Origin: Candidatus Obscuribacteraceae bacterium
GTDB taxonomy: Bacteria > Cyanobacteriota > Vampirovibrionia > Obscuribacterales > Obscuribacteraceae
Direction: 5' to 3'
Assembly (NCBI GenBank): GCA_044226015.1
Contig: JBGAHS010000006.1
Location: forward strand, 384,001-448,000
DNA: 64,000 nt
Every line of letters begins with the position of its first letter. Position 1 is the stretch's first letter. Shown one piece after another: positions 1 through 64,000 of the stretch. The notes below the pieces were generated by a model that saw only the letters and a list, made by a program, of their open reading frames with translations, did not search any database and was not told where the DNA came from. The position numbers were made by a program, and so were the translations under genes.

Positions 1-152
1 CAGAGTGAAAATTCCAAATGCGTATAGCTTGATTGAGAGTTCCGCAGCAAGCGGGCAGGCAGCGATATCAAAATCGCCAACTCACAAATACTCACAAGCA
101 ATATTCGACCTTGCAAAATCGTTGAAACTTCACGCAGCGGAGCAAAACTAAG

Positions 153-1598
153 ATGACAAAGCTACGAGAAAGACTATTTCAAGATGGCAGCGAATCATCG
201 CCCGCAGCAAAATCTGAGGCGCAAAGTTCAGCAACAAAGCGCCCAGCGGCGGTGAAGAATCAAGCGCTCTCCCTTACCGGTGCATTCAGTGCAGCAGGAC
301 CACGCAAAGTATCAGACAGCTACACTGTCTTGAAGCGACGAATTCACCACCGCCTGGTTGAGAGCATAGACATTAGCAGATTGATTCAGCTAGAGGGAAA
401 TCCCGAACTCGAATCAGCAATATCTGAAACTATTGCAGAGATCATTTCAGAAGAGTCACTTCCTCTGAGTCAGGACGAGCTTAACAACCTGGCGCAAGAC
501 GTCTTGCACGAAACACTCGGACTGGGTCCGCTAGAGCCATTGCTCGCCGACCCAGAAATCAACGACATTCTTGTAAATGGACATGAGAGCGTATGGGTTG
601 ATCGCAACGGTGTTCTGCAAGAAACAGACATCAAGTTCAGCAGCCAGGACCATCTCTTGCACGTCATCAACAGAATAGTTGCTAGAGTGGGCAGACGTGT
701 TGACGAGTCATCACCAATCGTTGACGCACGCTTGCAGGACGGCTCACGTGTAAACGCAATCATTCCGCCGTTGTCCCTGGATGGTCCTGTTCTCTCTATA
801 AGACGTTTTCGAGCACAGCCATTTCACATGGAAGATCTTATTGAGCGGACAGCTCTCAATGAGCAGATGGCAGCTTTCTTGAAACTAGCTGTAGCATCCA
901 GATTGAACGTGCTCATCTCTGGTGGCACATCAGCTGGAAAGACAACACTTCTGAACGTTCTTTCTGAAAGCATTTCGCATCGCGAGAGAATTGTCACCAT
1001 AGAAGATACCGCTGAATTGCGTTTGCAGCAGAAGCATGTAATTCGCCTGGAGTCGCGCCCAGCTAACATTGAAGGCACTGGTGCCATCGCACAAAGAGAG
1101 CTAGTTAAAAATGCACTCAGAATGCGTCCCGATAGAATTATCGTGGGTGAGGTTCGAGGCGGCGAGTGCTTGGACATGCTTCAAGCAATGAACACCGGAC
1201 ACGACGGCTCACTATCTACGGTGCACGCAAATTCGCCTCGGGATGCTCTATCTAGAATTGAAACACTGGTTCTTCTAGCTGGAGTTGAACTCAGCCAACA
1301 GAGTATCAGAGAACAAATCGCCAGCGCATTTGACCTCGTAATTCAAATTAAGCGCATGCCAGACGGTGTCAGAAAAATAAGCTCAATAGCAGAAGTAACC
1401 GGCGTGCATGAAGGTGTAATCAGCCTTCAGGAATTGTACAAATTCAGGCACGATGGTACCGATGGCGAAGGCAAAGTGCTGGGCAAACATATAGCCTGTG
1501 GCTTGCGCCCGATGTACCAGGACAAATTTGAAGAAGCAGGCGTCAAGTTAGAGACATGGATGTTCAATAACGAAGAATCGGAGGAAGCGCAAAGCTAA
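153..1598 (+). CDS. cpaF: Tad/Flp pilus assembly ATPase (CpaF/TadA)
   Basis: Walker A GGTSAGKT, TIEDTAEL, LRMRPDRIIVGEVRG, AMNTGHDGSLSTVHANS; followed by tadB/tadC. Confidence 0.95.
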   Translation: MTKLRERLFQDGSESSPAAKSEAQSSATKRPAAVKNQALSLTGAFSAAGPRKVSDSYTVLKRRIHHRLVESIDISRLIQLEGNPELESAISETIAEIISEESLPLSQDELNNLAQDVLHETLGLGPLEPLLADPEINDILVNGHESVWVDRNGVLQETDIKFSSQDHLLHVINRIVARVGRRVDESSPIVDARLQDGSRVNAIIPPLSLDGPVLSIRRFRAQPFHMEDLIERTALNEQMAAFLKLAVASRLNVLISGGTSAGKTTLLNVLSESISHRERIVTIEDTAELRLQQKHVIRLESRPANIEGTGAIAQRELVKNALRMRPDRIIVGEVRGGECLDMLQAMNTGHDGSLSTVHANSPRDALSRIETLVLLAGVELSQQSIREQIASAFDLVIQIKRMPDGVRKISSIAEVTGVHEGVISLQELYKFRHDGTDGEGKVLGKHIACGLRPMYQDKFEEAGVKLETWMFNNEESEEAQS

Positions 1599-2539
1599 TG
1601 ACGGCTACAATCGCGATTCCGATAATCATAGCAGTGCTCGCCATTGTGGCTTTGAGTCTTGTTTTGACCCGCGTTGTCGTTGCAAAGCGTAATCGCGATG
1701 CTATGCGCATGCGACTCGAATCAATGATTGCTCTACCTGAGCAGAAGGAAGAACAATCGCTAGTCAAAGAGAACAAAGCCCACTTTGAACTGCCCTTCCT
1801 TGCAGAACTAGAACGTCTGCATCAATTGGCTGGCTTCAAGTCTGACTTTTCGCAGACGCTGCAAATCGTTTTATTTGGCACCGCTATAATTGCATGCTTA
1901 CCGTTTGCGCTCGACTTGCCAGCAGCGCCCTGCCTTGTGTTGGCGTTAATGCTGCCTGTCATAGCTTTTGTTGTTCTCAAATACAAAGCCGAAGCCGGCA
2001 GAACCAAGTTTCAGATGCAACTTCCAAACGCGCTGGACCTGATGGTATCAATTTTGCGCAGCGGTCACAGTATACCGATGGCGGTTCGTTCTGTGGCTCA
2101 AGAAAGTCCAGCCCCGTTAGGTGATGAATTCATCATCATATTCCACCGCATGAATTTGGGGCAAAGCCTTCCAGAAGCGCTTGAAACTTCGGTCAAAAAG
2201 TACGACTCTTTCGAGCTTGACCTTTTGCGCAGAGCCTCCGCGCTCAACCTTGAAGTTGGTGGCAGCCTGGCAGAAGTACTAGACAAAACGAACCACACAC
2301 TTCGCGAACGCATCAATTTGAAAAATCAAATTGGAGTTTTAACGGCACAAGGAAAATTATCAGCCATCATCTGCGGAATGCTACCAATTGTGGTGGCGGT
2401 AATTTTCAGCCAAATAAACCCTAACTACCTTGAGCCGCTGACGCAAAACATTACCGGACAAATTATGATCGCAGCAGCAGTGGGGCTTGAACTAGTTGGC
2501 TTCTTCGCAATGTACAAACTATCGTCCTTCAGGATATAA
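1598..2539 (+). CDS. tadB: Tad inner-membrane protein TadB (T2SSF family)
   Basis: N-terminal TM, QLPNALDLMVSILRSGHS, GGSLAEVL, LTAQGKLSA; coupled to cpaF. Confidence 0.9.
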   Translation: MTATIAIPIIIAVLAIVALSLVLTRVVVAKRNRDAMRMRLESMIALPEQKEEQSLVKENKAHFELPFLAELERLHQLAGFKSDFSQTLQIVLFGTAIIACLPFALDLPAAPCLVLALMLPVIAFVVLKYKAEAGRTKFQMQLPNALDLMVSILRSGHSIPMAVRSVAQESPAPLGDEFIIIFHRMNLGQSLPEALETSVKKYDSFELDLLRRASALNLEVGGSLAEVLDKTNHTLRERINLKNQIGVLTAQGKLSAIICGMLPIVVAVIFSQINPNYLEPLTQNITGQIMIAAAVGLELVGFFAMYKLSSFRI

Positions 2540-2541
2540 GC

Positions 2542-3297
2542 ATGCCAGAACTTGTTATGAAGAAAATTGATTTCAGCGAAATTGCGTTGTCGGCACTGCA
2601 GGTTCTTCCATCAGGCTATAAACTGATGCTGCAAAAGTACCTGGCGTTTGCCGGATGGTCAGCTCCAGAAGATTATGCCAATCTGGCAGCATGGAAGCTA
2701 TACCCTTGTTTGTTAGTGACGGCATTGATTCTTCTGCTACCCAGCAATCTGGTATCACCTGCGGTGGTGGCTCCCGCCATGTTTGTGCTGTTCTTTGTGC
2801 CAGATCTTGTGATCATTCAGAAATCAAAATTGAGACAGTCAGAGATATCTTCATCGCTTCCGCAGGCGATCGATATCATGCTCTTAGGTGTGAATGCAGG
2901 CTTGAGCCTCGATGCGACACTTCAACGCCTCGCCAGCGACCGCTCGTCAGTTTCCAATGCGTTAAATGTTGAGCTCTCTCGATTGGGAAGAGACATTCTG
3001 CTGGGCATCGACAGGGAAGTTGCATACACGGCACTTTACGAACGAACTGGAGTGGAAGAACTGAAGTCATTCGGTGCAGCACTCAATCAAAGTAGCAAGA
3101 TGGGCTTAAGCGTCGCCAGAGTCTTGCAGGCTCAAAGTGAATTCATCAGATTACGACAGAAACAAAAGGCACAAGAGAAAGCCGCAAAGCTGCCCATATG
3201 GATGGCTTTTCCACTCTGGCTCTGCATCATGCCTTCACTCTTGCTGATTTTGCTGGGACCTTCGCTGCTGGCATTCTTCCAACAGCTGGCAAAGTAA
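2542..3297 (+). CDS. tadC: Tad inner-membrane protein TadC (T2SSF family)
   Basis: LPQAIDIMLLGVNAGLSLD, AQEKAAKLPIWMAFPL; follows tadB. Confidence 0.88.
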   Translation: MPELVMKKIDFSEIALSALQVLPSGYKLMLQKYLAFAGWSAPEDYANLAAWKLYPCLLVTALILLLPSNLVSPAVVAPAMFVLFFVPDLVIIQKSKLRQSEISSSLPQAIDIMLLGVNAGLSLDATLQRLASDRSSVSNALNVELSRLGRDILLGIDREVAYTALYERTGVEELKSFGAALNQSSKMGLSVARVLQAQSEFIRLRQKQKAQEKAAKLPIWMAFPLWLCIMPSLLLILLGPSLLAFFQQLAK

Positions 3298-3406
3298 CGC
3301 ATAATCAGATTCCGGCCCGCGCGCCTAAGCTTGCCAATGCGTTTAGACCGAGACGACCAGAACTGTCTACGCAAGGGAAACAACTGAGCTAGGCGCAGGT
3401 TTCTGT

Positions 3407-3538
3407 GCTGCATTGGGATCCCTTCTGAGAGCGCAGGCTATTGTGAGCTGCTTTGGGATCTCATCTGGGAGCGGAGGCTATCGTGAGCTGCTTTGGGATC
3501 CCTTCCTGGGAGCGCAGGCTTCCAGCCTGCGCTCCCAG
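3407..3538. repeat. Three degenerate 40-bp tandem units ending in a REP-like palindrome
   Basis: Units start at 3407, 3447 and 3487 (gctgc(a/t)ttgggatc...gagcg(c/g)aggct). The third runs into the palindrome ctgggagcgcaggc-ttcca-gcctgcgctcccag (3506-3538). Confidence 0.8.
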
Positions 3539-3837
3539 CAATGAAGTCGGACTCTCTTCTGGAAGTGAGGCATGAAAGGCTCAGGATCCGAAACAAACCG
3601 GGCTCAATACCGCACCCAGACCCAGCACTTAGACTGGTCATGGCCGAAATCAGCCACCAACTCAAACCAGAGAACTCATGACATCCACATAATCTTGGGT
3701 CAGCCTAAAGTTAGCCCGAAAAGTCCTGCTATAGCTGGAACGAGCGCCTCCAAAAGAACGAGTGTTACAGCAGATTCACGCAATTAATTGCCAACAGGTT
3801 TTAGCCTCTGGCTACCGTGGTAATATGAATTAGCTAT

Positions 3838-3909
<72 letters not shown>

Positions 3910-3934
3910 TTTTTTCTTTTTGAATTGTCTAGCA

Positions 3935-3968
3935 AGACTTTTCGCGGTTGCGAAAGGTCTATTTTATT
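3935..3968 (+). terminator. Intrinsic terminator after tRNA-Asn, supplied by the element
   Basis: agacttttcgc-ggtt-gcgaaaggtct hairpin followed by attttatt. Confidence 0.65.
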
Positions 3969-3997
3969 GCCAAAATAGGCAGCGAAAATTTATGCAA

Positions 3998-4015
3998 ATA
4001 CTCCAATGATACTCC
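3998..4015 (+). promoter_or_regulatory. Putative integrase arm-type sites (left end)
   Basis: atactcc twice at 11-bp spacing; atgatactcc recurs at 13749-13758 near attR. Confidence 0.55.
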
Positions 4016-4905
4016 GGGGAAACTTAAATATGAAAGTTGAACAAAGGGACCCCTGCATCAATTGCAATTGTTGCCATGGCTATCAAGTCGCCAGAGACGA
4101 GCAAGGAGAACCATTACATGTAGGCAGCCAGATAATTCCTAATTGGGAAATTGATCTCGTGCGAGAATGTTTTACTAGAGATGGACGCCCCCTTGTCATA
4201 AAGATCGCAAAGAGTAATAAGGACAGAGAGATCCTCCTTAAGAATTGGAATGAGATTTTTCCTGACACAGATTCAACATTAGGCGTCATAGATCAATACA
4301 CGCGAAAAGCGAACGAAGCGTATCCGTATATTTGCTTTGCATCCATCAAGGGGAGAGCTGTTGGAAAACTATTTTTAGAGAGAAACTCAAACAACTCCAT
4401 GCGACGAGAACTTCAGGCTGCAATCATCGACAATGTCCAAGTGGACATAAACCATGAAGGTAACGGAATTTGCACCGAGATGCTTGCATTCGTGGAAGAA
4501 CTAGCAAGAAAAAACAAAATTGCATGGTTAGAGATCGGTGCTCGAAGAGTTGAGGATAATGAGGACCAAGGGCATCTCAGAAGGGGTTTAGACTCACTTC
4601 GAATTTACATCAAACGTGGCTACACAAAACATCCAGTGATACCCACAAGATCGCTCCTTATTCATAACTTAATTTCGATCGACAAAAAAAGTCGCAGCGC
4701 AGCCTGGTTGAAGAATTCCCCTCAACAAAACCAGGACAATATAAGCTTCACTATCACTCATCCCCGGTATGACTCAAGATCTCTGGTTGTCTACAAGAAT
4801 TTGCTTGAGCAGGACGAGAACGTGATGGACCAGCAGACGGTTCTCGCTCTGTTTAGAGAACTCACTGCAGATGTCCCACAGATCGACGACACCACCACAA
4901 ATTGA
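4006..4905 (+). CDS. GNAT-family N-acetyltransferase (element cargo); start may be 4030
   Basis: Acetyl-CoA motif A VQVDINHEGNGICTEMLAFVEELARK, later IYIKRGY; Cys-rich N-terminus CINCNCCH. Confidence 0.7.
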   Translation: MILRGNLNMKVEQRDPCINCNCCHGYQVARDEQGEPLHVGSQIIPNWEIDLVRECFTRDGRPLVIKIAKSNKDREILLKNWNEIFPDTDSTLGVIDQYTRKANEAYPYICFASIKGRAVGKLFLERNSNNSMRRELQAAIIDNVQVDINHEGNGICTEMLAFVEELARKNKIAWLEIGARRVEDNEDQGHLRRGLDSLRIYIKRGYTKHPVIPTRSLLIHNLISIDKKSRSAAWLKNSPQQNQDNISFTITHPRYDSRSLVVYKNLLEQDENVMDQQTVLALFRELTADVPQIDDTTTN

Positions 4906-4980
4906 CACGCTGACACAGCGTTAGAAGAGCAACTAGAAGCGGGCACAACTTTAACGCAAGTTGATTGAATACAAGTTGAG

Positions 4981-5748
4981 TTGAATGTGCACGCACCCGA
5001 AATTCCTCAAAAAAAGCGATTAGTCGCCTACTACCGTGTCTCTTCAGAATCACAAGAAGAGAACAATAGTATCGACTTGCAGAAGCGCAAAATAAGTTGG
5101 GCTGCAGATAACTACGGTTTCGAGATCATCGCAAACATCGAAGCTGTCGAAAGCGCGACATGCCAAAGTGATGATCGTAAGCACTTCAAGGAAGCACTGG
5201 AGATAATCAGATCAGCCAATTGCGATGGCTTGATCGTCAATGATCTTGATCGTTTCTTTCGCAATACGGAAGAAGGCTTGAGGATTGCCAGGAAGGAGTT
5301 TCTTGAAAGTGGCAAGACGCTCATCACCTTGAATCAAAATATAGACATCAGCACTGATGACGGCTGGTTTATGTTTGGCGTAATGCTTCTATTTGCAGAG
5401 AAAGAAGCAAAAACAAATCGATACCGAATGCGCGAGGGGAAGAGGTCTAAATCGAGAGCGAATAAAGCAGCCTACCTTAATGGAGCCACGCCGTATGGCT
5501 ATAAATCAGCCGGACCAAGCGGTAAGCGTTATTTGCAAATCGATCCAAAAGAATATCCATGGCGCGAAAAAATATTCTCCTGGCGCAGCGAAGGACGTTC
5601 ATACAAATGGATCGCACAAGAACTAAACACAAACGGTGTGAAAACAAAACGCGGTCGACAATGGCGAGACACCACAGTCAGGATCATCCTGATTCGTCCG
5701 TTAGCCCTCCAGGAAGCTCTGCCTCAAATACCGCCTGAAATAGCATGA
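4981..5748 (+). CDS. Serine recombinase A (catalytic domain plus short recombinase DNA-binding domain)
   Basis: YYRVSS catalytic Ser, DLDRFFRN, GATPYGY, SYKWIAQELN..GVKTKRGRQW. Confidence 0.92.
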   Translation: MNVHAPEIPQKKRLVAYYRVSSESQEENNSIDLQKRKISWAADNYGFEIIANIEAVESATCQSDDRKHFKEALEIIRSANCDGLIVNDLDRFFRNTEEGLRIARKEFLESGKTLITLNQNIDISTDDGWFMFGVMLLFAEKEAKTNRYRMREGKRSKSRANKAAYLNGATPYGYKSAGPSGKRYLQIDPKEYPWREKIFSWRSEGRSYKWIAQELNTNGVKTKRGRQWRDTTVRIILIRPLALQEALPQIPPEIA

Positions 5749-5972
5749 ACCAGAAACATCTAACTCTGATAGTTAATAATGTTCTGCTGGCGGGTCCTTT
5801 CAGTTCAGCGGGTTGGTCATTTGAGTACAGGGTAATCAAAATTGCAGACAAGGATGGAATGCCCTTTGCAGAAATACAAGAGCGTTTCCAGCTAGAACGA
5901 AATTGGACACACTGCATGTTCATACCGTGGGAGATCTGGCAGCAAATCAATTCAAAAGGCGAAGCTAGATGA
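5745..5972 (+). CDS. Small hypothetical protein between the two serine recombinases
   Basis: 75 aa; ATGA overlaps with both neighbours. Confidence 0.65.
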   Translation: MNQKHLTLIVNNVLLAGPFSSAGWSFEYRVIKIADKDGMPFAEIQERFQLERNWTHCMFIPWEIWQQINSKGEAR

Positions 5973-6718
5973 GCATGAAAAAGTTCATCGCCTTCTACAG
6001 AGTATCTAGTAATTCGCAAGAAGAAAACACAAGCCTGGAAATTCAAAAAGCGCGAATTAACTCTTGGGCAAAAGCGTGCAACCATCAGATTGTTCACGAG
6101 GTGGAAGCAGTTGAATCTGCCACGCGAACCATAGAGAGGCGGAAACTTTTCAAGCACGCGCTCGAACTCATGGATTCAAGTAACTGTGATGGCTTAATTG
6201 TTTACGACCTGGATCGTTTTTTTAGAAACGCGGAAGAGGGCTTGCGATGTGCTCGCATCAACTTTCTCGAACAAGGCAGAGTCTTATTGAGCTTAAATCA
6301 GAACATCGACATCAGCACACATGACGGCTGGTTTACTTTTGGAATATTTCTGCTTGTAGCCGAGAAGGAAGCCCGCACGATGCGTCGCAGAGTGACGGAA
6401 GGCAAATTACATAAAGCCGCCTCATCACTATGCGAAGGACGAAAAGCCTACATCGACGGAGCGCTACCATTTGGTTTCTCTTCATCGGGCGTGAGTGGCA
6501 GGCGTGAATTAGAGATCGACCCTTCAGAGTACCCCTGGCGTCAAAAGATCTTCGCCTGGCGCGCCGAGGGTCGTTCTTACAAATGGATCGCGCGCGAGCT
6601 GAACAGCAGGGGCGTAAAAACTAAGCGCGGGTTGGAGTGGCGTGATACCACGATACGACTAATGCTTGTGAGACCCATGGCTCTTCATGAGCTGATGAAC
6701 CAGGCGATCTCAAGTTAA
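5969..6718 (+). CDS. Serine recombinase B (paralogue of A)
   Basis: FYRVSS, DLDRFFRN, GALPFGF, SYKWIARELN..GVKTKRGLEW. Confidence 0.92.
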   Translation: MSMKKFIAFYRVSSNSQEENTSLEIQKARINSWAKACNHQIVHEVEAVESATRTIERRKLFKHALELMDSSNCDGLIVYDLDRFFRNAEEGLRCARINFLEQGRVLLSLNQNIDISTHDGWFTFGIFLLVAEKEARTMRRRVTEGKLHKAASSLCEGRKAYIDGALPFGFSSSGVSGRRELEIDPSEYPWRQKIFAWRAEGRSYKWIARELNSRGVKTKRGLEWRDTTIRLMLVRPMALHELMNQAISS

Positions 6719-7113
6719 AGTTGCAATGAGCGCTTCAAGTCAGACTCAAGACACGAAATCTGCTTCAACAGCCGGACTAGATAAGCGATATCTTTATTAG
6801 TACGCAATACAGAGTCTTTGTCTAGCCTTTGCCTAACTTCGACATGCACTCTATGCAGCACTTTCAAAGTTTCAAGCTTGCATCGTGTAGTGTCGCCAAC
6901 CTCAGCAATTAGTGTTTCAGTTCGCGTGGCACGGTAAGCGATACGCTTTAATCGCCAATCTTCGCTCTTGCACCATTGCTCGACCTCACCTTTCGAAACC
7001 CCAAGCTGTTGCGCAATCAGCCCAAAGCGCGGCTTTTTCATGGCAACATACATGTTCAAGGCTGTCTCTCGCACAGGAACTATTTCAGCAAGATTATTCA
7101 CGCCCATTTCCAT
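6715..7113 (-). CDS. HTH protein resembling terminase small subunit N-termini (Terminase_5/DUF1804-like)
   Basis: ALNMY..IAQQLGVSKGEVEQWCKSEDW..R pattern followed by a helical region. Confidence 0.5.
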   Translation of the reverse strand: MEMGVNNLAEIVPVRETALNMYVAMKKPRFGLIAQQLGVSKGEVEQWCKSEDWRLKRIAYRATRTETLIAEVGDTTRCKLETLKVLHRVHVEVRQRLDKDSVLRTNKDIAYLVRLLKQISCLESDLKRSLQL

Positions 7114-7321
7114 TCTCTTTCATAGCAAGAGCCTTCTCTGTGAGCTTAGCCAGCCTGAAAATCGTGTTTGCCGATTTTGCGAGAATATGAAGCTCGGCAT
7201 TGTTCTGAATATCGCTATCTAGCTTAGCTCTAGCCGCATCCAATCTAACCTCTATTTCTCGGAGAACAGCATCAGCTGCATCAATAGCTTCATCCCGAAA
7301 TTCATTTTTTATCGTTCTCAT
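7094..7321 (-). CDS. Hypothetical helical protein
   Basis: 75 aa; overlaps the downstream TerS-like gene on the same strand. Confidence 0.5.
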   Translation of the reverse strand: MRTIKNEFRDEAIDAADAVLREIEVRLDAARAKLDSDIQNNAELHILAKSANTIFRLAKLTEKALAMKENGNGRE

Positions 7322-7414
7322 TTCAATTTCTCTTTTACGGAATCTCTTTATGACTTTATCTGAAAACGAATCATTGTTGAAGACTTAACATCGTAATGCG
7401 TCTTACTGCAAACA

Positions 7415-7493
7415 TGGCGCCAGCGAAAAAAAATATCGCCATTGCAAAACATTTCTTTTCACGGTCTCTGTGGCGCTCTGGCGCTATGGCGCT
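7415..7493. repeat. Iteron-like tggcgc cluster
   Basis: Tandem octamers tggcgctc-tggcgcta-tggcgctg from 7471, plus atggcgcc and atcgccat, in A/T-tract context. Confidence 0.55.
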
Positions 7494-8104
7494 GACTTTT
7501 TCTAATAGACAAAAATAGGAGATTTGAACTATAGAAAGAGCATCCTTTGCGTTTTTTTTCCTGGGATTTTAATTGGCACGGGGATATTGCGGGCGGAAAA
7601 CGCCCGCTGCACGGAGGACCCTTCACTCGATTCCCCGCCCCTTGGCAGCCGGAAGCGCCCGCTGGGCGGTGCCCCCGAGATCCCCCGCCCCTTGATTCCA
7701 GGGCGCTCCAAGCTATCTACTATCACGCGAAATTGCTCGTCCCTCCCCGTCGTTGCTGGGTTTCCAGGTCTTGACACAGCTGAATTGACACGTCGTTCTA
7801 ACAGCGTGTTAGCGCGAGGTATGCCCCGCCCGCCGCACGCATACGCCTGCTGCGTTAATTAATCCCATAACGCCATAGTCTCTCCGCCCAGGCACCGTGG
7901 GCGGTACCACCATTAAGTACACTCAACATGGCGAATTGTATTTTTTACTTCGTCATCTCCCTCTCTCATGAACATTGCGGACAACGTTAGGAGCGAAGAT
8001 ATACAACACACTACGGTGCTTACCACGCTGTACACTGTTAAGTCTTGCTTCTTGGCGATCAATGCAGTTCACTGAAATTGCATAGGTTACAAAGGAATTC
8101 ATCA

Positions 8105-8656
8105 ATGAAGGAATCAATAAGCAAACTACTTCTCAGTGAAACAGAAGTGACAGAAAAGTATGGATTGACTTCGCAATGGCTTAGGCGTGCGCGAATGGCT
8201 GGTGTTGATCACGGTCCACCATTCATCAAACTCGGCAGCAGGATTTTTTATCAAGAATCGCTGATCGATAAATACCTGCAGGACAATCTGCATACTTCAG
8301 GCGCTTGCGGTAAAGAAGAATCCAGCCGGATTGATCGAGTATTGAGCCAGCCTTTTTGTACACTCGGATTGAGTATGCCGTTAAGAACTGACTTGCAGTC
8401 CTTAGAAACCAAAGAAGGGATGCTTTTCAGCTGTGATGTGGATTACAACAAAGACTATTTGACCACAGCTCACATATACAGATTCAATGGTGCGCTCGTG
8501 GTATCAGTAGATTCAGAAAAGCTAGCATCTGAATATCCCAAATGTTTCGGACAGATCATTGCGCTCATGAATGGAAAACTAAAAGACCTTCTAAAAAGCA
8601 ATAGCCTGAATAAGCGTTTTGAAAATGTTGGTGAGATTAGCGCCATAGCGCCATAA
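8105..8656 (+). CDS. AlpA/Xis-like winged-HTH protein with C-terminal extension
   Basis: LLSETEVTEKYGLTSQWLRRARM..GPPFIKLGSRIFY; ATG at 8105 within ORF 8045-8656. Confidence 0.7.
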   Translation: MKESISKLLLSETEVTEKYGLTSQWLRRARMAGVDHGPPFIKLGSRIFYQESLIDKYLQDNLHTSGACGKEESSRIDRVLSQPFCTLGLSMPLRTDLQSLETKEGMLFSCDVDYNKDYLTTAHIYRFNGALVVSVDSEKLASEYPKCFGQIIALMNGKLKDLLKSNSLNKRFENVGEISAIAP

Positions 8657-8851
8657 ATTCTGAAAGCGGTCTGGAGCAAGAGCTTTCCAGTGAATGATGC
8701 TATCGCCATATTGCGTCGTTCAGTTGTTACGGAAAAAACAGGCTTGTCATATAGAGCAATTAACCGGTTACAGACATGTCGCAGCCGGATAACTTATGTG
8801 GATATCAGGCGTGACTTGGTCACCCCAGCAAATGCTAAAAAGGACAAAACA

Positions 8852-9064
8852 ATGACGCAAGATAACTCAGATCTGATGAGCAGACCGGAAGCAGCCAAAT
8901 ATTTAGGTGTAAAAATTGCAACGCTTGAAGATTGGGCTTGTAGAGGACGTTATGGCATTCCATATACAAAGATTGGGCGCTTGGCGAAATACCGAAAATC
9001 TGATCTTGATGCCTTTATTGAAAGTCGCACCGTTAATGGTGCCAGTGAAGAAGATGCAAATTAG
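8852..9064 (+). CDS. Excisionase-like HTH_17 protein
   Basis: LMSRPEAAKYLGVKIATLEDW..IPYTKIGRLAKYRKSDLDAFIE; aagga RBS before ATG 8852. Confidence 0.85.
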   Translation: MTQDNSDLMSRPEAAKYLGVKIATLEDWACRGRYGIPYTKIGRLAKYRKSDLDAFIESRTVNGASEEDAN

Positions 9065-9917
9065 TCAATTGAAGAATCTAAAAGCTACCTCAACAGGATT
9101 CATCGCCTCCTGCCCTGCGCACGACGACAAAAAACCATCGCTATCTATTGATAGTAGAAACGGAAAGCTTTTAGTTTATTGCCACGCCGGATGTCCGCAA
9201 GATCGCGTGATGGAACTGCTGGATTCTGATGTAATCGGCAAGCACTTAGCGAACAAACCCGATTCCGCGATTGCGGACGAAAAGAAAAGAGAAGCCATTC
9301 GCCGGGTATGGGAGGAAGCGAAGCCAATCAAGACTTCGGATCTTGCCGCAACGTACTTGAGAAACCGAGGCATCAACCTCATGGAGTTTCCCGAATCGTT
9401 AAGATTTCATCCATCAGTAAAAGCCAAAGTAGATGAAGTGTTTATGTCATTTCCAGCGATGCTAGCTCGATTTGACGATAGCAACGGAGCAATGATTCAA
9501 GTTCATAGGACGCTCCTAAGCGCAGATGGCAGAAAGGCAAATATAGAATCTCCGAAGCGCATGATGAGTTCGCCGTCAGGCAACAACACCAGAGGCGGCG
9601 CCATAAGGCTGTTTCCCGCTGGTCGCCAATTGGGAATAGCAGAGGGAATTGAATCAGCCCTGGCGTGCAATTTAGCGACATCAATCCCAGTATGGAGCTG
9701 CTACTCAGCGACATGCATGGAATCCGTTGTCATTCCGGATGCGGTAGAAGAATTGTATGTGTTCGCCGATCACGATTCAGCAGGAACCAAAAGTGCGCGC
9801 GCAGTCGCCACTCGGTTAGCGAGGCAAAAGTTAAAGGTAAAAGTGTTAGTCCCGCCCACGCTTGGGCAGGATTGGCTCGATGTATGGAATGCTCACAATG
9901 ACATATCAAATGAATGA
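9054..9917 (+). CDS. Zn-finger/Toprim DNA primase (satellite/plasmid type)
   Basis: CPAHDD..PSLSI..CHAGC zinc finger, YLRNRGI, VHRTLL, IAEGIESAL, FADHD Toprim motifs. Confidence 0.88.
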   Translation: MQISQLKNLKATSTGFIASCPAHDDKKPSLSIDSRNGKLLVYCHAGCPQDRVMELLDSDVIGKHLANKPDSAIADEKKREAIRRVWEEAKPIKTSDLAATYLRNRGINLMEFPESLRFHPSVKAKVDEVFMSFPAMLARFDDSNGAMIQVHRTLLSADGRKANIESPKRMMSSPSGNNTRGGAIRLFPAGRQLGIAEGIESALACNLATSIPVWSCYSATCMESVVIPDAVEELYVFADHDSAGTKSARAVATRLARQKLKVKVLVPPTLGQDWLDVWNAHNDISNE

Positions 9918-11457
9918 GATCATGCAAGCGGTACATAGCACACCGTTTTTTGATCCTGACGCCAAAGACGAAAACAAAAACAAAAGCACAGAAAGATCTA
10001 ACAAAAAAGCAGGAGAGATTCTTATCGACTGCACCACGTCGTGGGAAACCTGGAGATGCCCCTTAGGAAAAAGCTTTGTGAGTTTTGAGGCGAATGGACA
10101 TATCGAGCACCACGGAGTGCGCGACAACACCACGGCGCTAAAGCTCCAGCTTGAATATTACAAGAGCACCGGAACTGCGGCGAAGAAGTCTAATATTGAT
10201 GAATGCCTGGACAATCTCGAAGCTAAAGCGCTATTTGAAAACAGAGTTTATAGGACTGCGATTAGAGTCGCAGAATGGGAAGGCTCGATATATCATGACC
10301 TGGGCAACGACAAATGGGAAGCGATTAAAATAACTGCAGACGGTTATAACCTCGTTGATTCAAAGGAATTATCACAAACAGGATTTCGCTTTTTGCGCAA
10401 GCAGGCAATGCTTCCTCTGCCCTATCCACAAGAAGCGAGTACAAATCTGCAAGAGCTTTTTGCCATCTGCGGAATTCAAGATCAAGCAAATCAAATCCTG
10501 TTGAGTGGAATTCTAATTCAAGGTATCAATCCGAACGGACCGTATCCAATTTGCGTGATCCGAGGTACACAAGGGACGGGTAAATCGACTTTATCACGAA
10601 TGATTCGCCGTATTATTGATCCGAATCAAGCGGAAATCCGCTCTCTACCAAATGAAGAAGATCACTTTGGAATTCAATGCGAAAACAGTCATTTTTCTGT
10701 GTTCGACAACGTAAGTACACAGGACCTTCCGAGATGGTTTTATGATACGTGCTGCCGCCTAGCCACAGGCGCTGGTGCTAGCAAGCGCGCACTGTATAAA
10801 AATAACGACGAGGTTATCCGCAACATCTGTCGCCCTCTACTGATAAACGGAATAGATGATATGGTTGCCAGAGGCGACTTTCTAGAACGCGCCGTCATCA
10901 TCGAACTCAAACCTATTGATCCAGGTCGAAGAAAAACTCAAAGAGAAATCGAGGAAGCATTCGGAGAAGCTCATCCTCGGCTTTTGGGCGCTTTGTATCA
11001 TTTAACCTCCAGTGCACTCGCCAACAGAAATAAAGTCAGACTGAAAGAACTTCCAAGAATGGCTGACTTCTGCCAATGGATAACTGCATGTGAAGACGCC
11101 CTTCAATGGGAGCCAGGAACATTTGCAAGGACTTTGAAAGCGAACAGCCTGGATATGAATGACCTGGCGCTTGAATCATCTTCATTGGGATCTGCAATTA
11201 GGAAGGCTCTGCCTCTCGGAATTGAATCAACGAAAGATGCGGATCTCGAATACAAGAGCGCCAATGAAATTTTGAAAGTGCTAAGTAGATATAATGAAGA
11301 TCCAAACGACAGGACATTTCCTAAAACAGGCGCTGCTTTAAGCCGTCAGCTTAAAAGACTCGTTCCGCTGTTGAACCACGAGGGTTATGAGGTCGAGTTT
11401 CATAGAAAAGAGACAAATCTCAGACCTTTATCTATCCGGAGGATGAAGACCGAGTAG
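9910..11457 (+). CDS. P-loop ATPase, SF3-like replicative helicase
   Basis: Walker A GTQGTGKS, Walker B SVFDNV, RALY, LINGI, DFLERA; coupled to the primase. Confidence 0.8.
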   Translation: MNEIMQAVHSTPFFDPDAKDENKNKSTERSNKKAGEILIDCTTSWETWRCPLGKSFVSFEANGHIEHHGVRDNTTALKLQLEYYKSTGTAAKKSNIDECLDNLEAKALFENRVYRTAIRVAEWEGSIYHDLGNDKWEAIKITADGYNLVDSKELSQTGFRFLRKQAMLPLPYPQEASTNLQELFAICGIQDQANQILLSGILIQGINPNGPYPICVIRGTQGTGKSTLSRMIRRIIDPNQAEIRSLPNEEDHFGIQCENSHFSVFDNVSTQDLPRWFYDTCCRLATGAGASKRALYKNNDEVIRNICRPLLINGIDDMVARGDFLERAVIIELKPIDPGRRKTQREIEEAFGEAHPRLLGALYHLTSSALANRNKVRLKELPRMADFCQWITACEDALQWEPGTFARTLKANSLDMNDLALESSSLGSAIRKALPLGIESTKDADLEYKSANEILKVLSRYNEDPNDRTFPKTGAALSRQLKRLVPLLNHEGYEVEFHRKETNLRPLSIRRMKTE

Positions 11458-11461
11458 GCGT

Positions 11462-12160
11462 CTATCTTGGTTCGAGAACGGATCGGACTCTTTCGTAGGC
11501 ACGATCAACGTCCAAAGACTCCAACGAGATCATCAGCTTAAAATCAGGAGACTTTAATAGCTCAGCAAGGCTCTCAATAATATGAGCAGAATCATTTTCC
11601 TGGGCAAGAGCAAGCAATTTCAATAAAACTGCGAGGCACTTTGTGAATACTCCATTAATTGAATTTTTTACCTCCTGCTCCACGCTTGCAAAATATGTAC
11701 GCAAATCAGAAGCTATGAAATGTTCTGCCTCTCTTGATTGTCTTCCGCGCTTAGTAGGTACACGATCAAGGGCTAATTCGCAGATCCTATTGGTTGTAAT
11801 CAATAACTCCTCTGTATGATCCAATAGGCACCGCCCTTGGTGCCAGTCTGGTATTAGAATATCCATTATCGAACTTTCTAAAATGGTGCGACTTGAAGGA
11901 CTCAGTTCCTGTAAAGAATTTAGCGCAGCTTCAATGGATTTACTGAGAATCGCAAGTTGCTTTCTGCTCTCGTTTACTGTACCAATCTCCGCAGCCTTTA
12001 TGAACATACCTGCAAGGACTTTCGGTAGGTCGCGGCGTTGTGCTTCTGTGAGAAGCAAACCACAATCAGTAGCCCAAACGCCAGCCACAATGCCGAACAA
12101 TTCTTCGATATCGCCTCCATATATTTCTAAGATCCATTCAGTTGGAGGCAAATTTGCCAT
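11462..12160 (-). CDS. Hypothetical protein
   Basis: 232-aa ORF inside the element; KRGRQ basic patch; no family recognised. Confidence 0.6.
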   Translation of the reverse strand: MANLPPTEWILEIYGGDIEELFGIVAGVWATDCGLLLTEAQRRDLPKVLAGMFIKAAEIGTVNESRKQLAILSKSIEAALNSLQELSPSSRTILESSIMDILIPDWHQGRCLLDHTEELLITTNRICELALDRVPTKRGRQSREAEHFIASDLRTYFASVEQEVKNSINGVFTKCLAVLLKLLALAQENDSAHIIESLAELLKSPDFKLMISLESLDVDRAYERVRSVLEPR

Positions 12161-12288
12161 AAGCTTTGCGGTTCCTGCGCGTAGAGATTATCAAGAAATG
12201 CGTAATGTAAAACGCCACTTGAGGAAGTATTGTTTTAGCACTTTTTTGCGTGTTTTATCAACAATAAGCGCCAGTAACAGGAGGGATT

Positions 12289-12498
12289 ATGGAAAGAAAT
12301 TCAAAGAAGCTTCTGACCGAAATTGAGGTGGAAATCACGTATGGAATCACGCGCCATTGGTTGCGAAGAAAACGAGTGGAAGGCGGCGGACCAGAATTCT
12401 TCAAGATCGGAAGGAATGTCCGTTACTCAGCCGAAAAAATCGAAGCTTTCATATCTGGAAGCCAGCAAAGCTCAACAAGCGCATTTTCTCAGCGCTAG
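12289..12498 (+). CDS. AlpA/excisionase-like HTH protein
   Basis: LLTEIEVEITYGITRHWLRRKRVEGGGPEFFKIGRNVRY; ggagg RBS; convergent with the integrase. Confidence 0.85.
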   Translation: MERNSKKLLTEIEVEITYGITRHWLRRKRVEGGGPEFFKIGRNVRYSAEKIEAFISGSQQSSTSAFSQR

Positions 12499-13799
12499 CA
12501 TTCTGATGTTTCAACTTTCGAAAGAATGAAATTAGTGATCCTTTCCATCGGTACTCTGAGTCGCTCGATGTCAGAGACTATATAACCAGCCGTGACATCA
12601 TTGCTAGTACTATGATTCAAAAGACGCTTAAGAGGATATCCCTGAATATCGAGAGCTTCAGCAACAGTAGCAAACGTCCGGCGAAGGTCATGGCAAGTAA
12701 ATTCAATACCAGTCTTTCTCGTAACCTCCATCATGGGTTTTCTTGGATCAACCAGATGACCTGATGCGCCATCGCCCGGAAAGACGAACGTTGATGAGCT
12801 TTCCTTCTTAATTTCAAGAAGGAAATTCGAAACATGAGGGGTAAGAGGTAGCGTATGGACAGAGCCATTCTTGGTGTCAGTTACTGTAAGCGTGGCTGAC
12901 TTAAAATCAATATCTTTCCATTGAAGCGCCGAAGCCTCTTCTTTGCGTAGCCCAGTAAACAAAAGCAACTTCAAATAATTTCTCACTATCATATTCTCAA
13001 GCGTCTCTACGGCATCATGCCATGGCTTCAGCTCATGAGCCTTCAGTACAGTCTGCCTTCGAGGAATTTTATTCCAAGCCTTGATTTGAGATATTCTGCT
13101 AACGGGGTTGATGCTGATTTGCAAATCCGAATCATCAAATTTATGTTGAGCGTAATTAAATAACGCACGCAAGATGCGCATGACTTGATTTGCTTGTGCC
13201 TTCCCATTCCAATCACTACTTCGTCTTTTAAGTCCTGTATTGCCAAGATCCTTGAAGCGTCGCTCAATCATATCTTTGGAAATCTCAGTTATTGGTCGGT
13301 CCATCCAATCAGACACGCAACGATTTAGAATCTTCAGATATCCACGTTTCGTCGATTCCTTGAGGCTTGAGCGATCTGCAAGGTAGTTTTCCAAAACGAA
13401 ACGGAGAGTCGCAGATCTCCGAGACTGAACTATTCTTTCCTGCCGCAACGATTCTTTAGCGACTGCATTTGGGTCAATTCCTTTTGCGAAATCCCCGAGA
13501 GTTCTTAATGCGAGTTCTCTCGCTTGATGGTGGGTGATGCTGCCCAACTTGCCCAGGCTGACCCGAATTACCTTACGACTCCCTTTGATACGTCCCTGTT
13601 GAAAAAACATCGCACCAGTAGGAGTGACACGTACCCCAAACCCTGACGGTTCACCTAAAAAGTGATAACCAGGCTGGGAGAGCAGCGCATCAATTGTCTT
13701 TTTTGTGATCTTGGGCATGACTGGAGTATCCATGAAACTTACACTCATATGATACTCCATTTTCGGATAAGTCTTGCCTTGTTTCACTAAAACATGCAC
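12495..13799 (-). CDS. int: P4-like tyrosine integrase with N-terminal arm-binding domain (true start probably 13718-13733)
   Basis: GFGVRVTPTG arm domain; catalytic FTGLRKEE, TKNG, HDLRRT, LLNH, TAGY; adjacent to att. Confidence 0.95.
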   Translation of the reverse strand: MHVLVKQGKTYPKMEYHMSVSFMDTPVMPKITKKTIDALLSQPGYHFLGEPSGFGVRVTPTGAMFFQQGRIKGSRKVIRVSLGKLGSITHHQARELALRTLGDFAKGIDPNAVAKESLRQERIVQSRRSATLRFVLENYLADRSSLKESTKRGYLKILNRCVSDWMDRPITEISKDMIERRFKDLGNTGLKRRSSDWNGKAQANQVMRILRALFNYAQHKFDDSDLQISINPVSRISQIKAWNKIPRRQTVLKAHELKPWHDAVETLENMIVRNYLKLLLFTGLRKEEASALQWKDIDFKSATLTVTDTKNGSVHTLPLTPHVSNFLLEIKKESSSTFVFPGDGASGHLVDPRKPMMEVTRKTGIEFTCHDLRRTFATVAEALDIQGYPLKRLLNHSTSNDVTAGYIVSDIERLRVPMERITNFILSKVETSEC

Positions 13800-13838
13800 A
13801 ATTCAATCCATCCGCATAAGCTTACCCTTGCAGGCTTT

Positions 13839-13878
13839 ACCGAATCTTGCCAAAACCGACCAGACTTCACCAAATCTT
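13839..13878 (+). repeat. Four 10-bp phased imperfect repeats next to attR
   Basis: accgaatctt-gccaaaaccg-accagacttc-accaaatctt. Confidence 0.5.
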
Positions 13879-13899
13879 AGAATCAACGTTGCCCATATA

Positions 13900-13945
13900 A
13901 CTGTTAATCACTTGGTCGCTGGTTCGAATCCAGCCTCGGGAGCCA
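13900..13945 (+). repeat. attR: displaced tRNA-Asn 3' fragment ending in CCA
   Basis: 43-bp identity with 3867-3909, then CCA; no tRNA 5' half. Confidence 0.95.
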
Positions 13946-14091
13946 TTTTTCAGCGATTGGTTAATCGCAAAATCGAATAAAGTGACCTATAGATGACCGC
14001 CGAATATAAATTGGTGGTTTTTCTTTTTGCTGCTTTTAACGCGGAATGAATTCTGCCGATTTATGTTCGTCATGATGCCCCTTTCTTTCTC

Positions 14092-15114
14092 TCAATTTGT
14101 GTGAGGCTGCGAGCAGAACATTTGGTAGTATTCGGCCCACTTTGACTTTGTCATTTGCCAATCCGAATAAATGCAAATTCCTTGGTAACAATTAGGCGGC
14201 TTTTCACCAAGTCCAGCGTTGATCCCGCGCAGTGAATGAAATAGGTTTTCCGTATTTGGGTCATGATATCCAGCACCTGCATCATCATATGCTGGCAGAC
14301 CCAGCAGCACCTGCTTCGGGCTGTACCAGGCTAGAACATCATGTGTCCAATCTTTCATTTGTTGCTCGTACAGACCTGGAGAACGCAGTGATGTGTCATA
14401 CATCATTACTACTGCTTGATCGATAAGAGCAGCAACACTGCGTGAGTAGGATTCATCCCAGTGCACATCAGCATTCTGCTGCCAGAAAGTTGGTGGTGGG
14501 TACGCTGCAATAGATATTAGCTTACCTTCTGGTATCTGATTTCGAAGTTCTTGCAGCAGCAGCAAATAATCATTATTTCCTGAGCGTAGCGGTTCAATAT
14601 TTACGTGAATGCCAGCCAATCTTGGATGTTTTTCTAAAATACTTGCACATGACTTTGCAAATGCTTTTCTCCAGCGGTCATCATGCAAAAAAACGGTTTG
14701 CTTGTTCACACCACCGACCCAAGGCATTACTTGAAATCCCTGGAAGTTGTCTAAGAATCGTTCAACTTGAGTATCGTTGGAACAGGCAATCTGTCCAGCT
14801 TTAGCAGCGGGGCAAAGATGTGGAAACACATACTTTATGTGCGCATTTCTCAGTCGATCAGATGTTTCCTTCAACATATCTGCATCACGAAATGTTCTTG
14901 ACTCTTTTTTGTTTTCTATAAACCATGTATCGTCCCCCAGCCACCCATGTTGCATCCAGAGTCCATTAGCCATGCGGTCATACCGCCCGTCACGAACATC
15001 AAGTCCAGGTGACCAGAAGAAATAAACCAATGAAGCCAGAATCGCCAAAACACACAGTAACACACAGTGAGTTAACCAATTTTGAAAGTATTTTCTGCTT
15101 GTATCGGTGTGCAC
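14092..15114 (-). CDS. Membrane-anchored glycoside hydrolase family 18-like protein
   Basis: GIHVNIEP variant of DxDxE, VMMYD, LLGLPAY; N-terminal TM; GTG at 15114 with GGAGG RBS. Confidence 0.65.
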   Translation of the reverse strand: MHTDTSRKYFQNWLTHCVLLCVLAILASLVYFFWSPGLDVRDGRYDRMANGLWMQHGWLGDDTWFIENKKESRTFRDADMLKETSDRLRNAHIKYVFPHLCPAAKAGQIACSNDTQVERFLDNFQGFQVMPWVGGVNKQTVFLHDDRWRKAFAKSCASILEKHPRLAGIHVNIEPLRSGNNDYLLLLQELRNQIPEGKLISIAAYPPPTFWQQNADVHWDESYSRSVAALIDQAVVMMYDTSLRSPGLYEQQMKDWTHDVLAWYSPKQVLLGLPAYDDAGAGYHDPNTENLFHSLRGINAGLGEKPPNCYQGICIYSDWQMTKSKWAEYYQMFCSQPHTN

Positions 15115-15445
15115 TGCGAATGCCCCTCCCAACCGCCATATTACTATTATTCTCGAATGAAAGCGTGCCGGTACATGAAATGCCAATGGTAATCTCTTCG
15201 AGCCAATCATCACCAGAGCGTGAGCGAGCATTACCAGAGAGTTGTACGAAGGACAACCGATAGGTAATGCAGATATCGTGTTGAGTGTCAATAGCCCAAG
15301 ATCGGGGACAGCAGAGGCACGCGACGTTTTTCATCGTCAGTTGCCTTCCATACGCAATCAGCGCTATTGTTTCTAGAGGTGATCCCAATGCGGCCGCGAG
15401 CGCTGATCCCTCCTAGAAGGAATTAAGCGCCAAGCTCCACTCAGC

Positions 15446-16394
15446 TCAAGCGGAGACTATGTCGTCGCGGAAAGGCGTTCCAGACTTAAGTACGCCAAAT
15501 ATAATGTGCAAAAGCTTTCTCATAGAGGCTCCAACGGCCTTCATTGGAACCTTTCCATTCGCGATTAGGTTTCGATAAAATCGCGCAATGACGGGATTGT
15601 GATCTTTGCCACTATCGCCGGCAGAAGAAAGAGTGCTGAACGCAATCAGCATTTCCTGTTTTTGGATAGTCGAGTTCGTCCACGGATGGAGCTGCCAGAT
15701 CTGATTTCGCTGGGGCTGAACCTGCAAATGCCACCAGTTGTTTGGCATTCTCAAACAATTCAGTGAAGGAACTTCAGTGAGAATCACGTTTGCTGTTTCC
15801 TCACCAACTGCTGGAATAGACATGATCGGTTTCCGCTTCTGCTGCAGGTCGGATGCTTTTTGTAAAGCCTTTCAATTTGTCTTCAATTCGACCGATTTCT
15901 AGATCAGCACTTGAGGATGCGGTTCACCGAATCCATGTCAGCATGGTTTGCTTTCTCTGTTGATAAGCGGTTCTCTCCGCAACCCCTGAGCGCGTTAGAT
16001 CGTAGAGCGCCTCACCAGCATTTGTAATTGACGCACTTCGGGAGCTGGTGGGTGCCGCAGCTTTAGTTCATTGTTTAGCGCCGTCTGAGTACCCCAGCAT
16101 CGACTTTGTCTGTTTTGGTTCCTTCCAGCTCCTCTGAGCAAATCGCCTGATACCGTCAAGTTCGGCAGCTAACAGACTCGCCTGCCAGTGAAAGAGAAAA
16201 ATCAGCGAGGTCATATAATACGCACCCGGTGGCTTCCTGCAGAACAATGCGTTCTCAACTCCGATTTTTTGCAACCAGCGCAAGCCCTGGAAGCCTTTTT
16301 CGGTTTGTGAAACTGATGGTGTTTCTCTTTCCCTGTCACCTCCACGACGCTCGAAATCTTTCGAGATGTCGATTCCAACAAAACAGTCGAACAT
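15446..16394 (-). pseudogene. IS110 DEDD transposase, frameshifted as assembled
   Basis: GIDISKD; C-terminal HNPVIARFY..MRKLLHIIFGVLK spread over several frames. Confidence 0.8.
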
Positions 16395-16439
16395 GCAATC
16401 CCTCTTCATTCTGATTTTCTAGTTATAAGACGCATGGTA

Positions 16440-16600
16440 ATGCCTGACTTGGTCAACCTACTAGTCAGACTCTCACTCAAAGTGGGTCTTAGATATCGTC
16501 CGACCTGCATATCAGGATAGGGAAGGCAAACAAATCTGCCATTACAGGATCAAGTCCTAAAGATAAACACTGTTTTGCCTTCCCCCTACCTCAGCGTCCC
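16440..16600 (-). ncRNA. Putative IS110 bridge RNA, copy 1
   Basis: Target-binding-loop stem 16521-16583 with guides TGTTTATCT and GGCAG; donor guide ACGATATCT at 16491-16499. Confidence 0.75.
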
Positions 16601-16897
16601 GAAGTAGAGCTTGATCAGCCGGAGTTCCAGTGTCAAGCCATCGTTATCGAAGATAGCAAGATAAAAGGTCTCTCCTCGTACCTCGAATGCTACTACTGAC
16701 CGGGCTCTATAGAGGAGATTGACAGGGCTCGCCAGTCGAAATCCACTGCAAAAGACCATATATGCATCCAAGCTCTACATCTAAAGAGGAGAACAAATCT
16801 GCTGGATAAGATCTAGGGTGAACGGACTAGATGAGGTTCTTCTTCCAGTAGTTGGAGCCACAATGCTGTGCAGATTTCGCGTATGCGATAATGTCCA

Positions 16898-19198
16898 TTG
16901 CTAGTCCGCTCAGCTATATTGACGCTTCAGTGTATGTTTAAGATCTATCCAAAAGAAGAGACAATAATTCGAATCTGCGCGTGCCTTCTTTTGGCTTTAG
17001 GCAGTTCCGTTTTCTCGGTCTTTCTCGCGCCAGGTTATGGCAATGTGATTTTTATTGAAGGGGGGCCAAGCGGGAAAGAGCACGGAGAAATTATAATCAA
17101 GGACGACTCGGATAGAGCAACGTTAAAGGACTGGGGACCGACACTGAGAAGGTTGCAGCTTATCGGAGACCTCAACGATAATGACTACGACATCTTAATA
17201 AAAATGCCATTTCTCAAGAATCTCTGGCTGGGTGATTCGAAGCTAACTTGCGCAAGGCTTGAACGCCTGAACAACTGCATGCAGCTGGAAGAGCTTGAAT
17301 TAGCCAATCCAAATTTGAAAAATGATTCTATGGACGGAATGAGACCGTTGACCAGAATACGGGAACTGGGCTTGATAGATTGCCAGGATTTGCTGAATAA
17401 GCAAGGTAAGCTGAATCTTCATCCGTTTCCAAGCATATTGAGCCTGAGAGTCTCGGCACATGGAGACGACTTTAGCTGTGATAGCTTGTTATCTCACAAG
17501 GATACCTTAGAGAAGTTCTGGGTTATGTGGACCGTGAAAAATCCACAATCACTCGGAAAGATGCGCAAACTAAACGATCTAACGCTGTGGTTTCATCGAT
17601 TTGATGTAGAAACCAACCACGCCATAAGGTCGCTAGGACAGCTGAAGACGCTGGTGCTATGTGCAAACGGACTCAGCACCGATAGTTACGAAAGTATAGG
17701 AACACTTTCGAATCTGAAAAGACTGGAGCTGAATAATGAAAGATTGACTGGGAAAGAGTTTCAATCAATTGGAAGGCTAAGAAATCTTGAGTACATCAAT
17801 CTAGACAATGGCTCTTATGTTGATAGTGATTTTCAAAAATTGAGTGGTCTCAAAAAGCTCAGGGAGCTGACATGCCGGGGACCGATCAACGGTACAGGGT
17901 TAGCAGCTTTTACGAATACGAAAATCGAGAAGCTAGATATATCAGGCGAGAAGCTCACGTCAAGCGGATTTGCAGCTATATGTGGCTTGAGTAATTTGCA
18001 AAAGCTGACTATTTGTCCTTGCAAAAGTCAGCCGGAATGGTCCAACGTGCTTGCAAACCTTTCGCAGCTACAAGAATTCAACGTTGCTTGTCCTGCCACT
18101 GGTGCCGATTCATGGGCCAGAGCTCTAGCGCAATCAAGCAATCTTGAGAGTGTAAATTTATCAAATAGTGACTTTTCTGATGAAGGGATTAGATTCCTTC
18201 TGAGCTTGCCTCATTTGGAAAAACTGAATATTGGAAATACAAGGGTAACGGATAGAGGGCTGGACATGTTGAAAAATATGCAGCAACTTCAAGATCTGAC
18301 AGTTAGTCACTGTAAAATTTCTGATGCTGGAATGAAGTCGATTGGTGCACTGGCCGGATTGAGGCAATTACATTTGGAATATACGCCAATTACCGATGAA
18401 GGATTGGGATACCTGGTGCCATTGTCTAATCTTGAATCGCTGCAACTTGATGGAACAGAGATAACTGGGATGGGACTCGAACATGTTGCCAAACTTCCAG
18501 CTCTCCGAAAGTTAAATCTAAGAGAATCAACAGTTCGCAGCGATTCAATCTCATTCCTTGTGGGGACGGGCATTGAATCCCTCGATATCAGCCATACTGA
18601 AATTAGTGAACATGCATTACCATCGTTAAGATCTCTTGCTAAGCTGAAAAATCTTCAGATGGACGGCTGCGGATTCATGACCAAGGAATCAATTCCGGCG
18701 CAACCGCAAGGTTACGTGATCCGGTTTCCAGCTGCACCGGCTAACATTGCACATCCTCAATATTGTGCACCGGCTTCACCAGCGATAAGCAGAGACCAGT
18801 TGTTGAATGATTTGAACAAACTGAACGCAGATTTGGATGCGCGCCTACATCCAGGCATATATATTTGCAGCAACATTGCACGTGGCTGGACAGAATCGAT
18901 TTTCGAACTATACAATCGGCGGGCCTTTGTGCACAATGCACTCAAGAATTTTGATAAAGCCTTGGCCGATGCAAATGCAGCGGTCCGATTGAATCGGCTT
19001 TCTGTTGCGGCGCGCAACAACAGAGCGTTAGCATACCTCAGATTGGGTCAATACGAAAATGCCTTGCTCGATCTTGACCGTGCTCTGGAAATCGATCCGA
19101 AGTGTGGGGAGTCATGTACGCTGCGTAACGAAGTCTTAGATAAATTGAACCAGAAAGGCATGACCGATCGCTTGGAAGACAGATCACATATCAATTGA
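16898..19198 (+). CDS. Leucine-rich-repeat protein with C-terminal TPRs
   Basis: Many LxxLxL..T.ITD.GL repeats; TPRs YNRRAFVH..A, RNNRALAY..LGQYENA; start uncertain. Confidence 0.9.
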   Translation: MLVRSAILTLQCMFKIYPKEETIIRICACLLLALGSSVFSVFLAPGYGNVIFIEGGPSGKEHGEIIIKDDSDRATLKDWGPTLRRLQLIGDLNDNDYDILIKMPFLKNLWLGDSKLTCARLERLNNCMQLEELELANPNLKNDSMDGMRPLTRIRELGLIDCQDLLNKQGKLNLHPFPSILSLRVSAHGDDFSCDSLLSHKDTLEKFWVMWTVKNPQSLGKMRKLNDLTLWFHRFDVETNHAIRSLGQLKTLVLCANGLSTDSYESIGTLSNLKRLELNNERLTGKEFQSIGRLRNLEYINLDNGSYVDSDFQKLSGLKKLRELTCRGPINGTGLAAFTNTKIEKLDISGEKLTSSGFAAICGLSNLQKLTICPCKSQPEWSNVLANLSQLQEFNVACPATGADSWARALAQSSNLESVNLSNSDFSDEGIRFLLSLPHLEKLNIGNTRVTDRGLDMLKNMQQLQDLTVSHCKISDAGMKSIGALAGLRQLHLEYTPITDEGLGYLVPLSNLESLQLDGTEITGMGLEHVAKLPALRKLNLRESTVRSDSISFLVGTGIESLDISHTEISEHALPSLRSLAKLKNLQMDGCGFMTKESIPAQPQGYVIRFPAAPANIAHPQYCAPASPAISRDQLLNDLNKLNADLDARLHPGIYICSNIARGWTESIFELYNRRAFVHNALKNFDKALADANAAVRLNRLSVAARNNRALAYLRLGQYENALLDLDRALEIDPKCGESCTLRNEVLDKLNQKGMTDRLEDRSHIN

Positions 19199-19412
19199 TG
19201 AAGCCGGTTACAGCGACTCGCCGTAAGGCAGATATCGTGTTGAGTGTCAATAGCCCAAGATCGGGGACAGCAGAGGCACGCGACGTTTTTCATCGTCAGT
19301 TGCCTTCCATAAGCGATCAGCGCTATAGTTTCTACCGATGATCCCAATGCGGACTCGAGCGCTGATCCCTCCTGGAAGGAATTAAGCGCCAAGCTCTGTC
19401 GAACAACTCAGC

Positions 19413-20375
19413 TCAAGCGAAGACTAGGTCGTCGCGGAAAGGCGTTCCAGACTTAAGTACGCCAAATATAATGTGCAAAAGCTTTCTCATAGAGGCTCCA
19501 ACGGCCTTCATTGGAACCTTTCCATTCGCGATTAGGTTTCGATAAAATCGCGCAATGACGGGATTGTGATCTTTTGCCACTATCGCCGCAGAAAAGTGCT
19601 GAACGCAATCTAGCATTTCCTGTTTTGGATAGTCGAGTTCGTCCACGGATGGAGCTGCCAGATCTGATTTTCTTTGCGGGAACTGGGACACGAAATGCCG
19701 CCAGTTGGGGCAAATTTCTCCGGCAATTCCAGTGGAACTTCAGTGAAAATCCCGCGTTTGCTGTTTCTCACCAACTGCTGGAATAGACATGATCAGTTTC
19801 CGCTTCTGCTGCAGGTCCGGATGCTTTTTGTAAAGCCTTCAATTTGTCTTCGAATTCGACCGATTTCGATCTAAACGCCAGGATGCGGTTCACCGAATCC
19901 ATGTCGCATGGTTTGCTTTTCTCTGTTGATAAGCCAGTTCTCTCCTGGCGCCCTAATTTTGTTGAGATCGTAGAGGGCGCCTCACCAGCATTGTAATTGA
20001 CGCACTTCGGGAGCTGGTGGGTGCCACTGCGCTGGATTCATTGTTCTTGCCAAATGGAAATTGCCCCAGCATCGACTTTGTCTGTTTTGGTTCGCTTCAG
20101 CTCACTCTGAGCAAATCGCCTGATACTGAGTCGGATTCACGACGCTAACAGACTCGCCTGCCAGTGAAGAAAAATCGAGTCATACCAATACGCACCGGTG
20201 GCTTCCATGCAGAACAGTGCGTTCCTCAGCCTCGATTTTTTTGCAACCAGCGCAAAGAAGCCCTGGAAGCCTTTTTCGGTTTGTGAAAACTGATGGTGTT
20301 TCTCTTTCCCTGTCACCTCCACGAAACATCAAAGAAATCTTTCGAGATGTCGATTCCAACAAAACAGTCGAACAT
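19413..20375 (-). pseudogene. IS110 DEDD transposase, frameshifted as assembled
   Basis: RuvC-like D/E/DD and Tnp-domain serine motifs split by multiple indels. Confidence 0.8.
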
Positions 20376-20419
20376 TAATCCCTCTTCCATTCTAGTTTTC
20401 TGGTTATAAGACGCATTGT

Positions 20420-20580
20420 ATGCGCACAACCTGATCAACCTGCTAAATTCAGACTCTCACTCAAGTGGTGCCAGATATCGTCCGACCTGCATATCAGGAT
20501 AGGAAGGCAAACAAATCTGCCATTACAGGATCAAGTCCTAAAGATAAACACTGTTTTGCCTTCCCCCTACCTCAGCGTCC
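20420..20580 (-). ncRNA. Putative IS110 bridge RNA, copy 2
   Basis: Stem 20502-20564 with the same target guides; donor guide at 20473-20481. Confidence 0.75.
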
Positions 20581-21126
20581 CGAAGTAGAGCTTGATCAGC
20601 CGGAGTTCCAGTGTCAAGCCATCGTTATCGAAGATAGCAAGATAAAGCGAGTGTCTACGATTCTCTTGAGACACCATATGCGGTGCTTTTGGGTATCGAA
20701 GATACGAACGCAAGTCTCATCCGTCAGCGGATTTTATTGGGCTATTCCGCATGTCACTGTCGTCGTCTGCCCGAAAGCTGGACAGACCTGAGGCAAGAAT
20801 AAAAAATGGCTCGCGCACGTCTGCCTCTCCGTCCTAGCACATGCTCCAAGACAATTTGCTGCTCGCGAGTGCTCGCGTATGCCTACCGGCGTCCAGCTGC
20901 CGGGCTCCAGCTGCCGCCCTCGGCAAGTGACGCGCAAAGTAGGCGCCACTTGTTGTGATATAGTGGGAAAAGCCTGAAGATGATAAGAGAGATATTGAAC
21001 ATGAAGTCCTCGGCACGACGTTTTAGCTAATCAATTCAATCGATGAGTGGACCGCCGTCTTGCCTTTGATTAGAGGCGGATAGAAAGACATGCTGTCATT
21101 TTACTTCGATTTGAGGAGATACTAAG

Positions 21127-22650
21127 ATGATTCCGTTTGATGATATTCGACGGTTGCAGAACCGGTCGTGGTCAATTCCATTAGTTGAAATGATTGAGCG
21201 CGGAGAAGTCGAGGACGCTGAAGAGATTTGCCGCACGATTGGAGCCCTGGAAGATCCTAGACTTTCTGGCAGATTGCTGCAAATCCTGGAAGATGTTGAG
21301 CGCCCCTCCGTGGTGCGAGAACTCGCAGCAGACGCTTTGAATGAAAGTGTGAATATAGACACCGCAGAGCAACGTCGGCAATGGTGGCAGTCGGGAGACT
21401 TTTTGCTAATGCGGCACGCTGTCCGTATGGCAGAAAGCACGGAGAACGATTTGCTTCTGGAAATATTGAAAGATGGGTCGAGTCCCTTCTACGTAGACGC
21501 GCTAAACGTAATTCAATGGTGGGAAGAGCCCTGCTTCCAAATTTTCTTGGCGACAGCGCTGAAACATGATGATCCCTCTGCCAGGGAAACTGCTGCTGAT
21601 TGTTTGGTCTGGGAACAACCGAACGGAGCAGCTACCGATCTACTGCGTTTAGCTGCCGATGCGCGATATGAAGATGTGGCGATTGCGGCAATGAATACAT
21701 TGAATTATTACGCGACGCAGGAAGTACTGTTACGGTTTACTGAATTGCTGCGAGACGGTCCGGAGGAACTTCGCGAGAACTATCAGGCGGGAACTGAATA
21801 TGTTCGCCAAGAATTTATTGACGGCTGCAGATGGGCTATGCGCAGGGACACGGCCGTGCGCGATCACTTGTTGATGTGGATGCAACCAGTAATACACTTA
21901 TTCAACCCTGAGGATTTCCAGATATCGGATCGTGCCAGCACGAACTCCCGAGGGACAAAGACAGTTCAGCCTTCGATGACGGTTAATGAGATTATTGCGG
22001 ATCTCGGCGAACCAGACGCATGCTGGGCAGACAAATTGCACAAATACAATGGTAATTATGACTGGTCCCGGTTAGCCGAAGGCGACGCGGTGAGGCTTGT
22101 GCAATTCTTGGCCGCGCATGAGGACGTTAATGTGCGTGAACTCGCTTGTTCGATTGCCGGGCATAGAAAGCTCAGCGATCTGTTGTTCTATTTGTTGAAT
22201 GATCCGACGAGCAGGGTTAAGAAAACAGCCTCGTATCACAGCAGGATGCTGAGCAGAGAGCCACGTTTTCGTGATCGTCTATGGCAAATTTTGATGAGTC
22301 CAGACACGCGAGGATTCTTTGCCACCGAGACGTTGGAAAGTTATTTGGTTCATGCGAATGATCTACCAGTTGATGTGCCCCTAAAAGAATTGGTCTTGGA
22401 AGATAAGCGTCCATCGGTCAAGGCAGCTGCGGTTTCTGCGTTGCACAAACGTGGCGCACGGGACGAAATTGATTCGGTCAGCTGTTTGTTGCAGGAACCG
22501 GCGTTTAATAACTGGTGGGTGCATAGAAACGTCCTCGATGCCTGTGCGGAGCTGCGTATCGCAGCCAGCATCGAGCATCTATTGATGGTAGATGATGTTT
22601 ACCTGCAGATAGCGGTGGCCGAATATAGAGTGGCGATAAAGCGGAGCTGA
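21127..22650 (+). CDS. HEAT-repeat protein
   Basis: Repeated D..VRE.AA.AL motifs; gagga RBS. Confidence 0.75.
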   Translation: MIPFDDIRRLQNRSWSIPLVEMIERGEVEDAEEICRTIGALEDPRLSGRLLQILEDVERPSVVRELAADALNESVNIDTAEQRRQWWQSGDFLLMRHAVRMAESTENDLLLEILKDGSSPFYVDALNVIQWWEEPCFQIFLATALKHDDPSARETAADCLVWEQPNGAATDLLRLAADARYEDVAIAAMNTLNYYATQEVLLRFTELLRDGPEELRENYQAGTEYVRQEFIDGCRWAMRRDTAVRDHLLMWMQPVIHLFNPEDFQISDRASTNSRGTKTVQPSMTVNEIIADLGEPDACWADKLHKYNGNYDWSRLAEGDAVRLVQFLAAHEDVNVRELACSIAGHRKLSDLLFYLLNDPTSRVKKTASYHSRMLSREPRFRDRLWQILMSPDTRGFFATETLESYLVHANDLPVDVPLKELVLEDKRPSVKAAAVSALHKRGARDEIDSVSCLLQEPAFNNWWVHRNVLDACAELRIAASIEHLLMVDDVYLQIAVAEYRVAIKRS

Positions 22651-22926
22651 TCCGCCTGCCTGATATTGGTCAGCAGCCTGCTGATCGTGTTCGCACATGC
22701 TGAACAGCAAAATCAGTGTTTTTCCACCAAAAAGAACTGGGTCCCGGATAGCATGCTAGGCAGAGGCACACCGGGACAACTGTATTTATGATACTCTGTC
22801 TTCCAAATTTGCTTTATTGTTCCGCAGTTGTTCCTCTATGGTTAGAGCTTGCTTCTTATTCAGTGCGCGCCCGCGCTGAAATGAATCGTAAGCTTGTTTG
22901 ACTTCCTCGATTGTCATTTTCCTATA

Positions 22927-23358
22927 CTACTTGGTTGAATGAACGTGCCGAGCAAAGTTATTAAGTATCGACTGCCAACCTTGTTGTTGCTGCTCGACGG
23001 AATGAGTGGGTTCACTATCAAAAGTTACGTGAACTCGAACCTGATTCGGTTCCTGCAAAAACTCAACATGCGCTGTTCGATCGCCAAAAGAATACTCGAT
23101 CAGCTCATGCTCAATGATCTTCGTATAGGTTCCAGCAAAATCGAACCCCATGCTACCGTCCTTCGCTTCCATTCGAGAAGAGAACAATCCACCTACACGC
23201 AAATCCACTTCTGCTTTTGTTGTATGCCAATCACCTGAGGCGGCGTTCCATTGTTCGATGTCTTTTGGCGTTGTGTACGCACGCCACACCTCCTCTATAG
23301 GAGCGTTTACGGCGGTTTCGACGGTAATTCTCTCTGCGGACATTTGAGTTCCTCTCAT
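22927..23358 (-). CDS. SRPBCC/AHSA1-domain protein
   Basis: APIEEVWRAYT, DLRVGG.F..RMEAKDGSMGFDF.G, QQQGWQSILNNF. Confidence 0.9.
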   Translation of the reverse strand: MRGTQMSAERITVETAVNAPIEEVWRAYTTPKDIEQWNAASGDWHTTKAEVDLRVGGLFSSRMEAKDGSMGFDFAGTYTKIIEHELIEYSFGDRTAHVEFLQEPNQVRVHVTFDSEPTHSVEQQQQGWQSILNNFARHVHSTK

Positions 23359-23523
23359 TCATCTGATGGTGGAACATTATATGCGCATGCGCTCTTCCGA
23401 GATCATAGAAATCAAAGCAATCAGAATGACTGCCTATTATTTACCAAAACGAAGATTGTCAGCCAAAAGGCGACAATCTTCATCTGGTTTCTGCCCAATC
23501 AGGGAGATTGGCTACTGAAGAAC

Positions 23524-24120
23524 TTAAATCCAACGAGCCATTGCGCGATTGACTTTGCTCGATGGCGGGGTTTTGCCTTTCAAGCGAGCATCAGAAGCTG
23601 GGTGCAAGTCTTCATTTTTGCTGGACTCAGCATTCTCTTCTTCTCTAGCTTGCTTGATGGCTTCTTTTTCTTTCATCGCATTGGCTTTCGCTTTATCTGC
23701 CTCTAGCTGCGCAGCCTGCTGGTCTCTCGACGAAGCATCAGGAAAAGGAAACACTTCATTTCCAAACGCTTCCCCTTTTGATGCAGCACCGCTAAAAGTT
23801 TTGACCAGGTCGAGTGGGTTATTGCCGATGGATCCGTGCTCTGCAATGTTCGCTCCGACACCTAGTGCGGTACCTAAGATTCCAGCAAGTGGAAGGTTCG
23901 AATGACCGATTCCATCGACTGATTTAATTCCACTTTCGAACAGCTCAACTCCACCGAAAACATTTGCTACGGTGGAAGCGGCAGCGCCCAAACCACCCAT
24001 TGCAAAACTTTCTGTCGGAGAAAGAACTGTGTTGAATGCAACGCTGCCGATTTTGCCAACGCCTTCACCAACGGTTTTAGCTGTATCTTTGACTGCATCA
24101 GCAATATCGTCTAGAAACAT
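23524..24120 (-). CDS. Hypothetical Gly/Ala-rich protein
   Basis: 198 aa, ggagg RBS, glycine-zipper-like segments and a charged C-terminus. Confidence 0.6.
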   Translation of the reverse strand: MFLDDIADAVKDTAKTVGEGVGKIGSVAFNTVLSPTESFAMGGLGAAASTVANVFGGVELFESGIKSVDGIGHSNLPLAGILGTALGVGANIAEHGSIGNNPLDLVKTFSGAASKGEAFGNEVFPFPDASSRDQQAAQLEADKAKANAMKEKEAIKQAREEENAESSKNEDLHPASDARLKGKTPPSSKVNRAMARWI

Positions 24121-24380
24121 GATTGAGAACCTCCAAAGTTGTTTGATAGGTTCAGAATAGTGCTGAGATATGCCCGTTTCGTCCTCAATATGTCTCTAAA
24201 ATGTCCTCGTCCCGAAAGCATTGGACAATCACAATTTCACCGCTTTGGAGCTAGCCAGCTAACACTGATCAGTTTGAGCTGCTCAGTCAACGGGACAAAT
24301 GCAGACAGAGGGCGGCGCTAACTATTGGCGCTTTATGCCATCTGAACTAATCGAAACCCGACCCTCTAAGAGATTGAGCC

Positions 24381-25376
24381 GTGCAAATTGAATCCATTTG
24401 GCAAGATCGTATAAAAGGCATGCTCTTCGGTCACGCGATCGGGGACGCACTTGGTCTCGCCACCGAGTTCTTATCAAAGAATCAAGTGAACCGTTATTAT
24501 CCATCCGGCATCCGCAGTTATGGGGAGATGATACAAGATCGACATCGAGCACACTGGCAGCCGGGAGAATGGACCGACGACACCGACCAAATGTTGTGCA
24601 TTCTAGATTCACTTCTCGAAAAGAAGCGCGTTGATGTTTTCGATATTGCTAGACGATTTCACTATTGGGCATTCCATGGCGGTCGGGGAATCGGCAGAAC
24701 CGTGCTTTCAGTGCTAACTCATGATAATTATTTGAATCATCCCCATCAAGCTGCAATAGAAGTATGGGAACGAAGCGGCAGAAGAATCGCTGCCAATGGT
24801 GCGTTGATGAGAACTTCGATTCTTGGAGTTTGGGACTTGCACGATAGGGAAGCGCTAATAAGGAATGTAAGAGATGTGTGCCGAATTACTCATGCCGACC
24901 CTAGATGCATCGCTTCATGTGTTGCTGTCTGCGTAACTATTAGAAAACTAATTTTGTGCAGTCAAACACTTGATCTAGATCGACTAATCACAGAAGCTCT
25001 GGATGAATCGCGACTTGAAGACCCAGGCATTTTGGAAGAGTGCAGTCAACTCTGCTTCGCTTCCTCAATCGAGACATTGCGCCTGGATGAGGGACTTAAC
25101 CCTGGTGACGAGAACAAGATAGGTTATACCTACAAAGCGTTGCCTTGCGCCATGTGGGCGCTTCGCAACGCTAAGAACCTGGAAGGCGGCTTACATTCCG
25201 TGATTATGGAGGGTGGCGATGCCGATACGAATGCCGCCATAGCTGGTGCGCTCTTAGGAGCACGCTTCGGCTACAAAAGCATTCCAGAGCATCTCATAAG
25301 CGAGCTGAAAAACGCCGAACAGCTGCATGAAAAGTCAGAGCAGCTAACGGAACTCTTGTCTAAAAATGCTTCTTGA
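24381..25376 (+). CDS. ADP-ribosylglycohydrolase (DraG/ARH family)
   Basis: GDALG, WTDDTDQ, NGALMR, ITH, GGDADTNAAIAGALLGA. Confidence 0.95.
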   Translation: MQIESIWQDRIKGMLFGHAIGDALGLATEFLSKNQVNRYYPSGIRSYGEMIQDRHRAHWQPGEWTDDTDQMLCILDSLLEKKRVDVFDIARRFHYWAFHGGRGIGRTVLSVLTHDNYLNHPHQAAIEVWERSGRRIAANGALMRTSILGVWDLHDREALIRNVRDVCRITHADPRCIASCVAVCVTIRKLILCSQTLDLDRLITEALDESRLEDPGILEECSQLCFASSIETLRLDEGLNPGDENKIGYTYKALPCAMWALRNAKNLEGGLHSVIMEGGDADTNAAIAGALLGARFGYKSIPEHLISELKNAEQLHEKSEQLTELLSKNAS

Positions 25377-25423
25377 ACAATCCGCAGACCGGTAAAAAGT
25401 AACCATTCATGAACGAGCTGCGC

Positions 25424-26137
25424 TTAATAAGGCAGCTGAACTGGTTTGCCGCGCATGTAGTTTAGATCATCATCACTGGCTAAGCTATTCTGATCCATAA
25501 ACCTGAGTCGGTAATTTTCATAGTCAACGTTTTGACCCATTCGACGAAGCTCATTTACTCGATCGCCAACAATTTCGGAAACAGAATTACTTGGTTGCAC
25601 TATTCGAACAGGTGGGCTGTTTGGATAATCACGATCAACAACATACAAATTGTCCCAAGTACTTGTTTCCTTATTCCAGTGTTCCGCACCAACACGAACA
25701 CCTTGATTGAAGGGTTGCTCCTTCATTTGATCATAAATCTTGGAAATCAAATAGTTGTATTCGCGATTAGATGTCGACAAACTGCCGAGGCGTGGCACTA
25801 ATTCTTCTGACAGCTGCCATGCTGCATCAAGAGGATTTACAGTATTGCGGAAGTCTTCTGCAATATTCCTAGCCGTGCCATTCAGAACAGCCTCCGATTT
25901 CTGCTTTTCTAACTCTGGACCGTCCTGTGGATCACAAGGAAAGGGAATCTTGATCCAATCCTTACCTGAGACTCTGCCGCCGTTATTATCCAGTATATTC
26001 TCAACACAGCGCCCTACACTAGCGTTAGAGTGAGGAGGAAGCACGTGCTCATATGCAACACTCCAAAGTGATTCGTCTGGTCTCATTTTGTGCATTTCAT
26101 AATCTTGCTCGGACTGTCGTCTATCTAACTCGGGCAT
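25424..26137 (-). CDS. Hypothetical protein with LysM-like N-terminal segment
   Basis: MRPDESLWSVA..VENILDNN..IKIP; ggag RBS. Confidence 0.55.
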   Translation of the reverse strand: MPELDRRQSEQDYEMHKMRPDESLWSVAYEHVLPPHSNASVGRCVENILDNNGGRVSGKDWIKIPFPCDPQDGPELEKQKSEAVLNGTARNIAEDFRNTVNPLDAAWQLSEELVPRLGSLSTSNREYNYLISKIYDQMKEQPFNQGVRVGAEHWNKETSTWDNLYVVDRDYPNSPPVRIVQPSNSVSEIVGDRVNELRRMGQNVDYENYRLRFMDQNSLASDDDLNYMRGKPVQLPY

Positions 26138-26557
26138 CTGTGTTCTCCATGCAACTATGATTTAAGACAACTCTAGCCTGCGTGCAGAAATTACACAGTG
26201 TGCGTTTTAACGCAAACTGCTGTTATCTTGATGCAGGTGGGAATCAGTAATTTCCACAACCCAGAGGGGTGAATTATGCAGTTTGGTCGCAAATAGCTGC
26301 GCTACTGCTTATGTAACGTACTTCGAGCTATTCATGGATACTACATATTCGAAATAGATTTAAGTCAGAATACAGCAGCAGTTGGGTGCTCCCGAATGCA
26401 TTACAGCATTCGGCAAAGTCTCTGGTTCTTCCTAGCACCGCTGAGTCAAATGTTGCTGCTGCCTGCAGGGCTCTTACCTTCGCGTCACCTTCGAGTCACT
26501 TAATGAAACTATTCTGATTCATGGAAGCTAAGGCAATTAAAGAACCGAGGAGCCTTC

Positions 26558-28408
26558 ATGTACAACACGGAATTCGATTGTAATTCAGGCGAATTCGATG
26601 AGGAAAAGCAAGAGGCTTCTCAAAACCTGTCAGCAGACTCATGGCAAAGAAGCGGTTTGTCAAAAGTATCAAAAAAGTCAGAGTCAGAGCCCAACCAGAC
26701 CAGTCAAAGCAAAAAAGCCGTACCAGAAAATAGGTCAGACAAAGAAGCTAGCTTGCTCAATCCATACTCCTATTATGGACAAACTGCGAAACCTATTTTC
26801 AATTTACCTCTCCAGAAACAGTGGAAGATAGAAGACTGGAATAAAGGATGCAACAAACCAGAATTCAACAAACTTGGCACTCAAATTGATGGACCAGCCC
26901 CTTTCGGCTCACCTTTTCAAAGACTCCGATTCGGGGAAAAAATCGAATTTCAACGCAGTACGGAAGAGATCGATACGGCAGTTTTTAGCAACCAATCGCT
27001 CACCGAACCCTTGAAGCAGCGCCTCCGGGAGAAGCTTATCCAAACATCCGAATCCAGTGAACTTACTTCGGACTACAAGCGCGAATTTGTTAACGGACTT
27101 TATGGTTTCGCTAAACGCAGCGACATTAGCAACGACGAAAAAGCGAAAACGTTCCAGAACATCATCGAAATAATGGAAGCAGATAAGGGTCAACCTTTCA
27201 GCCAAATCGACCGAGAAAAGCTTGCCACGCAACTTCTCTGGCACCTCTCCAACGTAGAGAAAAACTGCCAGGGCGGCAATCAAACATGTAACATGACGGT
27301 CATCCGTGGCATCATGTTATACGAGTCGCCCAGCAAGTTCTCTGGCTTCATTCGAGACCTCCTGCAGACAGGAAAGTTCGTAACGAAGGATCAATCTGAG
27401 ATTTCCTTGCCTTTAGAATCTACAAAAGTAGCTGCGCAATCAGAGGAAAGCAAATTCCCTCCGGCAGACGGTAGCAGAACGTGGCTAGGAAAGATTTCTG
27501 ATGTAGCCATGGCAAATGTCTACTGGCAAAGGCAGACGAAACAGCTTGACGATACCAGAGTGAGAAAGGGAGAGCTTGTATACAGAGAAGACCTAGGCAA
27601 TGCTCGCTTGTTCAGAATGACGAACGGAAAGCCAGAGCCGCTTCAACACGAAACAGAACAAGCGTCCAATCCGGGCACATCTGACCGCGCCATAGCAGAC
27701 ATCCACCAGCAAATCACTGGAGAATCGCGAGAGAATTTGGTACTCACATCAAACCGAGTAGAGGTCACCACAGGACCAGGTGTCAGAACGGTTGATGAGA
27801 GTCAACTTCAAGAAATTCTATCGCGTGAAAAGGGAATACATATTGCAAGAATCTGGACGGGGGTGGATTGGGTCTCAAAAAATTCTGGTCAAGGAGTTAA
27901 CGGAGGCGAGCATGTAGTCCTCATAAAAGACTACGACCCTGCGAGTAAAGCCCTGGCTGTAGACAATTCTTGGAGTCAAGATTTTGACAGGTTGCATCCC
28001 GACAGCAGAATAAGCTTGCACGAACTTTTCCAGGCTATGGATAAGCAGGGTATGAGTACAAAACACAATTTATTCTCGAGAATGAGTAACATTGATTATG
28101 CAGGCACTTTCAACTTGACGGTAGATGCACTAGCTATCCCGGCAGCCTTAACTGCGAACAGGTTTGGAAGCTCACGAGGTATGCTATCCGGCTATGGACT
28201 TGTGCGACTTACCAATGACCTATCAGACATTCGTCGGCTTAGAGACTCCAATGACCTAACAAGAGTTGGGCTTGGTATTACAAGCGATACCATGATGATA
28301 ACTGCAGGTTTTGCTCCAAGAGCACTTCCAGCAAGATTCCGAGCCCCCTTAGCTCTGGGTGGCGCAATCATGCGCGGGACGCTCGACTATTTCTATTTTG
28401 GCAAATAA
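26558..28408 (+). CDS. Putative papain-like cysteine peptidase with disordered N-terminus
   Basis: QGGNQTC, GEHVVLI..YD, VDNSW (Q-C-H-N pattern); gagga RBS. Confidence 0.6.
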   Translation: MYNTEFDCNSGEFDEEKQEASQNLSADSWQRSGLSKVSKKSESEPNQTSQSKKAVPENRSDKEASLLNPYSYYGQTAKPIFNLPLQKQWKIEDWNKGCNKPEFNKLGTQIDGPAPFGSPFQRLRFGEKIEFQRSTEEIDTAVFSNQSLTEPLKQRLREKLIQTSESSELTSDYKREFVNGLYGFAKRSDISNDEKAKTFQNIIEIMEADKGQPFSQIDREKLATQLLWHLSNVEKNCQGGNQTCNMTVIRGIMLYESPSKFSGFIRDLLQTGKFVTKDQSEISLPLESTKVAAQSEESKFPPADGSRTWLGKISDVAMANVYWQRQTKQLDDTRVRKGELVYREDLGNARLFRMTNGKPEPLQHETEQASNPGTSDRAIADIHQQITGESRENLVLTSNRVEVTTGPGVRTVDESQLQEILSREKGIHIARIWTGVDWVSKNSGQGVNGGEHVVLIKDYDPASKALAVDNSWSQDFDRLHPDSRISLHELFQAMDKQGMSTKHNLFSRMSNIDYAGTFNLTVDALAIPAALTANRFGSSRGMLSGYGLVRLTNDLSDIRRLRDSNDLTRVGLGITSDTMMITAGFAPRALPARFRAPLALGGAIMRGTLDYFYFGK

Positions 28409-28570
28409 TAATCGAATTGCACTAAGCATTCCGCGTTTCGGAAAAATTGATCTCAAACCACCTTTAATGAGCTGGTGCAGATATAATTGTAAATAGTGAC
28501 TCGATACAGATAACCAGCTTACTGATTAAAGACAGCATCTCAACTACGGAATAGGAGCTAGAGATAGCTC

Positions 28571-28873
28571 ATGAACGCAGATGATCAGGAACCAGAATAT
28601 CAAATTCCTCGAACAGCTTTAGAGGCTGCACGATCCTCTGGGGATGGTCGCCCCCCAGCCAATACAACCGTTGGACTGAATGATGGCGATTCAGATTCTG
28701 AGAACTATAGAGTTGGGCAAAAAATGAAATGCCTGATCATCAATGCACGTAATGGAGGATACGACGTGCTCATTATCAAAGATGGCAAACTTGCTTACTT
28801 AAAGACAGAAAGGCAACTTGCCCAGGGAGAAGTTTTGCTAGGTGAGTTTCGTTACTGGCAAGATAAAGATTGA
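28571..28873 (+). CDS. Hypothetical protein, S1/OB-like C-terminus
   Basis: YRVGQKMKCLII..GGYDVLI..AYL; aggag RBS. Confidence 0.55.
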   Translation: MNADDQEPEYQIPRTALEAARSSGDGRPPANTTVGLNDGDSDSENYRVGQKMKCLIINARNGGYDVLIIKDGKLAYLKTERQLAQGEVLLGEFRYWQDKD

Positions 28874-28987
28874 ATTTAACTAATTCGATCAATTCGACTC
28901 AGTATTCTCTATCGAATTTAATGCGCCACAGTAGTTCAACATTTAGCCAAGGTTCAACCTGGTCCGACTCATTATCACCGTCTTCTA

Positions 28988-29905
28988 ATGATTCAATTAT
29001 GTTCCCTGATATCATTTTCAAATGTCTCTGGGAGAAACTCCATGCCAGCCTTGGAATTGTGGTGGCAAAGCTACTTCGATTACCTCAAACAAATTCTAAC
29101 GACCCTGCTCGTTTTCCTCTGTATCGAAAAGCTCCTACCAACGGAAAAACAACAATCGCTCAGGGCATTCGGTTTCAATATTCTATTCACAATCACAAAT
29201 CTAGCCCTGATAATGTGGATAATCCCACTTTTCAACCCTCTTGTACTCCTAGTAAAAGAAAAGCTCCATGCAGGCTACCTAACATGGCCCACCTCTAGCG
29301 AGCCATTGAAACTGATATCATTTTGCTTTATCTACATCGTGTTGTGGGATGTCTTGCAATACTTTGGACACAGGCTCCAACACACAATTCCATTCCTTTG
29401 GGAAATTCACAAATTTCATCATACTGAAAGAAACCTCAATGCGTCTTCATCTGCAAGGAAGCACATAGCAGGTCATATCTTCGAAGAGTTCACCATCGTA
29501 TTGCCACTAATTTTGATTTTCTCGAACCCTATACTTCCCTACATCGCGCAGTTTTTGTTCTTCAACTTCTGGGGTTATTTTAACCACATGAACGCTAAGA
29601 TATCCCTTGGACCATTAACTACAGTTGTGTCTGGTCCACACTTTCATCGAATTCACCACTCAATAGAAAGTGCTCACACAAACAAAAACTTTTCAGCATT
29701 TTTCCCTTTCATCGACGTGCTTTTCGGAACCTATTACAGCCCAAAGAAAGATGAATTTCCATCAACAGGGGTTACGGGAGAAAGCGACCTCCACGATTTA
29801 CTTTACGTAAATGTTCAGCCATTCTTAGGCTGGACCTATTTAGCTAAACTATTACCTGAAAATTCTAAGAATGGGTCTCAATCTCGGACTGAGCATTATG
29901 GGTAA
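28988..29905 (+). CDS. Sterol desaturase / fatty-acid hydroxylase family protein
   Basis: His boxes HRLQH, HKFHH, FNH, HRIHH; TM helices; DVLFGT. Confidence 0.9.
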   Translation: MIQLCSLISFSNVSGRNSMPALELWWQSYFDYLKQILTTLLVFLCIEKLLPTEKQQSLRAFGFNILFTITNLALIMWIIPLFNPLVLLVKEKLHAGYLTWPTSSEPLKLISFCFIYIVLWDVLQYFGHRLQHTIPFLWEIHKFHHTERNLNASSSARKHIAGHIFEEFTIVLPLILIFSNPILPYIAQFLFFNFWGYFNHMNAKISLGPLTTVVSGPHFHRIHHSIESAHTNKNFSAFFPFIDVLFGTYYSPKKDEFPSTGVTGESDLHDLLYVNVQPFLGWTYLAKLLPENSKNGSQSRTEHYG

Positions 29906-30050
29906 GTGGTCAAATAATCCTTGAGAAGAGCTTAGGAACTCCGCTCATTAGCCATCGTAATTATTTCTACGTCCTTCTCATCCCTACTCTTTGTTAATTA
30001 CTAGAGCCCCTTAGCTTGGTATATTAGAACGACTTGCAGGTTTTTCTATT

Positions 30051-31250
30051 ATGTCCTCCCAGCTATTGCTGCCTAAGAATCAGACACTAAGACAACAAAG
30101 AATGCCGCGTCTAATTTTTTCGGGCACAGCAGCAACGGCTTTATTCATCTTCGCCGCGATTTTTCTCGGACTTCCTTTCTGTTTGATAAGTAGATACTCC
30201 CAGGAAATACTGCTGCTATCCAATGATCCCCGGGATTTTTCCAGACGAATTGAAAGGTACCTCATATCTGACAATGATTCAGAAACTGTAATTTTAGGCT
30301 CATCAACCGGGATACTACCAAGCTTCCTCTGTGACCGTCCCTTTTGGTTCCGTAGCGGCAGAGGGTTAACTTCAATTGACGAAATCAGACATCGATTTAA
30401 CGACCTGGTGCCACGTTATTTTGTGGCTGAACTAAGAAAAGTGGGGTTCGCTTCCCCAAACGCAGTTAATCTTTCCATGCCAGCAGCCGACGTCACTGAT
30501 GAAAAGCTAGTTTTGAAAAAGTTAATTCGCTTTGCCAAACATCCCAAAACTATCGTTCTATGCATAAGTGTCCGTGATTTTGCTGTTTACCCTTGGATTG
30601 GAGGGAAGATAGAAGTCAGTCCGGTATTTTTGTCCGTCAACGACATTAACATCGCACATGAGGCTCTCGCTGGAAACCAGTTCATCCGATACCTATCAAT
30701 TAAGCTACGGGAAGACACTTTTGCTCACGCCTGGAATGCTAACAAGTTTTTATTCACGTCTTCTCTTGCAAAGCTGTCACTACCTGTGGTGCATTGGGCA
30801 AAACGAACTGGCATTCTTTCTAAAGATTTTCCTGAATACAAGGAACCATGCAACTTTGTCATAGCTGACATAAATCAAGTTATGAAAAACAGTCGACTCA
30901 CTGAGCAAGTTGAAACCGCTCCATTAACAAAGCTGCTTGCCCAATGGAGACCAGAATTTGAAAGCGAACAAGAGGAATCGCTTATTGAAATTGCCCGCAT
31001 ACTAAACCAACGCGGAATTAAGCTGGTAATCGCTGAAACGCCACTAAACCCGAAAGTGCAAACCCCGGAGACACTCCAGGCACTTTACCGACATGCAATA
31101 AAAAAGGCTGCAAACCTTTACGGAGCAAAGCTTTGCCCAACACCTGAGTTTAGAGAAGATGATTATCTAGATGCTTTCCACATGGACCGCTCAGGAGGAC
31201 AGAAATTTTTCCACAACCTGGCTGACTTTATGGCTAGAGAATGCCGCTAA
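30051..31250 (+). CDS. Membrane-anchored SGNH-fold protein (DUF1574/DltD-like)
   Basis: VILGSS and DAFHM motifs, N-terminal TM. Confidence 0.6.
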   Translation: MSSQLLLPKNQTLRQQRMPRLIFSGTAATALFIFAAIFLGLPFCLISRYSQEILLLSNDPRDFSRRIERYLISDNDSETVILGSSTGILPSFLCDRPFWFRSGRGLTSIDEIRHRFNDLVPRYFVAELRKVGFASPNAVNLSMPAADVTDEKLVLKKLIRFAKHPKTIVLCISVRDFAVYPWIGGKIEVSPVFLSVNDINIAHEALAGNQFIRYLSIKLREDTFAHAWNANKFLFTSSLAKLSLPVVHWAKRTGILSKDFPEYKEPCNFVIADINQVMKNSRLTEQVETAPLTKLLAQWRPEFESEQEESLIEIARILNQRGIKLVIAETPLNPKVQTPETLQALYRHAIKKAANLYGAKLCPTPEFREDDYLDAFHMDRSGGQKFFHNLADFMARECR

Positions 31251-31300
31251 AGGTTGTTTGACTGGTGTTTTCAGTCTTTGCATTCCAATAGCATTCGACG

Positions 31301-31951
31301 ATGATTAGGAGTTCTAAATTGAGTTCAAATGAATTACTCATAGTTGGAGCTGGCGGACATGCAAAAGTCGTATTCGACATCGTTAGACTTAATAAGTCTT
31401 TTACGTCCATCAGTTTTTTCGATGAGATGGCCCCAAAAGGAAAGGAATTGTTTGGGAAACCAGTACATAACTGCATAGACCAACTGGCGCCATCTTCGTT
31501 TATCGTGGCAATTGGCGATAACAAAACTCGCTTGCGTTTGTTTGAACAACTTGTTGAAAATGGATTTGCACCAATTACGGTACTACATCCATCAGCGATT
31601 ATTTCACAACTTGCGAGTATGGGAAATGGAACATATGTTGGTCCACTAGCAATAGTGAACGCTGATGCACAGATCGGAGACAACTGCATTATAAATAGTG
31701 GTGCCATTGTCGAGCACGACTGCCATGTGGAATCTCACGCACACATTTCGGTAGGTGCCCACCTGGGTGGAAAAACCGAGATTCATGAAGGCAGTCTCTT
31801 CGGCATATCAGCAAGCTCACTTCCATGTACAAAAATCGGAAAGTGGAGTGTTGTTGGTGCTGGGGCGCTAGTAACTCGCGATGTAGCCGCCTATTCAACA
31901 GTAGTGGGAGTTCCAGCCAATCCACTCGGAGAGAAAATCATCGGCTGTTGA
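31301..31951 (+). CDS. Sugar acetyltransferase, NeuD/PglD/VioB hexapeptide family
   Basis: GAGGHAKVV, VAIGDN, IVEHDC, VGVPA. Confidence 0.92.
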   Translation: MIRSSKLSSNELLIVGAGGHAKVVFDIVRLNKSFTSISFFDEMAPKGKELFGKPVHNCIDQLAPSSFIVAIGDNKTRLRLFEQLVENGFAPITVLHPSAIISQLASMGNGTYVGPLAIVNADAQIGDNCIINSGAIVEHDCHVESHAHISVGAHLGGKTEIHEGSLFGISASSLPCTKIGKWSVVGAGALVTRDVAAYSTVVGVPANPLGEKIIGC

Positions 31952-32781
31952 ATTAATTTCGTATTTAACTCATTTGTTTGAGTTTTTTCCGGTAAAGGTC
32001 TCAAGACGCCCAGTCTCGCATCCTGCTGAACGCGTAAAATCGCCCGCTCCAATGCAGCCTTTTCACCAGTTTCTGGACTATGGCTCATTGAGACAGCCCG
32101 GATTCTGTAGTTCGCTAGAGTTTTTTTTATGTATCCTATTCTTGCCAAGCGACTGAGATTTAGATGCCCCGGATAGTCTCCCATCCGATAATCTCGCGAT
32201 TTGAAAATATCAAATGTGTAACAGCGATCCCAAAGATTCTTGCGCACCATTAATGTTGCGCTACAAATGTAATTTCTGGCAATTAAGAGGTCAAAAATCC
32301 ACCCTTGAGGAATTTCTATAAATCGGAAATTAGCCTGCCAAAAGTGGTCCTCTACTCTGTAAATGTTTTCGTAAACTCCAGAGAATTCGGAATGAACAGC
32401 TCCAAATGAAGGGTCATTCATTAGGAAATTCACATTCTCTTCAATTTTTGCAGGAAACAAATAATCATCAGCATCCAGATATGAAGCGAATTCACCAGTC
32501 ATGTGCTTGAACGCACCATTCATACTCAGGAGTGTGCCAAGATTTCGCTCATTCCTGAGCATCTTAACTTTAGGAAACCTATCCTTCAAAATCGGTTCAA
32601 AGTCGCAAGCAATTTCCCAAGAATCATCAGAACTGCAGTCATCAACGAAGACTAGTTCAATATTTTCATAGGTTTGAGAAAGGAGGGAATTAAAGGCTGA
32701 GTGCAGATATGGAGCTGAGTTAAAGGATGGAACGCAGACAGACACCAGAGGGGAAATTTTACTCATGACACTCAACGGCAA
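31891..32781 (-). CDS. Glycosyltransferase family 2
   Basis: VSVCVPSFN, VDDCSSD, YLDADD. Confidence 0.92.
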   Translation of the reverse strand: MPLSVMSKISPLVSVCVPSFNSAPYLHSAFNSLLSQTYENIELVFVDDCSSDDSWEIACDFEPILKDRFPKVKMLRNERNLGTLLSMNGAFKHMTGEFASYLDADDYLFPAKIEENVNFLMNDPSFGAVHSEFSGVYENIYRVEDHFWQANFRFIEIPQGWIFDLLIARNYICSATLMVRKNLWDRCYTFDIFKSRDYRMGDYPGHLNLSRLARIGYIKKTLANYRIRAVSMSHSPETGEKAALERAILRVQQDARLGVLRPLPEKTQTNELNTKLIQQPMIFSPSGLAGTPTTVE

Positions 32782-32842
32782 GAATGCTAAAACACCATAT
32801 TAAGACACAATTATAAGGTAAGCAGCTCACAGAGCGAAAGAA

Positions 32843-35464
32843 ATGATTCTAAGCGACTCTAATTTTTCCTCTAAAACCTTCGACAAGCATCCGCCAGTAT
32901 CGATCTGTATGCCCATGGTAAAGGCAGATTCACGAATCGACGAAACGATTACATCTCTTACAAATCAAACCTATAAGAACTTCGATCTAATAATCTGCGG
33001 ACGGGTCGATACGCTGAATTACGCCCAATTGAATGCGCTACGGCAGAAGTTGAAATTAACAATTGTGCCACAGGCATCAGCAAATGAAACGAGTATTCAC
33101 AACACCCTACTTTCCTTATCGTCCGGTAAGTACGTAAAGTTCATATTGCCAGAAAGCATCTTGGACGCTAATTGCATTGAAATGTACGTGCAAACTTTTG
33201 AACGATATGAAACACTAGCAATGGTGACAGCCCCAGTTCGTTGCTTGTACGATGACAGCAAGAAAACATCCAAGGTTCTTTCTCCAGAATTTATCGGCTA
33301 TCGTTCAGGCAAGTCGGTGGTAGAGAAAGCGCTTCACACGCTCGATAGCCCAGTAGGAAATCTAAGCAACGTGATGTTTCGCAAAGATTTTGCTCAAGAA
33401 GGGTTCAACGGAAAATTCGACAGCCTGGCAGATATGGAACTGTGGCTCAAAGTTCTTGCATACGGTGATTGCGTTTCCCTTTCTCGCCCGCTTCTTTATG
33501 CACCATTCTTCGAACCACTTGCCAAAAGAAATACCAGACTCGAGTCGTTACAGGAAATATATGACTGTATTCTTTTGCAGGAAGCCCAGATCAACAAACT
33601 GGTGGAGAAAGGCATAACTGGCTTTGAGGCATATAACAAAGCGTTTAACAGCGTAGAAGATCGCTTCGTCCAGATTTGCCACTCACGGGCTCTTACAAAA
33701 GAAGGTTCTGCTTATGCCGCCCGCAAGCTTGCAGAGACGCTGGATCGGGACAGTTTGATTGAACTTGTGGTCAAATTCAATGAGCTGACTTATTCGAGTA
33801 TGGAACGCATAGTTTCTTTGCGGCGGCAACATGAACCAAAAGCTCTCGACAGAACAGAAGATAGCCCAGAGAAAGATGAAGCTTTAGCACAACTTTCCCA
33901 CTACAGAGATGAACTCAGAAAAGAGTACAGAGCTCTAGGAAATTCGATTTCATGGCGAGTAACTGAACCCTTAAGACTTGCCAATTCGGCTTTAGTAAGT
34001 GCGGAGGCTTCAAGCACCAGGCGGCGAATGCTGCCACTCATAACTGAAATAGCAAAACAAACAGCAAAAAGAAGACGGACAATTTTCCGAACCGCTAGTA
34101 AAACACAAGCCCCATTGCCAGCTCTGCGCCACGAGGTCGAAGAGCTGGAGCGCGAAATCTCATCCATACGTGAATCGAGATCATGGAAGGTCAGTAAATT
34201 CCTTCGGCAACTCCGCTCGAAGCATGAGAGAAAAACTATTCGCCCAGCTTCGCTCAATTCAATTCTTGAAAGCATTGACAAACATGATATAGATGCAGAT
34301 TTGTTAGTTTTTGATGATACATTCCCAAATAAGCTATCAGCCTTTCGTTATGCCGAATACTCTGAGTATTTAAAATCAATTCCGAACTGCCACGTTATTC
34401 GCGTCGGTGAAACTCCGGTGTTCTATGGTGCAAACAAAGAATACAAAGATGTTCTTGAGGAATACTACACCCTACACCCGTCGCACTCAAAACGAATTCA
34501 CGAATTCACCAGTGCAGCGAATATAAGTGCCAAACTTGCATATTGTGTTTTCCTTTCCCTGGCACACGATTATCTGCCACATTTCGAAAACCTGAATTTG
34601 CCTTTTGTTTTCACTCTCTACCCGGGCGGTTGTTTCGAAATGAATCAACCAAATTCCGACGCGATGCTAAAACGCGTAATGTCTTCACCACTTTTCCAAA
34701 AGGTAATTGTCAGCCAGCGCATAGTGAAAAATTATCTCCTTGCAAATAAGTTCTGCAAGGAAAATCAAATTGAGGAGATCATTGGCTGCGTAACACTAGA
34801 TAATTCGGGTTTGAGTGGCTACGAGAAACAGTATTTTGGTATAGACAAGAGCACAAAAGATATCTGTTTCGTGGCGCACAAATACCATGCGCAAGGTCAC
34901 GATAAAGGATACGACGTGTTTATAGATTTAGCTAAGGAACTGTCAAAGCGCAGAGACGACGTCTACTTCCACGTCGTTGGAGGCTTCGAAGCAAAAGATA
35001 TAGACATTTGTGGAATCGAAGATCGCATTCGGTTCTATGGGGCACTTGAACACGAAGAATTGCAGTCTTTCTACTTAGCGATGGACGCCATTGTGTCTCC
35101 CAACATACATGGAAAGGTATCACCTGGTCGCTTTGACGGCTTCCCAACAGGTTGCTGCATGGAAGCAGGATTGCTTGGAGTTGTTCCGTTCTGCACAGAC
35201 TTTTTGAATCAAAATGTACTTCTGGACGAAGGAAAAGATTTCATTTCGATAGATCGAAATCCATCCTCAATAGCGAATAGCATTGAACCATTTCTCAACG
35301 ACATGGAGCGTCTTTACGACTGTTCAAAACACGTAAGACAAACATTCAGCCGCGTCTATGGTTACGATGCTCAGCTTGAGCCGAGAATCAAAGTAATAAC
35401 TGATGTATTGGACGGACAAAAGAAGGACCCAAAGCAGAACAGGCAGCCATCAAAAGTTCGATGA
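32843..35464 (+). CDS. Multidomain glycosyltransferase (GT2-like, coiled coil, GT4-like)
   Basis: N-terminal GT-A (DMELWLK), two SxSW(R/K)V..LR motifs, C-terminal GT-B (DKGYD, DGFPTGCCMEA). Confidence 0.85.
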   Translation: MILSDSNFSSKTFDKHPPVSICMPMVKADSRIDETITSLTNQTYKNFDLIICGRVDTLNYAQLNALRQKLKLTIVPQASANETSIHNTLLSLSSGKYVKFILPESILDANCIEMYVQTFERYETLAMVTAPVRCLYDDSKKTSKVLSPEFIGYRSGKSVVEKALHTLDSPVGNLSNVMFRKDFAQEGFNGKFDSLADMELWLKVLAYGDCVSLSRPLLYAPFFEPLAKRNTRLESLQEIYDCILLQEAQINKLVEKGITGFEAYNKAFNSVEDRFVQICHSRALTKEGSAYAARKLAETLDRDSLIELVVKFNELTYSSMERIVSLRRQHEPKALDRTEDSPEKDEALAQLSHYRDELRKEYRALGNSISWRVTEPLRLANSALVSAEASSTRRRMLPLITEIAKQTAKRRRTIFRTASKTQAPLPALRHEVEELEREISSIRESRSWKVSKFLRQLRSKHERKTIRPASLNSILESIDKHDIDADLLVFDDTFPNKLSAFRYAEYSEYLKSIPNCHVIRVGETPVFYGANKEYKDVLEEYYTLHPSHSKRIHEFTSAANISAKLAYCVFLSLAHDYLPHFENLNLPFVFTLYPGGCFEMNQPNSDAMLKRVMSSPLFQKVIVSQRIVKNYLLANKFCKENQIEEIIGCVTLDNSGLSGYEKQYFGIDKSTKDICFVAHKYHAQGHDKGYDVFIDLAKELSKRRDDVYFHVVGGFEAKDIDICGIEDRIRFYGALEHEELQSFYLAMDAIVSPNIHGKVSPGRFDGFPTGCCMEAGLLGVVPFCTDFLNQNVLLDEGKDFISIDRNPSSIANSIEPFLNDMERLYDCSKHVRQTFSRVYGYDAQLEPRIKVITDVLDGQKKDPKQNRQPSKVR

Positions 35465-36618
35465 ACGAATCAGAGTGTTTATCATACACAAGCGAGTCCC
35501 GCATCATGTCAAATGAAAGCAACAATTGCCATGCTCCCCTGTTTGTTGTCGGAAAGCCGTCGGTATTGAATCGTGAGCGTTTCTTAGAACGTGTTGCAGG
35601 AATACTAGATAGTGTTTGCCACACCAATGACGGACCACTTGTTCAAGAACTCGAAGCATTTGCATCACATAAATTTGAAGTTGAGCACTGCGTCGCAGTG
35701 GCAAACGCAACCTTAGGTCTTGAACTGTTAATGCAAGCTTTGGATCTGCCACCAAACAGTAAAGTTATTGTGCCGTCTTTTACGTTCGTTGCATCAGTAC
35801 ATGCTATCGTTCGTTGTAATTTGCAGCCGGTATTTTGCGACATTGATAAACGAGGTCTGATTGATTGTGATAAAGTAGAGCAATTAATTGACAGCAACAC
35901 AAGCGCCATTCTAGCTGTAAATCTCTTTGGATTTTCCTGCGACATTACTCAACTCACAGCGATTGCAGACAAGCACAAACTGAAGCTCATGTTTGACTCC
36001 GCACACGGAGTAGGAGTCAAACACAGTGGAAGTCCATTGGGTGCAAACGGCATTGCTGAGGTGTTTTCGCTTCATGCCACTAAAATAGTTTCGGGCTTTG
36101 AAGGCGGGCTAATAACAAGCATGTCAGATGAACTCGCGAAAAAGCTGAGACTAGCTCGAAATTTTGGCTTTGCTGGCTACGACAGAGTAATCAGTGTTGG
36201 TACCAATGCGAAACTCTCAGAGATTCATGCGGCAATGGCTCTAAGTAACTTTGAGCATTTGGATGATGCCATTTCGCACAATCAATCACTCTTCGCTGCA
36301 TATCAAAATAAGCTGAGAAGCGCATCGCACTTGTTGACGCCCAATGAAAATGAAAGTTCAAACTATCAGTACGTTGGACTACGATGTCCAGCCGAAACAC
36401 GAGACCGTGTTCTGTCGCATTTAATCAAGAATCGAGTGTTTGCTAGACGTTATTTCTATCCAGGCGTTCATGCGATGAAACCTTACTCCAATATCAGATA
36501 CAACTTACCAGTCACCGAGAGACTATCAGCAGAAATATTATGTCTTCCAACTGGACCTTCTGTTAAGGTAGAGGATGTTGAATTCATCTCCGACATCGTC
36601 AATTCCTGCAGCGCTTAG
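35461..36618 (+). CDS. DegT/DnrJ/EryC1/StrS sugar aminotransferase (VioA/DesI-like)
   Basis: VANATLGL, PSFTFVAS, FDSAH, SLHATK (PLP Lys), GTNAKLSE, RRYFYP. Confidence 0.93.
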   Translation: MNESECLSYTSESRIMSNESNNCHAPLFVVGKPSVLNRERFLERVAGILDSVCHTNDGPLVQELEAFASHKFEVEHCVAVANATLGLELLMQALDLPPNSKVIVPSFTFVASVHAIVRCNLQPVFCDIDKRGLIDCDKVEQLIDSNTSAILAVNLFGFSCDITQLTAIADKHKLKLMFDSAHGVGVKHSGSPLGANGIAEVFSLHATKIVSGFEGGLITSMSDELAKKLRLARNFGFAGYDRVISVGTNAKLSEIHAAMALSNFEHLDDAISHNQSLFAAYQNKLRSASHLLTPNENESSNYQYVGLRCPAETRDRVLSHLIKNRVFARRYFYPGVHAMKPYSNIRYNLPVTERLSAEILCLPTGPSVKVEDVEFISDIVNSCSA

Positions 36619-36644
36619 AAGTATCCCAGAATTCAGCCCCCTTA

Positions 36645-37736
36645 CTAGTTCGTCACAACTTTCCTTTTGGGTGTCATGGAAATTGTCTTTGTAGCAGAAG
36701 GGTTAGCTGTTGTATCGAGCGAATCAGACACGAGGGCTCGCATACCTGTATAAGTTGCTGCAGAAAGCAATGCGACAGCGGGAAGCGTAACTATCCACGC
36801 GGTCGCTATCACAGCGAGCATCTTCCCATTCAGCTTTCCCGCACCATACTTCGATATGGTTCCACCAGCAACAGCAGATGTAAGAGTGTGAGTAGTGCTT
36901 ATTGGTGCTCCGAAGAATGAGGCAAGAGAGATTATCAACGCAGTGCTGCTCTCAGCACCAAAACCATGCGAATAGCAGAGCTTCTCTTTGCTCAATTTCT
37001 CACCGACTGTTTTAATTACACGACCGCCACCGATTGTCGTGCCTATTCCCATAGCTAATGCTGCGGCAATGACGACCCATAGTGGAACCTTATTCAAGTT
37101 GTATCCCGCTGCTGGAAATGCTATGGCAAGAATTAGAGTAATTATCCCCATAGTTTTCTGTCCATCATTGCCACCATGACTGAAGCTTACGCAGGCAGAT
37201 GAGAAGATTTGCGCGCATCGCAGAAGAAGCGGATTTGTATCATCACCTTTTTCATTTGACACTCTTGAAGCTATCCAGGTGAGAAGCGCACCACCAAGAA
37301 AACCGGCTAATGGGGAAAGCAAAAGAGCTAACATAACTTTATTTAGTTCTGTCCATGCTACTCCATTCATTCCGGCAGCAGCGATACCTGCACCGAAGAG
37401 ACTGCCAATCAAACAATGCGACGAACTAACAGGCAGCCCGAAATACCAGGTGACCAGGTTCCATATAATGCCAGCAATGAGTACTGACAAAACAACCAGA
37501 AGAGACAGGCTATCTTGAGGGATTATGTGAGTGATTACCTTAGCAACCGCAGTGCCAACCAGCACAGCTCCGGCGAAATTAAACAGTCCACTCAAAATAA
37601 TTGCGACACGTGGAGGTAGGGCCTTTGAATATATGACTGTAGCGACTGCATTCGCGGTGTCATGAAATCCATTAACAAAATCAAAACCTAAAGCAAGAAC
37701 AATGCCGAATATGGCAACTATTTCTGCGACTGACAT
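36645..37736 (-). CDS. pit: Inorganic phosphate transporter (PiT family)
   Basis: NGFHDTANAVAT, GLPVSSSH, HGGNDGQKTMG, PISTTH. Confidence 0.93.
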   Translation of the reverse strand: MSVAEIVAIFGIVLALGFDFVNGFHDTANAVATVIYSKALPPRVAIILSGLFNFAGAVLVGTAVAKVITHIIPQDSLSLLVVLSVLIAGIIWNLVTWYFGLPVSSSHCLIGSLFGAGIAAAGMNGVAWTELNKVMLALLLSPLAGFLGGALLTWIASRVSNEKGDDTNPLLLRCAQIFSSACVSFSHGGNDGQKTMGIITLILAIAFPAAGYNLNKVPLWVVIAAALAMGIGTTIGGGRVIKTVGEKLSKEKLCYSHGFGAESSTALIISLASFFGAPISTTHTLTSAVAGGTISKYGAGKLNGKMLAVIATAWIVTLPAVALLSAATYTGMRALVSDSLDTTANPSATKTISMTPKRKVVTN

Positions 37737-37756
37737 AAAAATACCTTTTGCTCCTT

Positions 37757-38245
37757 TTACATTATGTGCTTATCTGGACTTGCTGCCAACTGCGGTGCAG
37801 TTGGTAATGACTGCAGTTCTTTCAACTGCTGATTTAAGATCTCCTCTTTGCTTAGACCTTTTTTGTGCAACATCTTGTATTCGTCACCGAGCCGCACACG
37901 AGCCGTTTCCAGCGCGGCGAGGGCGTTACCTGCACCATAGGCTAAAGCTGTTCCACCTTGAACTTCGAAACGATGGTAGGCATCACGCGTGTACTTGAAA
38001 GCGCCAACGGTTCCACCAATGCCATTGGCGATTTTGCTTCCGCCTGCTACTGATGAAACTGCCATGTTCTCAATGAAACGCTTTCTTGCGGCGTTTTGCT
38101 CGTCTGCAAGCATTGTGTTTCGTTTTTGTAGTATTTTTGCAGAGGCTTTCAATGCCTCTTTCCTGAGCACCACCCCATGTAGTTCGAGTGTCTCTGTTCG
38201 TGAAAGGTCTTTTGACCGGCGTTTTTGCCTTCCGAAGAGAATCAT
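37757..38245 (-). CDS. Hypothetical protein resembling the C-terminal part of 44562-45932; possible gene fragment
   Basis: Similar spacing of NGIGGTVGAFKY / QGILGTRAYYHY and the terminal helix. Confidence 0.45.
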   Translation of the reverse strand: MILFGRQKRRSKDLSRTETLELHGVVLRKEALKASAKILQKRNTMLADEQNAARKRFIENMAVSSVAGGSKIANGIGGTVGAFKYTRDAYHRFEVQGGTALAYGAGNALAALETARVRLGDEYKMLHKKGLSKEEILNQQLKELQSLPTAPQLAASPDKHIM

Positions 38246-38477
38246 GTCAAAGCAGGGTTAACAAAGGGTGAAGGAAAAAAGAAATCTGCATCGCTTTGGT
38301 TCTCGGAACAAATGCACGACGATCTGATAAAAATCGGAGATCCTCATCCTATAAAGGGCATAAATTGTATTGGCAAAACTACGCGATAGTGAAAACACTT
38401 GCTCCTCTCTTCTATTTTGCGTGCCAGCCAATGTTCAAGTAATTTGTCGCAGAGTTTCAACCTGAGCGAATAACCTA

Positions 38478-40601
38478 ATGAATAAAAATAGAAAGTACAA
38501 AAAGACTGAGGCTACATCATTGCTGTGCCTCCTTTTCCTATCTCATACCGTTCCAACAGGCGCAGCAGACCTCGCTGGCGCAAAACTAAAGTTGCAACAC
38601 GGAGACATGCAAGCAGTAAAGAAAATGGACAAAGAAATTGCTTCAATGAGCAAACTTGAAAAAGAAGAACTAATAAAAGAACTGACAACACTTCTGAAGT
38701 CTGCAGACTGGCAAAAGCAAGAGAAGGCAGCACACATGGCAGGTGCCCTTGGACCTGATGCGCTACCGCTTCTACCTCTGCTAATTTCAGCCATGAATTC
38801 TGGAATGGAGAACGTAGCATGGGAAGCAGCTCCAGCGATTGGAAAAATAGGAAAAGCAGCCGTACCCACGTTGGTAGCAGACCTGAAGAAAGAAGACTTA
38901 AAATCACGCCGCGCCCGACACCTGATAGCGGCAATAGGTGAATTAGGTTCCAGCGGAAGCGCCGCAGTATCAACATTAGCTCCATTCCTTGCTGACGGCG
39001 CAAATACTGGTGCTGTGGACGCACTCAAGAAAATGGGTGTTTCTTGCATTGAGCCGCTTGCAGCCTCTCTCGAAACAGCGAAAGATAGTAGGGTTTGGGT
39101 CTATTCTTGTGAGATATTCTCAACCTCTCCTGAACAATCGTCGACGGCTCTTGCCTCATTGTTGAAGAGCAAAGAAGCTGCGCGATTAGAGCCCGCAACC
39201 TATATTCTGTCAAAGATAGCATCTAGCGCTTACTCTTCTTGCATACCCGGTCTTATTACAGCAATGTTGCTGAACAAAGCAAACATTTCAGATAGAGCAC
39301 AAGAAGCACTAATAAGAATTGGACCAGCAGCCAGTACTGCTTTGCGAAAGCACGCACTAGACGATGATATTGAAGTACAAAAACGAGTTGCTTCTGTTTT
39401 GCAAACAATAGGTAAGTCCTCGAAGACAGACATTGCAGCGATGGAAAAGGGACTGAGCAATAAAAATGCTGAGTCGGCCGCACTAACGGCGAGCACCATT
39501 TTGAAAAATGATCGCAACAACAAAGCTGCTCAAGATACACTAAACAACTTGCTAAAATCCAAAGACGAGCGCACCCGCAGCATAGCGTGTCAAGCTTGTT
39601 CAAAAGTAGGTCCTAATGCTGTTGGCACAGTAACCATCCTAATTGGGCTTTTGAAGGATCCTAATCCGCAGGTACGAATGGATGCTGCCACCGCAATCGG
39701 TGCTATCGGTGCAGGGGCTGCAAGCGCAACACCAGCATTGATCATTGCCTGCACAAGTACTCACCCTGTTGTTGTACAGGGACACGAAGCAATTGGAATG
39801 GACCCAAGCATTCAGCAAGCTGCCATAACTTCTCTTGGGCAGATTGGGCCAAAGGCAGCCGCAGCTGTACCCACGCTCACAAATATGCTAGCGCAGAAAG
39901 AGAACTCGTACAGAGGCGAATACATACTTAAGTCTCTTCAAGGCATGAAAAATTCGGCTGCACCAGCGATTCCTACTCTGATGCAAGCATGGCAAAACAA
40001 TTCCTACTCCAGGTTACTTTTGCTGGATACATTCAAATCTATCGGCACTGCGTCAACAAAAGCAATTCCCCTTTTGCAAAAGTCCCTAGATTCACCAAAG
40101 GAGACTTATCGCAAGGATATCTTCGAGACCATTCTAGTCCTGGAACCAGACACCGAAAAGAAACGCAGCTTCATCAGGAAGTACATGAGTAGCACTGACT
40201 ACGAACTGAGTCACGCCGCGAGTAGCGCTTATGCAAGCTTACCTGCAAGCAAGAGCGCAGCTTCAGACTTGCCGGCGCTCTTAGCCGGGTTAAGCTCTAG
40301 CCAGTATGATGTAAAACTGAATTCCATCAAAGCGCTAGGCAAGGTGGGACCGGCCGCCCACGCAGCACTACCGAAACTTATAAAAGATAACATAGGATGT
40401 TCATTCAGCCAGAACGAAAAAACTCTTGCTTTTGAGGCAATAAAACAAATCGACCCATCAGGAGATGAAGTCGTTCCCTTGCTAACTAAAGCGTTGGAAG
40501 ATCCGTTTCAAGTAAGAGGTGCTTGTGAATTACTCGATTTCATAGGCAGTGCGAAAACGAAACCAATAGCGGCTGCAACAAAGGCTAAGTGGAAGCTTTA
40601 G
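38478..40601 (+). CDS. Exported HEAT-repeat (PBS-lyase-like) protein
   Basis: Signal-like N-terminus; repeats ALG.IGP.A..AVP.L. Confidence 0.88.
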   Translation: MNKNRKYKKTEATSLLCLLFLSHTVPTGAADLAGAKLKLQHGDMQAVKKMDKEIASMSKLEKEELIKELTTLLKSADWQKQEKAAHMAGALGPDALPLLPLLISAMNSGMENVAWEAAPAIGKIGKAAVPTLVADLKKEDLKSRRARHLIAAIGELGSSGSAAVSTLAPFLADGANTGAVDALKKMGVSCIEPLAASLETAKDSRVWVYSCEIFSTSPEQSSTALASLLKSKEAARLEPATYILSKIASSAYSSCIPGLITAMLLNKANISDRAQEALIRIGPAASTALRKHALDDDIEVQKRVASVLQTIGKSSKTDIAAMEKGLSNKNAESAALTASTILKNDRNNKAAQDTLNNLLKSKDERTRSIACQACSKVGPNAVGTVTILIGLLKDPNPQVRMDAATAIGAIGAGAASATPALIIACTSTHPVVVQGHEAIGMDPSIQQAAITSLGQIGPKAAAAVPTLTNMLAQKENSYRGEYILKSLQGMKNSAAPAIPTLMQAWQNNSYSRLLLLDTFKSIGTASTKAIPLLQKSLDSPKETYRKDIFETILVLEPDTEKKRSFIRKYMSSTDYELSHAASSAYASLPASKSAASDLPALLAGLSSSQYDVKLNSIKALGKVGPAAHAALPKLIKDNIGCSFSQNEKTLAFEAIKQIDPSGDEVVPLLTKALEDPFQVRGACELLDFIGSAKTKPIAAATKAKWKL

Positions 40602-40727
40602 TGCTTTAGGCGAATTGTTCGTATAATATAAAATGGTACAGACAGCAAGAATGGAACAGTCCGGTAAAGTCCGCCAAGTACTTTTTGCTCAGCTTCTAGC
40701 AGCTGCTGAATCCCGAGAACTCGCCTT

Positions 40728-41339
40728 TTGGTTCGTATGCCGATGAGATTGATAACAAAATTCGCGTGGACTCTCATTTTGCTTCATTTGACTTGCGTTC
40801 CATCAATTGCGCAACTCAAAGAACTTCAGCCACTTCCTGATACACAAAGTGCACCAAAACCTATGACTCTTGAAGGGCGAGCAAGCCTACAAGATCCAGA
40901 CAGAGACGATAAAGCAGTTCTGGTCGAGTGGGACAAATGGCATAATCGAATTGCAAAAGCAGCCTATCAAAGATTCAACGCCTCTCTTCTTGGTGATGAC
41001 GCGATAAACTTCAGCGGAATTCCGATTAAGTTAGGCATGTCACCTATGCATCATTTTCCCGATGGCTTGAAGACTTCGACTACATGCCTCGTCACGGCAG
41101 ATCATCATATTATGAATCTTCGAGTTGTGAAAAGTTCTGGAGTGAAGGAATTCGATAATCTTGTTTTACGAGCAGTCAAAGGGCTGGATGGAAAATCTGT
41201 ATTGAAATTTCCAAAGAATTCGCAGCGCCTGGTTGTAACCGAATCAGACAATTTTTGGGTCGGAACTAATACTGGATTTCACCAGAATCAACTGGGAGAC
41301 GTTGAGAAACTTCATCCAGAAACAAACGCTTCGAATTAG
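40728..41339 (+). CDS. Exported protein with TonB/TolA C-terminal-like domain
   Basis: Signal peptide; VVKSSGVKEFDNLVLRAV. Confidence 0.6.
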   Translation: MVRMPMRLITKFAWTLILLHLTCVPSIAQLKELQPLPDTQSAPKPMTLEGRASLQDPDRDDKAVLVEWDKWHNRIAKAAYQRFNASLLGDDAINFSGIPIKLGMSPMHHFPDGLKTSTTCLVTADHHIMNLRVVKSSGVKEFDNLVLRAVKGLDGKSVLKFPKNSQRLVVTESDNFWVGTNTGFHQNQLGDVEKLHPETNASN

Positions 41340-42566
41340 TCACCAATCTTCTGAGCACGTAACGGACCTTTTAAGTATAGAATCACCAGATTGGACAGAT
41401 GGATTCAACCATCTTTGAAAATCTGCGAAGAGTCGTCTTCTCTCACTTTGAGAACCCGTGGTCAGCCGATACGTGTTCAAAGTCGAGCGGAAATCATCCG
41501 GATCATCATTTGTCATATCTAGAGTGAGATAAGTGGTTTGTTTAGTTACAGGGTTCATATAGTGAAAAAAATCAAACGAACAAATTCTCTCAGGATGACT
41601 AGCAGAAGCAAGCTTAACCTGTTGCCGTAGCCGATCAATATGACACGGCAATCTTCGATTGGTTTCAGTTCTTTCAAACAACTCAACAAGTGGAGAGAAC
41701 CTCACAGTTGTGGTACCGCCTTGCGTTACTCTTGAAGAAGAACAAGCGTTCTTAAATGCCGAGTACAACTGCTCTACTTCAGCACAGGTCAAACCAACTT
41801 CTCCGACTTGATCTTGAACAAATACCTCATCAACACCACTTCCATCGAGGATTCTGGTATATGTTCCAATTACGTCTGAATAGGATCGAGGCGGTGCTTC
41901 ACCACGAAAAGCCGATATCGAAAAAGGCACGTTCTTTTTTGCTTTGCAAGAAGTGCTTATCTTTAACAAGAAGTCATGCAAATACCCACTTCGAAGATCA
42001 CCACCATTAAAAGAAAAAGCATAAAATTCAAGCGGCATGTACCATCCAGCAAAACTAACATGATTACCGTATTTGGCAGCCAATCTTTCCGCAAGATCTA
42101 TTTCACTAGGAGCAACGGCATCGAGTGCCCGTTTCAACGTTTCGGGCTGGTTAAAGTTCTCTGGGCTAGCCCATGTAGGATCATTCATAAGTCCAACATG
42201 AACCTTGATATTTAGAGCATCAGCGTCAATCAGGATCTGTTCCAATACATCATATTCACCTTCAGCTGCGTGTTGGGCATCAAATGGAGCGATTCCTCCG
42301 TGGTCCTTTTCCTGAACGTGTTGAATGATTATCGAATCATATTTAAGCTCTGATGCTGCCTTTAATAGAAACTGCCATTCGTAGCTCGGTATAGCTTTTT
42401 TATGAACAGCACTGAGCTGAAAGAAAGACACAGTCGGCACCTGTGACGGAGGCGGACCATTAGCCTCTGCGCCAACATTCTCGGCGGCTGCAGCTTCCGG
42501 TCCAACAATGGAAAGGTTCAAAAGTGTTGTTATACAGAATGATGTAAGAACGCAAAATAGTCTCAT
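41340..42566 (-). CDS. Exported DUF4434-like TIM-barrel glycoside hydrolase
   Basis: IIIQ, VHVGL, FAGWYMPLE, QDQVG, VELF. Confidence 0.65.
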   Translation of the reverse strand: MRLFCVLTSFCITTLLNLSIVGPEAAAAENVGAEANGPPPSQVPTVSFFQLSAVHKKAIPSYEWQFLLKAASELKYDSIIIQHVQEKDHGGIAPFDAQHAAEGEYDVLEQILIDADALNIKVHVGLMNDPTWASPENFNQPETLKRALDAVAPSEIDLAERLAAKYGNHVSFAGWYMPLEFYAFSFNGGDLRSGYLHDFLLKISTSCKAKKNVPFSISAFRGEAPPRSYSDVIGTYTRILDGSGVDEVFVQDQVGEVGLTCAEVEQLYSAFKNACSSSRVTQGGTTTVRFSPLVELFERTETNRRLPCHIDRLRQQVKLASASHPERICSFDFFHYMNPVTKQTTYLTLDMTNDDPDDFRSTLNTYRLTTGSQSERRRLFADFQRWLNPSVQSGDSILKRSVTCSEDW

Positions 42567-42831
42567 GACTTATGATGTCCCTCAATATACAGATTAGCTG
42601 CGGCATCCAAGAATTGTACTAATAAGGCAACACAATACTAACCAACAAAAATATAAGAATTTCTTGGTTGATTGCAGTTTGTCTATAAAACTGCACGAAC
42701 GTACAGGTTGATATTTACGCACTTTTCATATCACCCCCAGTAGGCTCGGTTGTATTTACGAAAGTGAGAACTTAATGAACTTTTGTCGGATTTTTATTGA
42801 AGCAACTCTAATACGATTGGGCTAAGCGTCA

Positions 42832-44010
42832 ATGAGTGAACGTGAAATAGCAAAGAATGATTCTAAAGATACGAGAGCTGCTTCAGAGAGTGCTTCTGCA
42901 TTATCTCGCGAAGCCATTTTGCCGCCACCTCGTCCCCGCCATTTGGGAACCTACAAAGTCATTCCGCCCGAGAAACAATTCGACGAGCAGCACAGAACAA
43001 TTGCATTCCTCGATGACTATACCAAAGATGGATTTGGTCCTAGCATCGGGAAAACCAGAATCTCACATGGCGAAATTAGTGCAAGCGCTGCAGAACAGAA
43101 CGGGTTTAACGTCCTGAGGCTGCAGCGAAACCATAAAGCAATTAGATATGAACTGAGTTCTGATTTTTCCTTGCCCCTAAAAGCAATTCACGAAGACATA
43201 CTAGCCGGGCGCCTGAAGATGAGAGCCGGTGACATGTTAAACATCAGTAGCGGTCAGCCGTTTATGGGAATCATGGGACAGCCGTCCTTTGCTGAATTGA
43301 ACGAGTTGCTCAATCTCTCTGGTGAGAAAGCTCTTACAGCAAGAAACATAAACAACGGACATGAGCACTCAGTCATTTTCTCAGCAATGAAAAAGAAGCT
43401 TCTGGATCCAGAGTTAGATCCGCGAGTTAAGCATCGTTTAGAAGATGCACTCAAAGCAAACGAATATGTTCGGAGGATACAAAGCCTCGGAATTCAAGTT
43501 GTGATAGCAGCCGGAAACAATGGTACTGAAAGATTTTCATTGGATTTTCTGTCAGCCAGAAGACGGCTTGCGGCAACAGACAGCGAGGGAAAATTAACAG
43601 ACTTCTCGGCTATCGGAAATGACTCAGGACAAGGCAGATATCGAGTAATGTTTAGGGGCGCCGATTTCTTAGCACCAGAATCGGTGTCATCTAACGCTGG
43701 TGATTATTGGTTAGAGGGAACAACAATTCACTATAAAGCAGACCCGATGGAAACTAGCAAACCTGTTACAGCTGAGGGATTCATTGCTTTGCCATACGAG
43801 GATAAAATGCTTAATCGCCCTATCTTACAGGCAAACAATTTCTCTAAAGGTATATTCGAGGCACCTTTTGAAACAGAACATGTAAAACCCATTGAGGTGA
43901 GTTTGACTAGAGCGCCAATAGCAACAAAATACTTTTTTCTGGAGCACCTCAACGGTACATCTTACGCAAATATTGATTGGTACAAAATGCACCTGAGTGT
44001 GAAACGGTGA
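42832..44010 (+). CDS. Divergent subtilisin-like (S8) peptidase
   Basis: FLDD, SHGE, IAAGN, NGTSYA in D-H-N-S order. Confidence 0.7.
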   Translation: MSEREIAKNDSKDTRAASESASALSREAILPPPRPRHLGTYKVIPPEKQFDEQHRTIAFLDDYTKDGFGPSIGKTRISHGEISASAAEQNGFNVLRLQRNHKAIRYELSSDFSLPLKAIHEDILAGRLKMRAGDMLNISSGQPFMGIMGQPSFAELNELLNLSGEKALTARNINNGHEHSVIFSAMKKKLLDPELDPRVKHRLEDALKANEYVRRIQSLGIQVVIAAGNNGTERFSLDFLSARRRLAATDSEGKLTDFSAIGNDSGQGRYRVMFRGADFLAPESVSSNAGDYWLEGTTIHYKADPMETSKPVTAEGFIALPYEDKMLNRPILQANNFSKGIFEAPFETEHVKPIEVSLTRAPIATKYFFLEHLNGTSYANIDWYKMHLSVKR

Positions 44011-44197
44011 CTTCACCAGGAATTTTCGCTGATGATTCTTGCAGAAACGGATTAGCAAATTTGGCAAATTTTTGGCATTTCTCAGGCATTTCTCTGGCAT
44101 TAAAAGTGGCGTGCTTGCTTGATTATGGGAATCTCACGATAGACCAGCTGGCACTCCACAAATATGATTCATGCAGGGTTAAGTGAGGGTTTGTAAA

Positions 44198-44437
44198 ATG
44201 TCACATCATCATCGCCATGAAAGTAATGTTGACCGAGACGAGAGAGCTGTTACAAAATGGCTGAATACAATGGAAGCCAGTCTAGCGGATCCTGAGCACC
44301 GTTTTTCCATGGCGAAATTCTCACCAAGGGAGATAGACGCGGTCAACTCTTACATCAAAACACATGGTGCGTATCTAGATAGATACAAAGACTTTTTGCC
44401 AGCAGTCGAGATAGTCGATCACAAGCACAAATGCTAG
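44198..44437 (+). CDS. Small hypothetical protein
   Basis: ATG 44198 after gaggg; followed by a hairpin. Confidence 0.5.
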   Translation: MSHHHRHESNVDRDERAVTKWLNTMEASLADPEHRFSMAKFSPREIDAVNSYIKTHGAYLDRYKDFLPAVEIVDHKHKC

Positions 44438-44490
44438 TTAGACGAGTCAATACAGTTGGATGATTCAAATATTCTGATGCATATCAAAAG

Positions 44491-44521
44491 AAAAAACTTG
44501 CGAGCAAATCGCAAGTTCTTT
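44491..44521. terminator. Bidirectional intrinsic terminator
   Basis: aacttgcga-gcaaa-tcgcaagtt flanked by A and T tracts between convergent genes. Confidence 0.65.
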
Positions 44522-44561
44522 CAAAATAAAAGTGTGCCTTTTCTGGATCGTTTAAGAATAG

Positions 44562-45932
44562 TTAGAGAGCTGATATAACTTTCTCAACTTCGTCGAGATG
44601 CTCTAGTCGCGATTTGATCAATTGTTGCGGCAAGCGATTTTGCTTTCGCAGATGCTGCTCATAACTTATGCTTGCAAGAAACCAGGCTGCGTTTCCAACC
44701 ACTGCCATGCTCGTTCCCACAGTTCCACAAATAGAACCTTTGTAGTTAAGATCCATCTGTGTTCTTGGTCTGGTTGGGTAGTGGTAGTATGCCCGTGTTC
44801 CCAAAATGCCTTGGGTCATGAGCAAACTTCCAATCGCCGGACCCATCATTGAATCTTGCAAGGCGACCTTGTTCAAGCGACGCATTGTGTTCATTTCATT
44901 TTCTAATTGCTTAGAGAACAAATGATTACTATCGGAATACATCGCAAATCTCTCTGTTGCTGGAAGTGTGGGGATGAGAGTTCCTGTATCTCCAGCATTT
45001 TTCGACTGAGATTCTTTGATGAGAGCAGCCATCTCGTTGATCGAGTCTTTGCTGCCATTGAACTTCTTCATTTGAGAATTAAACATATAGCGACGCTGCA
45101 ACCAAAGTTGAGCAGAGCACAAGAGTGGAGTCGCCATCGCCATGGCACCAGTAATGGTGAATAGAATGTTCGACGTACCATTCAGTTTAGGATTGCTCAA
45201 AGAAAGCCAACCATACTCTGCGGCACAAGCACCGATTGTGTTATAGCTTGCGTTCATTAGGAAGAACAGGTTTCGCGTTATGAAATCGCTTCTAGCATTA
45301 GTGCTAAAGGTGGCGTACTCATTTACGAAGGTTCCGCGCATAGCATCGAGAATTTTGCCTTCCAACAGCGCTCTATCATGAGCTGGGTGCTGAGCGTTGG
45401 CATCGACTAGCGCCTTACGGCGCGCAATTAAATCATCAATTTCCTTGAGTTTTGCGGCTACAAACTTGTTAGCAGAGGCTGTATCTAATCCCTTATGGCG
45501 CCCTTTCGCATACTGGTAAAAATTCGCAGCAAGTTCATAACCGCTTCCAGAGGCAGCGATAATTGACCCAACCTGCGCGCTTCGCAGACCACGACCCAGG
45601 GCATCTTTGTCAACCGCTAGAAGACGTTTTCGTCCTCTACCAAACTGCTGATCGCCACACACTTCAAAAGCAAGACCCGTAGCGGCACTTGCCTCTTGCG
45701 TGCTCATGAATGCAAGTTTAGCCATAAAGGGTTTCTTGCAACTCTCAAGTCGGTAGTTCAAACTGTACCGCTCGAGCTGAACCCCGGCAAGAAGAATTTT
45801 CTTCGTGAAGCCGGTATATTGAGAGCTAAAATCCTCGTCGCTAGCCAAACATGGAGCAGCGGTTCCTAGCAGCAGTCCAATGGAATTGCTCAGAATCAGA
45901 GCAAGACGTAAACGAGTATTTGTATTTATCAC
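44562..45932 (-). CDS. Exported/membrane hypothetical helical protein
   Basis: 456 aa, signal peptide, internal two-fold repeat of hydrophobic hairpins; coupled to the sulfatase. Confidence 0.7.
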   Translation of the reverse strand: MINTNTRLRLALILSNSIGLLLGTAAPCLASDEDFSSQYTGFTKKILLAGVQLERYSLNYRLESCKKPFMAKLAFMSTQEASAATGLAFEVCGDQQFGRGRKRLLAVDKDALGRGLRSAQVGSIIAASGSGYELAANFYQYAKGRHKGLDTASANKFVAAKLKEIDDLIARRKALVDANAQHPAHDRALLEGKILDAMRGTFVNEYATFSTNARSDFITRNLFFLMNASYNTIGACAAEYGWLSLSNPKLNGTSNILFTITGAMAMATPLLCSAQLWLQRRYMFNSQMKKFNGSKDSINEMAALIKESQSKNAGDTGTLIPTLPATERFAMYSDSNHLFSKQLENEMNTMRRLNKVALQDSMMGPAIGSLLMTQGILGTRAYYHYPTRPRTQMDLNYKGSICGTVGTSMAVVGNAAWFLASISYEQHLRKQNRLPQQLIKSRLEHLDEVEKVISAL

Positions 45933-48373
45933 TTGCTCTGTAGCTCACCGAGGTCGACTGTTACTTTATTGATTTTTCCAGTAAATGCAAAAGGCAGTTT
46001 GGACTCATAGCTTCTGCTTACCGGCAGTCCGTTGTCCTTACCGATATCGAATCCAGCGAACGATGTAGTGAGCATCGCCATTGTCTGCTCAATTCTTCCT
46101 TCAGCTACTTGCTTTCCATTGATATAGAGTCTTTGTGTTCCACCCGCACCCATAGAGCCAGGTTTATCGGAAACAAACTCATACTTCAAGTTGACTTTGC
46201 CTGATGGTAAATCTTCAGATGAAACAATAGTGTCATTCTTGATTCCCATGAAACTATAAGTGAATCGAGGCTTCTTATCTTCAACATATAGGGCATAACC
46301 ACCGAGATAATCGGCGTTAGCCATCAGAACACCATCGGCTCCTGAAGCAGGAACTTCAATATCAGCATTGACTGTGTAGGAGCGATTGAATATCTGAGGA
46401 CAAACAGTTGGAGGGATATTCTCAGTTCCTGCAAGATACTCAAAATGAGTCAGTGCAGATCTTGGCGGTATAAATTTAGGACCCATGTATGTAGACAAGC
46501 CTGCCAGCAAGGGCAAGACCTGATATTTGCGAGCTTCATCCCAGAAAAGGTTTTGAAGTTCCTTTACCTTATCTGGATATTTACCAGCAAGATTGTTTGA
46601 TTGAGAGAAGTCAGTGTTCAGGTCATACAGCTCTACAGGATCTTTATCGGGGTCCCATTGTCCCGGAGAAATCATCTTGAGGCTCTCAGGGTCAATCTTC
46701 CATGGCTTACGTTGAACGCGAGTACTCAGCCACCAACCATCTTTGTACATGGCTCTGTTTCCAAATACTTCGAAGTACTGTTGCGTATGACGCTCTTTTG
46801 CTTTAGGTTCAGCGAAAGTGTAGGCAAAACTTGTACCGTGCATAGGAATCTGCTTGACGCCATCAACCGTTTCAGGCTGGGGAATATTTGCCAGCTCGAG
46901 AATTGTGGGAGCAACGTCTATGAGGTGGGTGAATTGCGAACGGACGGAGCCCTTGTCCTGAATACCTTTTGGCCAGGAGATAACCATCGGATTTCGAGTA
47001 CCACCTAAGTGAGAAGCGACCTGTTTTCCCCACTGAAAAGGAGTGTTACCAGCCCAGGCCCAGGCGCAAGAGTAGTGCGGCTCGGTTGAGGGACCACCCC
47101 AGGCCTGCAGTCCGCCATAATTTTTGATAAGCTCCATTTGCTTATCTGGTGTTAGAGCTATTCCATTCAATGTGGTCATTTCATTGAATGAGCCGGTCTC
47201 CGTGCCTTCCATGCTGGCACCATTGTCACCCCAAATCCATAGAACAACGGTATTATCGGCAATACCAAGTTCTTTAACATGATTCAAAACTCTTCCAATT
47301 TCGAAATCAGTATTTTCCTGAAAGCCAGAATAAACTTCCATCTGCCTTGCATAGAGCTTCTTCTGCTCATCGGTTAAAGAATCCCACGCAGGAAAAGCGG
47401 GGTTACGTGGTGTCAACTTCGCATCCTGCGGAATAACACCAAGCTCTTTCTGGTGGTTGAATACCGTCTCGCGATATTTATCCCAACCCATGTCAAACTT
47501 GCCCTTGTATTTATCAGCCCACTCAGAAGCGACTTGATGAGGAGCATGACTGGCACCAGTAGCATAGTAAATAAAGAAAGGCTGCTTCGGAGCTACAGAC
47601 TGATGTAGCGAAAGCCAGTCGATAGTGCGATCGGCAAGGGCGTGGTTGAGATAGAAATTCTTTTCTTTTGGAACGCCCACAATGGTGTTATTTTCATAAA
47701 GAAGCGGTGAATACTGGTCTGTCTCGCCGCCAAGGAAGCCCCAGAAGTAGGTGAAGCCTAAGTTGTTTGGCCATAGATCAAAAGGACCAGCTGGTCCAAA
47801 AGAATCAGCAGGCGTAAGGTGCCATTTTCCGAAACATGCAGTTGCATAGCCATTCATTCTCAGTGTTTTGCCAATCGAAGATGCGCTTTTGGGCCATGTA
47901 GCGTTGTAGCCTGGCCAACCACCAGCAAACTCCGCCACTGAGCCAAATCCAATTGCATGCTGGTTTCTTCCAGAAATAAGAGCCGCTCTTGAAGGAGAAC
48001 AAAGAGCAGTGACGTGAAATCTGTTGTACTTTATGCCTTCTGAAGCAACTTTCTCAAGATTTGGCGTGTGGGTCATTCCGCCGAAAGCAGAAGGATTGCC
48101 AAAACCAGCATCGTCAACCAAAACCAGTATCACATTCGGTGCACCATCAGGAGCTTTGACCGGATGCGGCCACATCGGGTCAGAGCCTTCCAGCGTTTTA
48201 TTGACAGTGTTAGTAAAAGCTGGCTGAGTGATTGGCAAACTCTTACGATCAAGGTCATCAGCTGCAAGGGCAGCACTGAAAGAAGAACCACACATCGTTA
48301 GTAGTGCTGAAAATAAAACAGCAGACTTACGTACAAATGGCAGAGGCACCGAAGCGAAAATGATTTTTTTCAT
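45929..48373 (-). CDS. Arylsulfatase (Cys-type, formylglycine-dependent)
   Basis: PNVILVLVDD, CSPSRAAL, GKWH, HAPH, GDNG; likely start MKKII at 48373. Confidence 0.95.
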   Translation of the reverse strand: MKKIIFASVPLPFVRKSAVLFSALLTMCGSSFSAALAADDLDRKSLPITQPAFTNTVNKTLEGSDPMWPHPVKAPDGAPNVILVLVDDAGFGNPSAFGGMTHTPNLEKVASEGIKYNRFHVTALCSPSRAALISGRNQHAIGFGSVAEFAGGWPGYNATWPKSASSIGKTLRMNGYATACFGKWHLTPADSFGPAGPFDLWPNNLGFTYFWGFLGGETDQYSPLLYENNTIVGVPKEKNFYLNHALADRTIDWLSLHQSVAPKQPFFIYYATGASHAPHQVASEWADKYKGKFDMGWDKYRETVFNHQKELGVIPQDAKLTPRNPAFPAWDSLTDEQKKLYARQMEVYSGFQENTDFEIGRVLNHVKELGIADNTVVLWIWGDNGASMEGTETGSFNEMTTLNGIALTPDKQMELIKNYGGLQAWGGPSTEPHYSCAWAWAGNTPFQWGKQVASHLGGTRNPMVISWPKGIQDKGSVRSQFTHLIDVAPTILELANIPQPETVDGVKQIPMHGTSFAYTFAEPKAKERHTQQYFEVFGNRAMYKDGWWLSTRVQRKPWKIDPESLKMISPGQWDPDKDPVELYDLNTDFSQSNNLAGKYPDKVKELQNLFWDEARKYQVLPLLAGLSTYMGPKFIPPRSALTHFEYLAGTENIPPTVCPQIFNRSYTVNADIEVPASGADGVLMANADYLGGYALYVEDKKPRFTYSFMGIKNDTIVSSEDLPSGKVNLKYEFVSDKPGSMGAGGTQRLYINGKQVAEGRIEQTMAMLTTSFAGFDIGKDNGLPVSRSYESKLPFAFTGKINKVTVDLGELQSK

Positions 48374-48663
48374 AGCACAATTCCAAGGGCATACTTTAAT
48401 AGACGAAATCGCCGAAAGTTTACACGATTCCGTACGCGTAGAAAGACAAATTGAGTCTCTTTCAGCTCGTATAGCTTCAAGCTGAGACCACATTGACAAT
48501 TACGAGCAATGCCCTTTAGCAGAAATAGCAGTAATTCTGGGCCACAATAAAATTGAACAAATGTGGAGACCAAACCCTTGACGACTGCTAATTGTAAAGC
48601 AGAACTGTCTTGCTATTTAGTCGCTAATGTTCAGCTTGCCAACGCGCTTGATCACTTAGACAG

Positions 48664-50934
48664 CTATAAATCAAAACGTGATACCAACTTTTCGACTAAC
48701 TTGTACTCTTTCTCCGCCGCTGCTTTGTCATTTTGCAATTCAAACAGCTTAGCTTTTGCCTCATGCGCCTCCTTAAGAAAGGGATCGACTTTCAGAGCTA
48801 CTTCAATATCGGAATTAGCAGCCGGAAAGTCTCCTCGCGCAATCTTAATGGACGCTCTATTTACATAAACCGCAGCAGGAATAGCATTACCTTTGAAAGC
48901 CGCAGTAATATGCTCGTCTGCCTTGTCCTTCATACCTAACTGATTTTCAACGAGAGCTGCATATGACAGAGTCAAAATAGATCGGGAATTCAGTGCAAGT
49001 GATTTCTTCAAGTCTTCATATGCTGATCGCCATTGCCCGAGTGCTATATAACACTGAGCACGCTCACGATAACCTGGCGGATATTCTTCTAAACTTGTTG
49101 CAGAACTAAATTGTTGGATCGCATCTTCGAACCGGCCAGCTGTTCTATATACCTCACCAGCCAGACGATAAGATCGGGCTGGAAATGTTTCAACAGCTTT
49201 CGCATGTTGCACCGCCTCTTCGGCCTTTTTCAAATCTCCCTTGCAAACCCAATAATAGGCAAGCAAGCACCACTCAACACTTCGAGCATCATCCTCTGCA
49301 CTTGCCTCTTTCAAATAGTCCAAGGCCTTTGGAAAGTTCTGTCTGTCTATTTCTATCAAACCAGCTAGAGCTTCCATGAACGCAGAGCCATCCTCAGACA
49401 TTGCCTTCTCAATTTCTATCGCAGCTTCAGAAAAACGACCAACCTTCTGCAAAACACTGGCGCGCAAGTAGTGATAATATGCGTAATCATTCATCGAGAT
49501 CATCTTCGCCGAAACCTTTAGCGATTCATCGTAGATCTCACGAGCGTCAGATACCCAGCATTTTGCTTCCCAGGCTTTTAACGCTTCAGGGTCAAGTGAA
49601 ATAGCTTTGTCAGCATCTTTCTCAGCTTTATCATATTGAGCTAGTAGCGTGTATTGTATGCTCCGTTCACAATAAGCTTGCAGATAGTCTGGAGTGATTT
49701 TTATCGCCTGCGTGTAATCATCTATTGCGTTTGTTCTCTCATCTCGATCAGAGTGAAGCTGGGCTCTATTGAAATACAATTGTGCATTGTCAGGTTTCTT
49801 TTCGATCAAATCGGTCCATTGTGCTAGAGTCTTACCCTCATAAGTTTCGGGACGTGGAGGTTTTGGCACCGTCGGCGCCACCACTGCCAGCGGACCCGGC
49901 ATCACCGGTGGGTTTAAAAGAGGCGAAATGAACGACCACCCAATTGCTAATATTAGACAGGACAGAAGCGCATAAGCTAAAACACCCTCTCGTTTTTTGG
50001 CGCGATTCTTCTTTGAAATATAAGGTTGAAGCGGTTTACCATTCAGTATCCGTTCTAAATCTATCTGCAATGAAACGGCATCTGGATAACGATTTTCTGG
50101 ATCTTTCTCAAGACAGCGTGCAATTAAATCGCGCATTGTCCGCGAAATACCAAGCGACGCAGGCAGCACAGGGCGTATATCACTCTGATGCTTCAAGATT
50201 ACCAAAACCTGATTTTCAGCTTCGAAAGCTGGCTTACCCACGAGCATTTCATACATGATGCATCCAAAGGAATAGATATCCGAGCGCCCATCGAGTTCCT
50301 CTCCTCGACACTGCTCGGGACTCATGTAGAGGGGAGTTCCTAGAAGCTCTCCCGTTTGAGTCAGTTGAGTCTTATCAACGGAATGCTTGTCGTCGATTTT
50401 TGCAATGCCAAAGTCAACGATTTTAATAAGTTCAGTTCCACTCTCCGTTTTCGTCAAAAGAATGTTGCTCGGCTTCAAATCGCGGTGAAGAATACTTTTC
50501 TGTCTTGCATGAACCAGTGCCTCAGCAATTTGAATAAATAAATGAATGGCACGCTCTTGCGTAAAGTGCTGCTCTCTCTTCAATATTTGATCAAGTCCCT
50601 CACCCTCAATAAAGTCCATAACCAAATATGGTGCGCCGTGAGAGTCTTCACCCACATCGTAAACCGACACAATATTGCCATGAGCCAAAGTTCTAGCGGC
50701 CTTCGCTTCGTTCTCCAAACGTCTTGCCATTAGTTTTTGAGATGCGAGTTGTGGAGCCAATACCTTAAGCGCATAAAAGCCGGTTACCTCAGTGGATTCC
50801 ACTTTGTAAACCTCACCCATACCACCGCTTCCAATATGGTCGACAACCCTATATTTGCCGTCGATTATCGTACCCACAGGCAACACGTGCGCAGCTTTTT
50901 CGTCGTCAGAAAGCTCAGTATCATTGTCTTGCAT
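48664..50934 (-). CDS. Hanks-type Ser/Thr kinase with TM and extracytoplasmic TPRs
   Basis: GSGGMGEVY, ALK, HRDLKPSN, DFG, GTPLYMSPEQ; TM; TPR array. Confidence 0.95.
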   Translation of the reverse strand: MQDNDTELSDDEKAAHVLPVGTIIDGKYRVVDHIGSGGMGEVYKVESTEVTGFYALKVLAPQLASQKLMARRLENEAKAARTLAHGNIVSVYDVGEDSHGAPYLVMDFIEGEGLDQILKREQHFTQERAIHLFIQIAEALVHARQKSILHRDLKPSNILLTKTESGTELIKIVDFGIAKIDDKHSVDKTQLTQTGELLGTPLYMSPEQCRGEELDGRSDIYSFGCIMYEMLVGKPAFEAENQVLVILKHQSDIRPVLPASLGISRTMRDLIARCLEKDPENRYPDAVSLQIDLERILNGKPLQPYISKKNRAKKREGVLAYALLSCLILAIGWSFISPLLNPPVMPGPLAVVAPTVPKPPRPETYEGKTLAQWTDLIEKKPDNAQLYFNRAQLHSDRDERTNAIDDYTQAIKITPDYLQAYCERSIQYTLLAQYDKAEKDADKAISLDPEALKAWEAKCWVSDAREIYDESLKVSAKMISMNDYAYYHYLRASVLQKVGRFSEAAIEIEKAMSEDGSAFMEALAGLIEIDRQNFPKALDYLKEASAEDDARSVEWCLLAYYWVCKGDLKKAEEAVQHAKAVETFPARSYRLAGEVYRTAGRFEDAIQQFSSATSLEEYPPGYRERAQCYIALGQWRSAYEDLKKSLALNSRSILTLSYAALVENQLGMKDKADEHITAAFKGNAIPAAVYVNRASIKIARGDFPAANSDIEVALKVDPFLKEAHEAKAKLFELQNDKAAAEKEYKLVEKLVSRFDL

Positions 50935-51054
50935 CTCTGAATTCCCAATAAATCTAACCAGCAAGATAGTTATTCCCTCAAGAGGGGCAGAATTTGCTGT
51001 ATATTGAGGTCATATTAATTAGCGTCTTTGCCTGGAGATTAAGAGGTCCTCGAA

Positions 51055-52698
51055 ATGCAAACTCAAGAACAGTCTAAAAAGAAAAAGAAATCAATTCTGT
51101 TATTGTTTGCGTTCGGTGTATTCGCATTTGGGGTGGTTTTCATTATTGGCTCGATAATCTTTCTCGCACCAATATTGGGTCCGACTGTATTTCCAACTGA
51201 TTACATGCGCAGTATGAACAAGGGACTTCAAATGTGGTCAGACAACAGGGAAGAAGCAGAAGAGACGATTCGCGAAGCGATAGCACTTGCAAAAGAAAAG
51301 AAAGCACCTATCTCCGAACAAATGCAGATGAGGCGAGACTATGCTCGATGCCTCTATAACAGTGGAGAGGGAGAAGATGGCGACAAACAGCTTGAAGAAG
51401 CCATAGCAATCTGTCCGCAACCTCCGGCAAAAAATTCGAAGGAAGCAGACGTTCTCACCCACGCTTACCAGGACATCGGAAACGATAAATTTTATAGACA
51501 CATGGAAGATCCATCGCTGCCTATTGGTATAGAGGAGCAAGAAAAATCGTTCAATATAGCCAGAGAAGCATTTGGACCTGACCACGAGCAAACCATTTAC
51601 AAAGAAGCTCTTTTGCCGGTTATGTATATAGAGTCAGGTGATAAGGCTAAAGCTCACAAAATTATGCTGGAGTGCCAGAATGCTGTCACAAAGCCTTCAG
51701 CTAAAGAATGTACATGGTACGTGTTTGCTTATGATGCACGTTTGGCCGAAATGGAACATGATTACAAACGTGCAGTTGAATCCTTCAAACACGCTATTTC
51801 AGTTAGCTCTGGCGATGACCAAACAAACCGCATTTGGTCGGAATTAAATTTGGGTGTGTCAAAGCCAACAATAGAGGATCATGAGTTCGACACCGTGCGC
51901 GAAATGCTGCAGAAAAAGCAGTATGACAAACTGGACGATTGGTATTCTCAGCTAGAGAAAAGCCAGAAGCAACAGGCGGACGGATCGTGGAAAACAAACG
52001 CTTTTCTCACAAAGCTACTTGATGATGAAGCAATTTCTGATTCGGATTTTCAGCAACGAATTTTCGAAGCAAAGACCTGGTTAAAGACCAAACCAAAATC
52101 TGTAACTGCTCGCATTTTGCTGGCGAAACTTTATATAGATTATGGCTGGTTTGCTAGAGGACATGAATATGGAGATCAAGTAAGCAAACAAGGCTGGAGC
52201 AACTTCGATAAACGTATATCTCAGGGAAAAGAGACTTTAGATGCGGACAAGGAAATAAAAAACAACTCGGCCCGAGCGTATTCGCTTTATTCACAGATTG
52301 CTCTGGCCCAGGGCATGCCGAAAAACGAATTTTTATCATTGGTAGAAGAGTGCCATAAGAAATATCCAAAGTATTTGCCGATTGACCAATCTGCTACTAA
52401 CTTCTTGCTGGAGCGATGGTATGGAAAACGTTTGGAAACGGAAGAGTTCATAGAGAAAAGAGCCAATCAAATTGGTGGAAACGAAGGCGATAAAGCATAT
52501 GCGCAGCTGGTCTGGTCAGAACGTCCGTACCTGGAAAATCTATTTGCAGCACAATCACCTATTCAATGGAGCCGAGTAAAGAAGGGCTTCAAACAAATCT
52601 TCCGGGAGTTTCCTCAGGATCAAAACGCGAAATCAACTTACTTCTCTTTGTGTCAGCAAGCCAACGACCCAGAGGCAGTAGCCCTTGCATTCAACTAG
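51055..52698 (+). CDS. Membrane-anchored TPR / DUF4034-like protein
   Basis: N-terminal TM, TPR helices, GWFARG and LLERWYG motifs. Confidence 0.65.
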   Translation: MQTQEQSKKKKKSILLLFAFGVFAFGVVFIIGSIIFLAPILGPTVFPTDYMRSMNKGLQMWSDNREEAEETIREAIALAKEKKAPISEQMQMRRDYARCLYNSGEGEDGDKQLEEAIAICPQPPAKNSKEADVLTHAYQDIGNDKFYRHMEDPSLPIGIEEQEKSFNIAREAFGPDHEQTIYKEALLPVMYIESGDKAKAHKIMLECQNAVTKPSAKECTWYVFAYDARLAEMEHDYKRAVESFKHAISVSSGDDQTNRIWSELNLGVSKPTIEDHEFDTVREMLQKKQYDKLDDWYSQLEKSQKQQADGSWKTNAFLTKLLDDEAISDSDFQQRIFEAKTWLKTKPKSVTARILLAKLYIDYGWFARGHEYGDQVSKQGWSNFDKRISQGKETLDADKEIKNNSARAYSLYSQIALAQGMPKNEFLSLVEECHKKYPKYLPIDQSATNFLLERWYGKRLETEEFIEKRANQIGGNEGDKAYAQLVWSERPYLENLFAAQSPIQWSRVKKGFKQIFREFPQDQNAKSTYFSLCQQANDPEAVALAFN

Positions 52699-53001
52699 AG
52701 ATATACAGAATACATCTCGGATGGTCCAGAATACTTGACCCTTTCGGTCAACTGCACTGGTGAACTGCTTAGACTACAAAATAAGAAGTTTCGAAGATTC
52801 TCCCAACTCTGGCTTGAACTTTTGCAAAATCAGCCCCAAGTCGGCGTGCTGGTGGGGATTGCAATTCTCAACCGAGCTGCATCCATTACGCCTGTCAAAT
52901 AGGTCGAAATTGCTTAAGGGACCGATATTCACACGCTTTCGTAATATACTTAATAGTGTTGGCATGGCAAGTGAGTGAACAAAGGCTGACAAGAGGACTT
53001 T

Positions 53002-53460
53002 ATGAGTTTATTCGGAGCACAAAAAGTCAAAGGCACTACGCTCGAAGAAGTTGCTGGACTCGTTCAGAATTATTTCAAAGGCAGAAACCTTGATTATCAT
53101 AAGCAAGAAATTCCAGGGTCGGAAGGATGCGGCTGGTGGCTAACCGAGGGCAGCGCGAAGGTTTATATTTTCGTGCAAGATTCTTCGACAGGTCCAGTTT
53201 TGCGCATTACAAGTCCAATTGTTTATATTCCAGCAGAACGACAAGAGCAGTTCTATCGCCGACTGCTCGACCTGAACTGCAATCTCTCTAGCTGTCAGCT
53301 CGCCACATACGAGAATTATGTCCTTGTTATTTCGCAAAGGCAGACTCTCGGAATTACTCAGGAAGAAGTTGATTCAATCGTCTGGAATGTAGCATACGTT
53401 GCGGATCTATTGGACGACAAACTAGCATCAGAATTTGGAACCCAGTTATACAAAGTATGA
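53002..53460 (+). CDS. YbjN/CesT-like (T3SS-chaperone fold) protein
   Basis: GSAKVYI, FYRRLLDLN, VADLLDDKLASEFG; gagga RBS. Confidence 0.75.
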   Translation: MSLFGAQKVKGTTLEEVAGLVQNYFKGRNLDYHKQEIPGSEGCGWWLTEGSAKVYIFVQDSSTGPVLRITSPIVYIPAERQEQFYRRLLDLNCNLSSCQLATYENYVLVISQRQTLGITQEEVDSIVWNVAYVADLLDDKLASEFGTQLYKV

Positions 53461-54311
53461 AATCATCATCTAGCCCAGCAGCAGACAAGGCGCTTCTTGC
53501 AGAACAAGAAATCAAATACATATGCAATTTAGCAGAACATTGCGGTAAGCTCGCGGCAGACATGAGAGCCGGAGTCGGAGTCCGAGAAAAAACCGAGCCT
53601 CATGACCTTGTAACCGACGCTGACCTTGCAGTCTCAACCTTATTGCTGAAAGAGCTAAGCAAGAGATTTCCCAAAGACTTTTTGATTTCGGAAGAAGATG
53701 TTCCGGAAGACATAGATACACAAAATAGCCGCATCTGGTACATCGACCCAATCGACGGCACCGACAATTATGTTAATGGCGACGGACAATATGCCGTGAT
53801 GATTGGTCTCCTGCACCAGGGACAACCACACTTTGGCTGCGTCCATAGCCCTGCAAACAAAGTTACTTATTTTGGCGGACCAGCCTATGGCAGCTGGATT
53901 CGCGAACCAGGTGGAGAAGAAGAAGAATTCAAACTATCAGACTCAGGCGAAATTGAAATGCCGATTCGCTTGATGATGGGAAACAGAGACAGAAAGAATT
54001 TCCCCTGGGTAGCACAATTATCAGGAATGAAACTGGTCACCGCAGGTAGTGTCGGACTCAAAGTTGCCCGAGTAATTCGCGGTGATGCCGACCTCTTTAT
54101 TCACCTCTCTGGAAAACTAAAATACTGGGACACAGTAGGTCCGATAGCCATAGCTTTAGCTGCAGGATTAGAAGCAGGAACATTGCAAGAAGACGAAATT
54201 CCTTATCCACTAGCTGATGTTAAACATCCACAAACAATAATTATTGGACGCAGAGGCTCGCTCAAATGGGCAAGAAACACCATTGCAAATAGATTGTTCA
54301 ACGAACAATAA
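53457..54311 (+). CDS. CysQ / inositol monophosphatase family
   Basis: VTDAD, SEE, IDPIDGT, GSVGLK, WD. Confidence 0.9.
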   Translation: MKSSSSPAADKALLAEQEIKYICNLAEHCGKLAADMRAGVGVREKTEPHDLVTDADLAVSTLLLKELSKRFPKDFLISEEDVPEDIDTQNSRIWYIDPIDGTDNYVNGDGQYAVMIGLLHQGQPHFGCVHSPANKVTYFGGPAYGSWIREPGGEEEEFKLSDSGEIEMPIRLMMGNRDRKNFPWVAQLSGMKLVTAGSVGLKVARVIRGDADLFIHLSGKLKYWDTVGPIAIALAAGLEAGTLQEDEIPYPLADVKHPQTIIIGRRGSLKWARNTIANRLFNEQ

Positions 54312-54389
54312 GCAGTAGTTCAATACTCGCATCATTTGCGCTCGCTGACTGTGCGAACTAAAAAAGAGCATTCCCAATACGGAAATCCT

Positions 54390-55580
54390 ATGACGATAAT
54401 TGCAAACAAAAAAGACTTTGATGAGCTTTGCAAAAAAATTGACGATAACGGACGCTTTTCGATTGACCTGGAGTTTATTCCAGAACGAACTTATGAACCA
54501 GAAATTTGCCTTGTTCAAGTAGCGACAGACGAAGAGGCATACATAATTGACCCTTACGAGGTCGAAGACCTTATGCCCATCTGGGAGCGAGTCGCATCGC
54601 CTGATTTGCTAAAAGTGGTGCATGCTGGTGATCAGGATATGGACTTGATGCATCTCGGCAGCGGTCTTATTCCGTCAAATGTAATGGACACGCAGATTGC
54701 TGCAGGCTTTATTGGTTTTGGCTATCCGATAGGCTACGGCAAACTATTAAGTCAGATTCTAAATATCAATCTTTCGAAATCAGAAAGCTTTACTGACTGG
54801 ACAAACCGTCCCCTAACTCCATCACAAATCAGTTATGCACTTGATGATGTCAGACATCTACTCCGCCTGCATGACAGCCTTGTCGAAGAACTGGATTCCA
54901 GACAAAGACTCAGCTGGGTTATAGACGAGTGCAAACGCTACTGTGATATTTCCTATTATGAGCGTGATAGGGCCCGAGATTTTATGCGTGTGAAAGGAGC
55001 AAGCTCTTTGCCTCGAAAGGGTTTAGCCGTCTTGCGCGAACTCTCTACTTGGCGCCACTCGGAAGCTTCGAGGCAAAACCGCCCGCTGAAATCCATTCTG
55101 GCTGACAACGTAATATACGAGTTCGCCAGGCATCCCCCAAAGAATCAAAACGAGATTCAACGAATCAGAGGAATTCGCTCAGATCAAGTAAAGCAATACA
55201 GTGCCGGAATTCTGAAGGCTGTTGAGACGGCTTTGAAACTGCCAGAATCAGAATGGCCAGTTTGGCCGTCAAGCCGAATTCCGAGTAAGCGAGAAGTACT
55301 GATTTCAGACTTTCTTTTCACAATTCTGAAAGTTCTGACTTTCGACCTTGACGTCGCAGCAGAGCTAGTGACAACACGTTCCACGCTGGAAGCACTGGTG
55401 AGAGTTCAACTTGAAGGAAGTCTCCAGCCAGAAAAATTCCCTCTGCTTCAGGGCTGGCGGCACGAGCTTGTAGGGGCAACCATTATGGAAGTTTTGAACG
55501 GCAGCGCCTGCAAAATGCAATTAATGTCAAAGTCTCACCCTATTCGCCTCGAAGTCAACGGAAAACGAATAGAACATTAA
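54390..55580 (+). CDS. rnd: Ribonuclease D
   Basis: DLEF..RTY, DTQIAA, TDWTNRPL, YALDDV, HRDC domain, GWR. Confidence 0.93.
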   Translation: MTIIANKKDFDELCKKIDDNGRFSIDLEFIPERTYEPEICLVQVATDEEAYIIDPYEVEDLMPIWERVASPDLLKVVHAGDQDMDLMHLGSGLIPSNVMDTQIAAGFIGFGYPIGYGKLLSQILNINLSKSESFTDWTNRPLTPSQISYALDDVRHLLRLHDSLVEELDSRQRLSWVIDECKRYCDISYYERDRARDFMRVKGASSLPRKGLAVLRELSTWRHSEASRQNRPLKSILADNVIYEFARHPPKNQNEIQRIRGIRSDQVKQYSAGILKAVETALKLPESEWPVWPSSRIPSKREVLISDFLFTILKVLTFDLDVAAELVTTRSTLEALVRVQLEGSLQPEKFPLLQGWRHELVGATIMEVLNGSACKMQLMSKSHPIRLEVNGKRIEH

Positions 55581-55643
55581 GCCGCGTACATTCAAGCTTG
55601 AACAAGGTAAAATTGCTGTTTGCTAATCATTGGAGGAAGCAGC

Positions 55644-57092
55644 ATGACCGCCACAACAGCTAAGGTCGGTTTGATTGGACTTGGTGTCATGGGAGAGAAC
55701 CTTGCCCTCAACATAGAGCGGAATGGTTTTCCGATTGCAGTTTACAATCGCAGCCACGACAAAGTCGATGCGTTTATGAACGGCAAGGCTAAAGGTAAGA
55801 ATGTAATTGGTTGCAAGGACGAAAAGTCTTTCATTGCTTGCCTGGAAAAACCACGCAAAATTATTTTGTTGGTCAAAGCTGGACAACCTGTTGATTCGAC
55901 TATCGACGGTATTCGCCCATTCCTCGAGAGAGGCGACATAATTATCGATGGAGGCAACTCCTACTACGAAGACACACGTCGCCGTGAAAAAGCGCTGGCG
56001 GCTGAAGGTCTATTCCTGATCGGCTCTGGTGTATCAGGCGGTGAAGAAGGCGCACTATGGGGTCCGTCCTTGATGCCTGGCGGCGATAAGAATGCCTACG
56101 AAGAAATTCGTCCAATCTGGGAAGCAGCGTCAGCTAAAGCAGATGGCGAGCCATGCGTCACTTATCTGGGACCAGACGGAGCAGGTCACTTCGTTAAGAT
56201 GGTACACAATGGTATCGAATATGGTGACATGCAGCTAATCGCTGAAGTTTACGATATTCTCCGCAAGGTGTTCAACATGACACCTCGAGAAATGAGTGAA
56301 GTCTTCCACAAATGGAACAAGGGCTTGCTCAACTCCTACCTGATCGAAATCACTGCCGAGATTCTTACAGTAGAAGACCCTGAAACTAAAAAGCCGTTAG
56401 TCGACCTTATTCTCGACAAAGCCGGACAGAAGGGCACAGGTAAATGGACTGCAGAATGTGCGCAAGAAATGGGAATTCCTATTCCGACAATCGATGCAGC
56501 ATTGACAGGTCGTTTGCTGTCTTCAATGAAAGAAGAGCGCGTACTGGCATCGAAACATCTGCCAGGTCCTAGTGAAAAGGTAAACGTCGACAAAGAAGCA
56601 ATGCTAGTTGCCCTTGCTGATGCTTTGTTTGCAAGCAAAATTTGCTCGTATGCTCAGGGACTGTCGCTCATTAGAGCAGCTTCAAATGAGTACAAGTGGG
56701 ACATTGACCTGGCTGAAACGGCTCGCATCTGGAAGGGTGGTTGCATCATTCGTGCAGGCATGTTGAAAGACATTTCACAAGCATTCAAAGAACAACCAGA
56801 CCTGCGCAACCTTCTTCTGTACCCAACCTTCATGCAATGGATGGAAAAGGCACAGACGAATTGGAGAAAGGTTGTTGCAACCGCTGTACAAGCCGGTGTT
56901 CCGATACCAGCTATGAGCGCGAGCCTCGCTTACTTCGATGCTTACCGCAGTGCAAACCTGCCCCAAAACCTCACGCAGGCTCAGCGTGATTACTTCGGCG
57001 CTCACACCTACGCAAGAGTGGATAAGCCAGAAGTCGGCATGGTACACACCGAGTGGAAAGAACTCATCAAAGAAACAGCTGACGCGAAATAA
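55644..57092 (+). CDS. gnd: 6-phosphogluconate dehydrogenase, NADP-dependent
   Basis: GLGVMG, DGGN, GVSGGEEGA, KMVHNGIEYGDMQ, QAQRDYFGAHTY. Confidence 0.98.
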   Translation: MTATTAKVGLIGLGVMGENLALNIERNGFPIAVYNRSHDKVDAFMNGKAKGKNVIGCKDEKSFIACLEKPRKIILLVKAGQPVDSTIDGIRPFLERGDIIIDGGNSYYEDTRRREKALAAEGLFLIGSGVSGGEEGALWGPSLMPGGDKNAYEEIRPIWEAASAKADGEPCVTYLGPDGAGHFVKMVHNGIEYGDMQLIAEVYDILRKVFNMTPREMSEVFHKWNKGLLNSYLIEITAEILTVEDPETKKPLVDLILDKAGQKGTGKWTAECAQEMGIPIPTIDAALTGRLLSSMKEERVLASKHLPGPSEKVNVDKEAMLVALADALFASKICSYAQGLSLIRAASNEYKWDIDLAETARIWKGGCIIRAGMLKDISQAFKEQPDLRNLLLYPTFMQWMEKAQTNWRKVVATAVQAGVPIPAMSASLAYFDAYRSANLPQNLTQAQRDYFGAHTYARVDKPEVGMVHTEWKELIKETADAK

Positions 57093-57115
57093 CCGCGAAT
57101 CAGAATTAATTCAAG

Positions 57116-57148
57116 ACGGGTGGTGCAATAGCATCACCCGTTTTGTTT
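57116..57148 (+). terminator. Intrinsic terminator after gnd
   Basis: acgggtggtgc-aata-gcatcacccgt followed by tttgttt. Confidence 0.8.
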
Positions 57149-57261
57149 ATCCAAAAGCAGCGGGCAGTCAACAGTCTGCGATGAATAGCATCTTGTGCAA
57201 GCAGTTGCATGAATACCTGTAGGATCCCGCTATTGTTATACAAAGTAAGTGTGTATCCCCA

Positions 57262-58098
57262 TTAGGATTTGCTGCTCGTTAGCTCAGCGGCATCCTTCAC
57301 CATGATGGGAACGGCGAAATCTACAAGGTCGCTTGCAGAAAACAAATAGCATGTAGCTTTCCCTACCTTGCCACTAGATATGATGCGCGACTCGGCAATA
57401 TACTTCCTGAGAATAATTGCAAAATACTCGTCTGGCCAGTCACATATTCCTGTTGAACTGTTGAATTCCTCGACCTCAACCCATTGCTTCTCGCCATCAA
57501 TCATTAATGGAACTCTTATATGCACAAGCTTCTTATTCTCGATGGGGGCAATTGCCTCGGCATAATGCAGTAAGGTAACAGCGTCAAGGTCTGAACCAAG
57601 CAAAAGCACCTTTCCCTGATGATTACACAGACGCTCTAAGGGTGAGCCTTTACCCAAACCGTAATTTAGCGAATGCTCCTTCAGCAGTTTATCCGACAAC
57701 GGACCAATGGCTCCCATTCTACAACCAGGGTTAGCAGTGACCTCGACTCCAGGGCTTGTGCGAAAGAACTCAGCCAGAGCACCAAAGTCTCGACTAGCTC
57801 TTGCAGTAGTCGGGTCAAAGGCAGGACAATTCTGAACAATAAACTCTTCTTGCTCGGAAGTAAAAATACCTCTCCCGACATCATCAAATGGCATCTGGCA
57901 GCCGAGATACATCATCATTGTTCCGCCCGGTCCGATTGATTCAAGCAGGGCAGAAATCAATTCATCAGGTCCACCCAGAACCTCGCCGACGGCACGAAGT
58001 GAAGCATGAACCATAAGAAGGTCACCAGACTTCAATCCTAAGTTTCTCAAGGCTGAAATAAGATCGCTCTTCGACAGCCATTTCTTTTCGTGATACAC
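57262..58098 (-). CDS. Aminoglycoside 3-N-acetyltransferase family (Antibiotic_NAT)
   Basis: MVHASL, GG, GALAEFFR, GSPL, GKVLLLG, TLLHYAE. Confidence 0.9.
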   Translation of the reverse strand: MYHEKKWLSKSDLISALRNLGLKSGDLLMVHASLRAVGEVLGGPDELISALLESIGPGGTMMMYLGCQMPFDDVGRGIFTSEQEEFIVQNCPAFDPTTARASRDFGALAEFFRTSPGVEVTANPGCRMGAIGPLSDKLLKEHSLNYGLGKGSPLERLCNHQGKVLLLGSDLDAVTLLHYAEAIAPIENKKLVHIRVPLMIDGEKQWVEVEEFNSSTGICDWPDEYFAIILRKYIAESRIISSGKVGKATCYLFSASDLVDFAVPIMVKDAAELTSSKS

Positions 58099-58155
58099 AA
58101 GGAACTCCAGATGCGGTCATATTATCCGCAACTGACGAAGTCAAATCAAGGGAAT

Positions 58156-59406
58156 CTAACCGACACGCGAGCTGCGAGGTCTAAATCTTCTGCCCGATGA
58201 CGACACTTTGTTGAACGAAGTATTTGGCTTCTCTGGCGGAGGCGGCGTATTCGCATCTGGAACTAGCCTGTTACCAGTGAGTTTCTGAATATCTTTCAAA
58301 AGAAATTTCTGTTCTTTTGAAACAAAAGTGAATGCGACACCTTTTCGTCCAGCACGGCCAGTACGCCCAATGCGATGAACATAATCTTCCGAACAGCTAG
58401 GAAGGTCATAATTCACAACGTGACTGATAGCAGGTATATCAAGCCCACGCGCTGCCACATCGGTTGCAACCAGAACGCTGAACTTACCATCGCGGTAGCG
58501 GGCAAGCGTCTTTTCGCGTTGACTTTGGGGAATATCGCTGTGCATTTCTTCAGCCATTACATTTGCGTCTCTGAGTCTATCTTTAACCCAAGAAGCTTTT
58601 CGCCGAGTCTCAGTAAAAACAATTACGGTTTCCATGTCGCCTTGACGTAAAAGCTTTATCAGCAAATCATCTTTATCGAACTCATCAACATCGAACAATT
58701 GTTGTTCGATAGCGTCTGGCTCAACCTGGTTGCTGTTTGCACGCACGATCATAGGACTGCTCAAAAATTCTGCTGCGATAGATTCGATGCGTCCGCTAAT
58801 CGTTGCAGAGAACATGATTGTCTGACGAGACGCTTTAGGTATTTGTGAAACGATTCTGCGTACTTGTGGCATGAAACCCATGTCCATAAGCCTATCAGCC
58901 TCGTCTAAAACGAGTTTTTGAATGGAAGCAAGCGATACTGTTTTGCGCTCCATATGGTCGAGCAATCTACCAGGAGTAGCAACTATAACGTGCGCACCTT
59001 TCTTGATTTCCTTAAGTTGCTGAGCGAAATTAGAGCCACCATAGACAGTGACAACTCTTAACGGAAAGTTCTTAGAAAAGCGTTCAAATTCCTCAGCGAC
59101 TTGTAATGCAAGTTCTCTTGTGGGAACAAGCACCAGCGCTCTAGTTTTGATAGCACAAACAGCCTTTTGATTAGCGGTTTTCCTGGCTTGAGCTTCCATC
59201 GCTCTAGCTCTATCAATAAATTCAATTATCGGAAGCGCGAATGATGCAGTTTTTCCCGAACCTGTCTGAGCAGATGCCATAACATCATGTCCAGCTTTTA
59301 CAAGAGGTATTGCCTTACTCTGAATTTCCGTTGGGCTCTGGAAGCCGATTTCATCCAACACAGCACAAATATACTTGGGCAAGCCAAGTTCAGTAAAATT
59401 AGTCAA
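58156..59406 (-). CDS. DEAD-box RNA helicase (RhlE/DbpA-like)
   Basis: Q motif, AQTGSGKT, PTRELA, DEAD, SAT, ARGLD, HRIGRTGR. Confidence 0.96.
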   Translation of the reverse strand: MTNFTELGLPKYICAVLDEIGFQSPTEIQSKAIPLVKAGHDVMASAQTGSGKTASFALPIIEFIDRARAMEAQARKTANQKAVCAIKTRALVLVPTRELALQVAEEFERFSKNFPLRVVTVYGGSNFAQQLKEIKKGAHVIVATPGRLLDHMERKTVSLASIQKLVLDEADRLMDMGFMPQVRRIVSQIPKASRQTIMFSATISGRIESIAAEFLSSPMIVRANSNQVEPDAIEQQLFDVDEFDKDDLLIKLLRQGDMETVIVFTETRRKASWVKDRLRDANVMAEEMHSDIPQSQREKTLARYRDGKFSVLVATDVAARGLDIPAISHVVNYDLPSCSEDYVHRIGRTGRAGRKGVAFTFVSKEQKFLLKDIQKLTGNRLVPDANTPPPPEKPNTSFNKVSSSGRRFRPRSSRVG

Positions 59407-59589
59407 AATGTAGTCCTTGTTATAAGCAAAATAGGGTCTTTATCAGGTCCAACTGGACTTACGCGGCTTTGCTTTCGTTGTTCAGCAAAAAACTTCTTCT
59501 TTATCGAGCTCGTCGATGCCGTCGCCAGGAATCAGGCAAACAATGCCCCTCATGGATGTACTTTAGTATGTCATAGAACATCTGAGATG

Positions 59590-61575
59590 TCAAAAGAATT
59601 CTGCTTTGCCTACCCCATTAATACGCGTTTTCAGCAAAGTAAAAAGCTCAAAAACACCAGCTCCATAACCAACCATAGGTACTGCACCTGTAGGAGAACC
59701 AAGCGGACCACGAAAACGGTTGTTAAGGTGAGAAACATACATCTCCGGAACAAAGAAATGGTCCTCTGCTGCTTTCTTAGCAATGGATTGAACGATTTTC
59801 TCCGCTTTAGCTCGTTCACCTTGCTGTAACAGTATTTCAGCCACTAGAAAGTCAATGAACAGGAACTCCTGGCGTTCATACCAGTACTCGAAGACCTTGG
59901 GATCTGTTTCAATACTTGTAACCCTGCGATACCCGCCTGATGGCATTTTCAAAGTTTCCATATTCTCCATGGTTCTTTTGACAGTTTGCTCGTCCTCAAC
60001 AATTCCCAGGGTAATCGCAGTCAGCATTGCGCCATCGACTTCATTTTTGATGCCTGGCTCAAGCGCACCACGCAATGCATTGTCTTTGATGAAAGCAGCC
60101 ATGAAGCCTTTTTTCAGTAGATTGATTTTTTCAGCCAAGACATGTTGCAACTGAACATCGTTTTTCCGCTCAGCTAGCCTCTGAAAAGCCTGGAGACCTT
60201 TAATTGCCATTATCGTTGAGAACGCAAAATGCTTTTTGTTTTGCTGGCGCTCTTCCCAAATGGAAGTATCCGCTTTCACAATAAGCCCGCCTTCGTAAGG
60301 CTCTAAATTTGCCAACAATGGTTTGAGCACAAAGTTTTTGGCAGACTCGTAAATTGTGCCGCGATATGTTTTGTGTTCTAGCAGATCACTCTGAGGGTAT
60401 AGATTGAGGTGCTCACCCAACAACCAGAGTACCAGCCCCCAGTCATCCAGCTCTATATTGGTAGCACCTTCCATAGTGAAGAATGGCTCTTCTTCGCCGT
60501 TTCCAAAATACCTAACAACCGATATTTGATAAGGCAAATTACCCAATTCTTTTTGCATCTTAGAGACTGGTCGCGCGTTAAAAAGGGAATCTATTGCTCG
60601 CTCGGCTTCATCCTTGTGACCCATTCTGGAAAATGCAAGAGTTGCATAAACCATATCTCGCACCCAGGGAACAAACCAGGCACCATCAGGCAAACTAGCC
60701 AAAATTAAACCATTTCCGTATCGTCCAGAAACATTCGGTTCTCTCGATTGAGCCATTCGCAAGACAGCTTCACTCTGACGCCATAGTTTTGACTCATTTT
60801 CGGACAATTCGCCGGGCTCTTTTACACGCCACTTTTCGAAGCTGACCAGCTCTCTTCTTACAAGCTCATCGTAGTCTCGTGCAGAATCCCACTTGTCAAA
60901 TTTGGAAACAACACTTTCTACTTGCCTTTCAGAATCAACTGTTGCAATTGCCCATCCATCAAAGTTTTTTAGACGAGAAAATTTTTCGCCGTTTTGATAG
61001 TCACTGGTTCGAATATTTGGTTTGCCGCTGAGCCTAAGTGGAATGAGAAGCACCGTCTCTTTGAGCCCGGCAAACTTCATCACGATGAAAGATCTTCTAG
61101 CAAAGTTTCCTAGCTTATGTGTGATAACTTTGTGAGACCAATTTATATTTAATTGAGAACCTGCATTTGCCTGATTTTTCTTTGAGAGTATAAGTACATT
61201 GAAAGGCAAATCAAAAGGCATAAAACATGACTCTTCCTGCGTTTCAGAAGCCTTCAGCCGAATAATGTTCGATTGCTTGATATATTCGACCTCGGGCACA
61301 CCTTTGTGATACCACTCTATAGAGTTGACTAGATTTGATGTTTCAATGCCCTCAGAAAGCGGGTTTCTAATGTCCGACTTCTCGAACTTGTAGGGGTGCG
61401 TATAGAATTTTGTTAGTACACCATCTTCCGCAGAAAGCACAGCAAAACCAAACCCATTTCCTGTCACAAGTGGCGTTGGAATCATCTTCTCATCGCTATG
61501 AGCATACGATGGCGACATGATGACAGTTTGCACAAGAAGACAAAAGAGAGCAGCGAATACTTTAGATGATTTCAC
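59590..61575 (-). CDS. Exported GH15-like (alpha/alpha)6 glycoside hydrolase
   Basis: Signal peptide, WVRD, ELDD, DTSIWEE, PE motifs. Confidence 0.75.
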   Translation of the reverse strand: MKSSKVFAALFCLLVQTVIMSPSYAHSDEKMIPTPLVTGNGFGFAVLSAEDGVLTKFYTHPYKFEKSDIRNPLSEGIETSNLVNSIEWYHKGVPEVEYIKQSNIIRLKASETQEESCFMPFDLPFNVLILSKKNQANAGSQLNINWSHKVITHKLGNFARRSFIVMKFAGLKETVLLIPLRLSGKPNIRTSDYQNGEKFSRLKNFDGWAIATVDSERQVESVVSKFDKWDSARDYDELVRRELVSFEKWRVKEPGELSENESKLWRQSEAVLRMAQSREPNVSGRYGNGLILASLPDGAWFVPWVRDMVYATLAFSRMGHKDEAERAIDSLFNARPVSKMQKELGNLPYQISVVRYFGNGEEEPFFTMEGATNIELDDWGLVLWLLGEHLNLYPQSDLLEHKTYRGTIYESAKNFVLKPLLANLEPYEGGLIVKADTSIWEERQQNKKHFAFSTIMAIKGLQAFQRLAERKNDVQLQHVLAEKINLLKKGFMAAFIKDNALRGALEPGIKNEVDGAMLTAITLGIVEDEQTVKRTMENMETLKMPSGGYRRVTSIETDPKVFEYWYERQEFLFIDFLVAEILLQQGERAKAEKIVQSIAKKAAEDHFFVPEMYVSHLNNRFRGPLGSPTGAVPMVGYGAGVFELFTLLKTRINGVGKAEFF

Positions 61576-61606
61576 TATTTACACCGTTGAAATTCGCTAA
61601 AGATAG

Positions 61607-61635
61607 CACGGGACAGACGCTGTGTCTGCCCCGTG
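61607..61635. terminator. Hairpin, probable terminator
   Basis: cacgggacagac-gctgt-gtctgccccgtg. Confidence 0.5.
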
Positions 61636-61692
61636 TTTCAATTTAGCGTAGGTTGGTTGGTCCTTCAAGTACCTCGGCACTACAAAGACATG

Positions 61693-62424
61693 CTAGTCAT
61701 TATTCTTCGAGCTTCTGTCTTGAGAAGAAGAAGCTGTAGCAGCCGCACCATCATTTCCACCAGAGTCTCTACCTGTTTCCTGCTGCGAAGGCTGGCTTGC
61801 AGTCTGGCTTGCAGACTGATCAGAACCTGTAGATGGAGGTGTCTTCGAGTCGCTTCCTTGATTGGTGCTCGCTCCTGCTCCACTATCACCCGAAGGAGTT
61901 GCTGGACTGGATGACTCAGATCCTGCGTTCTTAGTGTTATTAACATCTGAACCGGACTGCGAGCTCTCCTTCGCTTTGCTGTCCCCACTATTTTCGCTAT
62001 TTTGCGAAGACTTCGATGAATCAGCTTTATCATTCTGGGATTGGTTTGAGTCTTGTGTCTTACCCGACGAATCACTCTTTGCCTGATTTTCCTGCTTATC
62101 ACTACCAGGCTTCGGACTGTTATCGATAGATTCTTTCTGTTCTTTGTTTTCTGAATTCGGAGTATCCTTCTTATCATCGCTTCGTTTTTGCGCATTTGCA
62201 TCATTATTTTGCTTACTCAATGAATCCTGCAGTTGCAAATCAGGAAATCCGTGCTTTTTCATTTCAGCTTGCGAATCAGCATTCTTATCAGCATTGTTCT
62301 TACTAAATTGTTTTTCGCCACCTTTAGAATCTTGAAGAAGACGATCGTGGAGCTGTACGCCATCGGCTTTTGTGATATCTTTTTCCGCTGATTTGTTAAA
62401 GTCTTCGTGTCTAGAATTTTTCAT
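61693..62424 (-). CDS. Low-complexity S/D/N/Q/K-rich disordered protein
   Basis: Long ORF of biased composition; start uncertain (62424-62511). Confidence 0.65.
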   Translation of the reverse strand: MKNSRHEDFNKSAEKDITKADGVQLHDRLLQDSKGGEKQFSKNNADKNADSQAEMKKHGFPDLQLQDSLSKQNNDANAQKRSDDKKDTPNSENKEQKESIDNSPKPGSDKQENQAKSDSSGKTQDSNQSQNDKADSSKSSQNSENSGDSKAKESSQSGSDVNNTKNAGSESSSPATPSGDSGAGASTNQGSDSKTPPSTGSDQSASQTASQPSQQETGRDSGGNDGAAATASSSQDRSSKNND

Positions 62425-62554
62425 TTTTGAAGTCCCTTCCATTCCCATGCGAAGATAGTAATTTCCGCAGGTAAAAAAGTTGTGGAAGGTTTCCAGGCAG
62501 TTACTAGCCAAACAAAATTGCTGCTAAAAACAAAGGTACTTAATCCTTATCTGC

Positions 62555-63196
62555 CTATGGAGGAGGAGGAGGAGGAGGAGGAGCTGGAATATCCTCATCA
62601 GCACCATCAGCAGTAGCAGCATCTGCTTCTTTCTGCAGGTCATCTTCCTCTTGCTTTGCCAATGCGAGGTCTATATTGTCGTCACCTTTGTCTTCCGTGT
62701 CTGGTTCCAACAATGGGAAGGTGTAAGTCTGATTGAATACGAGGAGATCTGTGAACCCTACATTGCTCATGATGATAGGAGCAGGCAGTTTGGAGTTGAG
62801 AGTAGTTGATACTTTTACAAAAGGACCCTTATCCATCTGAGGTTTTCCATCATCGTCTGGAAATATCTCGTACTCGAATTTGTTCGAAGCCAAGTCTACT
62901 TTAGGATCACCAACAACTCCGCCAGATGCGGTAGCAAATTGTTTGCAAGCGATAATCGCAGCAGCCTTAGCGTCATCCGCATTTCCTTGCTGCGCCGCAG
63001 CACGACAGGCATCTCTACACGCGCTATCGTTGAGCCATGCGGCAAAAACGAGAACCCCAACATTAACCGAAATCAGGGCCATAGCTATTACGATGAATGA
63101 TATACCGACCAGCTCAAGTAGGGCAGTTCCACGACCCCTGTCAACTCTATTACGATGCTTTTTGCAAACCATACTTCTCTGGCTCCTAGTCTTCAT
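62555..63196 (-). CDS. TadE-like pseudopilin
   Basis: Prepilin motif RG-TALLE then TM, ACRDACRAAA; acidic/poly-Pro tail. Confidence 0.75.
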   Translation of the reverse strand: MKTRSQRSMVCKKHRNRVDRGRGTALLELVGISFIVIAMALISVNVGVLVFAAWLNDSACRDACRAAAQQGNADDAKAAAIIACKQFATASGGVVGDPKVDLASNKFEYEIFPDDDGKPQMDKGPFVKVSTTLNSKLPAPIIMSNVGFTDLLVFNQTYTFPLLEPDTEDKGDDNIDLALAKQEEDDLQKEADAATADGADEDIPAPPPPPPPP

Positions 63197-64000
63197 TGAT
63201 AAGCGCAAGCGTTCCATGAGATATTTGTTTCAAAACATCTTGCAAGGTCGGCAAATCAGGCGCCAGGTACATTTTGCTTCCGTTGCCACAGGCAGCCACC
63301 ATTCCTCGCAGAGTGCCAGGTCCTGATTTCTTTGCCGCAGCAGTTTGGAAAAATCCAATAGCGAAAAGACGAATTCCCTTTTCACCAGCTTCTTTGGCTT
63401 CTGGTTTTGGACTACCCGAGGTTGGTACCCCGTCCGTCAGCAAGATGATTGTCTTTTGACACTCCGGGCGGTGTGCTGGTCCCTCTAACATGTCGATGGC
63501 GCGGCGCATTCCTTCTTTTGTGTCTGTGCCATTGAAAGTGAGGCAGGGAGCGAAAGAGTCGACCACAAGCTGTCTTTTGCTCAAACCTTTGTCCAGATTA
63601 ACATGAGGATATCTATGTCCAGAAAAAGTCGAGAAGTCATCTTTGAGGTCAGACCCGTCGGAAGCTCTGCCTCCAAAAGTGATTAGTCCTAAATGAGCTT
63701 CCTCGGCACCATTTAATTGTGCAACGAAATCTTCTAAGGCTTGCTTTTCATCAGCAAGAGGTTGAACCTCTTTCATAGCCAATTTTTGATAGGCAGCTCT
63801 GAAACCTGGTTGAGGAGTCACAACGCCATTTGCAGCACCAAGATTTGCATGGCTAGAGGTGAAGACTGCATTGCTTTCAAGATTTCCTCGTTTGGCTTCC
63901 ACAAGAGCAGCCACTTGTACATCGTATGGCTGACTTGCAATCGGAGCAAAAAGAGGAGACTGGTTCCATTGAGCCCGGTTAGGATTCGGTATAGCAGGGT
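63186..64000 (-). CDS. vWA-domain protein (TadG-like), 5' end outside the window
   Basis: LGLITF, GTDT, IILLTDGVP, LFAIGF; upstream of tadE-like gene. Confidence 0.8.
   Translation of the reverse strand, partial: PAIPNPNRAQWNQSPLFAPIASQPYDVQVAALVEAKRGNLESNAVFTSSHANLGAANGVVTPQPGFRAAYQKLAMKEVQPLADEKQALEDFVAQLNGAEEAHLGLITFGGRASDGSDLKDDFSTFSGHRYPHVNLDKGLSKRQLVVDSFAPCLTFNGTDTKEGMRRAIDMLEGPAHRPECQKTIILLTDGVPTSGSPKPEAKEAGEKGIRLFAIGFFQTAAAKKSGPGTLRGMVAACGNGSKMYLAPDLPTLQDVLKQISHGTLALINED

Follow-up and report, generated by a model that had tools for sequence, protein, structure and literature searches.

Paired short serine recombinases in a satellite-like island at tRNA-Asn: a candidate accessory resolvase from a family with recurrent gene arrays

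Why would a small integrated element that already encodes a tyrosine integrase carry two further recombinases of the serine family, coupled to each other through a small gene? The question is raised by a 64,000-nucleotide stretch of a Candidatus Obscuribacteraceae bacterium (GCA_044226015.1, JBGAHS010000006.1:384001-448000; hereafter the window, with all positions counted from its first letter). Short serine recombinase A lies at 4981-5748 on the plus strand and encodes 255 aa from a TTG codon. Its likely start is the GTG at 4987, which is also the start of the database protein P0002, the 253-aa product of the same gene. Its paralogue B (5969-6718, plus strand) encodes 249 aa and is 60% identical to A. 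Between them is a 75-aa orphan ORF (5745-5972, plus strand), and the three ORFs are coupled by ATGA overlaps at 5745-5748 (A and the 75-aa ORF) and 5969-5972 (the 75-aa ORF and B). The original prediction had described two paralogues of about 250 aa with their catalytic motifs, joined to the middle ORF by overlaps on both sides and lacking a zinc ribbon and coiled coil. The arrangement is as described, and the Y-R-V-S-S and D-L-D-R-F-F-R-N motifs are intact in both proteins.

The absence of the two domains is also borne out. Pfam searches placed the Resolvase domain PF00239 in both A and B (E 3e-24 and 8e-20, respectively), followed by Recombinase, PF07508, at model positions 2-52 of 102 only (E 6e-10 and 2e-9), and returned no zinc-ribbon match in either protein. 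The layout is therefore a catalytic domain followed by the winged-helix half of the Recombinase domain, with the proteins ending at about 250 aa. An AlphaFold model of B, built from a 9-row alignment, had a pLDDT of 82.5. Its best structural matches were the serine-integrase cryo-EM complexes 9dxd and 9dxf and that of Bxb1, 9iu2, with TM-scores over the query of 0.60-0.64, and B is about half the length of the matched integrase chains. Together the profiles and the model indicate that each protein consists of a catalytic domain and the first DNA-binding domain and has neither a zinc ribbon nor a coiled coil. The C-terminal DNA-binding segments of A and B share 40 of 54 residues (74%; 37/47 in their core) and are more conserved than the catalytic core (69/114), although "near-identical", as they were first called, is too strong a term. 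The recognition helices read WRDTTVR and WRDTTIR in the two paralogues.

This anatomy places A and B between established groups. Like the large serine integrases (SPbeta, Bxb1, phiC31), which match them best over the N-terminal 250 residues in both structure and profile searches, they have an N-terminal Resolvase catalytic domain with an intact serine motif. Unlike them, A and B are half as long and lack DBD2/zinc ribbon and coiled coil, and the att sites present are those of a tyrosine integrase. With the small serine resolvases (Tn3/gamma-delta and the SSRs of pipolins and tycheposons) they share the order of catalytic domain first and DNA-binding domain last, and the setting of an accessory gene beside a separate integrase, with a single candidate site in each replicon, adjacent to the recombinase gene itself. 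They differ from Tn3/gamma-delta in their DNA-binding domain, which is the winged-helix half of the Recombinase domain of large integrases and gives no HTH_7 (PF02796) match, in the lack of any three-part res site that we could find, and in the tandem duplication of the gene. TIGER classes are described as splitting serine enzymes by the presence of the Recombinase domain (PMC12424338, PMC12884075), and the half-domain form of A and B falls between its two serine classes. To judge from domain content, A and B are built like half of a large serine integrase without being one; their predicted function is most like that of a plasmid-type resolvase, yet their domains are not those of the Tn3 family. 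IS607 TnpA was considered and rejected, as the catalytic domain starts at residue 7-15 with no N-terminal HTH, and NF033518 scored 28-32 bits against 110. None of the 13 island ORFs matched TnpB.

The two genes have been separate for a long time. Synonymous sites between A and B are saturated throughout (pS 0.87 overall, range 0.77-0.93), and dN, at 0.32 overall, falls to 0.14-0.18 in the DNA-binding domain/winged helix, which is the most conserved part of the pair. Saturated synonymous sites with low dN argue that the duplication is old and that both copies are under purifying selection; the similarity of the C-termini is not accounted for by recent gene conversion. No asymmetry of rate between A and B was detected with any of five outgroups (chi2 0-3.1), and so relaxed selection on one paralogue, which the original prediction had named as a sign against the module, was not seen for either gene. 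By these substitution patterns, A and B are intact, long-diverged tandem duplicates, both maintained by purifying selection.

The module lies in an island of about 10 kb between identical 43-bp repeats, starting in a tRNA-Asn(GTT) gene (3837-3910, plus strand) that is the integration target. The attL core is at 3867-3909 and the attR core, 100% identical to it, at 13900-13942, both on the plus strand. Near the right end is a tyrosine integrase with an Arm DNA-binding domain (12495-13799, minus strand; PF00589 E 2e-15, PF13356 E 7e-10). Given the tRNA att repeats and this integrase, the A/B pair is not the island's integrase, in keeping with the earlier view that the tyrosine enzyme explains integration. 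To the left of A is a GNAT acetyltransferase-like cargo gene (4006-4905, plus strand; PF00583 E 1e-4). Convergent with B is a gene for a terminase-small-subunit-like HTH protein (6715-7113, minus strand), with weak matches to PF10668 (E 0.004) and PHROG terS (E 0.007); a profile search found relatives of it near three other recombinase arrays, the one in L064 matching at E 7e-8. Upstream of the terS-like gene is a further 75-aa ORF (7094-7321, minus strand), followed by a divergent control region (7380-8046) with the arms of a 22-bp inverted repeat at its two ends. On the plus strand there then follow an HTH_17/excisionase-like regulator (8045-8656; weak match), an HTH_17 DNA-binding protein (8690-9064; PF12728 E 6e-11), a Toprim primase (8916-9917; DUF7146 and Toprim_3) and a P-loop helicase-like replication protein (9862-11457), which has weak Pfam matches and homologues that adjoin primases in L070 and L107. 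A 232-aa ORF of no family occupies 11462-12160 on the minus strand. Non-coding DNA at 7580-7710 and 7884-7904 contains a GC-rich stretch, hairpins and a 29-bp two-copy repeat, and is a possible origin or packaging signal.

Of the traits that mark phage-inducible chromosomal island (PICI)-like elements, the island has an integrase at a tRNA with att repeats, a primase and helicase, small size and no virion genes. It resembles PICI-like satellites and PICI-like tycheposons in its length of about 10 kb, integration at a tRNA 3' end, tyrosine integrase, excisionase-like HTH, primase, helicase and terS-like gene. It departs from them in its host, inferred to belong to the Vampirovibrionia and probably to the Obscuribacterales, in the weakness of the terS match and in the recombinase array found in a variable slot. 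By its gene content we regard the island as satellite-like. The same genome contains a podophage-like prophage (L002:727-11738, G000:C11) with major head, head-tail adaptor and terminase genes, a tyrosine integrase and one short serine recombinase; this prophage is a possible helper.

The island seems to have moved recently. Runs X1 and X2 were both flagged as possible sources of the DNA. In X2, an activated-sludge run of 2016 from a study other than that of X1, four contigs cover 3880-13929 with zero differing letters, and the host flanks differ from those of the window at 28/906, 17/283 and 9/88 bases (3-10%), the left-flank alleles differing at full depth. The segment right of the island, 14000-15263, is replaced in X2. 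The simplest reading is that the whole island was recently transferred; no contig spans the X2 junctions, so that the link of island to strain is inferred. The X2 contigs break at 5922-5944, 11848-11871 and 12529-12554, where they overlap by 23-26 bases only and have no other match in the genome, and we read these breaks as low-coverage gaps.

The small gene between A and B had been put forward as a recombination directionality factor (RDF). It is probably a real gene. Of 2000 shuffles, 32 preserve an open frame, and the coding score of the ORF, 0.028 against 0.027 for gene B and 0.025 for the GNAT gene, is modest in that 7% of shadow frames score as high. Searches for homologues were negative in a set of 5.8 billion proteins, where the one candidate was the ORF itself, in four profile libraries and in 107 related genomes, and all matches in the Atlas were below 0.8. 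Eleven matches in other genomes (E 0.005-0.09) fall within long, unrelated frames and were taken to be chance. A single-sequence fold (pLDDT 56) had no viral structure match at E<=0.001. A complex prediction of B, A and the 75-aa ORF scored 0.00 with an uncertain partner fold, and counts neither way. The SPbeta integrase binds its RDF through DBD2 and the hinge of the coiled coil (PMC11722253). A and B lack both, so that the RDF reading is left without its target. No counterpart of the ORF occurs in any of the five other recombinase arrays described below; the three-gene unit is thus not conserved, an outcome that the original prediction had named as refuting its reading. Rather than an RDF, the 75-aa ORF is in all likelihood a passenger gene that is coupled in translation. 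A more likely directionality factor for the island would be the excisionase-like HTH beside the tyrosine integrase (12289-12498, plus strand; PF12728 E 0.003).

If A and B recombine DNA, where is their site? The best candidate is a res-like 36-bp imperfect palindrome at 4950-4985, just before gene A, with a GA centre at 4967-4968 and 12 of 17 arm positions symmetric. Alone the palindrome is weak, as 10 of 100 shuffles reach it (2 of 30 in another test), and it was found post hoc. It is present in single copy in the 8.2-Mb genome, the next-best match scoring 45/58, a uniqueness that is partly built in because the score was made from the site itself. Nothing comparable precedes gene B (67/100 shuffles), and L004, the closest locus with available DNA and part of an Obscuribacterales MAG (G065) of the same genus as the source genome, has no clear copy of the site. 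Five AGTTG/CAACT copies lie within 4906-4986 (5/2000 shuffles); no clear res sites II or III, nor accessory subsites for a one-way reaction, were found. A promoter scan returned fewer sites than chance. A TGACAC motif shared by 4903-4920 and 7772-7795 was set aside as not significant by alignment (108/500 shuffles); by word counts, the 7-mers shared by these segments were reached in 6/1000 shuffles and the 8-mers in 53/1000.

The candidate has parallels in the wider family. Directly before the recombinase gene of two plasmid members, L134 and L136, lies a near-perfect palindrome of 36 bp around a 2-bp centre, and the 4950-4985 site is likewise 36 bp long with a 2-bp centre. Over 33 family genes, upstream palindromes beat shuffles at p<=0.05 in 7, against 1 of 33 in-gene controls, a lenient control in that it is coding DNA whereas promoter DNA is richer in palindromes; the other 26 upstream regions have no significant palindrome. 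The L134 and L136 palindromes are ready-made substrates for the family.

Close relatives of A and B are rare, at seven proteins besides the pair itself. At E<=1e-10 the wider family has 10,580 representatives, large integrases and ordinary resolvases included, and 117 of the best 150 of these are 200-300 aa long. By this count, short serine recombinases of about 230-260 aa are a large family. Plasmid records matching it number 79, and in all four that we picked from these and opened (L133, 6.9 kb; L134, 5.4 kb; L135, 11 kb; L136, 29 kb) a family member of 228-266 aa is the only annotated recombinase family. The L136 record is an apparent head-to-tail dimer with one recombinase copy per unit. 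The available text of a paper on a Polaromonas plasmid (PMC6015842) does not mention a resolvase. Two scans of viral contigs yielded no relative, and a metagenome scan returned only distant relatives at 25-30% identity (19 loci). A search of the open literature found no experimental test of any family member and no description of the arrays.

We propose, at roughly even odds (a probability of about 0.5), that A and B are an accessory multimer resolvase, with both paralogues acting on the one predicted 36-bp site before gene A. Dimer resolution was among several functions that the original prediction had offered; it stands as the best reading, with recombination itself a prediction. Serine recombinases cleave their site at its two middle bases and recombine by subunit rotation. 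On this proposal the tyrosine integrase would excise the island, which would replicate as a circle, and any island dimers would contain the 4950-4985 site twice. Cleavage at the middle 2 bp by A, B or both, followed by subunit rotation, would then give monomers. Both proteins would recognise the same site through WRDTTVR/WRDTTIR and would act either redundantly or in tetramers that combine A with B; with recognition helices in common, such mixed complexes are likely. Binding at 4950-4985 could also repress the operon, and unit-length circles could help inheritance or packaging. Should the two copies merely be redundant, the pair would be an ordinary accessory resolvase. There is precedent for a small serine recombinase next to a separate integrase: those of pipolins have been read as resolvases (PMC11551731), and the genes listed for tycheposons include others (bioRxiv 2020.12.28.424599). 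At 230-250 aa and with 36-bp sites, enzymes of the present family could serve as compact parts for genome engineering.

Resolution alone does not explain why islands hold two to four copies, some of them dead, and plasmids and prophages one. We surveyed 107 related genomes of the order, 26 of which matched a close-clade profile. The 23 best matches of a broader profile, built partly from the same proteins, resolved into 17 loci, a set that leaves out weaker profile matches, mostly ordinary resolvases and large integrases. Six of the 17 are tandem arrays of two to four copies, some with catalytically dead members. Besides the two intact copies of the window, ATGA-coupled around the 75-aa ORF, these are L061 and L063 (two intact copies each), L062 (three intact and one without the catalytic serine motif), L064 (one intact and one truncated, with one intact and two degenerate on the other strand) and L071 (one intact and one without the catalytic domain). 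The five members without a catalytic serine motif or catalytic domain lie in open frames beside intact copies (L064:7567-7938, 12151-12702 and 12657-13265; L062:9531-10211; L071:10893-11255), and four of them (L062, L064 twice, L071) retain their winged helix, the frames being 120-226 aa long. In three of the five other arrays the intact copies overlap or are separated by gaps of about 25 bp or less. Four of the six arrays are in att-bounded tyrosine-integrase islands with primase and helicase; the other two are beside a tyrosine integrase with less context. The 11 single loci comprise seven of phage type (clear for L002, L065, L067, L068 and L072, by homology for L073, weaker for L066), three satellite-like ones (of which one is frameshifted, another truncated and the third part of a 476-aa frame) and one unclear. 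All 12 cyanobacterial loci examined are single. Among family relatives, P0057, P0060, P0081, P0126, P0137 and P0158 have a catalytic domain followed by several repeated winged-helix units (up to eight matched stretches) and so parallel the gene arrays within one chain.

The arrays arose by independent duplication, several times. In the tree the two copies of G047 are sisters (99/99), as are two of those of G099 (100/94) and P0003/P0004 (100/99), the last not counted as an array, as their adjacency is only suggested, by longest contigs of the same length (25,211). A and B fall in one small clade with P0003-P0006, and the two copies of L061 in one clade without being sisters. Clades based on position in the array were rejected (p-AU 6e-78 for first and 1e-59 for second positions) in an AU test on a quick tree of 27 rows that left out 16 of the 43 rows of a fuller tree. 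The grouping of copies by locus, with this rejection, implies that duplication recurred. The module is also dispensable, as judged from at least three islands, L107, L110 and L116, which have att repeats, a tyrosine integrase, a primase and the same terS-like gene and no such recombinase in the fetched stretch; the terS-like gene of L107 is 91% identical to that of its sister L061, and other cargo fills the slot where L061 has its pair. What is new here is the recurrent arrays with dead members, not the triad.

Repeated duplication in satellites and not in prophages points to a selective reason. Satellites may repeatedly have turned a compact one-gene recombinase into a multi-subunit machine, in which mixed synaptic complexes with dead DNA-binding copies would supply the directionality that normally comes from a coiled coil or accessory sites, or would recombine helper-phage DNA bearing the family site. 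We think this doubtful, if worth stating. If true, it would be a serine-family counterpart of XerC/XerD, independently evolved several times. What sets the direction of a serine recombinase that has no coiled coil, no RDF and no proven accessory sites is a mechanistic question, for which the island is a small testable case with two intact enzymes, one predicted 36-bp site and signs of recent transfer.

The same distribution bears on an unlikely alternative, that A and B target other mobile DNA in trans, fusing with or disturbing, for example, helper prophages that have a single member and its site, with arrays widening the target range. Among non-phage islands 6 of 9 carry an array, against 0 of 7 loci of phage type, a contrast between kin that are not independent and for which we claim no test; the seven phage-type loci of the same order, including prophage L002 of the same genome, carry single members, and island and phage copies are intermixed in the tree. 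The DNA-binding domain also diverges faster than the catalytic core in P0003/P0004 (33/54 against 100/114 identical) and in the G099 copies (19/54 against 70/112). However, P0007 and P0008, for which no array arrangement is known, show the same faster change. The recognition helices of A and B are nearly the same, so that their target range is not widened, neither the host genome nor its prophage holds a second copy of 4950-4985, and PADLOC returned no useful match.

We consider it quite unlikely that A and B are invertases that flip the control region (7380-7401/8025-8046) or the recombinase operon itself (4932-4955/6715-6741). A prophage serine recombinase, PinQ, is reported to invert DNA for phage defence (PMC12529663), and the 22-bp control-region repeat, with 18 of 22 positions matched, was reached by 0 of 40 shuffles. 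That repeat is nevertheless unlike the 4950-4985 candidate site. The imperfect repeat flanking the operon was reached by 8 of 200 shuffles, but it was one of 32 tests, and 0 of 15 other loci had such a repeat at p<0.05. The X1 and X2 contigs run unbroken through all four repeat arms in one orientation, bearing in mind that contigs drop rare variants.

That A and B are now mainly DNA-binding regulators or architectural factors, with recombination secondary, strikes us as improbable. The five array members elsewhere that have lost the catalytic serine motif or domain, four with their winged helix, the conservation of the DNA-binding domain between A and B, and the position of 4950-4985 over the expected promoter region are consistent with it; yet A and B keep every catalytic motif, and dN is low across the core despite saturated dS.

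Paralogous serine recombinase genes also lie side by side as CcrA/CcrB of SCCmec, in the triplets of Streptococcus ICEs and in girABC with girX of the Bacillus gin element. RDFs are often orphans, as the 75-aa ORF is, and this probably real small gene is tightly ATGA-coupled between the recombinases. An integrase/excisionase pair of the CcrA/CcrB or GirC/GirX kind, moving the module or the island with the 75-aa ORF as its RDF, is still highly improbable, even with girABC + girX as an existing multi-recombinase element with a small RDF (PMC5595907): A and B have no zinc ribbon or coiled coil and are short next to CcrA/B profiles of 442-542 positions, against which they score 48-75 bits (NCBIfam cut-offs 700-900), the ORF is missing from the five other arrays, no att-like direct repeats flank the module, and array copies cluster by locus, some beside dead members, unlike the streptococcal triplets, described as serine integrases, which cluster by gene position (PMC4701971). 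A fixed A/B pairing of the CcrA/CcrB kind is contradicted by the tree and by the profile scores. A self-mobile recombinase cassette was dropped, as no direct repeats flank 16 loci.

Around the island, inspection by eye identified Tad/Flp pilus-like genes (an ATPase and two membrane proteins) at 153-3297, directly left of the tRNA, and fragmented IS110-like transposase copies to the right at 15446-16409 and 19413-19874. Elsewhere in the host genome, 18 tRNA genes are densely arrayed at G000:C10:356333-358584.

Follow-up and report, generated by a model that had tools for sequence, protein, structure and literature searches.

Where does the IS110 element carried twice by this stretch of DNA insert, and what do its guides recognise there? 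The window (the whole 64,000-nucleotide stretch analysed) holds two of the three copies found in the genome, and the third lies on contig C8. By its sequence, the element is classed as an IS621-like IS110. Its recombinase combines a DEDD RuvC domain with a C-terminal domain carrying the catalytic serine (PF01548 and PF02371 in Pfam), and it scores 225.6 bits against NCBIfam NF033542, above the cut-off of 140. It is similar to IS621 (E 3e-64) and ISCro4 (E 6e-65), the only two elements among its PDB matches, and residues D9, E54, D96, D99 and S237 are invariant across 21 homologues. Membership of the IS1111 group was ruled out, as the guides sit in the left end and not in the right. A search of the window for inverted repeats of at least 40 nt found none. 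Homologues were sought more widely: a GTDB-wide scan returned 80 loci, all at 50% identity or less, a metagenome scan returned one distant partial locus, and viral scans gave no relative and a single pattern match, by chance. From the labels of the homologues, the host is probably a Melainabacteria (Obscuribacteraceae-like) bacterium.

The left boundary of copy 1 was set by comparison with the junctions of relatives, and the coordinates of all features are collected in Table 1. As assembled, both window copies contain lesions, and an intact 322-aa recombinase (P0122) was found in short-read assemblies. Contigs from four short-read runs (three studies), compared on copy 1 only, contradict its assembly at the same many positions; given this recurrent disagreement and the existence of an intact protein, the lesions of the window copies are probably, for the most part, long-read assembly errors. 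The recombinase of copy 3 has a 47-residue internal deletion that is probably real, because the same joint appears in short-read run X1.

The left end is predicted to fold as a bridge RNA with two internal loops, in which guides complementary to both strands of target and donor are accompanied by handshake guides. An IS110/IS621-type bridge RNA had already been proposed at this place in a sequence-only reading, and such an RNA with loops matching target and donor is well supported. The arms of the outer stem (16574-16583 and 16521-16530, minus strand) enclose TGTTTATCT, an inner hairpin (16546-16558) and GGCAG, as described there, and the second loop contains ACGATATCT (16491-16499), identical to the right end of the element (15271-15279). 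The fold is more stable than those of shuffled sequences (z -2.5 for copy 1 and -3.2 for copy 3), and 16 of the 22 predicted pairs show two-sided changes across 17 IS110 left ends of the family; holding the guides unpaired is predicted to cost the fold 6.7 kcal/mol. An Rfam scan of window positions 12000-22000 gave 0 matches. When the RNA of copy 3 was compared by eye with that of IS621, using the numbering of PMC11208158, the two agreed slot for slot: the target loop runs GU, 9-nt left guide, U, hairpin, GU, right guide, AU, and the donor loop runs GG, ACGAUAUCU, hairpin, positions 157-165, then GUU. The left target guide has the layout of the IS621 RNA, with G as its first base in copies 1 and 2 and C in copy 3. 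The right target guide is one base longer than in two complete relatives (G114 and G088), and a single bulged base would permit it to pair with both GCCTT and GCATT. The right donor guide, overlooked in the sequence-only reading, is intact in copies 2 and 3. A bridge-RNA orthologue is not unusual by itself: such an RNA is predicted in 85.7% of the IS110-group elements of ISfinder (Durrant et al., PMC11208160), and this element is one of thousands. A promoter scan of the linear locus found nothing above shuffled sequences, and no circle junction was present among the joints listed for the four short-read runs on copy 1. Elsewhere, a lone 50-nt piece (L199:3590-3639; G091:C233) is 96% identical to the 5′ part of the bridge RNA, with no transposase match within the surrounding 6 kb.

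Table 1. Positions of the element, its predicted guides and the sites it occupies (window coordinates unless a contig is named)
Feature	Position	Strand	Remarks
IS110 copy 1	15271..16657	-	From the first element-specific left-end base (16657) to the right-hand CT core (15271-15272)
IS110 copy 2	19230..20638	-	Frameshifted as assembled
IS110 copy 3	C8:673101-674375
IS110 DEDD recombinase gene, copy 1	15446..16394	-	Frameshifted in the assembly
Predicted bridge RNA in the left end	16440..16600	-	Limits approximate; fold, covariation
Left target guide, 9 nt ending UU	16560..16568	-	Follows the GU linker; a single U separates it from the inner hairpin
Right target guide (8 nt for 7 target positions), then AU handshake guide	16534..16543	-	Geometry from PMC11208158
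Left donor guide, same as element right end	16491..16499	-
Right donor guide and GU handshake guide	16455..16467	-	Garbled in copy 1 as assembled
Right-end tip: TTGACA (-35-like), left donor, CT core	15271..15291	-	Putative promoter function
Left target (7 nt) and TT core, copy 1	16658..16666	-	Left target guide 8/9
5′ part of oriT-like site, copy 1	16660..16794	-	oriT profile E 1.7e-8
3′ part of oriT-like site, copy 1: right target, then 8-bp inverted-repeat hairpin	15228..15270	-
TT core, left target and 5′ oriT-like part, copy 2	20639..20698	-	oriT profile E 1.2e-5
Right target and hairpin of site, copy 2	19203..19229	-

The register in which these guides meet their site required correction. 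The sequence-only reading had placed a CT core in donor and target alike, predicted the circle junction ACGATAT-CT-TGCTAT and reconstructed empty sites with one T. This register is shifted by one base: relatives have TTTATC-TT-GC(C/A)TTAC at their empty sites, and in G002 the empty site orthologous to that of copy 3 (flank identities 86% and 84%) carries two T following ATC. The CT core therefore holds for the donor and fails for the target, which has TT in the empty sites, as do the left junctions of copies 1 and 2. A shared CT core is typical of IS621 and not strictly defining. Counting against unlike cores, a strong preference for CT core pairing is described when CT is present in both partners (Durrant et al., PMC11208160). 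In IS621 geometry, the right donor guide forms 7/7 pairs with the predicted donor ACGATAT-CT-GCTAT, compared with only 2/7 for the junction proposed earlier, and the left donor guide matches at 9/9 positions. For every copy, the left target guide agrees with its site at 8/9 positions, where the earlier register gives 7/9, and the handshake guides fit the post-exchange rule when two T are assumed. Specificity had been argued from the two insertions in the window, whose junctions by themselves fit either register, and copy 3 had been overlooked; its left junction misfits the earlier register, where its core would be CC, and has the CT form seen in relatives, which fits the two-T register only. 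Outside the genome, all seven left junctions, from four other genomes, read TTATC-CT-GCTATCTT; G114 and G088 are among them, and their right target guides match their own flanks at 7/7 positions. The close relative in G031 has C at guide position 8, and its site reads ATCCTG. In IS621, T9 is nearly invariant and the first core base is less conserved (PMC11208158). Based on the guide pairing, the junctions of relatives, the junction of copy 3 and the G002 empty site, we place the start of the element at 16657 and assign it a donor core of CT and a target core of TT.

One-T alleles nevertheless exist, and they lend something to an arrangement in which the target is TTTAT-CT-GC(C/A), the donor carries an extra T and the element enters degenerate one-T sites, which would also give the target a canonical CT core. 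Three such empty alleles are known in all, one at the copy 1 site in run X2 (window 15150-15275 and 16659-16800), without differences in the compared flanks, and the others in two relatives (L124 and L126). Clean recombination in the two-T register would not yield them; they could be scars of off-register excision or slippage between the 5-bp TATCT repeats flanking the element, or true pre-insertion alleles. The arrangement sits poorly with the pairing of the right donor guide and with the junctions of copy 3 and the seven relatives. In the family, the one-T form of the motif is not enriched (18 matches against 17 in the control), whereas the two-T form has 62 matches against 1. The exact target predicted earlier occurs six times in the genome, and all six sites are empty; the 9-mer TTTATCTGC occurs 121 times. 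A weaker point is that the junction promoter spacer would be 18 instead of 17. We judge this arrangement quite unlikely, and the two-T register is used below.

In that register, all three copies occupy the same base of a conserved motif that the sequence-only reading had missed: the guides are directed at a putative oriT-like nick motif belonging to mobilisation modules, likely the site at which a relaxase nicks the DNA to start conjugative transfer. The motif lies approximately 130-190 bp upstream of genes for a ribbon-helix-helix (RHH) protein and a relaxase, in some cases with a coupling protein. The 62 family occurrences, of the form TTTATCTTGC(A/C)TTAC, are distributed over 39 of the 104 genomes. 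The right flanks of all three copies start with GC(C/A)TTAC and form a hairpin, more than the guide as first proposed explains. A pattern search identified a similar unoccupied site, some 136 bp ahead of a small gene whose homologue adjoins copy 3; the Atlas neighbours of this gene are RHH_1 and NikA clusters, and homologues of the small RHH gene are present in 73 of the 104 family genomes. We surveyed the upstream regions of 32 such loci (the 30 best and two from the pattern search), 29 of which had enough upstream DNA. A(T/C)CTTGC was found at a similar distance upstream of the RHH homologue in 26 of these 29; of the rest, one is copy 3 itself, one has a one-T allele and one a deletion. Many of the loci then carry an ORF with a histidine-triad motif. 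According to Pfam, the module on G000:C2 consists of a NikA-like RHH protein, a PF03432 relaxase (E 6e-8) and a VirD4-type coupling protein, with the motif upstream, and that on G031:C175 gives weak relaxase and RHH matches and a strong coupling-protein match. In the family, the motif thus has the setting of a MOB_P oriT, being intergenic and upstream of RHH, relaxase and coupling-protein genes. The main-family motif TATCTTGC matches the MOB_P nick consensus (C/T)ATCCTG(C/T) (PMC3772185) at 7/8 positions, with mostly T where the consensus has C (ATCTTG versus ATCCTG). The junctions of lineage I, to which this element belongs, match the consensus exactly in relatives. The most conserved bases are the nick-like heptamer, and the flanks diverge. 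By RP4, we take the nick to fall after the G.

An oriT profile was built from 24 IS-free upstream regions and anchored on the two-T motif, so that its preference for this register is partly built in. It matches the left flanks of copies 1 and 2 (E values in Table 1). Over 139 nt, the 5′ oriT-like part at copy 1 shares 78% identity with sequences immediately preceding RHH and relaxase genes in G004 and G006, and the insertion displaces the 3′ part of the site by 1.39 kb; the closest two-T relative of the copy 2 site is in G003. Copy 3 was not detected by the profile in a scan of the genome and gave E 0.047 only when reconstructed, while the C2 origin itself scores E 0.12; the assignment of the copy 3 site rests on position and orthology. 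No empty TTTATCTTGC(A/C)TT site is left in the genome, and the C2 origin, which mismatches the guide, is empty. With no RHH or relaxase gene nearby, copies 1 and 2 occupy orphan sites, usable at most in trans. An RHH gene adjoins copy 3 without a relaxase, in a region that is a decayed mobile island near split tyrosine-integrase genes; around it (L133:17543-19990 and L134:2983-9293), the RHH gene is followed by DUF1963, and a DUF433/DUF5615 pair lies on the other side of copy 3. BLAST, pattern and profile searches of the genome with the three sites revealed no further members of a REP-like repeat family. An integron attC reading of the hairpins was rejected on account of their size (27-45 nt) and boxes (TAC/GTA rather than AAC/GTT); the nearby integrases carry an Arm-binding domain.

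The guides and the register could be right and the conserved site still be something other than a nick site, namely an operator or promoter of the RHH operon or another recombination site. RHH proteins often autoregulate, and the sole NCBIfam match of protein P0121 is a weak RelB-like antitoxin, with nothing clear in Pfam. The motif also occurs in tandem, two or three times at spacings of about 173 or 350 bp, in at least eight family genomes (for example L183:4585,4758,5108 in G019:C6; also L184-L189 and L193), and the regions fetched around these tandem motifs contained no RHH or relaxase match. We nonetheless find this interpretation unlikely, because the site resembles the MOB_P consensus, lies upstream of and divergent from RHH-relaxase-coupling protein genes, is associated through its Atlas neighbours with RHH_1 and NikA clusters, and is most conserved exactly at the nick-like heptamer, with diverging flanks. 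A nick site remains our preferred interpretation of the motif.

A second group of IS110 elements in the family (lineage II), about 44% identical to this element, points to the same motif. Its left target guide is ATCTTGCCT, its right guide is mostly GTAAG, and the guide is present in 11 of the 104 family genomes, with 0 control matches, and additionally in G106. By pattern, the left junction lies inside the motif in 10 of 12 elements; at L301 the match is the guide itself, on a contig without left flank, and L305 is a near match to the motif junction. These elements enter three bases 3′ of the lineage I cut, and in both lineages the nick motif is intact at the left junction. The displaced 3′ half is visible at the right junction in three lineage II elements, and two are directly upstream of RHH and relaxase genes. 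Each lineage is well supported in the tree; their sister grouping (88/92) is below the support mark. Flanks of family IS110s with other guides gave no oriT-profile match, and among 301 genomes of the phylum outside the family the lineage II guide had 4 one-mismatch matches versus 5 in controls. Elsewhere in lineage I, one of the seven junctions (G031:C175) precedes mob genes, with a weak relaxase match (E 0.0015, below the cut-off), and the junctions of relatives that were scanned gave no oriT-profile match. We consider targeting of the oriT-like site to be demonstrated for this element and lineage II and to be suggested for the remainder of lineage I, because just one of seven relatives lies before mob genes. 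A right-junction pattern search gave mostly chance matches; among the 35 listed, 4 had TTGAC upstream, one of which was copy 3. Two other IS110s were observed during these comparisons. On the E. coli plasmid NZ_CP010207.1 (L245), the left target guide and the left junction end in ACATCCT, reminiscent of an IncI-type nick motif, which the right guide does not extend. Another family IS110 has several identical copies in G092 (L218, L230 and L237) and a consistent target, with a shared right flank GGA(T/A)TT..CGAAA that suggests a different repeated target.

Lineage II also bears on whether the target loop matters at all. The insertions could be guided by the donor loop only ("half-match" events), at a site that resembles the donor by chance and with an incidental target loop. 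Half-match insertion has been reported for IS621 (10.64898/2026.08.31.748434), and donor and target here have ATC and GC near the core in common. However, the left donor and the left target are unlike at most positions, lineage II combines the same left donor with a different target guide and lands where that guide predicts, and the right target guides of G114 and G088 fit their own flanks throughout. Such an origin of the insertions is very improbable.

We consider it probable that the left end of this IS621-like IS110 encodes a predicted bridge RNA whose guides are directed at a conserved motif; in the host family, this motif is likely where relaxases nick MOB_P-type transfer origins. By analogy with IS621, the element would circularise (or be copied out) to give the donor ACGATAT-CT-GCTAT, with one T after ACGATATC at the circle junction in the two-T register and two in the earlier one. 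The same analogy suggests that this junction would form a promoter for the RNA from TTGACA, a 17-nt spacer and TATCTT of the left end. The target loop would pair with the bottom strand at (C/T)TTTATC-TT and with the top strand at TT-GC(C/A)TT, with a G·T wobble at position 8 and one bulged guide base, and the recombinase, if it acts as in IS621, would cut after T9, one base 5′ of the presumed nick. The AU handshake guide would pair with donor A6-T7 and the G with target C7, both favouring exchange, as would replacement of the position 8 wobble by a G-C pair after exchange. Because the left end of the element begins with GC, the left junction would regenerate TATCTTG|C and keep everything 5′ of the nick, so that only the 3′ hairpin would be displaced. 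An origin with the element inserted may or may not survive, since its hairpin has been moved away though the nick heptamer is rebuilt. In conjugation, the recipient first receives the DNA 3′ of the nick, and the mob genes arrive last, an order that would put the element at the head of the transferred strand. More tentatively, and with the balance of our judgement against it, at least two IS110 lineages may have programmed guides at the nick site with left ends that rebuild the motif, leaving the origin usable and the element the first DNA sent, and the TT/CT core may bias the reaction toward insertion.

Among known systems, IS621 and ISCro4/IS622 (PMC11208160, PMC11208158, PMC13626964; PDB 8wt6, 9t56) are the closest. 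They share the DEDD and SGSS recombinase, a left-end RNA with the target loop before the donor loop and the same layout of linkers, guides and handshakes, a similar donor, a long left end and a candidate junction promoter. They differ in that the natural target here, judged from sequence only, is an oriT-like nick motif and not a REP, the predicted target core is TT against a donor CT, and the right target guide is one base longer. IS4321/IS5075, which enter Tn21 terminal repeats, and the IS1111-attC elements (PMC11187229) are IS110-family elements that likewise aim at a cis site of another mobile element; unlike the present one, they are of the IS1111 group, carry sub-terminal repeats and enter transposon ends or cassette sites instead of a transfer origin. 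The IME_oriT of streptococci (PMC7563843) also integrate specifically into the oriT of conjugative elements, using their own integrase and relaxase, in MOB_T hosts and with transfer separate from the host ICE, whereas here a 1.4-kb RNA-guided IS without relaxase enters MOB_P-like sites. ISPpu10 (10.64898/2026.03.19.712850) resembles this element in having a DNA hairpin beside the guide-paired bases of its target; in ISPpu10 the stem lies on the 5′ side, overlapping the left target within the REP, and here the hairpin begins at the right target. The MOB_P oriT of RP4 type (PMC3772185) shares the nick-like heptamer and the intergenic position upstream of RHH and relaxase genes, and differs from the putative nick motif here in having ATCCTG where most sites have ATCTTG. 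No description of IS110 guides directed at an oriT turned up in the literature searched, which did not extend to ISfinder, to supplements on bioRxiv or to most subscription papers. The same holds for term searches within 10.64898/2026.08.14.744561, PMC13604230 and 10.1101/2025.05.14.653916. In those supplements of PMC11208160 that were searched, "oriT" had 0 matches and the target motifs were absent.

Other features of the window surround the two copies. They lie in two orphan oriT-like sites of the same orientation about 4 kb apart (15228-20698), with one LRR-TPR gene (16898-19198) between them; the arrangement may be a cassette flanked by nick sites. An island occupies 3837-13942 at a tRNA-Asn, whose 3′ end is repeated over 55 nt at 13888-13942; it encodes a tyrosine integrase and two serine recombinases in tandem, and it carries a Toprim primase-like gene. 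A partly palindromic non-coding element of 140-200 nt (20731-20927) is also found on G000:C12 and, at 74-77% identity, in three same-genus genomes.

The way the register was corrected carries a caution: joining the flanks at the shared CT gave the wrong register, and only empty sites revealed the error. A natural target and donor with unlike cores bears on the matching-core rule used in design. Apart from REP sequences, transposon ends and attC sites, few natural targets of bridge RNAs have been characterised, and guide sequences offer a means to locate unknown oriTs in uncultured bacteria. Mobilisation from an occupied oriT becomes a directly testable question. With guides of this kind, the element would direct its own insertion into the transfer origins of other mobile elements. 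IS110 elements lack any machinery for transfer, and a guide against the nick site would explain how they reach new hosts; if two lineages do so and the origin stays usable, this would constitute an RNA-guided route to horizontal transfer.
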